A DNA stretch of 64,000 nt. Source: Mobula birostris (lineage: Eukaryota). The position numbers and the translations under genes are program-made. The stretch spans positions 40,339,248-40,403,247 of the forward strand of contig NC_092393.1 of NCBI RefSeq assembly GCF_030028105.1. Direction: 5' to 3'. Below the pieces are notes generated by a model. The model was not told the origin of the DNA, did no database searches, and saw only the letters and a list, made by a program, of their open reading frames with translations. This document shows positions 1 to 64,000 of this stretch, piece after piece; within the stretch, counting starts at the first letter, position 1; the number at the start of each line of letters is the position of its first letter.

Positions 1-195
1 AATGCAGAAGTCTAGGTGAACATTCCAGAGCTCTATCAGGGAAAAGCATCATCCTTGAGGAACCACCCTTCAAGCGAGACTTTCAAACGAGTTCCAGATT
101 TGTTCTGATCCCCAAAGAGCACCATTAAGGAAAATGTTAGTGTCTTGTCCAATCCTTGAGATCACTGAGAAGAAAAAAAAAATTATTGGTCACTA

Positions 196-721
196 CACCC
201 AGTGAACACTTTATTAGGTACAATATATCTGCTTGATAATGCAATTATCTAATCAGCCAGTGATGTGGCAGCAACTCATTGCATAAAAGCATGCAGACAT
301 GGTCAAGAGATTCAGTTGTTGCTCAGGCCAGACATTAGAATGGTGGAAGAAACGTGATTTTGACTGTGGAATGATGGTTGGTACCATACAGGTGGTTTGA
401 GTAGCTCAAAATTAGCTGATCTTCTCGGATTTTCATGCACAACGAGAGTTTACAGAGAATGATGCAAAAAAACAAAAATAAAAATCCAGTGAACGGCGGT
501 TCTGTGGGTGCAGTTGCCAAGAGAGGTCAGCAGAGAATGGCCAGACTAGCTCAAGCTCACAGGAAGATGTAGTTAACTTAAATGACCACGTGTTACAACA
601 GCGGTGTGCAGAAGAGCATCTCTGAATGTGTCACACATTGAACCTTGAAGTGGACGGCCTACAGCAGCAGAAGACCACAAATATACCCTCAATGGCCACT
701 TTATTAGGTATAGGTGGTACC
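196..721 (+). mobile_element. Non-autonomous Tc1-like DNA transposon (5' part of transposase)
   Basis: TA followed by terminal motif cacccagtgaacactttattaggtaca; degenerate Tc1 N-terminal HTH coding (DCGMMVG...GFSCTT...VYRE...GYSSRRP); homologous copies at 24310-24670 and 57900-58405. Confidence 0.8.
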
Positions 722-1221
722 AAGATAGATTGCAGCTAATAAATGAAGAACAAAGTCAGAGGATTGGAAAGATTTGGCTCTTTTGTGTTATTGAGTCATT
801 TAGATATTTGCTAAAAAGCTGCTGGAATAAGGAAGCTAACCCTACAAATTAAACAATCGCTGTAGAAAAAGGATTAAATTAAGTGGAGCAAAGATAGAAA
901 GATTACCAAATACATTTCTCTCGGCCAAATTTAATACTGAAGAGTGTGGCATTATGTTTTATAAGGAAGACTGAAATAAAAGAATGAAAACTTGGGAGCA
1001 CAGCTCTGAAAGGAGGTAAAAGATGTATTTCAAGGCGTATGTGAATGTTTGATTTAAGGTGTCATGCCAAGTTGACAAAGTGCATAAAAATGTATTTTGG
1101 ATCTGGGCAAGAGTACACAAGCTGGATACAAATGCTTGATTAATAATCAATTATTTTGTTAATTTGGTTTAAGCTGATTCTAGGTGTCTCATATCTGTGG
1201 TAATCATAAAATTCTAAAATA

Positions 1222-1470
1222 GCAGCACACTAGTGTAGTGGTTAGCATAATGCTTTACAGTGCCAGCGATTGAAAGATCAAGGTTCAATTCCTGCCACTA
1301 TCTCCCCATTCTCCCCATTACCGTGTGGGTTTCTTCCAGGTTCTCTGGTTCCTTCCACATTCCAAAAGACATACTGGTTAGGTTTTTGTAAGTTGTGGGC
1401 ATGCTATGTTGCCACTCAGAAGCTTGGTAACATTTGTGGGCTGCACAATATAATCCAACACATAATCCAT
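1222..1470 (+). mobile_element. tRNA-derived SINE (V-SINE/HE1-like)
   Basis: A-box-like tagtgtagtggttagc, B-box-like ggttcaattcc, V-domain-like gtgggtttcttccaggttctctggttccttccacattccaaaagac; similar to 51333-51600. Confidence 0.7.
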
Positions 1471-2169
1471 TTATTTTAGAAATAATTCAAAACCAAATAC
1501 ACACTGCCTGGCCCCTTACATATTCCCAACATTTTGTGCATCATTCTAGAGCGAATACAGGTTTCCAAATCAAGAAACTGGGTGGAGACCATAATCAAAT
1601 GAAAACGTGGCAAATACTTGGCAGATAAGGCAGCCTCTGAGGAGAGATTAAAGAAGTTTCATTTCAATGATCATCGGGTTCTGCTTCTTTCCGCAGATGC
1701 CCCACCAGCAGTTTTTATTTCCAACGTCTGCCCTATTTTTTGCTTTTGACTTAACAAAGTATTCCTGTATGGTGGAAGAACCCACTTTGCCAGGGCAACT
1801 ATCGTCTAAAATTTACAAACATCTACTATTTAGAGTTAATTCCACTAGGTGATAGGCATCTCCTCTCTTTTCAGTCGCGCGGTGGCGCTTGAAAGCTTAT
1901 TTTCAGTTTCACTTTTAACAACCACTGCAACTGTGCACTTTAATTTAAATATAAAATGTTTTTTTATTATGTTGCAATGAGCTATTCTGCTTGAGTTGCG
2001 GCGCCTGCAGCCCATCCAGCTGTTAAAACCTTAGAGGTAACAGCAGTATCTTTGTCGAAGGCGGAGCAGGTCTAGCCAGCCTAGATGTACATTGCTCCCA
2101 ATCCCGTTTTGTGGAATGGCTCTTGGAGTAAATGAGTCAGTGAAGAGGCGAGTGGAGGAACAGAGTGAT

Positions 2170-2720
2170 ACCTGCCCCCCCCCCCCGCAGGAATGCTACC
2201 CAGCTGAGGGATGCGCGTGCGCAGTGGCGGGACGGCGATCACGTCACTATTATCGCGTCTGAAGCGCGGCCCCGCCTCTCAGCTGCGCGCCTCCGCCGCC
2301 CCGCCCCCTCAGGCCCGAGGGCAGCGCAGACGCAGCGAGCAGCAGCCGGGGTTAGATGTTATCAGACGGCAGGTGAGTACCGGCTCCGTCTCCGTCTCTC
2401 CGCAGACCCTGCCCGTAGTGGGCTGCGTGACCAGCTGGGCTGTGCAGCCGGGGGAATGGGCTGTCAGGGCCGAGCCCGATTTGGGGGCATGTCACTCGGC
2501 TGAGGAGGTGGAGGAGAAGGGTTGTCCGAGGTCCCGGGGCCTTGCTGTGCCTTGGGGAAGCGATCTGCTGGGGTATTGACGGATAGATGAGCTCGAGGCA
2601 GAACGGGGCTCCTCGGATCTGGGGAAGCTCCCGTTAGAAAGCGACAGGCTGCTGTGTGCGAGTGGCAGTCGCTGTGTCGAGGCCCAGTAGCGTAGGCGGC
2701 GGTAGAGCTTGTGTGGAAAT
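2170..2720. promoter_or_regulatory. CpG island / promoter of FAM104A
   Basis: Sharp GC/CpG enrichment over AT-rich background; NRF1-type tgcgcgtgcgca (2212-2223), CRE-like cacgtca (~2240), GC boxes gccccgcc; overlaps first exon. Confidence 0.85.
2356..2372 (+). CDS. FAM104A: FAM104A/VCF1 coding exon 1 (MLSDG-R)
   Basis: ATG TTA TCA GAC GGC AG|GTGAGT consensus donor in CpG island; phase 2 matches acceptor at 12993. Confidence 0.8.
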
Positions 2721-3499
2721 ACATGTCTTCAGGCGTTTCACTGAAGGATCTGCGCTGGTCTATGACCAGAGCTCGCCTGCTGGGCCATGTGGGATTTTGG
2801 AGTGGGTTGGTCTGGAATAAGGGAATAGAGTCACCTTTCAGGCACAGTCTGATTGTTCAGGGTTTTGTTGTCCCAAATAAGGTGGCAGCTCTTGAATTTT
2901 GGTTTGATTAACCTGCATGGGTACAGTTACTTCGACTGTTTGCTTTGGGTTGGTAGAAGTGACTCTTCAGTTGAGCTTTTAAATCGTGTAATTTTTAAAT
3001 GAGCAGGTTCACAGCCACATTGCCAAGGATTTCCCCCTGCATTTACAGTATATTATCAGTAGTTCATTGTTTTTTTGTTGTTGGCTGAATAAACGACTTT
3101 ATCCGGTGGTTTCCCTTTAAATAAATGCAAAGTGATCGAATGTGCAAATTAGCTAAATTAAAGCCATGAAGAAGGAAAATCCTGTATCAACACTTTTTCA
3201 ACATTTTCATAGTTCATTGGCATATCCGTGATATCTTGGTGGTACATAATATTCAGTTTTCTTTTTAATCTTCTGAGTAATTTGTTACCTTGGTGCTTTG
3301 CAGTTTCTCCCATGCAGTAAGGGTTGAGTAATTTCCCACTGATGGTAAACTTGAGCAACTGTTAATCTTGGCAATGTGAACTGGTGTATTTGGTATTCTG
3401 ATGTTTAATCTGGATTGACAGCAGTTTGTACATACCAAGCTCCTGCATAACCGTTTTCTGGAAACCAGTTAAACTGTTCAGGTGCTGCTGAGTAGGGAT

Positions 3500-3720
3500 A
3501 AACGTTGGGCATAGCTTCCTTAGTTTTCAAAGTACTCCCATGGGATATTTAGCCACCTTTGAAAAAACAAGCTAAGTCTTGCTTTGACATCTCATCCAAA
3601 AAAGGCATCTCTAAAAGAGGCACAGCCCTGACACAGAACTTGAATGTAACCATATCTATTTGTGCTCAAGAGACTGCAATAGCATTTAACACTCAACCTT
3701 CTGTTCATTTTTACCAACTA
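3500..3720 (-). mobile_element. Old Deu-domain SINE remnant (SacSINE1-like); similar remnants ~7975-8180, ~19770-19940, ~25830-26080
   Basis: Degenerate match to recalled motif tttaacgtctcatccgaaagacggcacc...gtgctcaag...caaccttctg. Confidence 0.45.
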
Positions 3721-4314
3721 ACTTGAAACAACTGCTCTAAATTTAGCATGTGCGTTGAAATTTATAATGCCAAGATTATCTTTGTTTAACCACCTTAGCT
3801 TTTTTGCATTATGATTGGCATTAGGCTCAGTCAGAGCAAATATATTATCAGTTGGTGAGCTCCATTTTTACATTTTAAATACAAACTTGTCATACCTATC
3901 ACTAAACAGTTTTCCAACAAGATCTGCCTTTATATTTCTTAAGTTTGCTATATTATCTCGTAAGTATTGAGCACTGATGGTTGAGTAATTCTTCACTAGA
4001 AAGCCACTCTCTTCTCCCCCCCCCCCCCACCGGACTAAGTTACCAAACCACAAATATTTGGTGAATTGGTTTATTATTGTCTCATGTACTGGGATACAGT
4101 ACATAATGTCTTGCACACCATTCAAACATCAGTTCAATACAATAGTGCATTGAGGTTGTGCGATTTTTTGAAAAGTGCAAAATGGTAATTCTTAGTGACA
4201 TGAATCTAGATTTAGGAGTAGAATGATTATGTTAAAAGTAATGAATAAGTTTTCTGAGAGTATCTCGCAGAGGCACTGCTCTCTGCCAACTTGCTATTCC
4301 TTTATTTTGCTTCA

Positions 4315-4790
4315 AGAAGTTCAAAGTAAATTTATTGTCAGAGTACATATTTATCACCATATACAATCCTGAGATTTATTTTCTTGCAAGCATGCTCAAT
4401 AAATCCAATAACCATAATAGAATCAATGAAAGACAACCAATGTACAAAAAAGGATATTAATATTATTAAGGAAATAAGCAATAAATATCAACAACATGAG
4501 ATGAAGAGTTCTTGAAAGTAAATCTTTAGGTTGTGGGAACAGTTCAGTGATGGGGCAAGTGAAGCTAAGTGAAATAATCTCCTCTGGTTTCAGAGCCTGG
4601 TGGTTGAGGGATAATAACTGTTCCTGAACTTAGTGGTGTGAGCCCTGAGACTCCTGTACCTTCTTCCTGATGGCAGCAGTGAGAAGAGAGCATGACCCGG
4701 GTGGTGGGACTTCCTGATGTTGGATGCTGCTTTCCTGCGATAGCGCTCTGTGTGGATGTGGTCAGTGGTGGGGAGGGCTTTACCTGTGAT
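4315..4790 (-). mobile_element. Rex1/Babar-like LINE 3' fragment
   Basis: Reverse complement of tail gtactttgataataaatttactttgaact and body ctgctgccatcaggaagaaggtacagg; homologous to 34990-35555. Confidence 0.6.
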
Positions 4791-5869
4791 GGAGGTCTTG
4801 CAGTCCCTTGTTGCTTGTTAAGGAAACAAGTAAAGAGTCATGTTAAAAAGTATACATTTTCCTTAATGGCTGTACCAATTAAATTGTCACGTCGTGGCAG
4901 GAAAATGTGTTCTAATGTATTAAAAGTACTAAATCTCTGAATTAGTCCTCTTATTCGGTAGGATAAGTGGGTGGCATAGAGATAATGAACTCATTCTCGG
5001 AACTGGCTGCCTTTCAATCTGAAGTGAGAATCCAAAAGCAGTAGATGCTGAAAGTCTGAAATAAAAGAAAATGCTGGAACTATTCTGCAGGTCAGGCAGC
5101 ACATGCAAAGAGGGAGGACTAGCATTTCAAGTCCAAGACCCTTCATATTTTTGAAAGCTTTGCTATACAGCATAGGCCATTAAGCAAACATTGTGCCATG
5201 GTACATCTCAGATGATTCTCTAAAAGGCAATTTTGCTATAATGTACGAGTGTTATCATCTCCACACATCCAGGGTAAAATACATTGGCAGTCAAACCTCC
5301 ATTGTATAGCTTTAAGGGAACAATCAGCTTCTAAATGACTAGTGATGGGGTCTAATTGATCTGTGGCAGATGTAGAGCACAGTTCAACTTTGATGTTGTA
5401 CCAGACAGAAAAATGTGGGGCTGTCAGATGCAACTGGAAAGGTCACTGATCTAGAGATTATTGTAGGATAAGTTATTGAGTGGAAAATGCACATTCAGTG
5501 ATACATTTTGAGATGCATTTACGTCTATTGATGTGAGAATTTGTAAACATTGTGTGACCATACATCACAAGGCCTTCCCACTTTGTCTTCCTTACAGAAC
5601 TCATACCTTCTGTATTAAGCAACATATAAATAGACTCTTCAGCCCTTTGATCCTGTTGTCATCCAGTTATATTATGACCAATCTATATCTTTCTCCTAAT
5701 TGTAGAACTAGTTCCATAACCTTTCATTTATTTGTTTACCATGCAAAATAAGTATAAAATTTCCTTAATGGCTTTTGCCAATTAAATTGCCGTGTCATGG
5801 GGAGCCTCAACAGTATTTTTGTACAGTGGGCTTTGAGGTGGAGTGTAGAGGGCATCATCATTCATCAGA

Positions 5870-6250
5870 ATCAAGTTTATATCAGTGGCATATGCCATGA
5901 CATTTGTTGTTATGCGGCACCACTGCACTGCAATACATAATAAAAACTGAATTACAGGAAATATATATGTTACAGAAGTAGTGGAAAAAAAAAGTAGTGA
6001 GCAAGTGTTCATGGGTTCAATGTCCATTTAGAAATCTGATAGTAGAGGGGAAGAAGCTGCTGCTGAATTGTTGAGCATGTGCCTTCAGGCTCCTGTACCA
6101 CCTTCCTGATGGTAACAATGAGAAGGAATGCCTTGGGTGGTGGGAGGCCTTGATGATGGATGGTCTTTTTGAGGCATTTCTTCTTGAAGATGTCTTGGAT
6201 ACTACGGAGGTCCATGATGGAGCCAACTGAGATCATAATTTTCTGCATCT
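5870..6250 (-). mobile_element. Rex1/Babar-like LINE 3' fragment
   Basis: ORF 6017-6226 has ...FSLLPSGRWYRSLKAH...FSSSFFPSTIRFLN, a typical C-terminus; tail gataaacttgattctga. Confidence 0.65.
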
Positions 6251-8499
6251 TGCAAAATTTCGTTAATATTGCTGTGAAGAAAAGCTGCCTATCACCACCC
6301 TATGTGATCCAACTGTAGCTTTATCACTGCACATTTAATTTCATATATGCGAAAAATCCTGCTCAAGAGAATGTGATTTTGGGATCTGACAGTAAGACGC
6401 GATCATAGCTATTATTCAGTTTTGACAATAGGACAAAGAAGATAGTTAATAAAAACTGTAAAATAAAAATCATTGCCATGATCGAGCTTGTAATTTACCA
6501 TCCTTATTCAGCGATTTTACTTGGATATAGTGGTTTTGCTAGTATCTAATTCCAACACTGAAGACACCTCTGATTAAATTAGTGGTATAACAGTGTTGAA
6601 GTTGGATGTGATAAGAGCATTGCAAAAGTGCATGCTGAATTAGAGTTTGGGCTGCTGTGTTTCGTTAACACCATTTTCAAAATACAATATAGTCTCAGAA
6701 GTTCCATCAACTTACTGCGCTTGGAATGGGCAGAATTGATTGACTGCATTTGATGAAAACATTAATTGAGAGCATTATTCTAATTATATCAGAAAATTTA
6801 AGTGTAGATTCTAACTGCGCTTGGAAAAACAGAAGAAAATGGTCATTTTAAATATGTTAGCTAACCAGAGTCAACTTTACAAATGCTGTACTTTCCAGAT
6901 AGCTAAGCAACATACTCACTTGTTCCACTGAGAAAAATTGTTAAGTCATTAGATCAATTATGGTTAAAACATTCTGGAGATGCAAAATAACAGTAGACTG
7001 ACTTCCATTTTTTTTTGCCACTTAGGAATTTTCTAAAATGCTTTACAGAAGAAGTACAGCAGTTGTCTACCTAGGGGTCACTGTTTTTAAAAAAAAGATA
7101 TGACCTAATTTAGATAGATGCGGCGATGAGGTGACTTTTTGAACACTTCAGAGGGTAGTGGAAGTCAAGCCCTTGAATATTTTTGAGGCATGGTTAATAG
7201 GTTCTTGATTAGCAAGGCAAGAAGAGGGGGTGAAAAATCTCAAAGATTAGACAGGTTGAAATGACAAGCAAATGAGCTATGATATAAATTAGATAGCAAA
7301 GCAAGTTCAAAGAGCAGACTGTCTTGACTCCTAATTTGTATGCTCATAATAGATTGGATCCTGTTAGCTATGACCCATGCCTCATGTTTATCTTTTCAGG
7401 AAGTCTCTTGCATTTATTTTCTGTGCCAGCATGATCTTTAGCATCCTGCCAGCTTTGCTGTTGCTGAAGCTGCTTCTCGAGGCAGAGCACTGCAGGGGCA
7501 GCAGGCTGGAGGTGGTGGAAACACGGGCTCCAGCCATGGATCCAGCTGTCAAAATGCCTTTCCAAATGTCTCAAAAGATTGTAAGCATTTAAACAGTATA
7601 AATGAATATATTAAAACCACAATGAATTTAAAAAGAAAACTACTGATAATGAAAAGTCAGCAATTCCATTCGAGTGAATGTTGCGCTTCAGCTCTTCAAT
7701 TTACTGAACATTCCCGGACAAGATGGCAAGTCCAGCAACAGGCAGCTGCATCTCGGCTCCAGTGCATTCCATGTTTTTGTTTGGAGTGCAGAAGAATAAG
7801 TGACCATAATGTATTGTGTTCATTGCAACTTGCTGTTTTTTTTTCCCCCCACAAGGTCACTGGCTAGCGGTCAGCAAAATCTGATCTGCTGTACAAAATG
7901 TAACGTTGACTTTGCACACAGTGAAATTAATACATTTTGATGGTGGTGTCAGTGGCCGCAATACTGGTTAAAAACAATCTCTTCTGCATTTAATAGTGGA
8001 AGCTTATAAACACTAGATAGGTCTCAACTTTAACATCTGAAAGCAGCAGTGTAGCATTTTTTCACCTGCCAGGGTGCGAGTCAGAATTATGTGCTCAAAC
8101 CTCTAGAGAGTGAGAATACTACTGACTCTAGACATTTGAGTGATTGTGCTGATAAAGTCTAACCAGAGCTTAGTCAAATGGCTAGAGAAGGGCAACAGAA
8201 CAAATTCCTCCATATTAACTGAATGGCATCCAATTAAGGTATGTTTCACCAGAAAGTACATTATTGAGCCACACTGGATAAGGATTATAGATTTCACAAT
8301 GAATTAGATGAGTTTTCCTAAGAGGTCAATAACTTAATGACCACAGTGGCTGATGCTTTTATTTCAAATTGCGTAGTTAATTGAATAAATTCCCTAATTG
8401 CTGTCAAATGTTTCACCAACAGCAACCATATTGCCATCAATTTTTTAAATTGTAAAGTCTCATTGTAGCATTATAGCAAGTCAAAAATACTAATATATA

Positions 8500-9175
8500 C
8501 TAGTATGTAAGGGAAAAAGAGTAACTAGAGGGAGAAAAGAGCCCCTCAAATACCAAAAGAGACATCTTTGTGTGGAACCAAAGGGAGATGGGCAAGTCTT
8601 TAATGACTATTTCTCCTCTGTTTTTACTGTGGAGAAAGACAAGAACTTTGGAACTAGGGAGTTTAAGTGTGGAAGTCTCAGGATAAACTGTTTTACGATA
8701 AAGGAGGTGCTAGATGTTGTAAAAAGAAAGAAGGTAAACAAGTCTCCAGGTCCTGACCACGTATCTCCAAGAACTCTGGGAGCCTAGAGAAGAAATTACA
8801 GGAGCCCTGGCTTAAATATCTATAGCATTAGCCATGGGTGAGATGCTGGTAAACTGGAGGGTGCCTTTATTGAAGATCATCAGCAAAGAAAGGCTTGGGA
8901 AGTCTACAATTTGTGGTAGGTAAATTACTGGAGCGGATTTTGAGGATAAGGTGTGCATACATCTGGAAAGGCAGGTGTTAATTAGGAGTAGTCAGCATGA
9001 CTTTGTGCATAGATCTTGTGTTACAGACCTGATTGAGTTTTCTTCGTAATGTGACCGAGAAAGTTTGATGAGGATAGGATGGTCGATGTGTTTTTTTTAT
9101 GGACTTTGATAAGGTTCTGGAGGTTTAGATTGCATGGAATCCAGGGAAAGCTGCTAATTGGACACACAGTGAAAA
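8500..9175 (+). mobile_element. Degenerate CR1 LINE ORF2 fragment
   Basis: FNDYFSSVFT, KSPGPD, SQH motifs collinear with the CR1 at 46.4-48.5 kb; many stops. Confidence 0.75.
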
Positions 9176-9817
9176 TTGAGGCAAACAAGTCTCTCCCTCC
9201 CCACCCACCCCCATCCTAACCAATTTTATCAGGAATTGAGAGTGCATCACCATTTGTTATGGAAATTGCAAGGCATCTGACTCAAGACCCTGGAAAAGAT
9301 TGCGAGGTCTGCTAAGAGGATCGTTGGGGTCTCTCTTACACCCATCCGAGAGATTTATCAGGAGAGTTACATACGTAGGGACTTTAGCATTGTCAAGGAT
9401 CTGTCTCGTCCATCCCGCAGTCTCTTTGAAGCCCTACCATCAGGCAGAGGTACTTGATCTTCAGATATTTCTAGGTCATCCCTACTTAAAGCTTTACAAC
9501 TTTAATTATTTATTTTTTTTTTTTTACCTTTTTTAGCCTCAAAGTGAGTGACCTTTGCCTAAATTGAAGTTCATTTCAACAATTTTGCCTATTCATTTAA
9601 TATGTAAATATCTTTTTAATCCTTCCAACTACATAGCTCACAATGCTATTGTATCTTTGTCATTGATAAACTTTGATACATGCCTTTCTACACCATTATC
9701 AAAGTTATTTGCAAATGTGTTGAATTGTTGCTCCTACAATAACTTTTATTCTCCATATCTTTGTGGGATTTGTCTAGTAGCCATTTGGATACTGAAAATG
9801 AGTGACATTGAATGAGA

Positions 9818-12648
9818 GAAGTATAATGTATGAATTTTTTAAGAAATTGAATATTCCAAAATTATCATCTAATGAATGTTCAAAACTAGATGTACCTATT
9901 ACTGTACAGGAAATAAAGAATGCTATTTTTTCAATGAATTCAGGTAAAGCACCTGGTCCAGATGGATTTACAGTAGAATTTTTAAAATTTTTCTCAACTA
10001 CACTAACTCCTTGGCTATGTAGCTGTTTTTAGGGACGCAGTTTCAATAGGTAAATTACCACAATCTTTCTGTCGAGCTTCTATTTCCCTAATTCTTAAAA
10101 AAGTTAAGGATCCTACTGAATGTGCATCTTAAAGGCCTATATCTCTGCTGAATGTTGATTCTAAGATTTTTTCTAAAATATTGGCAACGAGATTGGAGAA
10201 TGTATTACCCCAAATTATTTCTGCTGATCAAACTGGATTTATTAAAAATCGTTACTCTTTTTTTAATATTAGGAGATTAATGAATATCGTTTATACGCCT
10301 TCACCCAAAATTCCAGAATGTGTCATTTCATTGGATGCTGAAAAAGCTTTTGATAGAGTTGAATGGGTATATTTATTTAATACCCTTGAGAAATTTAATT
10401 TTAGTCCGATATTCATTTCCTGGATTAAACTGATATATTTTACCCCTTTGGCCTCGGTATTTACTAACAACCAAAGATCCCCTTTCTTTCATTTATTCCG
10501 TGGTACTAGGCAGGGTTGCCCTCTTAGTCCATTACTATTTGATATTGCTTTGGAACCGCTAGCTATTGCCATTCGTGACTCCCCTAATATATTTGGTATT
10601 ACTCGTGGAAATGAGACTCGTAAATTATCACTATATGCAGATGATCTACTATTATATATTTCTAACCCAGGAAAATCTATTCTGGCAGTATTAACTCTGC
10701 TTGCTCAGTTTAGTAGCTTTTCTGGTTATAAACTGAACCTAAGTAAGAGTGAACTCTTTCCATTAAATATGCAGGTTCCTATTTATAGAAATTCTCCATT
10801 TAGATTGATTACTGATTATTTTACTTATTTGGGAGTTAAAATTACTAAGAGACATAAGGATCTATTCAATTTCAACCTTTTACCATTAATTAATCAGGTT
10901 AAACAACTGATTACTAAATGGTCCCCTTTGTCTCTATCATTGATTGGCCGTATTAATGCTTTTAAAATGATTATTTTACCCAAATTTTTATATTTATTTC
11001 AAGCGATACCGATTTTTATTCCTCAATCTTTTTTTGATATTATTGACTCTAAAATTTCTTCCTATATATGGCAAAATAGAAATCCCAGATTAAGTAAAAA
11101 ATACTTACAGAAATCTAAGAAAGAAAGTGGTTTGGCATTGCCTGTCATAAGATTTTACTACTGGGCAATTAATATCCGATACTTAATATTTTGGACACAA
11201 GATTGGAATATAACTCCAAGCCCACATTGGGTAAACCTTGAAGGCCATTCTGTACAAGGGTTTTCTCTAGCTTCCATTTTAGGAACTTCATTGCCTTTTG
11301 CACTATCTAAGTTGAATAAACAAATTTTCAACCCTATAGTTAAACATACATTGTGAATATGGTTTCAATTTCGTAAATTTTTTGGCCTGAATGAATTTAT
11401 GTTATCAAGTCCTATTATATCTAATTTTTTTTTCCCAACCTTCGGTAATGGACCAAGCCTTTTTGATATGGAAAACGAAAGGCATAATATGTTTTCGCGA
11501 TTTATTTTTGGATAACTGCTTTATGGCTTTTGAGCAGCTATCTGAGAAATTTGATTTGCCTAGATCCCATTTTTTAGATACTTACAAATAAGGAATTTTT
11601 TAAATATTATGTTGCCTACCTTTCTGACTTACAATCCTTCTGGCACTCTTGATAAAATTTTTGGCTTTAATCCTTTGCAAAAGGGATTAATAGCAATAAT
11701 TTATGATATAATTATGAAATTACAGCCAGATATATCTGACAAAATTAAAAATGAATGGGAAAGGGAACTTCAACTTTCCCTACCTACAGAGAAATGGGAT
11801 AAAATTTTTCAATTAGTTACTACTTCTATATGTGCTAAACATACTTTAATACAATTTAAAGTAGTACACAGAGATATGTCCAAAGATAAACTAGCTCGTT
11901 TTTATTCCCATATAAACCCTACTTGTGATAAATGTCACTCTGAAGTGGCTTCTTTAACTCATATGTTTTGGTCCTGTCCAATTTTGGAAAAATATTGGAA
12001 AGACATTTTTGATATTATTTCAACAGTTCTATGCTTTGATTTAAAACCCCATCCTATTACGGCAATCTTTGGATTGCCAGTGGTAGAACATAGATCTTTG
12101 TCTTCTTCAGCCTGTCGAATGATAGCTTTTGTTACTTTAATGGTGAGAAGATCTATTTTGTTGAACTGGAAGGAAACTAATCCTCCAACTACATTCCAAT
12201 GGTTTTCTCGAACCATATTAAGTTTAAGTTTAGAAAAAATTAGAAGTGATATTTTTGACCCTTTGGTTAAATTTGAAGAAACTTGGAAACCTCTTATGCA
12301 ACATTTTCATATGATGTAATCTGACCTTTCCGAATCTTTTTTCTAAACTTAAATTATATGATGAGAGGAGCGGAGTTAACGACATTATTGAACATGCCCG
12401 ATATAAGCTGTTGGTCTAGCCCTGTTTTGTTTTTTCTTTCTTTTCTTTTTTTCTTTTGGGGTTTTTTTTTGTTTTTTTTTCATTTTATTTCTTTTTTAAT
12501 GTTTAATCTCATAATGAGTTTGGAAGTCTTTTATATCTATGTTACTTAAAATTCATTTTATATATGTTGATGAATATTTTTCCAATCTCTTTGTACCAAC
12601 TTTGTTATTGAGTGTGTAATTTTGAAAAATTAATAAAAAGATTTAAAA
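9818..12648 (+). mobile_element. 5'-truncated L1-clade (fish L1/Tx1-like) LINE, ORF2 broken by frameshifts
   Basis: KAPGPDGF, LDAEKAFDRV, GTRQGCPLSPLLF, YADD, YLG motifs; C-terminal CDKC...HMFWSC knuckle; AATAAA 12632 and A-rich end; putative 8-bp TSD gaatgaga (9810-9817 / 12649-12656). Confidence 0.92.
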
Positions 12649-12992
12649 GAATGAGATGTGGCTATGTCCTAAGTCTTGTTGGTTGAATTCAAAGTAAGAT
12701 GGGGAGGTATAGAGGGAAGCAGTTGTTGTTATGTCATACTGCAATTCCCCTTACTGCTTCTCCAAAATAATCCGAGCAGATACCTGGCACAAGATTGAAT
12801 GACTAGGATCCGAGGGTTTCCTCGGATTGTGGTTTTGTGTGACACTGCACTGAATTTTCATACATAGATAACTTCTATTCAAAGTTCTGGATTAGTTGTC
12901 TATCATTCAAGTACCTCTCTGGAAGATTTTGCTCCTGGTATAACTTCCTCTTTTTTTCTCTCTCCACGCAATCTTGTCCTTCCATATTTCAG

Positions 12993-13104
12993 GAAGCGAA
13001 GACGGAGCTGTAAAGATGAGGAAAGCCAGCCTGTCCCACCACCAAAACGTCTTAGCAACAATAATTTGTTGCAGGATCTACCAAGAGACAGCTGGGATTG
13101 CGAG
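12993..13104 (+). CDS. FAM104A: FAM104A/VCF1 coding exon 2 (NLS-like RKRRR...PPPKR, DSWDCE)
   Basis: Pyrimidine tract + cag acceptor; encodes (R)KRRRSCKDEESQPVPPPKRLSNNNLLQDLPRDSWDCE, matching FAM104A RKRRR...QDSWDTE; donor GAG|GTTAGA. Confidence 0.9.
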
Positions 13105-13364
13105 GTTAGATATTAACTGCAAGTTGTTGTATTATGTAACCATAGAACAATGCTTTTCATCAACTGATGTACCAACAACCAGGTTAACATATTCTGGTAT
13201 GAATTATCACCATTTGGGAAAAGGAGGAGGAGAGCAAAAATATAGAGATCCTCACCAGAAATGTGGATTTTACATCCTCTGCAGAGATTTACTTTCTAAA
13301 TTTAAGTCAGTTTCTCATTTATTCTTTTACTTTTGTTTTATAAATATAGAGATGGCTTTATTAA

Positions 13365-13555
13365 GATCTGAAGGTCGCTAGTTCGAGCCTTAGCTCTGGC
13401 AGCGTGTTTGTGTCCTTGAGCAAGGCACTTAACCACAAATTGCTCGATTGTGTGAGGAGTGGCGCCCCACACAGATTTCCAATCTGCGCCTTGTAAGGCA
13501 TGAAAATGCCCGACGCAGGCCTCTCATGGTCTGAGTCGACGTTCCCTTCCCTTCA
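13365..13555 (+). mobile_element. CORE-type tRNA SINE, 5' truncated
   Basis: B-box gttcgagcc, CORE-like gtgtccttgagcaaggcacttaacc, (ccctt)n tail; CpGs retained. Confidence 0.65.
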
Positions 13556-14044
13556 TTAACCTTCCTCAAAAATATTCTTTGGTGTGACACATCTTGTATG
13601 TCTTGTTTATTTTGACAAAAGTGTAGGTAAGAAGTATTAATTACAATAATAATGAGCTCAGGAGTTGTCTTAGATTAAGGAAAAAGTGGTGGCATTGGGA
13701 GGTGGAATGGATACCTTTATTTAAATTTCTCGTACAATAATTGTGAGAAAACAGTGACATAAGTTCCGAGTGGTGCTGTATATAACTGCCATTAGCTCTG
13801 AATTTGAGCAGGTGTGAAGTAAGACTGTGTCATAGTCCCAGTGCTCAATCCTCCCTAATGTGATGCTGTACCTTGCTTCCAAAATGCTTCTCAATGGAGT
13901 GTTACTAAACTACAGGACAAATGAAGAAACTCTTCAATGTATGGTACCTCCGAACTATGGGAATTGACAGTATCCCTTATGGTGCTGACACAGAAATTGA
14001 GTCAAGAGGTAGAAGGGTTGGGATTTCTGAGTGTGCAATAATGT

Positions 14045-14850
14045 ACGGTTGCAAGAAAATGTTTGTAAACCCTTTACAATTACCTGTTTTTCTGCATTAA
14101 GTACTCACAAAATGTGGTCTGATCTTCATCTGAGTCATAATAATAGACAAACACAATCTGCCTAAGCTAATAACACACAAATAATTGTACTTTTCATGTC
14201 TTTATTGAACACATTGTTTAGTCATTCACTGTCCAGGCTGGAAAAAGTATGTAAACCCTTGTATTTAAGAATTGGTAGAATCTCCTTTAGCACCAAATGT
14301 TCCCTGTACCTGCTGATTAGACGTGCACAATGGCAAGGAGGAATTTTAGACCATTCCTCCATTCAAAACTTCCAGTTAGTCAATATTTCTGGGATACCTT
14401 GCATGAACAGCCCTCTTCAGATCATGCCACAACATCTCAATTGGGGTAAGGTCTGGACTCTGACTTGGCCATTCCATGACACAAATTTTCTTCTTTTTAA
14501 CCCAATCTGTTGTTGATTTGCTCTTGTGTTTTGGATCATTGTCTTGTATCATCCAACTTCTTTTAAGCTTCAGGTGACTGACTGCTACCCTGACGTTCTC
14601 ATGTAAGGTGTCTTGATACAGTTTTTAGTTAATTGTTCCCTCAGCGATGCAAGTTGTCTATTGTTCCTGAGGCAGCAAAGCAGTCCCAAACCACAATGCT
14701 CCTTTCACCATGCTTCACAGTTGGGTTGAGGTTTTGGTGTTGGTGTGCAGTGCCTATTTTCCTCCAAACTTAGCAGTGTGCATTTCTGCCAAAAAGTTAA
14801 ACTTTTGTCTCATCTGTGTGCAGAACATTGTCACAGAAGTTTTACCAGAC
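14045..14850 (-). mobile_element. Tc1-like (IR/DR type) transposon remnant
   Basis: TA then terminal gttgcaagaaaatgtttgtaaaccct with internal repeat ggaaaaagtatgtaaaccct; minus strand shows degenerate DD34E-type blocks (VLWTDETK-like, KHGERSIVVWDCFA, WNGQVRVQTLP). Confidence 0.65.
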
Positions 14851-15453
14851 GTCACCTTTAGTACAAGATACCCATTAACTACAATACACTGATTTTCCTA
14901 ATTTGTTTAACACATTGCTTTTTCCAATGTCATTTCACTTATTAGGATTCATTTAGTTAAATGTTTAACTGGTGAGATTAATATTTTTTGATTCTGATAA
15001 TTGTTTATCCAACTTGGAATGAGCATTCAATTTCTTAATGTTGAACCATTTCTTGGGCCTGAATATACGCACTGTACTGTTAAGTTTGTATTTATGCAGC
15101 AATATGAAATGTTACAAATGTTGACTGATTGTATTTCTTCAAATACATGTAGCTTTTTAAAAATATGAAAGCTTGATGCAGATGTTAAACAGAAGGAAAA
15201 GTACTTTCTATAAATTAACTATAAACATAGTTTAGAGTTGTTACAACACAGCAGGTGATTCGGCCCCTTGACTGCTGCCTCTTCATAGACCAAAACTCAG
15301 TACCATTCCCTTAGTCCTCCTCCTGGAAAATGACTTTTAATCATGATTCTCTGCTTTCTATTTCTTTGCCTTTCTTTTCCAGGTCATTGCTGACTCTTCA
15401 ATTTAGCCAGCATTTTTGTGTGCAAATTTAGTAAAAGTGAAGAAAATCTGAGT

Positions 15454-15725
15454 TGGGCCGGCTGGTGGTGCAATGACATCAGCGCCGGACCCGGGAGCGG
15501 AGGTTCCCGGGTTCGAAACCAGTCAGGTCTACTCCCGAGTATGCTTTCCATCCTTGCTGGGTTGAGCGTCGAGATTGTAACTCGACCTTGTAAAATAAAG
15601 GGGAAAATAAACTGCAAAAATGTCTGTGTGGGGAGTGGCAAGCCACGCAGTCTCTCCCTCTTGCTTCGCGCCTTGTAAAAGCCATGAAAAGACATCATCA
15701 CGGATGCACGCACACACAAAAAAAG
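15454..15725 (+). mobile_element. Young full-length tRNA-derived SINE with 12-bp TSD
   Basis: A-box-like tggtgcaatga, B box ggttcgaaacc, (ca)n/A tail, perfect TSD gaaaatctgagt at 15442-15453 and 15726-15737; CpG-rich. Confidence 0.85.
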
Positions 15726-16067
15726 GAAAATCTGAGTAAACAGCATCCAAAAGGCATGTTTTAGAAAGACCAAGCTAATTATCCTTTAAATTCACACATC
15801 TTCAAGAGTCTGCTCATTTCTTTTCCGATTATTGTTTCTACAAACTTCCCCGCAATTAAAGTTAAACTTACCAACCTGTGGTTACTAGGTCTGTCCTTAA
15901 CAGCACAATTTGAATAAAGTGTTACATTTGTATTCAGTTGTTTTGATAAGCAGAGATATGAATGAGAAATTGTAAAAAAAAAGTTAAAAGTTCCTCTGTG
16001 TATGCTATACCTTACAGTTGTAGCATTTGTTCTTACCAGTTAACTCAGTCTCTTTTGCTCTCTACAG

Positions 16068-16292
16068 TCCTCAAGCAGTGATAGCAGCAGTATTGTCAGC
16101 AGTCCTGACAGACTGAATGGACACTTACCGGCTGAAGCCAACTTGAACTGGACCAAGCCAGGCAACAGCTCAACTATGCTTCAATTTTCTGATTCCATTG
16201 AACAGTCTGCACAAGGTCCATACTTGCAAATCAATCAGATCCTGAAAGAGGCACACTTCTATAGCTTGCATCAGCGTGGACATCAAACGTGA
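16068..16292 (+). CDS. FAM104A: FAM104A/VCF1 last coding exon (Ser-rich tract + C-terminal p97/VCP-binding helix)
   Basis: ctctctacag acceptor; SSSSDSSSIVSSPDR...QGPYLQINQILKEAHFYSLHQRGHQT*, matching FAM104 C-terminus [20 protein letters not shown]; total CDS 354 nt. Confidence 0.92.
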   Translation, partial: SSSSDSSSIVSSPDRLNGHLPAEANLNWTKPGNSSTMLQFSDSIEQSAQGPYLQINQILKEAHFYSLHQRGHQT

Positions 16293-17342
16293 CCAGACTG
16301 GGACTGTGTGCCTTCAATGAAGGACGGGGACTGTAAATGTAACTTTTTTTGCAGTGGATGTTTGTATTTAGATGATTGAAATTGCACAATCTTTTTCCTT
16401 TTTGCTCCATTTGGTTTAAAATAATACCATCTCTTCACTCTTCAAATGCCGTTGGACATAAGTAATATCAAATTTGTGGGGACTATAACAGCACAACTGT
16501 AGCCTTGATTGCTTAATTTACCCCTGTGGCACAAATCTGACTCAGTAAATCTATTCTCTGAAGAATTAGTCAACAATTGAGCAAAGTCTTCCCAATAATA
16601 TTGCAAAAATTTGTTGGAGTTGTTTTATAATGAGAAATAATGTGATGGTGTTTATATTTCGTACACAGTAAGTTCAACTTGGTCAAAGAAATGGTTTTGT
16701 ATTTCCATTGTATTTAAAAAAAATATTAATCTGCTTTACAGCCAAATTGAAGGTGTTAAAAACAAATGTATATTTCCACTAGGATTGGAATGTTACTTTA
16801 CAAGCAGATCTTTGAGAGACCATAAAGTGCATATAGTACATTTTTTAGTTTCCTGTTTAGGCTTGTACATGAGATTTGATCTGGGATCCTATGTAACAAA
16901 AAAAAATCAAAATGGGTTCTTTTAATCCATGGTTATATTATTCTTTCATTGAGATTGTATTTGGAAAGCACCCTAAACTGCATTAAAGCAGAACAAGTAC
17001 CCTTGGTTACAGTTATAAGCCATTCCCAGAGAAGTGTATTTTAGCTTTAACATGCAAATGAAATTGATGGCTGTGAGAAAATTGAGAAATTAGTCTGCTG
17101 GTCTGGAGGTTTGAGGTTTGATTCCCTAGTTTTTGTTACTATTTGATCTTGGTTGCAAAGAGTCGAAGGCCTTTTTTTAACTGATTATCCATAGCAGATG
17201 TGTTCATGTAGCAAAGAATTGTGTGGTCAAAAACTGCTGACAGTTGGGTGGTATAAGAGAGGCAACCTATCAAGAGTCACAACTTGAGGGCAATAGGAAA
17301 ATAAAATTAAATAGTTATCTTAAGTTATTTAACTGTTGTTTG

Positions 17343-17583
17343 AATAAAAGCATTTCTCAAGTATTAGTCAATGACACACTTAATGACATTCCTGTTTTTA
17401 TATGAAAGCCTCAGGGTGTACCAGCCTGAATCTTAATTTAGAATGGAACTGCAAATTTGATTTTCGTCAGGGATTTTTTTTAATTCGTTGTAGAACTGAA
17501 ACTTTATTTGTAAGACTAAAATTACCAAATTTATCCTTCAGAAAAAAACTGCAAAATTATTGTAACCATTTTTGCTCAATAAA
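17343..17583 (+). terminator. Candidate FAM104A polyadenylation signals (AATAAA at 17343, 17578; more at ~17913 and 18851)
   Basis: AATAAA hexamers in AU-rich, largely repeat-free region after the stop; usage not determinable. Confidence 0.4.
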
Positions 17584-20215
17584 ATTTAATAAGATCATTT
17601 GAAATACAATCAAGAATACAGTGATGTGGAAGTCCAGAGTACGTGAATGTTAGTTTTGACACTAACTTGCCATGAGATCTGGTGTTGATGCACAGCACTC
17701 CGTGCAGTTTTTATTTATTATTTGCATCCTTTTTAACTTGCCACTGTATTAAAGATCAGGTTCAGCCTGGAACAATTCAGAATATTATAACATTAAGATT
17801 CTGGACAGCTTGCTCTTTAAAATGTTTTAAATAACTTTTACTTGTCAGTAAATTCATCAGTTTGTTCTTAAGTGTTCATGGGCTCTACAGTTTAATTGCA
17901 CTCATATTTTTCAATAAATCACTGATCAATTTGAATTGGGAACAAGTGACTACATTTTAAAGTGAGAACATTTTAAATGAGTACATATGTTGATGTTAAG
18001 TAAGAAATTAGTCTTCTGGATGATAAAAAAAAATACTATATTGATACCAACTTTAGTTTGTTTAAGTTAGAATTTCTTATGGCAGAACTTGAGAGTATTA
18101 CAGTTGATTTTCTTTATCATCTGGGGAAGTACTACAACAGGCATCTCATTGAGATCTACAATCACAGCAAATAATTTAAAGGATGAAATGCATCCTTTCT
18201 GAAGGATTTATTTGCACTTTGCCCAGGATAAAATGCAAATAATAATTTAAAGTATGTCGGTTTGGTCTCTGCTTGCAGTTACTCTACAATCATTTCACTG
18301 TGGCATTGAGATGATGCACATTAGGGAGGCAGCAAGTAAAAAAGATAATATGGACAAGGTTTTAAAATAAAGAGCCAGTACACTTTTTAAAAATGTTATT
18401 TTTTTCTTCATCAAGCAGCATGTTCAAAGTGGTAGATGTTACATTGCTAGTTAGGTCATCAATAAATCTCATTAGAGCAATATGTGGAGGGCCACAATGG
18501 AAAGGAAACAGAACACTGTACCTCAAATATGGTGTTTGCAACTTTTGACACCAGTTCCTGGTGAATAATAAAATACTTTACTGATCTAACTTGGCTTGCA
18601 TTCAGTAACCATTTCAGGACTTAATTTTAACCAGTAAGTGTAATTTGAGGGTCTTTGTTTATCCTCATACATGCAACATACAAGTAAGTGGATTTGCACA
18701 GATTAGAGCTGTTTTAAATTTTAAAATAGGTATTTTGGACATTTAAGCTGTAACAAAATTCATGACTATTCAAGATCTCATATTGGCAAAGCCTATTGTA
18801 GAAACTTCATTTTTTAAGAGAAATCCATTTCTTGCTTTCAACAATTTTGAAATAAAATTTATTTTACTTAAATTTTTGATGCCTTGGTCTTTGATTTCAG
18901 AGTTATTGAAAGCACTGCCAGTTTCTTGATATTGGCCTTTCTTTAATATGTTTACCTTTGAAATTGCCTTTGTTCAATACATTGTGGAAACTTAGTTCCA
19001 GCTGATAGCAAATTGTGATGCTTTATTTTAGTCTAATAGCTCATTTGATTCTTCATATTTTAAGTGGTCTTATGGTAGTATTTGCATTTGATCTGAAATA
19101 CATTCAGATTTGGGACATTGAGAAAGGTGAAGAATTTTAGCTATATTGATCTTCAATGTGATATTACTGAGAAATGGCTAATTAATTCATGTTATGAACT
19201 AAAGGTGTGGTTCTGGCTCAAAAGAAGAAAGAAAACCAAATTGGTGAATGTTGTGATGCCTTATGCTCTCTGATAGTTGGCCAAAGAACCGAGTAATGGA
19301 TTTGGTAGCTGAGATGTCTGATAAGATTGAATTCCAGGTGTAAATTGGGTATGAATATTATATAAATGTTACTGAAGACATTTTGTAAATTAATTTGTGT
19401 TGTAATTTAGGTGTTCTCACCTATAAATTTGGATATACATCTCTGTGAATATAGGTTTTAAAACAGTGCTTTTTGTTTTGCTGTTGTATTCTATGGTTGT
19501 AAGGAAAGAAAGTGATATTCACTGTTCACCTAAAAATAACTTCTGCTGATACACTATTTTTTGTGTCCCACTAGGGTTCCATGGTATTTACATTTGGAAG
19601 AATAGTCACTAACTGAGGATCTACAATCTCCCACAAAAAATGTAGTAATACCAAGCTATCTAAGTGAAGTTGCGGGAATAATATAATGGATAGAACAGCA
19701 GGGACAGACATCCACACACTTAGCGGTACCATTATCAGGTCTATAGTGTATATATTAGAAAGCAGGCAGATTTAAATGTCTTGAGCAAAATCAGTTACCT
19801 CTGCTTCTGCAGCCACTCCCTCAGTACTATAGAGTCAATGGTTAACTTGGCTTTTTGTACTTGCATTTGTAAAGTGCAACTTTAACTCAACCTCACTTTG
19901 TTGAACATGAGTATAGGCTAATAAATGAGCCACAGCTGACATACAAGACAGATATTGAACAGCATGGAGGCAATATAGACCGCCAGTTTAGAAATCTTAC
20001 TGATGCTGTAAGAAGTTCTCTGGTGCCGTTGGATTTAAGGTCTATTTATAGATCATAGATTTCTCCACAATTTTTATAAGATTAAAATAACTCATTCTTC
20101 CCCATGAGCTGTTCAAATAACATGCAGTGAAAAGTGAGACAAAATCTTCATGATACTAGCATTCTTTCTATTCTTAAGGAAAAGCAGAACAAAATGATCC
20201 CAATGTAGAAATGTA

Positions 20216-21164
20216 CAGTGGATTCTGGTTAACTGGGCACAACAGGAGCGGTGCATTTTGGCCCAATTAAGCAGCTTCCCTAATTAGCCCAAGTTTCATG
20301 GAAATAGTTAAAAGTGTATTTAAAAAAGACAAACTACTGTTTAGCTGAGTAACAAATAGATCAAGTATAGAACAAATTAAAGCACTAACAATGCTTCCAT
20401 GGTACTATAAAATTGTTAACCTTATAAAGAATTGTGGAGAAATCTATGATCTAGATAATAGATTGTCCTTAATACTATGCTTTTGATGATTGCATCCTCC
20501 AAACCTTCATTTTTCATTTGAACATTCAAGATTATTTGCGATACCCTCAAATTCTTTATGGTTCCTAACTTGAAGTGAAATCATTTCATTTTCACTCCTG
20601 GCCATGTCTGGTATCTCCAAGCCTGAATGCTTGAAACTGCAGTGAGCCAAACAATTCCAAATTGGCTTGCTGCTTATTTTACATCAACTATGTGACAAAA
20701 AATCACTGCTTTTTGAACACAAACACACACAGCTGATATTGTTTAAAAACTCACAAAATGCTGGAGGAACTTAGTAGGTCAGGCAGCATCTATGGAATTG
20801 AATAGATGGTCAACATTTCCAGCTGAAACCCTGCTTCAGGACCTGAAATATCGACTGACTGTTCATTTCCTGACCTGAATTCCTCCAGTATTTTGTGTGT
20901 GTTGCTTTGGATTTCAAGCATCTGCAGACTTCCTCATGTTTACGATTTGCTATTTAAAAACTGTTCATTCTAAGCATGGTGCAGTGTTTAATAGCCAAAA
21001 GTGCAGACAACTCACACTAGTTAGAAACTTCTCCAACAGTCCCCTGTCCCAAATAAATGAAGAGAACACTGCCTATTTTCCTGATTTTTTTTTGTTCTTT
21101 AAGAGTTGCCCCAAATAAGCAGCTACCCCAATTAACTGATGGCCCAGTTAACTAGAATCTACTA
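20216..21164. mobile_element. Tigger/pogo-type MITE with nested Penelope-derived fold-back (20750-20945)
   Basis: TA flanks; TIRs cagtggattctggttaactgggc / gcccagttaactagaatctacta; inverted homolog at 60048-60775. Confidence 0.75.
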
Positions 21165-22775
21165 TATTTTAAAATCCTAAGCAGATTGCTTTGAAAATGA
21201 AATGCAAAAAATACTAAAGAGAAATGTTTGGGAGGAGCTAACAGAGGAGTTGGTAGAGGCAGGTAACAGTTCTATTAGCAATAGATGACAACTTTATCAT
21301 GTAGGTCCTAGATGTTCTTAAGTTGAAATCACACGTGATGGCAAATTAGTACCATCACTTCAGATAATTCACTCTCAGGAAGACTGGGCCATATGACTGG
21401 AGTCCCAAGAACTTGATAGATTACATGGGAACTTCCAAGGTTTACAGTCGTTTAAATGGCTGAACATTGCTCGTCTCAATTGAAATTGCTGGCAAAATCC
21501 ACAGGTCTTGGCTACAAAGGCAATTGCTCTAGTTTTCGAGCCTTATTATTTTTGATTCCCGTGGCTGATGTTTCCCCACTCCAGTAAGAAAAAATATATC
21601 ATGCAGGAATCTCTGCATAATAACATTTCCTTTTTACTAACTGGATAATGGCAGAGTTGGCAGAATAATTGTGCAAAACTGGTAGTGATCAGTACAGGTA
21701 ATTGATACTTGCAGAAAAAAATGGGGAAAGAATAGCAAAGCAAATCAATCATATATTAGAATTTTTTTAAAATTTATATTGCTTAAGAACCTGTCTTCAG
21801 ACATCTTCCTCATTCTTAATTCCACTGTATCCTTGGATTACACTGCACATGAAAATTTACAGATTTGATACACATGACAAAATTAAATGTCTACTTGTTG
21901 CTATTTATCACCAATAAATATTGTATCAGCTTTTGAAAACACACGGGTGTGTTTGTCTCAGATAAAATGTCAGCAAAGGAACTAAGCAAATTTAAGAACA
22001 GATGAAATCTAAAAGTTATTTTTCAGGATGTAGTCCTTTAAGAATATTTAGTTTTATTTTTGATTGTGACATACCTAGTGTAATCTACAGCTGCCATAAA
22101 GCAGGAAGTTAGGCTACCACAACTTGCAATACATCAAAACACACATATTTCAGCTGCACTCCCAATACAAAGAATCCATTCCTTCTCAAACTGAATAGGC
22201 AGACAGCTGTCAGAAACCATCTTCAAAATTGTAAACCATTTCATTCCATACTTGGCCATAACAGTTGGCAGCCCAACTAGATAAAAGAAATCTGCTCTTG
22301 TGCTTTTTTATATCTTTTATTTATCATATTCTTTTGGAGCATGCTTTTATTGTGATATGAAGCTACATAAATAATAAATATTTTTCAGTTTCATTTATAT
22401 GGAGTCCAAGTATGCTGCAAAAGAATGTATGATGTGCAATTAAATGTTTTCACAAACAAATTTAATGTTAAAACAGCCACATTCAATAGTCACACTTAAA
22501 TGTTCCATTGTAGTATTTTGAAGGCACAAAATTAATCACTTGGCTTCAAATCTGTCTCAATTTGAGCTACAAATGGTGACCTCAAATTTTCAGCTTGATG
22601 ATATTCATAGCTCTGTGTCACCCAAGTGTACAAATACTGCATTCTGAAACCAAGGCTTCGATAAACAGGTAAGGCAAAGTTCTGTGTGTCTGAGCAGGAA
22701 TAGAAATTAAGTATCTTGTGAGGGAAAGTGCAATATTAGTTTCACCTTAATTTATGGCCAAGTTGACACAAGAAC

Positions 22776-23483
22776 TCATCCACTGCATGAAGGTGTATTA
22801 AGAAATGAGAATGCAGATGGTTGGTTAGATTCAGAGTCGGTCTGTCCAAGATTACTGCACACAAGCTTCACCTCTGTCTTACTGCACATTTTATTCTGTT
22901 CTGTTACACTCTGCATTTCACTTGAAAATCCTTGGTTGACACAGGCCTTCAGACATGGGCGAGGTGCTTCATGTGCCACAAGAACCATATCAGTAAACAG
23001 AGAGGGTCTATTGTCTGTCGTGTCCTCAGAGATTGTGCTCTGGCTCTCAGTTAGTCTGGTTTGCTGTTCATTATGGAAATTATGCTTGCCTGTTGGTGGC
23101 AGCGTACTGAGGTTTACAGGTGGGTTTCTATTCTCAGCACCCACTACAAAGGATGTATTTTGAGTCACGTTTGTATTTTGAGCTTTGCATTCTGATGGTG
23201 GAAATAATGAGTCTTTGTTTTCCTGCGTCTCTGCTCCTTGTGAAGATGAAGGTAAGCACAATAATGATACCTGTGTTTTCTCTGATGGGAAAATCTTTTC
23301 TGAGTCAATATGAAACTGAAGTGGCAGAACCATCATCTTCTCTTTCATCCCTGAGGTGAGTCCCATTAAAGGGGTTACAGTTACACGACAGTGTTTGCCA
23401 CTGGAAACAGCTTGAGAGATTTCTGATGATGAAACCTGTGTTATTGATTTATTTCCATTCAAAGCCTGAAACTGCCTCAGTAT
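22776..23483 (-). CDS. TEPSIN: TEPSIN exon 13 (last; disordered tail with AP-4 ear-binding motifs)
   Basis: Acceptor ttcttttaaag; ILRQFQAL...SLFTDMVLV...SAFSFLNTPSCSG*; SAFSFLN matches the S[AV]F[SA]FLN motif. Confidence 0.9.
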   Translation of the reverse strand: MLRQFQALNGNKSITQVSSSEISQAVSSGKHCRVTVTPLMGLTSGMKEKMMVLPLQFHIDSEKIFPSEKTQVSLLCLPSSSQGAETQENKDSLFPPSECKAQNTNVTQNTSFVVGAENRNPPVNLSTLPPTGKHNFHNEQQTRLTESQSTISEDTTDNRPSLFTDMVLVAHEAPRPCLKACVNQGFSSEMQSVTEQNKMCSKTEVKLVCSNLGQTDSESNQPSAFSFLNTPSCSG

Positions 23484-24309
23484 CTTTAAAAGAAATGAAG
23501 AAAATGTTAATGTTTTCTGAATCCTCTAAAGCTTAGAGGTCTTCATTCCTGCAAGTAATGGACACATTAATAATATGAGAACATTTCCTGCCCACTTCCA
23601 ACTTAACTTTCCTCCTCTGATTAACTTTTTTTGGCTGGAAAAGTTTCTATGGCAATGCTTTCTCAAAGTTAACCATTTGTAGCTGATTGTACACTCCTTG
23701 GATTAGTATTATGATGGCTACAGTAGAATTTGCGCCCAGTCCTGACCCGCATAGGGAGTGCAGAGTAGGCAGCATGGCAACACAGAAGCTAGAGCCAGCA
23801 AAACTTTGGTCCAATCTGTCCCATGTTCACATCGTTCTGGGTCTCAGAACCATTGTGGACAGAATTTGCCTGGGCTCTCCCAACAATGTTCCTATCAATT
23901 AATCCAGAAGTACCCTTCAGCAGGTTGGATCACATCAACAGTGAACTGGCTGTTACAAAAATACAGAACCACCATTAACTAACATCTTTGTTAAACAGTT
24001 TCTGTGGAATATTCTGGCAATCTTCCAGTGGTTATGCTGGAAATCCATGGAACCACAGGAGAGTTTTGTAGCTTTCCAACCAAGTGACTATCTCAGTTAA
24101 ACCCAAACATCCAAAAGTGTGACTAGTAGAAGTCCCTGGATTATGCTTTGGAGCAAGAATCATATCCAAAACATTCTGAGACCAGAAGCTGTTCTAGTTT
24201 ATGAGATCACATATTTTATATTGTAAGTTCATCAGACAGGAAGATGAATTGTGAAATGCTCTTTCACAACCACGCAAATTATTCTCATGGTGCCTTCCTC
24301 ACTTTTCTA

Positions 24310-24670
24310 TGCTCTGGCCATTCTCCTTTGACCTTTCTCATTAACAATGTGTTTATACCCACAGAACTGCTGCTCACTAGATGCTTTTGTTTTTCACACC
24401 ATTCTCTGTAAACTCTAGAGACTGTTGTGCATAAAATTCCCAGGAGATCAGCAGTTTCTGAGATACCCATCTGGCACCACAATCATTCCATGGTCAACAT
24501 CGCTTGGATCACATTTCTTCCCCATTCTGATATTTGGTCTGAATGATAACCGAACTTCTTTGACCATGTCTGCATGCTTTTATGCATTGAGTTGCTGCCA
24601 CATGATTGGCTGATTAGATAATTGCATTAACAAGATGTACAGGTGTACCTAATAATGTTGGCAGTGAGTG
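24310..24670 (-). mobile_element. Tc1-like non-autonomous element (same family as 196-721)
   Basis: ORF 24285-24482 has GISETADLLG...TTVSRVYREWCEKQK; terminal motif ends at TA 24671-24672. Confidence 0.8.
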
Positions 24671-24819
24671 TATGTCCAGAAAGAGCCTAAGTTTTTTCTG
24701 TGTTCTATTGAAAGCTCTTCTGTGCAGTACCAAGAACCTTTACCCTTGGTACAATTTTATTTGAAAAGGGAAAATTCTGCATGCATACTTCAATCACGGT
24801 CAAGGAAGAACATATATTA

Positions 24820-25815
24820 AGTGTATGCAAATCAGGCAATCAGTAATCTGGTTCCACTGCTGGTTTGGACATAATTTTTGCCAGCCTAATTTCAAATTTC
24901 CCCCGTCGCCACTGTTTTGCTAGTGCCATTAGTAGAAATAGCTGTTGACACGGTCACTAAAAGAAGCAAGTCATTCCTCTGTTATTCTGCATTTATTTTT
25001 ATAACCTGTGCTTATCTAGCCACAGTCATGTCTTCATTGAATAAAGGAAGTGCTTCTCGTGGTGTAAAGTGTAAACACCATACGTTATCTATACAAGGTG
25101 GAAGTTCTGAAAAAACTCGACAGTGGTGTGTCTGTGGAAAGCATATGCAACTTGTATAACATTGGCTCTATCACAGTTTGTGATACAAAGAAACAAGAAG
25201 AAAATTTGCTCCAGTTTTTTTGCTGACAGTGAATCTAAAAAAAATGTGTGCATAAGGAAAACAATGAAAGATGGAAGATGTTCACAACTACATAAAGTGG
25301 TTTAAACTCCACATTAGTGAAGATGTAGAACTGTCAGGAGAGATAGTGAAGGAACAAGTGAAATTAGTTGATTAAGGATTAGGACTGGAATATGAGTGTG
25401 ATTACAGGGAAGAGTGGCTTCAGTGTTTCAAGCAGCGACATGGCATAAAATTTCATCCAGAGCTTTCAAAGGTATTAAGTAGTTTCCAGTAAATAATGTG
25501 CCAGCAAAAAAGGATGGATTACAACTGACATTACATTGGAATGGTTCGAACATTATTCTGTTTCAGAAGAGAGAGCCTATTGTGACACTGGACAAAAATT
25601 GTAAGAAAATGCTGATTTTAAAAAAACTGCTCTGCGCATCCAAAATAAGAATCCTTGGTACTACTTACAGGGTACTTTAAAGGTAGAGTGAGGAGATCAT
25701 CAAGTGGTTAGAGGTGTTTGTTTATTTAATCATAACCTAACCATCTGTGATTCGGCAAAATCATTAATCCATCATAGGTCCCAATCATTTTGGATTTGTG
25801 GGGTCAACCTGTATT
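24820..25815 (+). mobile_element. Degenerate Tigger/pogo (CENP-B-type HTH) transposon remnant
   Basis: Frameshifted KHHTLSI..KVEVLKKLDSGVSVE..YNIG..FFADSESKK..RKTMK and WLQCFKQRHGI; ends ...caacctg-TA. Confidence 0.6.
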
Positions 25816-26460
25816 AAGTCTCCAAACCGCATCAGGCAGGCCAGAGGTAATTCTGAAATACAGTCACTAATGTATGTGTAAGTAAATATGAAAGCAATCG
25901 AGTACACTACAGTCCCAAGCAATAAAAATTATAAATAATCTGGAGGATTGTTTCAGGTTGTGGTGGTGGAAGGAAGAATTTTAGCCATACGATTTCCTTG
26001 TTCTTACCGAAATTCTGCTACATTCACCTGAACAAGATCCTACCTCATTTTAGGGCACTATTCCATTGTGTTCTAAAGTGTGGGACTGTAATAATCAGCT
26101 AACAAGATTTATATCTTCATATGTCAAAGTATAATTTATAAAAATATTATAAATTCCAATTGACTGGGATGATATAGTTTAAGGTAAAATGACCAAACAA
26201 CAGGTCAATAAGGAGAATAATTAAAAGAAAATAAAATTGAATAACAATATACAGTACAATTTTTAAGAGTGAAATATTAACATTGAATAACTACAGCATT
26301 GACTCTTAGGCTAGAACATGAACATTAGACTTGAATTACTCAAACTGTTATTAAAATTAAAGGCATATGGAGAACATTTTAAAATATTATAAATGCTCAA
26401 AAGTTTTAGGGAAATATTTTCTTAACCACAGTAAATGGCTGATACTGACAGAAAACTTAC

Positions 26461-26595
26461 CTTTGTGGCTCGATTGGTCACAGGTCCTGGTTCACCTTCA
26501 CTCAACTGTTGCAAGCATTTGTGGGTGATTGCAAATATTTGGTCAGTTGATAACAGATCAGAGCACATCAGGGTGGTAAGAATGCTCATTGATCG
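26461..26595 (-). CDS. TEPSIN: TEPSIN exon 12
   Basis: RSMSILTTLMCSDLL...LQQLSEGEPGPVTNRATK|gtaagt; 135 nt, phase 0-0; end of VHS/ENTH-like domain. Confidence 0.92.
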
Positions 26596-27070
26596 CTTCA
26601 GCAAACAGAATTAGCAGAAAAATTATATTAAAAGAGGGCAAGCAATGTCTCCAAACACACATTAAGAACTTAACAAGTACAGAAGTATAACTTGCTTGCA
26701 GTTGTTTTTAAACAGATGTGATTTAAAGAATCCAAGCTGTCTGTGGAGGTCTAGTTCTAGGACTATCAATTGCTGAGAAAGAACTTCAACATCCAAGGCA
26801 GCATCTCGTGAATTATTGGATGCAGTGGTTCTATATGATAAATACTCACTCAGAGAATCGCACTGGATGTCAAATTCCAGGCTTCGTGCACAAGATGGTG
26901 GTTTATTATTATTAGTCTAATGTATGTATTAGCAAGTTTTGAAAAAGAAAGACCTACATTCGCATTGCACCTTATCTATATGAACTGTGATATTTCTGAG
27001 ACTTTCAAGGATAAAGTACAAAGAAACTTCTGTTAACAGAAAATAAAGTTCAAAATTTCACAGAAAATAC

Positions 27071-27149
27071 CATGTTGACAATATCAGAGGGGTCCTTCAG
27101 TTTCTCGTTGAGAAGCTCTACAACCGCTTCACAGTTGAGTAATGCACAC
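27071..27149 (-). CDS. TEPSIN: TEPSIN exon 11
   Basis: (E)CALLNCEAVVELLNEKLKDPSDIVNM; cag/gtattt; 79 nt. Confidence 0.92.
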
Positions 27150-27489
27150 CTGAGGGTGGTCAGAAAAATACAGCGAGTTATTACAAAATGATTTTTGCAA
27201 AACAAAGTAATTTCCTAGAACAAAGTTTAAAATAGTTAAGTTGTTAAAATGGTTAATGCTGAAATACATTTTCTATATGAAATATCTTTGGTGATGTCCT
27301 TTTCTTTCTCTTAAATTAGACTAAGCTTTTTTCTGCTAGTCTTTTACCTTTTCTAGGAGAAACGGATTCATGATGAGCATGGGCTGCTTTAGGACGCAGT
27401 GCTTCCCAGCTGGTCTTTTATGATACCAATTTCTTATCTTATAAAGATTAGCTTTATCGTCACATGTACATCGAAACATATAGTCAAAT

Positions 27490-27715
27490 CGAATCAGTGA
27501 GAACTGTGCTGGGCAGCCCCCAGGTGTTGCCACGTTTCCGATGCAAACGTAGCATACCCACAATTCATTAACCCTAAATCACACATCTTTCGAATGTGGG
27601 AGGAAACCCTTGCAGTCATGGGGAGAACGTTCAAACTCCTTACACCTTAAAGACAGTAGCAGGAATCGAACCCCAGTCTTGCAGATGGCATGCTACGCTA
27701 CCATGCCGCCCACAA
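27490..27715 (-). mobile_element. V-SINE-like element (second copy ~28240-28450)
   Basis: Reverse complement shows ggcggcatggtagcgtagc, ggggttcgattcctgc, gggtttcctcccacattc. Confidence 0.7.
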
Positions 27716-28749
27716 ACAATGAGTTTGTTTGTTTGTGATTTCTGTCCATAAGCAGCCATTCATCAAGGTATAACTGATTTGATTTACTTCTCTGAAGCAG
27801 CTGGGCACTTAGGCCTCAGTGATTTGGATTCTCTAATTACCTGATGAAATGGTTTTGAAAATACCATTGGTTTTCAATATTGCGAAGGAAAGGAATGTTC
27901 CTAAAACATAAATCTAAGATCAGAAACCTGAACCCAGAAATAATGCTTCTGTTTGAATTTTAGAAGCCATTACTAAGGGCTACACTACCAAGAGACCAAA
28001 GACATTAACCCCGAGTTCCCCATCTCACAAAGCTACATGATCTACCCACATTTTCAACTTTTAGTTCAGATTTGCAATTTTGCTTGTAGATTGGCAGGAG
28101 ACTAAAATCTGCATTCAATTCATAGGCAGAGAGAATTCAGCTTTGGCCCACTGAGTCTAACCTAATTTACACCAGCTTACATAATTCCACACTAATCCTA
28201 TTCTATTCTTCCCACATTCCCATCAGTTCCCCACAGATTCCACCATTCATCAACACACTAGGAACGATTTCCAGCAACCAATTAACCCACCACTCCGCAT
28301 GTCTCTAAGATGTGGTAAGAAACCGAAGCAGCTGATGGAAATGAACGCACTCACAGGAAACTGTGCAAGCTTCACCCACACAGCACCAGAAGCCAGATTC
28401 GAAGCCAGATTCAAAGCCAGGTCACTCAGACCATGAGGCCACTGTACCGTTCTTTTATTTAAAAAAAAGACCATTCTCAGAACTGAAGACAAACCTTAAA
28501 CACTGTAAATTAATTGCCAAGAATTTCCTTATGATAACTGATTATAAACTTTCAATCAGAATTTAAACTATGAGAACCCCAAATTTATTAACAGGTCAGG
28601 ATACCTAGATTTTAATCTTAAATGTATCAGGTTTCTACCATGAGTCCATTAAAGTGTACGTTAAATATGTAAAAATTTACTGATGGTTACTTAACCCATA
28701 CTCATACATGTGACTTGTTTAAGTGGCTCATTAACTGAAACATACTCAC

Positions 28750-28863
28750 TCTTTGATAAAATGCTGCATTTCATCCCTGGTCAGGAACACATTAGACCCT
28801 TGGGTCAGGTTGTTCACCAAACTTATTTCTTGCATGCAGTCATTCAAGTTGACTGATTCAACT
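28750..28863 (-). CDS. TEPSIN: TEPSIN exon 10
   Basis: (R)VESVNLNDCMQEISLVNNLTQGSNVFLTRDEMQHFIK; tag/gtgagt; 114 nt. Confidence 0.92.
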
Positions 28864-29564
28864 CTAACAAACAAGAATCAGAGAGATTCATAAGACAGCT
28901 TAAACCTTCAAAAAAAATTCCAAATATAAATTAAATTTTGGCTTGTCTGTGAAATTTGCTAAGCTATATTAGGTCAAAATGTTTGTTGTCCTCCACTGCT
29001 ATTAAGTAAATAGATAACAAAAGATGTATTCATTATATTATATTAGCCACTTTAAAAGAAAGAAGCTTGGAGAATAACAGAACTTGTTAGAAAAGCTATC
29101 TGCAGAATGTGATGATAGACTTGGAAAACTTCAGCATTGTCCATCACAGAGATCTTGGTGGGATATGGTGCCTCAGAAAGCTCTCTAGAAGCAGTGATTG
29201 CCTCCTGACCGGAGGTCATTATTCACCGTCACATTGTTCTCTGGAAGCAGGGATGCCTCCTTACCAGAGGTCACTAATTCACTGTCACATTATTAACAAC
29301 ATATCTCGTAACAGTGTGTCGCCATGAGGATCTCAATGAACAAGCATCCCTGCAGTAACTACTGGAGGAAGGATAATGTGGACTCAAACTGTGAGCGTGT
29401 TCTGGCTCCTACCCATTCTCCATCTGCCAGAATCCCTTTAAAAGGCAAGAAAAGCAATGAACTATTGCATACGTACTCCTATTTTGAGAAGGACCATTCC
29501 CTTGATGAACATTCTGTGCAGTATTGATAATGCCCAGTGTTTGATTTGTGGTTCTGGCATTTTT

Positions 29565-29668
29565 TCAGTCCTGAAGAAGGGTGTCAGCCCAAAACGTTGA
29601 TGATCTATTCATTTCCACAGATGCTGCCTGACCTGCTGAGTTCCTCCAGCATTTTGTGTGTGTGCTGT
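29565..29668 (+). mobile_element. Penelope-like element end with degenerate hammerhead (GAAA mutated to AAAA)
   Basis: cagtcctgaagaagggtgtcagcccaaaacgttga...gatgctgcctgacctgctgagttcctccagcattttgtgtg. Confidence 0.7.
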
Positions 29669-30186
29669 GTGTGATTTATAGTGTCTGCAAATGTGGGGGA
29701 TATGTCAGATGAGAGGGGATCACAACTAAAGTGACTGGCCCCATATTATGATTGGTACAGTTTCATCTGGAAATTACTACTGATTTGATTTCCAGAGGTA
29801 AAATTGAAACTGAATCTTTTTTCCCCATACTGTGCTTTGCAATTGTTTGGCAACTGCACTCCATCTGTCACCTGGGGGTCAACTGACTTTGCATGTTCTC
29901 ATAGTTTACTTTTCTGCCTAACTTGAGTATACTTCAGCTGCTCCATTCACCCCAGTGATAACTGTGAGCTGAAGCCACACAGAAAAGAAAAACACAAATC
30001 CAGTTCGCTGTACGCAATCCTCCATGCAACAAGTCTTTTTCACCAGTTGTTTATGTTCCCAGACTTCCAACTGTTAACTTTTCTATTGTTTTCAAGTACG
30101 TTTGTTGATGCTCTGTGATCAGCGATAAGGCCCACATTTGTGCTTATATTAACTCCAACAAAGGCTGGCATTAAATTGTCATGTAC

Positions 30187-30355
30187 CTTTCCATCAAGTC
30201 CCCACTCTCTCTGCTGCCTCCTGACTGGCTGTCTGTAGCTGCTTTGCCACTGCTGCCATCTGAAATATAATTAGTCTGTGACGAATTCTGGGAACTGTGC
30301 CCACTGTCACTTTCTTCCCAGCCTCCGCCTGGTTGACCAGGTTGACGACGAGACA
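30187..30355 (-). CDS. TEPSIN: TEPSIN exon 9
   Basis: SRRQPGQPGGGWEESDSGHSSQNSSQ...SRESGDLME; tag/gtacat; 169 nt. Confidence 0.92.
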
Positions 30356-30938
30356 CTATAAAGGAATAGAAGTAATAATAATGGGACAAAATATAACTGT
30401 AGGACAAACATGGTAATCCCTCGATATTTGAGTGGCTAATACAAGGGGGCATAACTCTTAAAGGAAAATAGAGGGGGGGGGGATGTCAGAGGTACTTTTC
30501 TAACCACAGAGAGTGATAAGTGTGTGGAACATGCTATCAAGGGTGGTGGTAGAGGCTGATACTTTAGGAACATTTAAGGGAACCTCAGAAAGGCACATGA
30601 ATGAAAGAACAATGGAGGGCTATGTGGGAGGGCAGGGTCATAGTGATCTTGAAGTAGGTTAACAGATTGGCACAACTTTGTGCATTGAAGGGCCTGTACT
30701 GTGTTGTAATGTTCACGTTCTTTTAGATTTCAAAAGTAAATCTCTGCTGTTGTATTTGTATAAAGATTACATTTTAAAGACAAGCTAAAGGCCAAGACAG
30801 GTTAATCTAAGTCATTGAGGGAGAAAGATGTTTTTAAAAATATAGTTCATTTCAGGTTAAGCATGTCAATCAGCTTGAAGCATACGGAAGAAATGAGAAG
30901 GGAGGATAAATTAAAGCTTCATTTGTCCATCAGTACAC

Positions 30939-31546
30939 TGTTCAAGTGTGAGTTGATGTACAAATCGTTAGAGTAATTTTTGGGTTTAGGTCATTTACAT
31001 TTAGCAAATGGCTTTGGCCACCAGGCTTCTGTTCCTTGACAATGTATTGTGGATTTAGTTTGTCACAATGCATTTTGTAAAAGCTGTGAATCCCAGTCCA
31101 GAGACGACACTGGTGTCTGTGGGATGGATGTGAACCAGAAGGTGTGAAGTTTGCATGTAGTTTCAAAGACAGCATTATCTATACCTTGTAAATATGGAAT
31201 TGTCCTTTATGTTTAGCATATAAAATACCAAATAAATGTATTGTGGATTCAGTTTGGAACAATGGATTCCTAAAAGCCCAGTCCAGACGCTGCTGGCACC
31301 TGTGGGATGGATGCGAATCAGAAGGTGTGAAGTCTGTATGTAGCTTCAAAGGAAAGCATTGTCTATATTTGTAAATATGGAATTGTCCTTTGTATTTAGC
31401 AAATAAATATCGAGCCCCACATTGGGCCAGCAGACCTTTCCAACGAAAGCGTCTTGGTATGATGCCTACTGTACCTTGTTTTGTTGAATAAAGAAGCTGC
31501 TTTGTATTTACGAGTAACTCTGTCCAGTGATTTCATTCGTGCAACA
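30939..31546 (+). mobile_element. Putative solo LTR with internal ~190-bp tandem duplication
   Basis: TGTT...AACA termini, AATAAA at ~31487, diverged units 31041-31230 and 31235-31412. Confidence 0.55.
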
Positions 31547-31585
31547 ACAAAATGAAAATTGTCTAGTGCCTGAAGATTAACTTAC

Positions 31586-31780
31586 ATTTTGCACTCTGTG
31601 CACTAACAGGATTTTTAGGTTTGATTTCTTTTGCTTCAGAGGAGTTTGACAGCACTGGTTGGTAGCCCTCGCCATTGCAACTGTTTCCATAGTTTCTGGG
31701 GCTTTCTTGAGGAAGTACAACGTTCACTACTGCTTCTGCTGCTTTCTGTATTTTATTAAGAATAGCATCGCTGGTAGAAC
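31586..31780 (-). CDS. TEPSIN: TEPSIN exon 8 (symmetric phase 1-1)
   Basis: GSTSDAILNKIQKAAEAVVNVVLP...YQPV...SAQSAK; tag/gtaagt; 195 nt. Confidence 0.88.
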
Positions 31781-32733
31781 CTAACAAAAACAACAACAAT
31801 TTTAACTGCTGATTGTAAGAGCCAGACTAATGACAAGCATATGTAATTTGAAGCTACATGTTGAGGTGACACAGAATTGATAAGTCAACACATAGGAATG
31901 TAAGGAAAAAACATTTTAAACCATTCATGGGTCACTGCAGGTAAAGTCAGTTACTACCCATCGTGAAATGGGTGGAGCCACATTCATAATGATACAACTC
32001 ATGTGATGAAGGTAGTCTCAAGCTACAATGGGAAGGAGTTCCACAATCCAGTAAAGAAGAAAGAAATCCAGTATAACTTCAGACCAGGAAAATTAATGAC
32101 ATGGAGGACGGTCTTTGATTTCTAGGCAATAGAGATCACAACTTTGGGAAGTGCCGTTCAAGAATTATTATAATTAACTGCAGGTCTTTTTGCAAATCAT
32201 GCTGTATCGATGGTTGTGTTTGGAAATAAATATTTAAGATGATGGATAGAAAATTCAATTAAGCAACCTTCTGTGTCCTCAATGGTGTTGGGCTTTTTCT
32301 TAAATGTACAATGAACTACGCTTGTTCAGGCAAATGGAAAGAATTCTATTGGACTCCTGACTTGCACCTCAGAACAACAGGTACACAACCTTTGACCTGC
32401 TCTTGTAGCCATACAAATACTCTGGCTATATCAGTAAAGATCCTAATCAATAGTGACACCCAGGATGTTGATGATGGGAAATGTGTTGATTTTAACGCTG
32501 TTGAACTTTAGGTGAAGATGGTTAAACCCTTTTGTTGGCAGTCTTTGCCTGGCAGATGGTGTTCATTTTACATCCCACTCATTGGATCAAATTTCAATGT
32601 TCTCTGAATGTTGATGTACATAATGTTGTTTTCCTTTGTAAAATTAGTTTTTTTACGCTCCAAAGACAAGTCTACTCCAAGAACATTGCACCCTGCAGGG
32701 CTATTCCATCAGTGATAGCATCAGTGATTCCAT

Positions 32734-32811
32734 CCTTCGTCAGGACTAACTGAAGGAAGAGTGAGTAAGGGATCCCTTACTCACTCTTCCTTCAGTTAGT
32801 CCTGACGAAGG
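32734..32811. repeat. Perfect spacerless 78-bp palindrome
   Basis: 39-bp arms pair base-for-base around the centre of gggatccc (32772/32773). Confidence 0.95.
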
Positions 32812-32834
32812 GTCTTGGCCTGAAACGTCGACTG
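32798..32834 (+). ncRNA. Minimal type I hammerhead ribozyme motif (Penelope-associated)
   Basis: agtc-CTGACGA-agggtcttggcct-GAAA-C-GTC-gact: helix I agtc/gact, intact core, stem II hairpin, GUC cleavage triplet. Confidence 0.65.
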
Positions 32835-34668
32835 CACCTCTTCCTACAGATGCTGCCTGGCCTGCTGCGTTCACCAGCAACTTTGATGTGTGTTGCTTAA
32901 ACTGCCTCTCTACTTGTTTATGCGACCAAAGCCTGAGTGCTCTGGATGCAGCAAAGGTTGAGGCCCTGGGCACAGCTGCTGAAGACTTGTGCTCCTGAAC
33001 TAGTTGTACCTCTAGTTTAACTTATTGCAACACATAATAGTACCTGTGGGAAAATAAAGTCATAGAATACCTCTCAATAGAACAGAGATTAGGAGGAATT
33101 TCTTTAGCTAGTGGATAGTGAATCTATGGCACTGCACTGGGGAACAGCTGCATCAATGACTTTAGACCGAGATAACTGATCTCAGATTAACCTTGTTATA
33201 ATGAATGTTTTCATGCCACTTTCAATCACATGTTGTTTAGAAGTTAAGAACAATCATACTCACCTCAGCCAGGGAATTTAACTCTTTTTTGCAAATATTA
33301 CTTTTTGACCATTAGGCATATTGTAAGTGTAGAATTAGGCCATTTGGCCTTTCAAGTCTGCTCCACCATTCCATCATGGCTGATTTATTATCCCTCTCAA
33401 CTCCATTCTTCTGCCTTCTCTCTGTAAGCTTTGATGCCCTAACTAATCAACCTCACTTTAAATATACCCAATGACTTGGCCACCATAGCTGTTTGTGGCA
33501 ATGAATTCCACAGATTCACCAGCTTCTAGCCAAAGAAATTCCTCCTAATCTCTGTTCTAAAGGGAGGTATTCTACAGCAATTTATTTTCCACAGATACTA
33601 GTACTGTATGTGCTGCAATAAATTAAACTAGAGGTATAACTAGTTCAGGAACGCAAGTCTTCAGTACCTCTGCCCAGATTTTGTCAGGGCCTCAAGCCAT
33701 AGTAATGAAGTCACCCCACACGTCATCAAATCATTGAGATTATCCACAAGAATAGGGTATTCAAATGATAATGATGGGGCGGAGTTTTAAAATGCCCAAA
33801 ATAAATCTCAAAACACATAGGTGGAGGCTTTTTAAAATAACCAAACGTCAAAAATCAAATAAATGTCTGTGCTCAATAGCACAATCTGAGGAACAGTAAT
33901 AAAATGTGGCGAAAGGAAGCCCTTTCCGGTCAATGCCTAACAATATGAACAAAGGTAAAGAAAGAAAGCTTCACGCTAAAGCAGTGAATGGATAGTTCAT
34001 TACAGGGGTATATTCTACATTTCGTCAGGCAGTTTCAAGGAGAGAAGAGGCTGTGAATTAAGTGATAATTCAGAATACATACTACAGATGCTGAAAATCT
34101 GAAATGCAATAGAAAATGATGGAAATACTCAGAAGGTAAAGTAGTCTCTGCCAGCTCCATCTGGCTAATGGTGGGGCACTAGCCTCCCTACCATCAAGGA
34201 CATCTTCAAATGATGGTGTCTCAAGAAGGCAATAAGAACCCTCACCATTCAGGACATGCCCTCTTCTCATTATTACAATCAGGGAGGAGGTACAGGAGCC
34301 TGCAAACACACAGCGTTTGAGGAACAATTTAATCCTCTCCTCCAGCAGATTTCTGAACTGCACATGAACCAATGAACCACACTATTTTGCACCATTAATT
34401 TATTTTTATTTTTCTTATTGTAACCTACTGTAAAGTTTTTTTTTGTATTGCACTGCACTGCTACCTCAAAATAACAAATTTCACAACATTTGGCAGTGGC
34501 AATAAACCTGATTCTGAATCTGAGGATTCGTTAATGATTATAAACAGTTAAAGGTCATCAATCTGAAATATCAACTCTACTTCACTCTCCAAAAGTGTGC
34601 CTGAATTCTTGAGTACTTATATCATGTCGAATTAAAACAATAAGCACTCTACCAATTTCAGAACTCAC

Positions 34669-34740
34669 CTGAAGACATTTTCCTTGGTGTGCACCCAAAG
34701 CCTTGCATTATGGACCCGGATGAAGGGCTTGATCCCATTC
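34669..34740 (-). CDS. TEPSIN: TEPSIN exon 7
   Basis: GMGSSPSSGSIMQGFGCTPRKMSS; tag/gtgagt; 72 nt. Confidence 0.9.
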
Positions 34741-34989
34741 CTATAAAAGTAGTAACTTTTTTTCCCAAATTAGTTCTAATAACCTTTACTTTTCATTATA
34801 TTTATCAACGTATACTTATCTGCAGAACTGAACCAAAATTTGATCTCACAGTCTCTTGTGCTTAGTTTTAACATACATAGATCATTTACTTGGAATGCAT
34901 CAGTCAACAACTGAACATTTTATTTATCTAATCACTGCGATCAACTAAACCTCAACAAACATTTTGGAAATTAAAAGAAATTGGTATGG

Positions 34990-35555
34990 AAACACCAATG
35001 CCCTTGAATGTAAATCCTACAAAAGTAGTGGAGATAGCCCAATCCCTTCTGGGTAAAACTCTCCCCACCATTGAGCACAGCTACACAAAATGCTGTCATA
35101 GGAAAGCAGCATCCATGATCAGAAACCCACCACCCAGGACATGCTCTCTTCTCACTGCTGCCATCAGGAATAAGGTACCAGAACCTCAGCACTCACACCA
35201 TCAGGTTCATGAACAGTTATTGCCCCTCAACCATCAGGCTCTTCAACCAAAGGGGATAACTTCACTCCTTTTCACTTGCCCCATCATTGAAAAGTTCCAC
35301 AAACTATGGACTCACTTTCAAGAACTCTTTATCTCATGTTCTCAATATTTATTGCTTATTTATTTATTTTTTATTATTATGTATTTCTTTTTGTATTTGC
35401 ATTTTCTTGTTTTTTGCACACTGGATGAACACCCATTGATTCTGTTATGGTTATCATTCTAATATGGATTTATTAAGTATGTCCACAAGAAAATGGATGT
35501 CAGGGTTGTATATGGTGACATATATGTACTTTGGTAATAAATTTACTTTGAACTT
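34990..35555 (+). mobile_element. Rex1/Babar-like LINE 3' fragment (others ~34160-34520, ~44240-44760, ~49800-50340, ~52010-52420)
   Basis: LPTIEH.Y.KCCHRKAAS.I..P-type coding remnant; tail gtactttggtaataaatttactttgaact. Confidence 0.65.
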
Positions 35556-35609
35556 CAATCATTGAATAAATGGTGTTCTTTCTTCAAAGAAGTTAGACAG
35601 TCCCAGTTG

Positions 35610-36295
35610 TTAACTTAACCAAGGGCTTTTCTCTTTGGAGCGAAGGAGAATGACAGGTGACTTGATAAAGATATTCAAAATGATAAGAGGCATACTGTAG
35701 ATTGAGTGGATAGCCAGAGACCTTATACCCCCAATGCAGAAATGGCTAATAGGGAGGTCATAATTTTAAGGTATTTGGAGGACAATATAATGGAAATATC
35801 AGAGATATATATTTTTTAAACACAGAGTGTGATGAGTGCTTAGATCGTACTGCAATGGGTGGTGGTAGAGGCAAGTACATTAAGGGCATTTAAGAAACTC
35901 TTAGACTGAAATGTATGATCAAAAAATGCAGGGCTATGTAGGAGTGAAGGTTTAGATTGATCTTAGAGTACATTAAAATGTCAGTACAACATCATGGGCC
36001 AAAGGGCCTGAATTTAATAAATTTTCAGCTAAAGATCTCTTTGTGTTGCATATAAGGAGGTGCCTATCTCTTTCAAATTGACCTGGACCAGCTCTTTTCT
36101 GTCCAGGATTAATACTCTCATTTTATTTAATTATATTAACCTGATATTTTACATAGTTGCAGGCAATAATGTATTATCTATCGAACTGAAACCACTCTTA
36201 CTAAACTCTATTCAACAGATGAAGGTATTTTCTTTCAATGTGTCTATAGAATACATTAAACCTATCAAATGTAACGTTCAGTGTTCTATGTTCAA
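35610..36295 (+). mobile_element. CR1 3' fragment interrupted by a ~250-bp insertion
   Basis: LFSLERRRMTGDLI coding, ...gggccaaagggcctg | insert | ...gttctatgttc tail. Confidence 0.65.
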
Positions 36296-36723
36296 CTGAT
36301 GCTATTCCTTTTACAAAACAACATTTAGAAGCAACACAAGTAATACATATAGCAAGCAGACATATATAATAAGCAACACATATAACAAGCAGACTGCACT
36401 ACAAATAGAATCTGGTTCAATAAGTTCTTATGATTTTAATTCAATGGCAATTTAACATTTTTAATTAATTGCAGTGATATTGTGACTAATACATTTAAAT
36501 CTTCAGCACAGTTAAATAATATCAACCTGGTTAACTAAAGTAGTTGCCCCAAAATCCAATAAACCAAATCATTATGAATAGATTTTGTTTTAAATATCTA
36601 CAAAGTCACAGACAAGGGACTCAGAAAAATGGCAAAATATTATTATAGTCAGAATTTGAAAGTAAATCACAAAATTAATTGGTGCATTTCAAACCTTACC
36701 AGTTTATAAACAATAATCCTTAC

Positions 36724-36808
36724 CTATCTGTGGACCCAGTCGGGAAGGGGATGAAATGTAAGATGACTGATATGGCAAAGCATCAGAGAATAACAAATTT
36801 GCTAATTC
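36724..36808 (-). CDS. TEPSIN: TEPSIN exon 6
   Basis: ELANLLFSDALPYQSSYISSPSRLGPQI; cag/gtaagg; 85 nt. Confidence 0.9.
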
Positions 36809-36980
36809 CTGCCAAAAGAAAAGACAACAGTAATCACTGGCCCAACAGATTCCATGACCTCAAAATATAAATTACAACATCTACAGAACTAATATTCCAT
36901 AATTTCAAACATTATTAATTTGAAAGCCAACATAGGACTCAAAATACACTGATTTAACCAAGCTTTAGGAATGTAAATAC

Positions 36981-37048
36981 CTCTGCAGTTTTTCGTACTC
37001 TTTGGTATAAAGCATTTCCATGAAGTAAATCTGGTGGCCCACTGAAAA
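36981..37048 (-). CDS. TEPSIN: TEPSIN exon 5
   Basis: VFSGPPDLLHGNALYQRVRKTAE; cag/gtattt; 68 nt. Confidence 0.93.
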
Positions 37049-37258
37049 CTGGCAAAAGAGAACAACCCATTTACTAATTAGAAACTACAGGACTGTTAGA
37101 AGCATGACTTTGATTCCAAGAATGAGTACAGTCTTACAAATGACATGTCAGAGTTTTGTTTTTCAATAAAATTATCATTCAAATACACATTCCTTTTCTG
37201 TTTCAACTCATATCTGACTTTAAAAATTAGACGCAGCAACTAGTATGGTGTTCACTAA

Positions 37259-37745
37259 AGACTGACTTATACTTGTGCGTCAACTCGACACCGTAGAGCC
37301 CTACACAGAGCCTATGCGGATCCCTACGCCGTGGCCTGACGCACACCTCTCCCAAAATGTAACTGCGCATCGCAGCAACGCAGACTGCAACAACTGTGAT
37401 TGGTCTGCTTGGTAGCATCGCATTTCCTCCTATGCTGCAATAGCTTCCCATTGGCCAACTGAAGGGCAGGGAAGGAACTCTGGCTGCAATGCTTTCCATA
37501 AAGCTTTACAAACCTCCGAAATTATGGAGGACACATTTCGCTTTTACAAAAAAAAGACGCTCGCTTTAAACTTGTTTACCCCGAGAAAGACTACCATGAC
37601 CATGAAGCCTTGTGCGGGCAGGTGTGTGCGCATGAGTGACGTGCGCGAATTGCAGAGCGACGCAGACACACCAATTCACAAGCATAAATGCTCACAATGC
37701 ATGTGGGTTATGGCGTCGAATTGACGCACAAGTATAAATCAGCCT
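37259..37745. mobile_element. PIF/Harbinger-type MITE
   Basis: ~38-bp imperfect TIRs agactgacttatacttgtgcgtcaactcgac / gtcgaattgacgcacaagtataaatcagcct; TAA/TTA flanks; CpG-rich. Confidence 0.75.
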
Positions 37746-39004
37746 TTAGAGTAACTGTAGACACAATGAACAAGCCAGGTAAGAGAATTGAAATTGTGGT
37801 GCAAGACTTAATATAATAGCTGAAAAAGTATTTCATTGCCAAAATACTGAAATCTTTGTCAAACAAACTCAGCAGGCCATTCTGAGACTATGAAGGCTAA
37901 ATTCTGCAGCCCCTTTAAATGAGTTTGGGTTTAATTCACGGCTGTTGCTTCTAATGCAGGCTGTATGCCAACACTGGGCAGTCTGCTAACTACAATGACT
38001 GCAGTGCGCAGTTAGTATGAAGCACCCTGTTGAATTGTTGCATTCCGATGTGGGAGGAGGCGGGGGTAGAGAGATGATGTGCAAATCTGGCACCATTTAA
38101 AGCTAGTCTCCAGTACCAAAACCCAGCCTGTGCCTGTTAGAGAGGCTCCATTGTGGTTGCAGCAGATGACAGAATTCAGGGAAGATGTTCTTACTGAAAC
38201 TGCAGACATCTGACAAACTCTTCCTTCCGAGCATTGAGAGTAGTTATGGCATACTCCAGATAACTCTTCGCCTCTCTCCGGCTCCCCACTTTCCCTGCAC
38301 ATGCTCTGCTATCCCGCCATGAAATACTTAGTGCATTCACTCCTGGGAGCAGCTGCTTTGTGCATCAGGCTTGACGGGAGAAAGCATGAGTCATTCTCAG
38401 CATGACTCCTTAGACCTGAGCAACTTTAGAAAGTGATGTACACACGTAGCATAGGCAATAGAAATCAGTCAGCAATTCGAAAGCAGGTGATGATTCCCCT
38501 GAATAGTATTAGAGGTTATGGGGCAGTGAAGATCTTTTTGAACTGAATACACTTTCAGCCATGCATGAATAACACAGGGCTTTAGCTGGAGTGTTCAGCT
38601 CCACATTGCCAACCCTGGCATCAAATCAATGCTGTACACTGTGAAGGACATCACAATCCATCACGATATTTCCAGCAGGCATTAGCTGCAGATGCACATG
38701 TCCCACAGAACTGAAATATTCAGTTAGATCTATAAATCAACAGCCAATTTCTTGCAATTCCTCTTGCCCTCTGGAAATAGACTTTAACATCACTATTTTC
38801 CAATTACGTTCCCAGCCTTTTTGAGAACTATTCAAGATCATTGCCTCAGTTAATCCCTTGTGAGAAATTTGGTAAAAATCCTGCATAAAATGGAGTTAAT
38901 AGAAATAGGCCTCTAGTTATCAATATTCCATAGTACGAGCGGTTTGACAGGTAGTTAACTACTGTTAAATGTTATTTATCACTTTACCACAGAATAAAAC
39001 TGTA

Positions 39005-40694
39005 CAGGCAGTCCCCAGGTTACTGACATCCGACTTATGGACAACTTGTACTTACGAACAGACTGCCATAAAGCCTATTATATTAAAAATTTCAGTTAAA
39101 TACAATGGTTCGTAATAACGAACGCACGCACTACTTGGTGACGCTCATGAAAACATTGCGTGGCTTCAGCGGTTCGTCGGCTCGAGGAAGGAGAACGCCG
39201 TCCACCACGGATCACGTTGCCATTAACACTGTGTTGAGTGTGTAACTTTGTACTTGGCTTAAATTTTTCTCTTATTTACCCTTGTAACCATGCCTCAAAG
39301 CGTAAATCCAATGCACGTGCTGGTGATGCAAAGGAAAACAATCACGATTGAAAATAAAGTGGAAATAATAAAGCGATCGGAAAGAGGTGAAACATCATCG
39401 GACATGGGAAAAGCGTTAGGCTACTGTCGGTCAACAATTGGCACAATTTTAAAGGATAAAGTGATGATAGCATTTGAGGAAGAAGACTGGGATCTAAAAA
39501 CTCCAGAACTGAAAAAGTTTTTGATGAAAGAGTTAGCTGAAGCCTTTCCCCTCATTGAAGCAGGGATGGCAAAGTAAGAGGAGCAAGATCCTAATACAGA
39601 GAGGTTCACCAATGTTTACCGTTCAGTTACCAACGGCCTCAGCTGCTACAAGGCCATTTATGACGAGAAAAAGAAAAGCTCTGCATAGGAAGGTAAAATA
39701 CATATTATATACTAAGACAAACATTTGACTAACTGACGCTAACATTATAACATTATAGTCGTCACATTATAAACCTCAAGACTACCCAGTCTTGTGTCAT
39801 TCTCATCATTACTAGAATTTTAATCAACAGCACACAGATTAGTGCTGTTTTGAAACTGCAGCGTGACTTTTTATCTCTTTCTCTTCCCTGTGCAGTCCAT
39901 TTATTTTTGTCTGTCCAACATGCTCTTTGAAGGCGAGGAGATGGCGGCGCGATGCAGCTCGCAGCGGCCACTCCGGTGGTGATGTCTGTTATTTGTCAAG
40001 TAAGGTGCTGTGCACAATCCTGATTTGATGGAGACGGACGTGAGAGCATGGAGGAACATCTGGTGAAACTTCTGGAATGCCTGCTTCACTGCCGCTGTTA
40101 CTGTGTGGTCCAGAATCTCCGGAGGAGAAGGCCCCGAGTCCTTGGCTTTGCTTGTTGCTCGGCGGCCAGGGTGGAGTCAAAGCGCTTGGCAGAGGATGGT
40201 GCTCGAAGAGGCTGTGTCAGAGGGGCTGGTCGGAGGCTCGAAGTTTTCCGATAGACTCAGAGTCCGCTGCGGTCGGGTGCTTCCAATGGTGCTGCATCGG
40301 CGAGTTGGCAGTGCTTGGAGGTTCATGACAGGGAGAGTTTCTCCCTTCTGCCGCTTGCATGGGAGGATGAGTCTATCCGGACTTTGAGACTTTTTTTTTT
40401 ACCGTGCCCATAGTCTGTTCTTTATCAAATTATGGTATTGCTTTGCATTGTTGTAACTATATGTTATAATTATGTGGTTTTGTCAGTTTTAGTCTTGGTT
40501 TGTCCTGTGTTTTTTTGTGATATCATTCTGGAGGAATGTCGCATCATTTATTAATGCATGCATTTCTAAATAACAATAAACAAAAACTGAACTGAACTAA
40601 ATAAGAACCATATATACCTGTTCCGACTTACCTACAAATTCAACTTAAAGACAGATTTAGGAACGGATCTCGTTCGTAACCCGGGGACTGCCTG
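39005..40694 (+). mobile_element. Internally deleted Tigger-like transposon with nested insertion (39743-40600)
   Basis: TA-caggcagtccccaggttac ... gtaacccggggactgcctg-TA; HTH-psq remnant RKTITIENKVEIIKRSERGE...LGYCRSTIGTILKDK. Confidence 0.85.
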
Positions 40695-43600
40695 TACTAA
40701 AATCTCAATACCCATACCTGATCTCACTAAGTTTTAAACAATCCTGGCCAGCAGCTTATCCATTTAAAAAACCATCAAGAACTTCTACAACCTCAGCCAC
40801 ACAAACTAACAACTAATAAGTTCACACTATTCATTCTCAACATACATGAACCAAACTTTCTACACTTGCCAAGTTGTTACCGAACACAAATTATAAATTT
40901 CTTCTAAAATACGGACTAATAATGGTCAGACTAAATTAACTGGGATGCTCATTAAATGCTTCATTAATGCTCTTTTGTCTTAATTAAGCAACTGCATTTC
41001 TAAGTATTCGCTTTTACATTTAGCAAAACATTTTCTTGTCCACAAGTTGGAAAACTCTCTTCTCTTTAACTTCACACCTTTTTTTGAAAGGGTGTTATTG
41101 CTCTTCAAATCAATAAGCTGGAAATTTTTGACAGGGGTACAATACAGCATGATCAGCCTTTTAATTTTTTCTTAATATTGATACCTCTTGAAGCTGTGTG
41201 ATGGACACTATTATAACCCACATTTCCCCTCCTCACTCTATCACGGGGCATTAGACACTGGCCAGAAGCACCTAGATTTGCCATACCAAAACTCAACTCT
41301 TTGTTATCTACACTTTTATTCTTGTCACTGTTTGTAGCCGTTTCATTCTTTTCAATATTCCCACCCAATGTCTTTCTCTTCTAGCACTGAAAACCTGCTC
41401 ATAACCATCACACATGCAGATTTCTCAGATGTTTCTCTTGGATGCCAGTCATAAGATTAATATTCTTTCTTTGTTCATAGCTGAAATTCAAATTAATAAC
41501 TTGTCTGTGTCCACTTCGGTATAAATAAATGAGGGTGTAGCTTTTTTTTAACCTATAGAACATCATTGGACTATTCAATAAGTTTTGAGTTAAAGATCTC
41601 TTTGTGTTGCATACAAGAAGGTGCCTATCCCTTTCAAATTGACCTAGACAGCTCTTTCCTGTCCACCATTAATACTCTCAATCTATTCAATTATATTGAC
41701 CTGATATTTTACATAGGGGCAGGCAATAATGTATTATCTATCGATCTTATTACACTGCTTATACTAAACTCTATTCAACACATGAAGGTATTTCCTTACA
41801 AAGTGTTTATAGAATACATTAAACGCCATCAACTCATCAGTGCACTGTTCACAATATAACCCCCTGATAGAATACACAATCTTCATTTTTTTTAACAACA
41901 CTAAGCAATGTCATTAGCCTTAAGACTCCAGAATGCTATTCCTTGTTGACCTTTTACAACTTAATATAGACCTGTAAAATTAATATCTAAAACTTCAGAA
42001 TCTAAAATTTTTATATTGTTAATTAAAATATCAAAACTATCATTAGACTGGGATACTTTAAAAAAAAATTAAAATATCAAGATTAGTACCAAAGCATGTG
42101 ACCATCACATTTAAATCCTCACCACACTTAATACCCTCAATACACACTAAGATGGAGGTACCAGAGGGAGCAAAAGATATATAAATAACATGCATCATCC
42201 TCAAAAGTAAACTCAAGCACCAACTGGGTTGAAAAGAGCCTGTCCACATCAGATGCATTTACCTCATGAAGTTCCTGTCGAGACCTCAGCAGGGAAACTG
42301 TTTCTCCCCAGGACCAACCACATCTACATCCGGATGCCCCATTTGGTCAACCTCAGCATCATTATTTTTAACCTACATACCCCATTCAGTGGATGAAGCT
42401 GCTGCTTGTATGCGCTTGCCAACTTGCTGATCGTCTTTTTTGTTTATTTTGTACCATTTGAACATTACACCTAGCTGAGGCTAAGATTGCTCAATACTTT
42501 CTTTCCTCTATAATCTGTCTTCATCACAGCTTCAACAATAATACACAAACATTTGAAGCATCAGTCTGGGCATGTTTAAGCTGTCAATTTAGCAGTTGAC
42601 TTAGCCTCTCTTCCAAAAGAGCGGAGGGAGCAATTTAAAGAAACTTGTAAGACAGATACTAGCATATGACAATGAAACATGTATCATAAACCTGTGTTAT
42701 TATCTACATTTCTTTTTTTAAGTTAGCTGTATTTACTCTGCCGATATTTGAAGCATAGCATTGATTGCCTATTCTTCTGCCTGCATTTTAATAATGATAA
42801 GTCTAACTATTTTATAGGTGGCAGGCACAATCTCTTCTCAAAGTTTATTCTTAACAATCCAAATGTTTGTAACTTTTTAAAATTCCTTCCACAACCTCCT
42901 TTTGCGCTATGATTCTCTTATTGCCACTTTTCAAATGGTCACAACCAAATATGGTCCTACTGCTGCTGAAGCACTTAAGTAAAGACAATATAAATGTGTT
43001 CAAATCTGCTTTCTATCTGTATTTTTCCACAACACTTTGGGCTCCTTGTTTAATCAGGAAATAGAGTTCTTTTGTTTTGTAATGAACAATCAGCGCAAGT
43101 GTAATTATGACCTCGTTTTCAAGTCATTGCCATAAAATGAACATGGGTACAAAAATCTTTCAGGCTTATACAAACACATGAAAACGTCAATCATCTTTAG
43201 AACCTCTGTGGTCCTAAGAAAGCCCTGGAGGTAGCCCTGGGATATTCTCTCTCAGAAATAGGTTAAGTTGATTTGACTGCTGAAATGTGATTAGCGCAAT
43301 GTTTCATTTTTGGCAAAGTTACAGATGTTTTGAGTAGAAAGAGAAAAACATTTCTTAAGTCCATTTTCTTCCTCTAATAATTTCAATTAGCTTAATAATC
43401 AATAAAAGGCATTTTCTAATGTCTGAACAGGAAAGTCTGAATGTAGTTGGCTCATATTCACTGGATTTTAGTAAAGTGAGATGGGACCTCAATGAGGCTT
43501 ACAGGATTCTAAGAGAAATTAAAGGATAGATGCCATGAGGCCGTTTGTTCAGGATACAGGATCTAAAACGAAGGATCATAGTCGCGAGATCAGGAATTAG

Positions 43601-45012
43601 TCAATTCACAGAGCAATGAGAAGAAATCTTGTTACACAGGCTACTTCATGGTGTGAGGATGTTATTTAAATTATGTGATTTTAACTGAAGATTTGTCTTT
43701 CAATAATGAAGGAAGATTATTGCTGAAACAGCTGAAGGCTGATGGATTCAGTACACTATCCTGAAGAACTCCTACACTGAGATCCTGATTAACTTCTTAA
43801 ACGTCAGCCATCTCCCTTTGCCTGACATCCCCCTCCTGCTTAGTGGGGAGTTTATTCCTTAGTTCTCGTTACTAAATCTCCTTTCAGTCAAACTCAGTGG
43901 GTTGGGCAGAAGGAAGAAAAAAGCACGGGATGCAGGTTACGTTAAATTGGAAAATTCAGTGTTCGTGCCATCAATTTGTAGGTTATCCAGGTGGAATAGG
44001 AGACACTGAGTCAAATATTACTGGAATTCTTCAGCCCAGGCTTGGACCAAGGCTACAATGTGTCTAGAGCAGTGATAAAGTCCAAACTGAACATCTGTGA
44101 ACACGTGCCGACAAGGTAAATACAGTTTCATACACCTTCTATCAGTAACTGACAAAAGCAGCAATTAACCTGTTTTTTGCTGACTGATCATTCATGGACA
44201 ATTTTCCAGTTACATAGGTGTGAATATGATAACTGTACTGAAACAGCTTGGCTATGATTGCATTTAGTTTTCAGAAGAAGTCTTTGTACCATGCTGGGGT
44301 ACTCAGAATCAGAATCAAGTTTATTATCACCGTCATATATGACGTGAGATTTGTTGTTCTGCAGTAGCAGTACAGTGCAAGACACAAAATTAACATAAAT
44401 GTTTAAAAATTATGCAAAAATAATGAGGTAGTGTTCATAAGTTAATGGACTATTCAGACATTGCATAGGAGAAGAAGCTGTTACTGAACCATTAAGTTTT
44501 GGTCCTCAGGTTCTTGTATCTCCTTTCTGATGGTACTAACAAGAAGGGGTGAGTGCCCTTAAAGACGTCGTCAACGATTATAGCGGTGACGGAGCTGGTA
44601 AAGTCTACAATCCTCTGAAGCCTCTTGTGGTCCTGTGCATTGGAGCCTCCAAACCACACAGTGATGCAAACAGTCAAAATGTTCCCAATTGTAAAAACTT
44701 GCAAGAGTCTTTGGTAACATACCAAATCTCCTTAAGCTAAATGCATCACACTTCCAGGAATGGCAGGTGTGCAATAGTCCTAACCCCCCATCCATATATT
44801 ACTAATTTTGGACTGCACTCCTGAGGTTTTAGAGTTTATTTTATGTATATATTCTTTGTCATGCTGCAAAACGTTGAGCTGCTAAACTGTGTTTCATTAC
44901 TCCACAACAATGACAATAAAGATATTCTTCTTCTTCTTCCTCCTACAAAGTGGAGCTACTGACGTGTCTTTTGTTCGTGATTGCCATTCTATCCATACTC
45001 AATATAAGGAAC

Positions 45013-45098
45013 GCAAACACGAGGAAATCTGCAGATGCTGGAGATTCAAGTAACACACACAAAATGCTGGCGGAACACAGCAGCACTTTGTGTGTCTT
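45013..45098. mobile_element. 86-bp Penelope-derived insertion with 14-bp TSD
   Basis: tcaatataaggaac at 44999-45012 and 45099-45112 flanks gcaaacacgaggaaatctgcagatgctgg... Confidence 0.85.
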
Positions 45099-46036
45099 TC
45101 AATATAAGGAACCCGTGTTCTCATTTGAGTTCTATTTACAGGAGTGATGATCACTCCTACCAACACCATCAAGGGCAGATCCAATGGTTCCCTCTCCATG
45201 CATGGATCCAGTCTGATAACCGTGTACTTCTCCATTTGGCCAAATTAATCACTGGTTGTACTGTCAAGTCACCCCTGATGATGGACACTGAAGCCTGCCT
45301 CCCAGAGTGCATTCTGCTCCTGCTACCTTCAAGCTTCTTTCATCTATCGTTCAGTACAAAGATATGGTACACTTAACAACAGAGGGAGGTGGTAATCAAC
45401 AGAAGTTTTTCATACCCTGGCTTCATGGCGTCTGGAGTCCCAGGGCAACTCCTTCCCAATTGTACAAGTGGTGGTTCTGTCATGACTGTGAACTTAATCT
45501 ATAAAGGGACTGTGATGAAGGAGATTGGAATGTTGGCTGAAATACATAATTCCATGAGTTGGCTGTTATTTACTTAGTCTATGGGACAGCTCTGCAGTTT
45601 GGACAGTCCCCATCGTCTGTGAGGAATTTTTTTGCAAGTTTAACTGGGCTGGCAACAATAACATTACATCAGTGTTTATTAGTTCAATAAAGTAATAAGA
45701 AACATATTTTACTGATCATTTACAATCTTCCAATTGGGAAAATATTTAAATGCAGGTTCTTATTACCCATGATGAGGTGAGACACAATAATGGTGAAAAG
45801 TACTAAACACACAATCATCAGAAATTTAATTTAGAAATACGGAATAGAAATTTGTTGGGAACTGAAAACAAATGGAATTCGTTTACACTCTACGTTTTCA
45901 CTCTGCTTAAAGTTCCTTGAAAATCCTCTGGGCCGTATCTGCCATCATTTTATATGCAGAAGCTGAAGGTGTCAATTTGTTACATCAAGAGAAACAGCAT
46001 CTTTTAAAACTTGTATTCATTTTTTATATCTCTTAC

Positions 46037-46130
46037 CTATTACCTCCTGAATAAGAGTGGCGTTTCTCCGAAGCTCCAATGTAAACTGAGGGGAACCATG
46101 GCTGCAGACATACTGCAATATCTTGAGAAC
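46037..46130 (-). CDS. TEPSIN: TEPSIN exon 4
   Basis: VLKILQYVCSHGSPQFTLELRRNATLIQEVI; tag/gtaaga; 94 nt. Confidence 0.93.
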
Positions 46131-46224
46131 CTAACAATTAACACAAAGATTGAGAAGACAGTTTTGTTGCACAGTGGTGTAGTCATTCAGAATGTTTGTT
46201 GTGTGTAGTTTTTCATTGATTCTA

Positions 46225-48601
46225 ATGCAGGCTATTCTGGACTGGGTTTTGAGCAATGAGGAAGGGTTAATTAGCAATCTTGTCGTGAGAGGCCCCTTGG
46301 GTAAGAATGACCATAATACGGCGGAATTCTTCATTAAGATGGAGAGTGACATAGTTAATTCAGAAACAAAGGTTCTGAACTTAAAGAGAGGTAACTTTGA
46401 AGGTATGAGACATGAATTAGCTAAGATAGACTGGTAAATGACACTTAAAGGATTGATGGTGGATATGCAATGGCAAGCATTTAAAGGTTGCATGGATGAA
46501 CTACAACAATTGTTCATCCCAGTTTGGCAAAAGAATAAATCAAGGAAGGTAGTGCACCCGTGGCTGACAAGAGAAATTAGGGATAGTATCAATTCCAAGG
46601 AAGAAGCATACAAATTAGCCAGAGAAAGTGGCTCACCTGAGGACTGGGAGAAATTCAGAGTTCAGCAGAGGAGGACAAAGAGCTTAATTAGGAAGGGGAA
46701 AAAAGATTATGAGAGAAAACTGGCAGGGAACATAAAAACGGACTATAAAAGCTTTTATAGATATGTAAAAAGGAAAAGACTGGTAAAGACAAATGTAGGT
46801 CCCCTGCAGACAGAAACGGGTGAATTGATTATGGGGAGCAAGGACATGGCAGACCAATTGAATAATTACTTTGGTTCTGTCTTCACTAAGGAGGACATAA
46901 ATAATCTTCCAGAAATAGTAGGGGACAGAGGGTCCAGTGAGATGGAGGAACTGAGCGAAATACATGTTAGTAGGGAAGTGGTGTTAGGTAAATTGAAGGG
47001 ATTGAAGGCAGATAAATCCCCAGGGCCAGATGGTCTGCATCCTAGAGTGCTTAAGGAAGTAGCCCAAGAAATAGTGGATGCATTAGTGATAATTTTTCAA
47101 AACTCGTTAGATTCTGGACTAGTTCCTGAGGATTGGAGGGTGGCTAATGTAACTCCACTTTTTAAAAAAGGAGGGAGAGAGAAACCGGGGAATTATAGAC
47201 CGGTTAGCCTAACTTCGGTGGTGGGGAAACTGCTGGAGTCAGTTATCAAGGATGTGATAACAGCACATTTGGAAAGCGGTGAAATGATTGGACAAAGTCA
47301 GCATGGATTTGTGAAAGGAAAATCATGTCGGACGAATCTCATAGAATTTTTTGAGGATGTGACTAGTAGAGTGGATAGGGGAGAACCAGTGGATGTGGTA
47401 TATTTGGATTTTCAAAAGGCTTTTGACAAGGTCCCACACAGGAGATTAGTGTGCAAACTTAAAGCACACGGTATTGGGGGTAAGGTATTGGTGTGGGTGG
47501 AGAATTGGTTAGCAGACAGGAAGCAAAGAGTGGGAATAAACGGGACCTTTTCAGAATGGCAGGCGGTGACTAGTGGGGTACCGCAAGGCTCAGTGCTGGG
47601 ACCCCAGTTGTTTACAATATATATTAATGACTTGGATGAGGGAATTAAATGCAGCATCTCCAAGTTTGCGGATGACACGAAGCTGGGTGGCAGTGTTAGC
47701 TGTGAGGAGGATGCTAAGAGGATGCAGGGTGACTTGGATAGGTTGGGTGAGTGGGCAAGTTCATGGCAGATGCAATTTAATGTGGATAAATGTGAAGTTA
47801 TCCAGTTTGGTGGCAAAAATAGGAAAACAGATTATTATCTGAATGGTGGCCGATTAGGAAAAGGGGAGGTGCAACAAGACCTGGGTGTCATTATACACCA
47901 GTCATTGAAAGTGGGCATGCAGGTACAGCAGGCGGTGAAAAAGGCGAATGGTATGCTGGCATTTATAGCGAGAGGATTCGAGTACAGGAGCAGGGAGGTA
48001 CTACTGCAGTTGTACAAGGCCTTGGTGAGACCACACCTGGAGTATTGTGTGCAGTTTTGGTCCCCTAATCTGAGGAAAGACATCATTGCCATAGAGGGAG
48101 TACAAAGAAGGTTCACCAGATTGATTCCTGGGATGGCAGGACTTTCATATGAAGAAAGACTGGATGAACTGGGCTTGTACTCGTTGGAATTTAGAAGATT
48201 GAGGGGGGATCTGATTGAAACGTATAAGATCCTAAAGGGATTGGACAGGCTAGATGCAGGAAGATTATTCCCGATGTTGGGGAAGTCCAGAACGAGGGGC
48301 CACAGTTTGAGGATAGAGGGGAAGCCTTTTAGGACCGAGATTAGGAAAAACTTCTTCACACAGAGAGTGGTGAATCTGTGGAATTCTCTGCCACAGGAAA
48401 CAGTTGAGGCCAGTTCATTGGCTATATTTAAGAGGGAGTTAGATATGGCCCTTGTGGCTACGGGGGTCAGGGGGTATGGAGGGAAGGCTGGGGCGGGGTT
48501 CTGAGTTGGATGATCAGCCATGATCATAATGAATGGCGGTGCAGGCTCGAAGGGCCGAATGGCCTACTCCTGCACCTATTTTCTATGTTTCTATGTTTCT
48601 A
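46225..48601 (+). mobile_element. Young 5'-truncated CR1 LINE (ORF2 with intact RT, 688-aa open frame)
   Basis: KSPGPDG, NYRPVSLTS, SQHGF, LDFQKAFDKV, GVPQGSVLGP, KFADD; one in-frame TAA at 46435; tail tttctatgtttctatgtttcta. Confidence 0.95.
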
Positions 48602-48974
48602 CTGTGAAAGCCCGCAAGAAAATGAATCTTAGGGTAGTATATGGTAACAAATATGTACTTTGATAATAAATTTACTTTGAACTTCGGTCAATTTTTCTCT
48701 ATCCATGGTTTGATACTCTTTCTGATCTTCATACAACCAGATAAATAATGAGATTTCTCAGATACAGTAGGTTGTAGGTGTTGAATCCTTACACAAGATG
48801 ATTGGAAACAAAACCCTGACCATGTCAAAATATTGGGAATATAACTTCTGCAGTTCATTTATATATACGAGTTGTTCTTCTATTACATTGGCAAGGTAAC
48901 CAAATCAAGGAAATTGCAGAGACTTGATTGGAAATCACAGACCTGAATTAACTTTGCATTTGTTGCAGTCATAA

Positions 48975-49046
48975 ACATCCTGGGGTTCTACAGACCCCTT
49001 TGCTACTGGTAGGGGTCCATGGCATAAAAAAGGTTGGGAACCCCTG
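48975..49046. mobile_element. Short hAT/Charlie-type MITE remnant
   Basis: ggggtccatggcataaaaaaggttgggaacccctg terminus; internal gacccct/aggggtc hairpin. Confidence 0.5.
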
Positions 49047-50931
49047 GCTTATTCCCTTTTTAGCCCAAAATTTAATCTCATATCTTTATAGGCAATGCTT
49101 TAATAAAAAGGCACCAACTTTTATGTCCCTTTTGTAAATTTCAAACTAAATTATAACTATTACAAGTAACTTATTGAAATTTTAGACTGCACTTAAGACA
49201 TCCTTCTATGCTATCCAGGAGAGAAAAGAAAGTGTTACAACAGCTATATAAATTAAATGCTGGTTGGATTAAAACTATTTACCCATTGTATGGAATATCC
49301 TGAGGTAGACAATTTTAGATTAATTGGCCCAAGAACAATGTCAAGCATAGAACATTAACTCCCAATGTTCAAGGTTAATTAGGAATCACCAGCTCAAACA
49401 ACTGCACAAATAAAAACAAATGAAATTCCCAATTTATCAAGTTTTGGGAAGGTCAACACCAACCTTCTCATCATTCCTGACCATCACAGCATCCTCTTGG
49501 ATACATGGCAATATAAAAGCCAATGAAATTAACATTTCAAACTAAATTTATAAACCATAGTATGTCAACCACTCTACAGACTTTATCTAATTCTCTTAGA
49601 TCCTTTATTGATCATGCTTTTATGTGTCCTAGTGCCCCTATCCAATTACTGTAGCTAACTGCTGGAAAGCTGTTCAGCTCTGTGGTTTTTTGAGCTGGTG
49701 AATCTCAGCAACATCTGGCTGGTGGTCAAAGAAACAAAGAAAACAACTAAATGTTTAATCACATTTTTTCTGGTAAACGATCATTGCAAACAATGGCATG
49801 TAATTTCCCTTTGGACTTGGAGGCAATTCGATGCAGCAGAACCGAGGCGAGGCAGCAGGCCCATCGCTGAGAGCAAGGAAGATCCAAGGTTCAATTGATT
49901 TAAGCGTGGGTGGGCCAAATGGGAAAGGTCAGGTACAGGGTGAATCGAAGCGGTGAGGTCCAGGCCTCAGAGCGTATTGAAGCGACAGAACCCAATTTTT
50001 GGACAATGATTTAAGTGCTGGGACAGACTGAAAAGGTCAGGGTGTCAGGGCCGGAGGTGAGGGATAGGCCAATTGAGCTCACTGCTCTGCAAGGTTGGCC
50101 CTGACCTGAAATAAGGCTCTGTAGATGGACTCTCTTTGTGGACTTCAGAACGTTATTTGCTTGCATTTATTGTTTGCATGATTTGCTTTTTTTTCCCCTC
50201 TGCACATTGGGTGTTTGACGTTTTTTTTTTAATGGGTTCTTTTGGGTTTCTTTGTTTTGTGGCTGCCTGTAAGGAAACGAATCTCAGGGTTGTATAATGT
50301 AGACAGTACATACTTTGATAACAAATGTACTTTCAACTTTTAAATGATCTCAAGCATGAGTGCAGTGGTCTGACTCTGTTTCTAACTATTCTATAAAATG
50401 AAAGGTGGCAATTGAGGGAACATGAAGGATGGCATTTTAAGACTGATGTACTCACGAGGCTCTACCCCAATGAACTAGGTTGTTGTGTCTGTGCACAACT
50501 ACATATGTACTAAATAAAAGCACACACATGGGAGATGGTTTTAACTGGTGTATTCACATTGCAGCGCGAGAGAGAGAACAATGTGCATTTGTAAACAGCA
50601 CATACGCAGACAACAGATCCATACATAGTGCTGGGGGGGGGAATTGATCATTGCTCAAAAAGAAATAGATCCATATATTACATAGGTGATCTCTTGCAGG
50701 ACAAACTGACGCTGTGTTGTAACCATCATACATGTCACCATCCACATACTCCAGCCATTGGACTTAACATCACATTTTGTTGGCGTATTGTTGCAGTACA
50801 CTTCCGCAAAACAGGAAAGCGTTTACAAAACAATGAAGACAAACAAGATTTTCAGAGAACTGAGGGCTTCAAAACTATGCTTGATTTGTAGTGGCAAAGA
50901 ATACATGAAGCCAAAAGAAAAGACCACCAAC

Positions 50932-51023
50932 CTTCAGTTTGACATTACAGGAGTTGCTTTGCAGTCGCTCCAGCAAGTACTCAAGCAGGCACAGGCAAGC
51001 TCCCACAGACTCGTGAGAAATCT
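50932..51023 (-). CDS. TEPSIN: TEPSIN exon 3
   Basis: KISHESVGACLCLLEYLLERLQSNSCNVKLK; cag/gttggt; 92 nt. Confidence 0.93.
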
Positions 51024-51332
51024 CTGTAGTTCCATTCAGTTATGGGAAAAAAGCAAAAAAAACCTTGCACCATCCACATAAGGACATTTATTTCTCTCAC
51101 ACAATCAAAAACAATCTGCTAGATAAAAGAATAAATAGCACCAATGTCTCATACTTTTAATGCACAATATACATTTCAGAGTATCCTACACTGAAAAAGC
51201 AACAGAAACACCAAACCAGGTAAATAATGAAACTTGTGTAAAATGAGATATGAGAAGTAGAAATAATGGATTAAAGGGTTTAGGAAGCGAGTTCCAAGGA
51301 GTTAGACAAAGGCAAACAAAAGTTCTCCAACC

Positions 51333-51600
51333 CCGGGTGGCACAATAGCGTAGTGGTGAGCACAATGCTTTACAGTACCAGTGACTCTGATTCATTTACT
51401 GCCACTTGTTGTAAGGAGTTTGTACATTCTCCCCGTACTGTGTGGGTTTCCTCTGGTTGCTCCGGTTTCCTCCCACAGTCCAAATACATGCTGGTTGGTA
51501 GATTAATTGTCCCGTGATTAGTCTAGGTTAAATCAGGGGTTGCTGGACAGTGCGGCTCAAAGGGCTGTAAGGGCCTGTTCTGCGCTGTATCTCAAAAAAT
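51333..51600 (+). mobile_element. V-SINE (HE1-like)
   Basis: gggtggcacaatagcgtagtggtgagc head, V domain gtgggtttcctctggttgctccggtttcctcccacagtcc, CR1-like 3' aagggcctgttctgcgctgtatctc. Confidence 0.8.
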
Positions 51601-54600
51601 AAATAATGGAGTAAGAAAGGATGCACATAAGCATTAAAAATAACATCTTGGAGGAGGGCTGTAATGAACTGATGAAAAACAAAATAAAGATATTAAAATT
51701 TAATGAAGAGATTATGAGCTTCAATGTAACTAAAACAGGCAATGCTTTTAATTGTTATTCTGGGTATCATTGGCAGAAAGTCTGAAATGAGGGAGTGGCA
51801 AAAGAACAAAGTTGGTTGCTGAAGTAAGTGATGGTTGCAATGGAGATGATATAGCCGGTGCACCGCAGCTCATGGCTGACATAATTAATGTCAATGGCTT
51901 CACATAGCCCAAGGCTAAGAAATAAAATGAAATTAACTTCAACAGCACAGGCTTTGAGTTAAGGTCAGAAAATACCATCTTCGCAATGCATCAATGCACA
52001 TGATCAGAAGAGGCTGCAGAGGATCGGAGGCTCATACAGCTCCATAGTGGCACAAAGCTCCCCACAATCAAGGACATCATCACAAGGCAGTGCCTCAAGA
52101 AGGTAATAGCTATCATTCAGGACCCTCACTATCTGGAACATGCTTTCTTATCACTACCATCAGGGAGGAGGGATTGGAGCCTGCAGACAAACACTCAACA
52201 CTTTAGGAACAGCTTTTCCCCTCTGCCGTTAGTTTTCTGAATGTTCCATGAATTCATGAACACTGCCTTACTATTCCTCCTTTGTACTACATATTTATTT
52301 TATTCTTTATTGTAGTTTGGAGCAATTTTTTATGGCTTGCACTATACTGTTGCCACGCCACAACACAACAAATTTCATGACCTACAGTGTGTCAGTGATA
52401 ATAAACGATTCTGATTCAACAGGAACCTGCAACTCATTGAAGATCTGATGTGCAACAAGCAGTCTGCCAATACAGAGACAATTTGGGATTTATGCAGGCA
52501 TAAGACAAAAGATGAATCTATTAAAATAAAAATAAAAATGGATGCAAGGCTACAGACTTCGTCAGTAAGGATTAACAGAAAAAAAGACGACAGAAAAATG
52601 GGTATGTGAGACTGGAACACTGAAGGACCAGACATGAAGCTGAATAATGGAAGGGGCGGGTAAAAAAGAAATTATAATCAACTTATTAAACTTTCAATTG
52701 ATTTGTTATAATGTACAAACTTACAGGCTGGTTTGCTGTTTTACAGCCTGCATGAACATGATGGATTGAAAGTTTCTGCCTGTTTCTACATTCATAGAGA
52801 ACAATAAATACAGAAACAATGGTGTCACTGCCGTTTGTTTAGGCTGGCCAGATGCAATGATAGAAGGATCAGAATGTATAATTTGGGGGGATCTAGAAAA
52901 GGAGCTGGGGAGGGAAGGCATATTGAGGATTTCAGAGGAAATTCATTAAGAAGAATCAGTTTCATTCCTTTAGATTCTCCATTATGCAGGAACTTAACTA
53001 CCTTTTGTAATGAAGTGAAACCAGAAAATGTTTATTACAATCATCATCAGTTTCATTTTTCCAGATAAACGCTGGGCAGTTGAAATTATTGTTCAAATAA
53101 ATAAACAAATCTCTGTTCCTCCAAATAAGTTTAAATTTTTTGCTGCCTTTAGACTTCTTTGTAGCTTTTTATACATGTCCATGTGGTCTTTAAATACTTT
53201 TTCCACTGTTCTCCAACCTTAAAAAGCACATTCACTTTGCTATCTTACAAGCTATTCAGCCACAGAATCTTCTGCAATTTCTTTTCTTACATATGCATGA
53301 CTGCTCCTGGACAACATCATCCAAAACCAAGGCCCATTTCTATCTGCATACTGACACCATTTAGTTCTGTCACGCCTCCACTGTCATTGTCAGATATTTA
53401 AAATTAATTGAGCAGGACATGCCCCCAATTAAATAATGAGATAATCAAATCCACTGCTCCATTCCACAAACATTAACTCTATATTTCTCCCTGGTAGTTA
53501 CCTGAGAATGGCTGGAACTTCAATATCATATCTGCCCCGAGATTAACTATAAACTGACGAGTTAACATTTCTACCATTATTCTGATCTCTTTTTATCTTC
53601 TCAACTTTTCCTTCACATTAGCATTAGGGCATCTGCAGCCATATACCGCAATCATGTCTTTGGTAGCCCTAGACTTGACTATTCCAACACACTCCTGACC
53701 TGCCTCCCTTAGTCTAGAAACTCAGATCATTTAAAATATATACTGCCCATCTCCTAACTTGCACCTTACCTTATTTCCCATCATATTGGTCCTCAGTGAC
53801 TTATGATGCCTCTCAGATTAAATACTTTGATTTTAAAACTCCTATTTTTCCCTCCCTTCAAAAATATTCTCCCATACATTAAATCATACATGAAATCTCT
53901 GTAATCTTTTCCAGTCTCTCAAACCTCCATAAAGAAATACAGAACTTCTTCAATTTTCTTTCCAAGCATTTGATTTTAATTGTTCCACCATCTAGAGGTC
54001 ATTTCTTCATCTATCAAGGCCCTAAACCTGGCCATTTCTCTAGCTTCCATTACAATTACTCCTTCAAACCTATCTCATTGTCTAAGCAGTTTGTTTTGCA
54101 GTAATATTGTATATTGAAAACACTCCTTTTAAGTGCCTTAGAACACAAAAGGCACATTATAATCACATTTTGTTGTTGTACAGGAGATATATATGGTGTC
54201 TACATCAATAAGCAATGACTCTCTCAGGAAGTCAACAGAGAATCATTTTGCAAGACCTTGAAATAATTAGACCAAAATAGAAGTATATTTTCCATTGGAA
54301 TTACATTTGGTGGCTCTTTATGATCATGGCCACGCTCAACGTATTGGATTTTCAGAACAATACAACTTTTAAAAGTGGGAATATATAGTCATTTTGTTTA
54401 CTAGAAGAATTGGAATCAGGTTTAATATCACTGGCATATGTCGTGAAATTTAACTTTGTGGCAGCAGTACATGACAATAGAAAGAAAAAACTGTGCATAG
54501 TTAAATATGTAGTGCAAAAATATAGGAAAGAAAAAAGTAATGAGGTACTAGAAGAGTTTATCTTTAGAAAAGTTCAGTATAAATCCAGGATGATGAAATT

Positions 54601-55324
54601 ATACAGATGGTGTTACACAAAATTCTAATAATTTACACGAAGATCATGACAATGAGTCAGAGCTGTTAAGTTGTTTAGCACAGAAACGGGTCCTTCAGCC
54701 CAACTTGCCGATGCTAACTATGATGCCTAACTACTTAATCTCAACTGTCCACATTAGGCCATTCACCTCCATTTGCTTCCTAGCCAGTGACCTGTCCAAA
54801 TGTCTTTTAAACATTGTATCTATCTCTACCACCTCCTCTGGCAGCTTGTTCCATATAATATACACTATCAGCCCATGTCATCCTTCTCAGGGAATACGAA
54901 CTTGCACTCCAAGCTCCTTCTGTACATCAACACTTCTGAGGTCGCTGTCATTTACTGAATATGCCCTGTTGAGTTGTGATTTGCTAAGGTCAGGCAACAG
55001 TGCAGTGCCAAGTCTCAAAAGCAGTTTTTGTTTCTTAAGTTTTGCGATTTAAGCTTTCTTATCAAGTATTTGCTATTTATGTAACGGTCCTCATAAAATA
55101 CAAAATTTGGTGACCACTTTCCAAACATTTCCACTCTGTTAACAAACATGATAATACCCTTCCTGTCTCCTGCGACTACAGTTCATTCTCACTATTAAAT
55201 ACTGTATTTTTCTGTCTTTGGTTTATTTTCCAAAACCTCATGAAAACAGTCCACTTAAGTTAAATAGTGCCCTTTAGAACATTAATGTATAATAAAAGAA
55301 GCTAATTACTACATAAACTTCAAA

Positions 55325-55465
55325 AAAGAGAAAATCTGCAGATGCTGGAAATCCAAGTAACACACACAAAATGTAGGAGGAACTCAGCAGACCAGGCAGT
55401 ATCTATGGAAAAGAGTACAGTCGACGTTTCAGGACCAGGCCCTTCATCAGGACTGGAAAAAAGAT
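55325..55465 (-). mobile_element. Penelope-like element end carrying a hammerhead motif
   Basis: Same family as 32800-32897 and 29565-29668; remainder of opposite arm at 56025-56055. Confidence 0.75.
55418..55455 (-). ncRNA. Minimal type I hammerhead ribozyme motif, sense to TEPSIN intron 2
   Basis: Minus strand cagtc-CTGATGA-agggcctggtcct-GAAA-C-GTC-gactg: 5-bp helix I, intact core, stem II hairpin. Confidence 0.7.
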
Positions 55466-55471
55466 GAGGAC

Positions 55472-56024
55472 TCTGGACTTCCCCAACATTGGGAACAATC
55501 TTCCTGAATCTAGCCTGTCCAATCCCTTTAGAATTTTATACGTTTCAATCAGATCCCCCCCTCAATCTTCTAAATTCCAGAGAGTATAAGCCTAGTCAAT
55601 CCAGTCTTTCATCATATGAAAATCCTGCCATCCCAGGAATCAATCTAGTGAACCTTCTTTGTACTCCCTCTATGGCAAGAATGTCTTTTCTCAGATTAGA
55701 GGACCAAAACTGCACACAGTACTCCAGCTGTGGTCTCACCAAGGCCTTGTACAACTGCAGTAGTACCTCCCTGCTCCTGTACTTGTCACACAGACAGTGG
55801 TGAATCTGTGGAATTCTCTGCCACAGGAAACAGTTGAGGTCAGTTCATTGGCTATATTTAAGAGGGAGTTAGATATGGCCCTTGTGGTTAAAGGGATTGG
55901 GGGTATGGAGAGAAGGCAGGTACAGGGTTCTGAGTTGGATGATCAGCCATGATCATACTGAATGGTGGTGCAGGCTCGAAGGGCCGAAAGGCCTACTCCT
56001 GCACCTATTTTCTATGTTTCTATG
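55472..56024 (+). mobile_element. CR1 copy with 5' inversion (55472-55785 inverted, 55786-56024 forward)
   Basis: Inverted part matches 47979-48291 and forward part matches 48356 to the end of the CR1 at 46-48.6 kb. Confidence 0.9.
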
Positions 56025-56469
56025 ACTCCAGCTTTTTGTGTGTGCGTGTGTTACCACATAAACCTAATTAGTTTTACAATTAATAAACATGTTCAGATCC
56101 AATTGCAAATGATTTTGGTTTATAATGTAAAATACCAGTACTTATACAATTACTGTATAATTAATTTGAGGATTCACTCATGTACATTGTTGCTTTACTT
56201 ACTTATACATATATTATCATGCAAAATGACTGTCTCCCAAATTGTATTTCATAGACCTATACTTTAACGATTATTCATTCTTTGTAACATATTTTTACAT
56301 AGTTCCTTCCTAATTATAAGCTGCAGACTTTAATAATCATAAAGATAACTCCAAATTTGTATTTCATAAATGCAATGTAAAACTTACATCAGTCAGTTTA
56401 AGTGTTCTGTTTCTCATAATTAACAATATTAGGATTAACATATCTTATATGAATCAAGTACAAGGATAC

Positions 56470-56542
56470 TGACGATCTCTTCAAACAGATACCCAGGACA
56501 TGGTATTTCATCATCCGACGTGGCTTTCATTAGCATAGGAAG
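56470..56542 (-). CDS. TEPSIN: TEPSIN exon 2 (start of ENTH domain)
   Basis: LPMLMKATSDDEIPCPGYLFEEIV; cag/gtatcc; 73 nt. Confidence 0.94.
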
Positions 56543-57899
56543 CTGGAAAGGAACAGTGATATTAAAGAGGTGAATGGACCTTAAATACAGCAGCCAGCTT
56601 TTGCACAGAGACAAAGTTGCAGACAATGTCTGTTGTTTAGATGTGACATGTAGTTACTCTGCAAGACACAAACCCTAATGATCTACAAATGATTAAAGCT
56701 TTTATTCATTCTGCAAAGAGTACAACCTGCCCATTGTAGTTTGCTCTTATTATCACAACGAAAAGTGTAATTTGAATTTGTCACAGCAAGAAAGCAATGG
56801 GAAAGGTTTTGGAGGTGCCAAGAAGACAAAGAAGCTGAGCAATAGGAAGAATTCAGAAATTCAAGCAATTGGACAAACAAGAAAATCTGAACTTCTTAAA
56901 TCCCAAATTTGCTGTTTGGTGAAAAGTGCTGGACTTTAGACGGAAAAACACAATCTACGATGATCGGGGGCCTCACATTTTAATTAGTCACCAATGAGGA
57001 GTTTCAACATAGAATAAATAAAATAGAATATGTACATAGAATTCTGTGCTCAATAACATAGAATAAATTTACCTATTAAAAGATTATGATGACTTTGTCC
57101 ACAGACTGAATTAATATAATTTCAAATTTGTGTTTGTGTGTATGATTCCGTCTCAAATTTTAATAGAAAATTACCAAAGTACTTAGTCAGAAAGAAATTT
57201 TAAATAAAGCAATATGATAGTACTTTCTAAATTTCTTATTGTGTAAATGGACAAGGTTAGATAAGCCATTCAAATCATTTAGAAGTTACAATGTTTTATT
57301 GCTTCAAAGTTCAGACAAGAAAGGTTTTAACTAAAAGGTTTTATGGGAACCATAAAATTGACAGTAGTGTCGTTCTTTAAGAATAGTTATGTTATCTTCC
57401 TGCTTTTGCAGTGATATAAAAGTGGGAAAAAAACTCCAGATCTAGACATAATATATTTAAGCACTTGGACTGGTGGTTTATCAGCTGTATTCTTAAATAC
57501 AGTAAATGATGAAAACCAGCCTTGGGTTGGTGTGTCAGAAATCAGTGGTTCAAACTTGTATCTGTGCACAAAGTGTATTATTTCAGAATAGTGCTGAGAA
57601 AAACTTCTTGCCAAAGAATGAACTTTTAAATGAGAATGAATTGCAGGGTCTCTGTTTTCTCAGATGATTGTATAATGATCCAATAACACTAAATGAAGAA
57701 AATCAATGGAGTTTAATGAACACACTGGCCAATAATCTGTCAAATATCAAATAGGTTATCAGGACATTTATTGTATTGCTTTTGGGAAACTTTCTTGTAT
57801 TCAAGTCAACAGCCATATTTTTAAAATTTATTTTTGGGATGTATGTCTCCTCCTAATTGCAAAGGGGGAATTAAGGTCTATAATGGCTCTGGAGTCAAT

Positions 57900-58405
57900 T
57901 GCTGGCCAATTTGCTAGGTACATCTGTACACCTGCTCGTTAATGCAAATATCTAATTAGCCAATCATGTGTCAGCCACACAATGACTAAATGTATACAGA
58001 CACGGTCAAGAGGTTCAGTTGTTGTTTAGACCAAACATCAGAATGGGGGAATAAAAGTGACCTTGACTGGAGAATGAATGCTGGTGCCAGATGGGTTGAT
58101 TTGAGTATCTCAGAAATTGCTGATCTCCAGGGATTTTCAAGCACAACTGTTTCTAGAGTTTATAGAGAATGGTGCGAAAAAAAGAAAAAAAAAAACATAT
58201 AGTGAGTGGTAGTTCTGTGGGCGATTGAATGGTTGGATTAGTTCAAGCTGGGAGGACAATAACAATAGCTCAGCAAAGCATATGTTACAACAGTAGTGTG
58301 CAGAAGATCATCCCTGAATGCACAATCTTGGAAGTCCATGGGCTACAGCAGCATAAGGCCGCATCAGGTTCCACTCCTGTACCTAATAAACTGGCCACTT
58401 AGTGG
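57900..58405 (+). mobile_element. Tc1-like non-autonomous element (third copy)
   Basis: SISEIADLQGFSSTTVSRVYREWCEK; right terminal repeat gtacctaataaactggccacttagtg in inverted orientation. Confidence 0.8.
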
Positions 58406-59215
58406 ATGCCCTTCATCAGAGAAGAACAGCAAATTCCCTTCTCCAACGAATATTAGTCAGCCACACAGGGTCTTACAACAACCAAGTAGTTTCGTTATTG
58501 TTGCTAGTGGGACTAGCCTTTATATGAATCTTAGAATTATTGAAATACTTAAATTTAAATTCCCCAGCTGCCACTGTTGCTTTCATAATCACACCTCTAG
58601 AACAATGACCTAGAACTCTGGTCACACAAAACTATGTAACTAACAAACTGATGGAGGACCTCAGCGGGCTGAGCAGCGTCTTCGGGAGGATAGGAAATGT
58701 TTACTTTTTCGATCGAAAACTTTTTAAAAGTTCGCAAATCTTGAAGAGTCGTCGCAGTGGTGACACAAGAGACCTCAAATGCTGTAATGTGGAGCAGATT
58801 TCTTTTCCTCCTACGGATGCTGCCTGGTTCACTTGGATGGTTTCGAGCTTCAGATTCCAGCACCTGTAGTCTGTTGTGTCTCCTCCGTTGGGTGTTAAGG
58901 GTGGTTTATTCAAGGATAATGAATACATTGACCTGGGATCTTGCTACTGGCTACAGTACCTGAATGATTGTGTGGCTACCGATGGAAACCAGGGCACTCG
59001 CCCCGGTCTCCGAGAGGCTGCACCTTCGCTCTTCCGTCTCTGAGAAGCAGCCAGGAGCCAGTTGTTTATAGCCCTGTGTGAATTGTGGCCGCGCCCGGAC
59101 CCCACGCTACTCCAGACCCCCTCCAACTTCCATTATAATCGCGGCAGCATGATTTATAATGGAGTCCACCCTCACTCCCTCACTCCACAACACGCCGCCA
59201 CCCGACATCACTCAC

Positions 59216-59254
59216 TCTCTGCAGAAATCCCAGCTTCTCCCCGACCGATGCCAT
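59216..59254 (-). CDS. TEPSIN: TEPSIN coding exon 1
   Basis: MASVGEKLGFLQR|gtgagt in CpG island; resembles human ...DRLSFLHR; phase 0 matches exon 2; the 13 exons join to an open 1923-nt CDS. Confidence 0.88.
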
Positions 59255-59471
59255 CACCTCGAGCACGTCACTCCGTAACTGGCATGTGGCTGGTCCAATC
59301 CGCTGACCGCAGAGCCCCGCCCGTTCCTCGCCGTGCCCCACCCGCCAATCAGTAGCCGGCGGAGGGCGGGAGTTGGGATGCCGTCATTCTACCGCGACGG
59401 GAGCAGGTATGGCTGCGCTCTAGGTATGGCTGGTTGCTGGCTGATTTTCCTTCCCGCTTTACTTCGGGACG

Positions 59472-59552
59472 ATGCCAGGGAATGAGGTGTGGATCCGCAC
59501 GAGGGAAAGACTCAGGAGGTTCCCGCAGATCATGGCAGCGTGCACGGAGGAA
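59472..59552 (+). CDS. NDUFAF8: NDUFAF8 (C17orf89) coding exon 1, complex I assembly factor; downstream exons not found in window
   Basis: MPGNEVWIRTRERLRRFPQIMAACTEE|gtgagt aligns with human MSANGAVWGRVRSRLRAFPERLAACGAE; head-to-head with TEPSIN as in human. Confidence 0.88.
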
Positions 59553-60047
59553 GTGAGTAAATATATTTACAATTTTGTGACATCCAGCTGTTGCACCAAT
59601 GTTGTTCGCTCCTCTTTTCCAGAATAACTTGTATTTAGTATAAAGAAGCACCACAGATGTAAATACTGAGGCTGCAGCTGTTATTAAGGGGCAATATATG
59701 GTGAAAATGAAGAGGAATATTACTTTTTTTGGTTGAAACACAAGTGACAAGCAGATGCCAGAATCTGAAGCAATAAAAATCTGTTGGAAATACTCAGCAG
59801 GTCTAACAGCATCTGTGAGAGGGAAAGGAGTCTTCCAAGTTTTGGATCGAAACACTGCTTCAGGACTCTTTCTAATTATTTTCCAGGATCTGGTGGTCGC
59901 TAGGAAGTCCATTATTTATTGCCTTTCTCCAATTGCCCTTCAGTATATAGTGGTGAGCTGCCACTTTGAACTTTTGCACTCCTGGTGAAGATTCTCCCAC
60001 AGTGCTGTAGGAGGGAGTTCTAGGATATAGACATAGTAGGAATGGTG

Positions 60048-60775
60048 ATAGAGATTCCGGATAGTTGGGCCATTGGTTAATCAGAGCAGCTGTTTATTTG
60101 GGGCAACTCTTAAAGAACAAAAACTAAATCGAGAAAATAGCCGAGTTCCCTTTGTTTATTTGGGACACTAGGCCGCTTAATTGAGACAGGAGACTGTTGC
60201 CAAACAGTTTCTAACCAGCGTCAGTTGCGTACACTTGCATCGCCATTAGATACTACATGGTGCTTAGAGCAGTCAGATTTTTAAAGTAAGCAGTAAGACA
60301 TTTCTAAACTGTTTTGTTCACTGCAGCTTCAAGCATTTAGGCCTGCAATAACAACTGGGAGTGAAAATGAAACAATTCAATTACTTCAAGTTAGGAGTTA
60401 TGAAGGTATTTTGAATATTACAATGAAAATGAAGTGCGGTCATCTAAAATATTGTATGAAGACAGTCCATTATCTGCACTAATCTGCTGATTTTGTTCAT
60501 TACAGTCAATCAAAAGAACTGGGCAGATAAATTCTTCCACCGATAACTATGAGGAATTAATAGACAGTTTTGTAGTACTGTAGATGTTTTGGTAGTCCAA
60601 TGCTTTCTGTATTTCATTTAAGTATATAAATTGTTGCTCAGTTAAGTGATAGTTTGCTGGGTTTTTTTTTTACCTTTTAACTATTTCTATGAAACTTGGG
60701 CTAATTGGGGCAGCCACTTAATTGGGCCAAAATGTACTTGTCCTGATGTGCCCCAATTAATCGGAAACCACTATT
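60048..60775. mobile_element. Tigger/pogo-type MITE (inverted homolog of 20216-21164)
   Basis: Shared internal blocks in reverse complement; degenerate TIRs. Confidence 0.7.
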
Positions 60776-60863
60776 TCCAAAGCAGGCTGGTGTTTGGAGA
60801 ACAGAGATCTGGACAGCAGTTACTCACTGAGGCTACTGAGAGAGCGCCTCTCAAACTTATAAG

Positions 60864-63291
60864 TGTTGTGTATTTAATATTTTTGTAATATTCAAGTAAT
60901 GTATATATATTCCCTCTGGGTAGCCTCCAACCAGATGGCGTGAACATCGATTTCTTGAACTTCCGGCAGTTGCCCCCTCCCTCTTCTTCACCATTCTCCA
61001 TTCCTGTTTCCCTCTCTCACCTGATCTCCTTACCTGCCCGTCACCTCCTTCTGGTGCTCTTCCTCCAGCCCTTTATCTCTTTCACCAATCGACCTCCCAG
61101 TTCTTTACTTCACCCCTCCGCCTCTTCGGTTTCAGTGGAATCAAAAAGAAAGGGACTCCATTTCAGCGCACGTGGCTGAATTGAAGAAATTGTCTGAGCA
61201 TTGTTAGTTTAGTGATGGGCTTAATGATGCACTAAGAGATTATTTAGTTCGTGGAATCTTACAAGAAAGCATTCAAAAACAGCTCCTAACTGAAGCCCAA
61301 CTTATACTTAAAAGAGCAGCTGAAAATTCAGGGGAAACTGCAGACAGAGATGCAGTTGAGTTACTGTCAGGAATGAAAGTGAGCGGGAAGAAAATTGCAA
61401 TGCTTAAACAAAAACCGCCTGGCTAAACAATTTGTGCTACCATTGTGGCAGGTGAAACTTGTAGAATATGTAACAAAGTAGGACATAATGCAAAAAGTAT
61501 GTCAGGCAGGCAAAAATAAATGGACTGCACAGGGGAGAGAAAAAGTTTAGAAAGTCAAGTTGCATTTTCAAAAATAGCACAATTTTGCATTCTGTTGGAA
61601 AACTCTGATAATGAGAGTGATGCAGGACTAGGTAACCTTGAGAGTTACAGTGTGAAAGTTAATAATAGACTAGCAATATGGCTTACACCAGAAGTGAATG
61701 GCAAATTAATTAAAATGGAATTGGACACTGGCTCTGCTGTTTCAGTCATTCCACAAAGTGGGCTTGAATGGCATTTCAGAGATACTGAACTGAAGCCTTC
61801 AGATGTCCAACTAAGAACATATTCTGGAGGAAAGATATTTCCTGTGGGAATGACATTTGCAATATTGAAATACAACAACCAACAAGCCACATTGGGTTTG
61901 TATGTGTTCAAAACAGGAGGGCGAGCGTGGTGGGGACGTGACTGGCTGAGACAACTACAACTCGACTGGAGTTCCATCCACCATTTGTACGCCACAACTG
62001 TCTCCATGCTATACACCATGAACTGTTGCCCAACAGAGGGCAAACATGTTGGTGCCAATCTCTGTGCCTCTGGTTGGAAAGCATATTGGACTGAGGAATG
62101 ACCATGCTGCTCAGAGAAATCATGCAAGTGGCAAAAGAGGTGATCGAACTACGATAGTTTCTTATAGGCATCATATCTGAGAAGCCGCTGATATGTTAAT
62201 CAGGCAGTTACTTGCGAAACATGGCTTGGTTTTAAACTGCAAGAGAGCTCAAGTCGCTTCAGGAAAGTTGCAAGCATTTGGCATTTGTGATTACAAAGAA
62301 ACAAAATCTACTCTACTTGCATTGAGGTTATTGCTTGAACTTCAAGTGGGAGACAAAAAGCTGCTTATAAAAGTAGAGGTAAAACCAAAGTTCAGCTGGA
62401 TGAATGAAAGGCCAAAAAAATGGAGTCAATGGAGATATGAAAACAGTGGGTTTGTCAGATGATGTCCTGGATGAGGAAACCAAGAGGAGAGATCAGATTG
62501 TAATGGGAGCAATAGAAAGATTAATAAGAGAATATTTCAATGAACTAAATACACCTTCCCAATATCAAGATGCAGAAACTAGAAAGAACAAAAAGGAAAA
62601 GCAAGAGGAAGATAGCATGCATGCTATCAAAATGGAAGAGGATAAACAAGACCTAATTTCGCAAGAAATTTAGCAACTTCAGGGATGCTCACAAGAATTT
62701 AGAAGAAGAAAAAGAAGACAAAGTTGAGAAGGATCGACACAATAAAGCTGAGAAAAGGAGAGGAAGACATTCGAGTGGTTGCTGCCACTTCCTGCAACCA
62801 CCATGGAAGAAGCCCCAGGGCCTGAGATTGTTTCACAGCCACAGGTCTCACCTGCCAAGCAGAGTGACCTCCCTTGTCAGAAAAGGCGTTATTCTGCAAA
62901 AGTAAGGAAGCCTCCGCGGCATTTAAATCTTTAGGACTGAATGGGATGGTTTAAAAATTGACCAGGCTGCGGATGTCGGTATAGTAATTGTATTATATAG
63001 TATACTGTGTATATAGTTAAAATGCATTCTATAGCTAAGCAAGGTATTGTGAATTTAATATTTCAGTAATATTTGAGTAATCTTGTAAATATGTTGATTA
63101 AGCATACTTTATTTGTTTAAATAATTCGTTATGGATTATGTAAAAATACGTGAATTGCATATGCCATGGCACTACCAAGTGATACGTACGTGTCTCGCTT
63201 AAAGTAAAAATGAATGTACATGATTTATCTCCTGGGCTCCCATCTTTTTATTCCAATTAGTTTTGATGTTTTGGAGTTCAAAAAGGTAACA
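60864..63291 (+). mobile_element. Degenerate Gypsy LTR retrotransposon (gag, protease, 3' LTR)
   Basis: 5' LTR start tgttgtgtatttaatattt matches ~63045 tattgtgaatttaatattt...gtaaca; gag ELKKLSEHC...DALRD, Cys/His knuckle; protease MELDTGSAVSVI...GRDWL; integrase tail RRYSAKVRKPPRHLNL; RT not recognisable. Confidence 0.8.
60910..61130 (+). mobile_element. Penelope GIY-YIG C-terminal fragment inside the Gypsy 5' LTR (similar minus-strand remnant ~43930-44005)
   Basis: LGSLQPDGVNIDFLNFR followed by pyrimidine-rich 3' region. Confidence 0.65.
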
Positions 63292-63639
63292 GTAACCTCT
63301 ATTGCCTTGAAGATCAAGGGTAGCAGCACGTGGGAATACTGCCACCTGCAGGCTCTCTTGCAAGTCATACAGCTAACTAGAAAATAGATTTTCTATCTAT
63401 CTTCTCAAGGTCACAGGGATGGGCAATGAAAATTGGCATAGATCTCATGAATGGTAAAAAAAGAAAATTGATAACTCTAGTCTTTTGCAGTAATTACCTG
63501 GAGAAAAATAAAACACATTTGGACATGAATATTAAGGAAGTGACACAAAACCTGCAAATTTGCTAACCTTACTTCCCTAACATTCATATCCAAATGTTTT
63601 TTTATTTTTGTGGACTTGACAGCAAGTATGTCCACAAGG

Positions 63640-64000
63640 ATATTGATCAGTTGTTAAAATGGACAAAACAGTGGCAGATAGAATTTAATCCTGGTATGTG
63701 CAAAATGATGTGTTTTGGAATGTGTAATGAAGGTAGAACATACACCATTCTGTTTGAGAGTAATGTACCCAAAGATCCCTGAAGGTGTCAGCACAGTAGT
63801 TAAGGAAGTGATGAAGGCATACAGTATAGTAACTTGTATTACTCAGGACACAAAATATAAGATCAGATAGGATGTAGAACAGCTTTACACAACATTTCTA
63901 AAGCCACATCGGGAATACTGTACTGTATGCAGTTCTGGTTACCACCCTATCAGAATGATGGGATTGGACTGGAGAAGTTCCATCAGAGATTGTCTGGGAT
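63640..64000 (+). mobile_element. Degenerate CR1 RT fragment
   Basis: DIDQLLKWTKQWQIEFNPGMCKMMCFG ... QFWLP. Confidence 0.75.

What the first reader, a model, noticed from the sequence alone, without database searches (positions are those of the whole stretch)
55418..55455. Intact minimal hammerhead ribozyme motif on the TEPSIN pre-mRNA strand
Seen: the minus strand reads cagtc-CUGAUGA-agggccugguccu-GAAA-C-GUC-gacug, with a perfect 5-bp helix I, all core residues, a stem II hairpin, and helix III reduced to the palindrome ACGU. Known: Penelope-like elements carry such minimal hammerheads, thought to cleave as dimers via the palindromic helix III. Inference: this copy is transcribed within TEPSIN intron 2. 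Because related ends are abundant (5.0, 20.8, 29.6, 32.8, 45.0, 58.7, 59.8 kb), intronic copies could pair in cis or trans and cleave host pre-mRNA, forming a dispersed self-cleaving RNA system.
Basis: partly seen in the sequence, partly recalled or inferred. Interest (0 to 1): 0.7.

Follow-up and report, generated by a model that had tools for sequence, protein, structure and literature searches.

The report
Penelope retrotransposon hammerhead relic in TEPSIN
This is the leftover tail end of a very abundant Penelope-type jumping gene in an intron of a ray's TEPSIN gene; it still spells the known miniature hammerhead RNA motif of such elements, but it has no intact partner in the gene and copies like it decay as ordinary junk DNA, so it likely does not cut the host RNA.

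Summary
The motif is real (55418-55455, minus strand) and lies sense in TEPSIN intron 2, confirmed by spliced joints. It is the 3' pseudo-LTR end of a Penelope-like element (RT plus GIY-YIG upstream in longer copies), the known home of minimal dimer-type hammerheads (PMC4209133). One tight pattern has 53,032 hits in this genome. 'Intact' is overstated: helix II has four private changes and lacks G10.1-C11.1. The dispersed host-cleaving system is not supported. No other intact sense copy lies in TEPSIN; the 32.8 kb one is antisense. In 1.55 Mb of four other genes, intact motifs are 13 sense to 14 antisense, and core letters decay about as fast as flanks, equally on both strands. Published metazoan minimal hammerheads did not cleave as monomers and cleaved weakly as dimers. 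Two hints keep a small door open: the host intron looks U12-type, and the mutated helix II still folds as well as the consensus (about 5% by chance). The scan reached the same reading on other DNA, including this genome. Cleavage and conservation in other rays were not tested.

The parts
55418..55455 (-). Minimal type I hammerhead motif (helix I 5 bp, core, altered helix II, palindromic ACGU helix III); predicted cut between 55423 and 55422
55319..55470 (-). 3' end (pseudo-LTR fragment, about 150 nt) of a Penelope-like element of the older subfamily; 14 of 131 columns differ from the family majority line; no ORF left
55472..56024 (+). 5'-truncated CR1-like LINE with a 5' inversion (55472-55783 inverted, 55786-56024 direct), 93% like the LINE at 47981-48595; abuts the 5' end of the Penelope fragment
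   Evidence: the name CR1 is recalled
56026..56044 (+). Possible short inverted piece of the Penelope tail on the far side of the LINE (weak match, 19 nt)
   Evidence: (E 0.008 on 60 nt), family D18
51024..56469 (-). TEPSIN intron 2, 5,446 nt, GT-AG, donor GTATCCTTG and a branch-like TTCCCATAAC 15 nt before the AG: likely U12-type
22779..59254 (-). TEPSIN coding region, 13 exons
32734..32904 (+). Younger-subfamily copy with an intact motif (C3 at 32802), antisense to TEPSIN, preceded by a perfect 39-bp inverted arm
29558..29692 (+). Related copy, antisense to TEPSIN, core broken (G12 to A)
45012..45083 (-). Related tail, sense, lacks the hammerhead part
58641..58687 (-). Degenerate tail in intron 1, sense, no hammerhead core
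59739..59873 (-). Degenerate copy upstream of the start codon, core broken
20746..20945 (.). Head-to-head inverted pair of copies downstream of the last coding exon, cores broken
5033..5146 (-). Degenerate copy outside the TEPSIN coding span, core broken

Best explanation
The motif is the minimal hammerhead carried in the 3' terminal repeat of a highly amplified Penelope-like retrotransposon, left as a solo, mutated fragment in TEPSIN intron 2, where it is likely an inert passenger. Shown: family identity, copy number, sense position, correct splicing of the intron, four private changes in helix II, no strand bias and near-neutral decay of the core among intronic copies. Inferred: in the active element two pseudo-LTR copies on one transcript would swap helix I strands and pair ACGU with ACGU to build helix III and cut after GUC, probably with help from the element's protein. 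Inferred: the lone intronic copy would lack such a partner, so it would leave with the spliced intron and be degraded uncut.
For: 53,032 exact hits to one tight pattern and 12,888 with G10.1-C11.1, controls 0. Longer copies carry RT motifs, a C-x4-C-x2-C linker and GIY-YIG (PF01541 above cut-off in 2 of 2 EN pieces scanned), also in this copy's own subfamily (L036, L065). In 155 loci (1.55 Mb) of four genes: 405 family hits (197 sense, 208 antisense), 269 span the motif, 27 intact (13 sense, 14 antisense, p=1.0, CI 0.29-0.68); stable under other helix I cut-offs. Core changes: non-CpG 190/2236 (8.5%) against flank 883/8816 (10.0%); CpG core letters 389/993 (39%); sense against antisense core 310/1680 and 314/1798, p=0.45. 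This helix II variant occurs at 2 places in the genome, and the other lacks core and family flank. Exon 2-3 joint in 3 of 4 runs. Predicted active dimer -18.9 kcal/mol against -21.4 for two monomers and -34.3 for an inactive dimer. A Schistosoma minimal hammerhead had no monomer activity and low dimer activity (PMC4209133); the Anolis element's hammerhead cut only with its protein, and no reads ended at the cut (PMC11167929).
Against: Only 8 of 159 copies of this older subfamily keep the whole core, and this is such a copy. Its mutated helix II folds about as well as the consensus (-3.5 against -3.7 kcal/mol), seen in 233 of 5000 simulations and 1 of 43 real copies with 4 or more changes; the copy was, however, picked for looking intact from about a million. 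The non-CpG core is slightly less changed than the flank (p=0.03, uncorrected; base-matched rates are close and go both ways). The strand test (n=27) excludes only strong bias. No cleavage assay or RNA-end data were available.
Confidence: 0.88

Rival explanations
1. Passenger with leaky activity: the copy is occasionally cut in trans, by pairing with one of the thousands of intact sense copies or with help from the element's protein, without effect on TEPSIN output.
For: Helix I arms and ACGU are shared by at least 53,032 copies, and family RNA is abundant in RNA-like contigs. The Anolis motif is protein-assisted (PMC11167929). Slow hammerheads in introns did not block splicing (as cited in PMC2995048), so leakiness need not leave a strand bias.
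Against: About 90% of motif-spanning copies are broken (242 of 269) and half are antisense, which would compete. The active dimer is not favoured in the nearest-neighbour model. G10.1-C11.1 is missing.
Confidence: 0.08
2. Domesticated copy: selection has kept this hammerhead to cut TEPSIN pre-mRNA in a slowly spliced U12-type intron and so tune TEPSIN output, as the CPEB3 intronic ribozyme does.
For: Whole core and helix I unchanged in an old-subfamily copy (8 of 159 keep the core); helix II rebuilt in a shifted register (about 5% by chance); U12-like splice signals and one contig that keeps the start of intron 2 after intron 1 is spliced; human ENTHD2 is a U12 gene (PMC6800510).
Against: Chosen after the fact from about a million copies; no helix III of its own and no cis partner; four changes hit helix II, including the conserved closing pair; the intron is spliced out in 3 of 4 runs.
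Confidence: 0.03
3. One reading: dispersed intronic copies dimerise across the transcriptome and cleave host pre-mRNAs widely.
For: Very high number of intact cores; retrozymes are reported as depleted from Xenopus introns (bioRxiv 10.64898/2026.07.22.740005).
Against: No sense depletion or excess of intact motifs (13:14), none for G-C-closed ones (5:6), and equal core decay on both strands.
Confidence: 0.01

Closest known systems
Minimal hammerheads (min-HHR) in pLTRs of metazoan Penelope-like elements, including fish Xena, Poseidon and Neptune (Cervera and De la Pena 2014, PMC4209133; parts 1-2 of 4 read)
   Same: Type I, 4-5 bp helix I, no loop III, palindromic 15.2-16.2, extra base between A9 and 10.1 and G10.1-C11.1 in the family majority; mostly solo copies from truncated elements, thousands per genome.
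   Different: Copy number here is higher (53,032 by one pattern, against about 4,000 in coelacanth and 9,000 in Xenopus in that paper, by another method). Family helix II is 4 bp. This copy has lost G10.1-C11.1.
EN+ Penelope-like elements with a CX2-5CxxC linker (Neptune and Nematis clades; Craig et al. 2021, PMC8557442; passages read)
   Same: RT followed by a cysteine linker and C-terminal GIY-YIG, hammerhead near the 3' end, inverted 5'-truncated arms (L106, L107).
   Different: No tree was built, so Neptune against Nematis is not resolved by test; no full-length intact ORF was looked for.
Poseidon PAc element of Anolis (PMC11167929; passages read)
   Same: Vertebrate pLTR hammerhead upstream of a short 3' tail.
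   Different: PAc was assayed (cuts only with its protein; cutting not needed for insertion in vitro); this one is an unassayed fragment.
Domesticated intronic ribozymes: RECK, CTCL and DTNB hammerheads (review PMC6155905, passages) and the CPEB3 HDV-like ribozyme (PMC10919898, abstract)
   Same: Self-cleaving motif on the pre-mRNA strand of an intron.
   Different: Those are single-copy and conserved across species; this one is one of a repeat family, has no helix III of its own, and no conservation has been shown.
Non-LTR retrozymes (bioRxiv 10.64898/2026.07.22.740005; parts 1-2 of 5 read)
   Same: Type I hammerheads related to pLTRs, reported also in one cartilaginous fish.
   Different: Retrozymes are tandem arrays; this copy is solo, and only 1 of 155 loci held two intact same-strand motifs, 3.5 kb apart.

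Membership tests
Minimal type I hammerhead of PLEs | Core C3-U4-G5-A6-N7-G8-A9, G12-A13-A14, A15.1-U16.1, H17 | tested here: met
Minimal type I hammerhead of PLEs | Short helix I (4-5 bp) closing the motif | tested here: met
   5 Watson-Crick pairs; predicted to form in isolation (0.98) but not with flanks (0.0 in 7 of 7 windows), as also for 27 of 30 control copies
Minimal type I hammerhead of PLEs | Loopless palindromic helix III | tested here: met
   ACGU at 55427-55424
Minimal type I hammerhead of PLEs | G10.1-C11.1 pair with an unpaired base after A9 | tested here: not met
   Met by the family majority and by 12,888 copies; this copy has G-U or, shifted, A-U with no extra base
Minimal type I hammerhead of PLEs | Self-cleavage as a dimer | not testable with these tools
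   Only contigs were available
EN+ Penelope-like element | PLE-type RT upstream of the repeat | tested here: met
   Motifs DKG, KIHK, GRPI, DxxSLY, GxxMG in L107 and L108 (motif list recalled); Pfam gave no hit for 3 of 3 RT pieces; absent from this truncated copy
EN+ Penelope-like element | C-terminal GIY-YIG endonuclease | tested here: met
   PF01541 at 25.4 and 24.6 bits, cut-off 22.6; same motif upstream of old-subfamily ends L036, L065
EN+ Penelope-like element | pLTR with tandem or inverted arrangement | tested here: inconclusive
   Inverted arms in 2 of 4 extended loci; no full tandem pLTR-ORF-pLTR unit was fetched
Neptune clade | CX2-5CxxC linker between RT and EN | tested here: met
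   CKRNKCCTC in L106; shared with Nematis per PMC8557442
Neptune clade | Placement in an RT tree | not tested
   No reference PLE set was fetched
Domesticated intronic ribozyme | Conservation at the orthologous site across species | not testable with these tools
   No other cartilaginous fish genome is held
Non-LTR retrozyme | Tandem units each with a hammerhead | tested here: not met
   Solo copy
U12-type intron (host intron) | RTATCCTT donor and TTCCTTRAC-like branch site close to the acceptor | tested here: inconclusive
   Donor GTATCCTTG fits; branch-like TTCCCATAAC ends 15 nt before the acceptor, a little beyond the 10-13 nt window in PMC6800510; consensus recalled, no scoring matrix run

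The most novel reading that the evidence does not exclude
A retrotransposon hammerhead has been domesticated in a minor (U12) intron: it rebuilt helix II in a new register and, switched on in trans by RNA or protein of active Penelope elements, cuts TEPSIN pre-mRNA during the slow minor-splicing window, coupling host gene output to transposon activity.
Probability: 0.03. Interest if true: 0.7.

Novelty: new member of a known kind. Interest (0 to 1): 0.12.

Why it matters
As found, it matters little: it is one of tens of thousands of copies of a described motif. The useful by-product is a direct strand and decay test which suggests that a genome can carry an intact minimal hammerhead about every 60-75 kb, inside genes, at no visible cost; this fits the view that the motif needs a tandem partner or the element's protein. 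If the novel case held, it would be a trans-activated natural ribozyme gating minor splicing.

Tried and rejected
Rfam scan: no hammerhead family at E<=10; the miRNA hits at 32.7 kb are the inverted arm of a family copy. First genome pattern had one base too many and found only 5 variants; redone. Pfam on single TEPSIN exons and on RT pieces: no hits; identity came. No listed run is on record as RNA and all are contigs, so cut ends, strand and level could not be read; the first laying was swamped by repeat contigs. No contig covered most unique parts of intron 2, which says nothing on cleavage. C6:205.82-206.03 Mb (21 loci) was dropped from the strand test because no exon confirmed a gene there; it held 16:14 hits and 0:0 intact. 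Column A6 was kept out of the non-CpG core set because 31 copies share a C there; its rate (45/249) is. Context folding does not discriminate: helix I fails to form also in 27 of 30 intact control copies. The idea that helix II is a subfamily variant was rejected. Luense et al. (PMC5785218) is not held; it is known here only through the review PMC6765202. Searches for a description of this family in sharks or rays: 'hammerhead ribozyme'+'Penelope'+'shark' gave 1 paper, where the word describes the shark's head; 'TEPSIN'+'minor intron' gave 0. Supplements of PMC4209133 and of the bioRxiv preprint were not read and may list cartilaginous fish motifs.

Full report
1. Observation. The minus strand reads CAGUC-CUGAUGA-AGGGCCUGGUCCU-GAAA-C-GUC-GACUG at 55455-55418. 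Helix I has five Watson-Crick pairs, all core letters are present, helix III is the loopless palindrome ACGU, and the predicted cut lies between 55423 and 55422. The loose core pattern alone is at chance level (2 hits, 2.23 expected). The full descriptor (core, helix I of 4 or more, helix II of 3 or more, paired 15.2-16.2) hits twice in the window and 0 times in 100 Markov-1 windows. Rfam reports no hammerhead at E<=10.

2. Host gene. The large exon at 22776-23522 is 97% identical to Mobula Tepsin and 94% to Hemitrygon Tepsin, so the animal is likely a stingray or devil-ray relative. Thirteen coding exons map from 59254 to 22779 on the minus strand. Contigs join 59216 to 56542 in 4 of 4 runs and 56470 to 51023 in 3 of 4 (one study; RNA status is the tool's guess, but the joints are GT-AG introns). 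The motif is therefore sense in intron 2 (5,446 nt), about 1.05 kb after the donor. The donor reads GTATCCTTG and a branch-like TTCCCATAAC ends 15 nt before the acceptor, which resembles the U12 consensus (recalled). Human ENTHD2 (alias of TEPSIN, recalled) is listed among U12 genes in PMC6800510 (passage; which intron was not checked). One contig in run X4 keeps 70 nt of intron 2 after intron 1 is removed.

3. What the element is. A tight pattern has 53,032 exact hits in the 4.0-Gb genome, control 0; 12,888 carry G10.1-C11.1; a flank pattern of this copy's subfamily has 11,701. In fetched loci the motif sits about 100 nt from the element's 3' end. Longer copies run upstream into GIY-YIG (PF01541 above cut-off in 2 of 2 pieces), a C-x4-C-x2-C linker and RT motifs; Pfam did not hit the 3 RT pieces. 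Old-subfamily loci L036 and L065 show the same endonuclease upstream. Inverted arms flank 2 of 4 extended loci. This is an EN+ Penelope-like element with the linker that PMC8557442 assigns to Neptune and Nematis (passages). The TEPSIN copy is a fragment of about 150 nt (55319-55470) whose 5' end abuts a 5'-inverted LINE (55472-56024).

4. How intact is it. Against the majority line of 252 copies it differs at 14 of 131 columns, four of them in helix II. The majority helix II is A-GGGU-CUCG-GCCC, with the unpaired base and G10.1-C11.1 that PMC4209133 names as consistent features (parts 1-2 read). This copy closes with G-U (3 bp) or, shifted by one, with A-U (5 bp, 3-nt loop). The exact variant occurs at 2 places in the genome, and the second lacks core and family flank, so the changes are private. 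Against my reading: the shifted hairpin is nearly as stable as the consensus (-3.5 and -3.7 kcal/mol), which happened in 233 of 5000 simulations and 1 of 43 real copies with four or more changes, and only 8 of 159 old-subfamily copies keep the whole core, against 30 of 44 young ones. The copy was chosen for looking intact, so these odds are weak evidence.

5. Partners in cis. Of nine family hits in the window, two pass the descriptor: this one and 32802 on the plus strand, which is antisense to TEPSIN. The 29.6 kb copy is antisense and broken; 45.0 and 58.7 kb are sense without the motif; 59.8, 20.8 and 5.1 kb lie outside the coding span with broken cores. Predicted energies: active dimer -18.9 kcal/mol, two monomers -21.4, best inactive dimer -34.3, duplexes with the antisense copies -123 and -130. 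These omit tertiary contacts and protein.

6. Test of the system-level idea. I took 155 ten-kb stretches from four genes oriented by their own exons: three CUB-sushi genes on C1 (+), C3 (-) and C35 (-), and one glutamate-receptor intron on C8 (-). Twenty-one further stretches on C6 were dropped as unverified. Family hits: 405 (197 sense, 208 antisense), one per 3.8 kb, which would be about a million genome-wide if typical (inference). Spanning the motif: 269. Intact: 27 (13 sense, 14 antisense; p=1.0; CI 0.29-0.68); with G10.1-C11.1, 5 and 6; other cut-offs gave 14:15 and 12:14. Per site, non-CpG core letters changed in 190/2236 (8.5%) and flank letters in 883/8816 (10.0%; p=0.03 uncorrected, base-matched rates A 6.0/8.1, C 11.0/11.7, G 11.7/12.9, U 9.1/7.4); CpG core letters in 389/993 (39%); sense and antisense cores alike (p=0.45). 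The motif was kept while the element was active and decays after insertion, whichever strand it is on. The sample excludes strong, not mild, bias.

7. Mechanism. Inferred from the anatomy and PMC4209133: two pLTR motifs on one element transcript swap helix I strands and pair ACGU with ACGU, forming helix III and cutting after GUC. A Schistosoma minimal motif showed no monomer activity and low dimer activity. The Anolis PAc motif cut only with the element's protein, cutting was dispensable for insertion in vitro, and no reads ended at the cut (PMC11167929, passages). A slow hammerhead in an intron did not block splicing whereas a fast ribozyme did (as cited in PMC2995048, passages). The solo TEPSIN copy would thus most likely be excised with the intron uncut (0.88); leaky harmless cutting 0.08; domestication 0.03; transcriptome-wide system 0.01.

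8. Novelty. A new member of a known kind. My searches found no paper on this family in rays, though a 2026 preprint reports retrozymes in one cartilaginous fish (parts 1-2 read) and unread supplements may list such motifs. Earlier notes of this scan reached the same reading on other DNA; they are not independent support. Interest 0.12.

Noticed in passing
window 51024-56469: TEPSIN intron 2 looks U12-type (donor GTATCCTTG, branch-like TTCCCATAAC); one contig keeps its first 70 nt; human ENTHD2 is a U12 gene.
   Followed up: partly
L066-L245 (family copies in four genes): 5' ends of copies pile up at the start of helix I (-6 to -3 of C3: 9 of 70 young; -5 to -3: 47 of 229 old) and almost never at the predicted cut (+28: 1 of 70 young, 0 of 229 old). 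The old-subfamily model is weak upstream, so part may be an alignment edge. Could mark a transcription start or a template switch at GUC.
   Followed up: partly
L006-L035 and listing: The commonest young variant has U at 11.1 (25 of 44 young copies) while keeping other CpGs, so a lineage with G10.1-U11.1 likely amplified as such.
   Followed up: partly
alignment column 34 (A6): 31 of 249 copies share C in place of core A6 (CUGCUGA), suggesting an older lineage that spread with a changed core base.
   Followed up: no
window 32734-32811: Perfect 39-bp hairpin made by a copy and its inverted arm, in a TEPSIN intron; gives spurious miRNA matches in Rfam.
   Followed up: partly
window 46438-48595: CR1-like LINE with a 688-aa open RT frame (PF00078), antisense inside TEPSIN, just upstream of exon 4.
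   Followed up: no
window 10133-12319: L1-like RT frames of 407 and 251 aa (PF00078; family name recalled).
   Followed up: no
window 61520-62101: Weak aspartyl-protease match (below Pfam cut-off), likely a decayed LTR retrotransposon remnant.
   Followed up: no
L034 around position 1500: Short head-to-tail repeats of the hammerhead segment (about 40-nt period) upstream of an intact motif, retrozyme-like.
   Followed up: no
window 61063-61134: Upstream pLTR and endonuclease-end fragment of the same element on the plus strand, without the motif.
   Followed up: no
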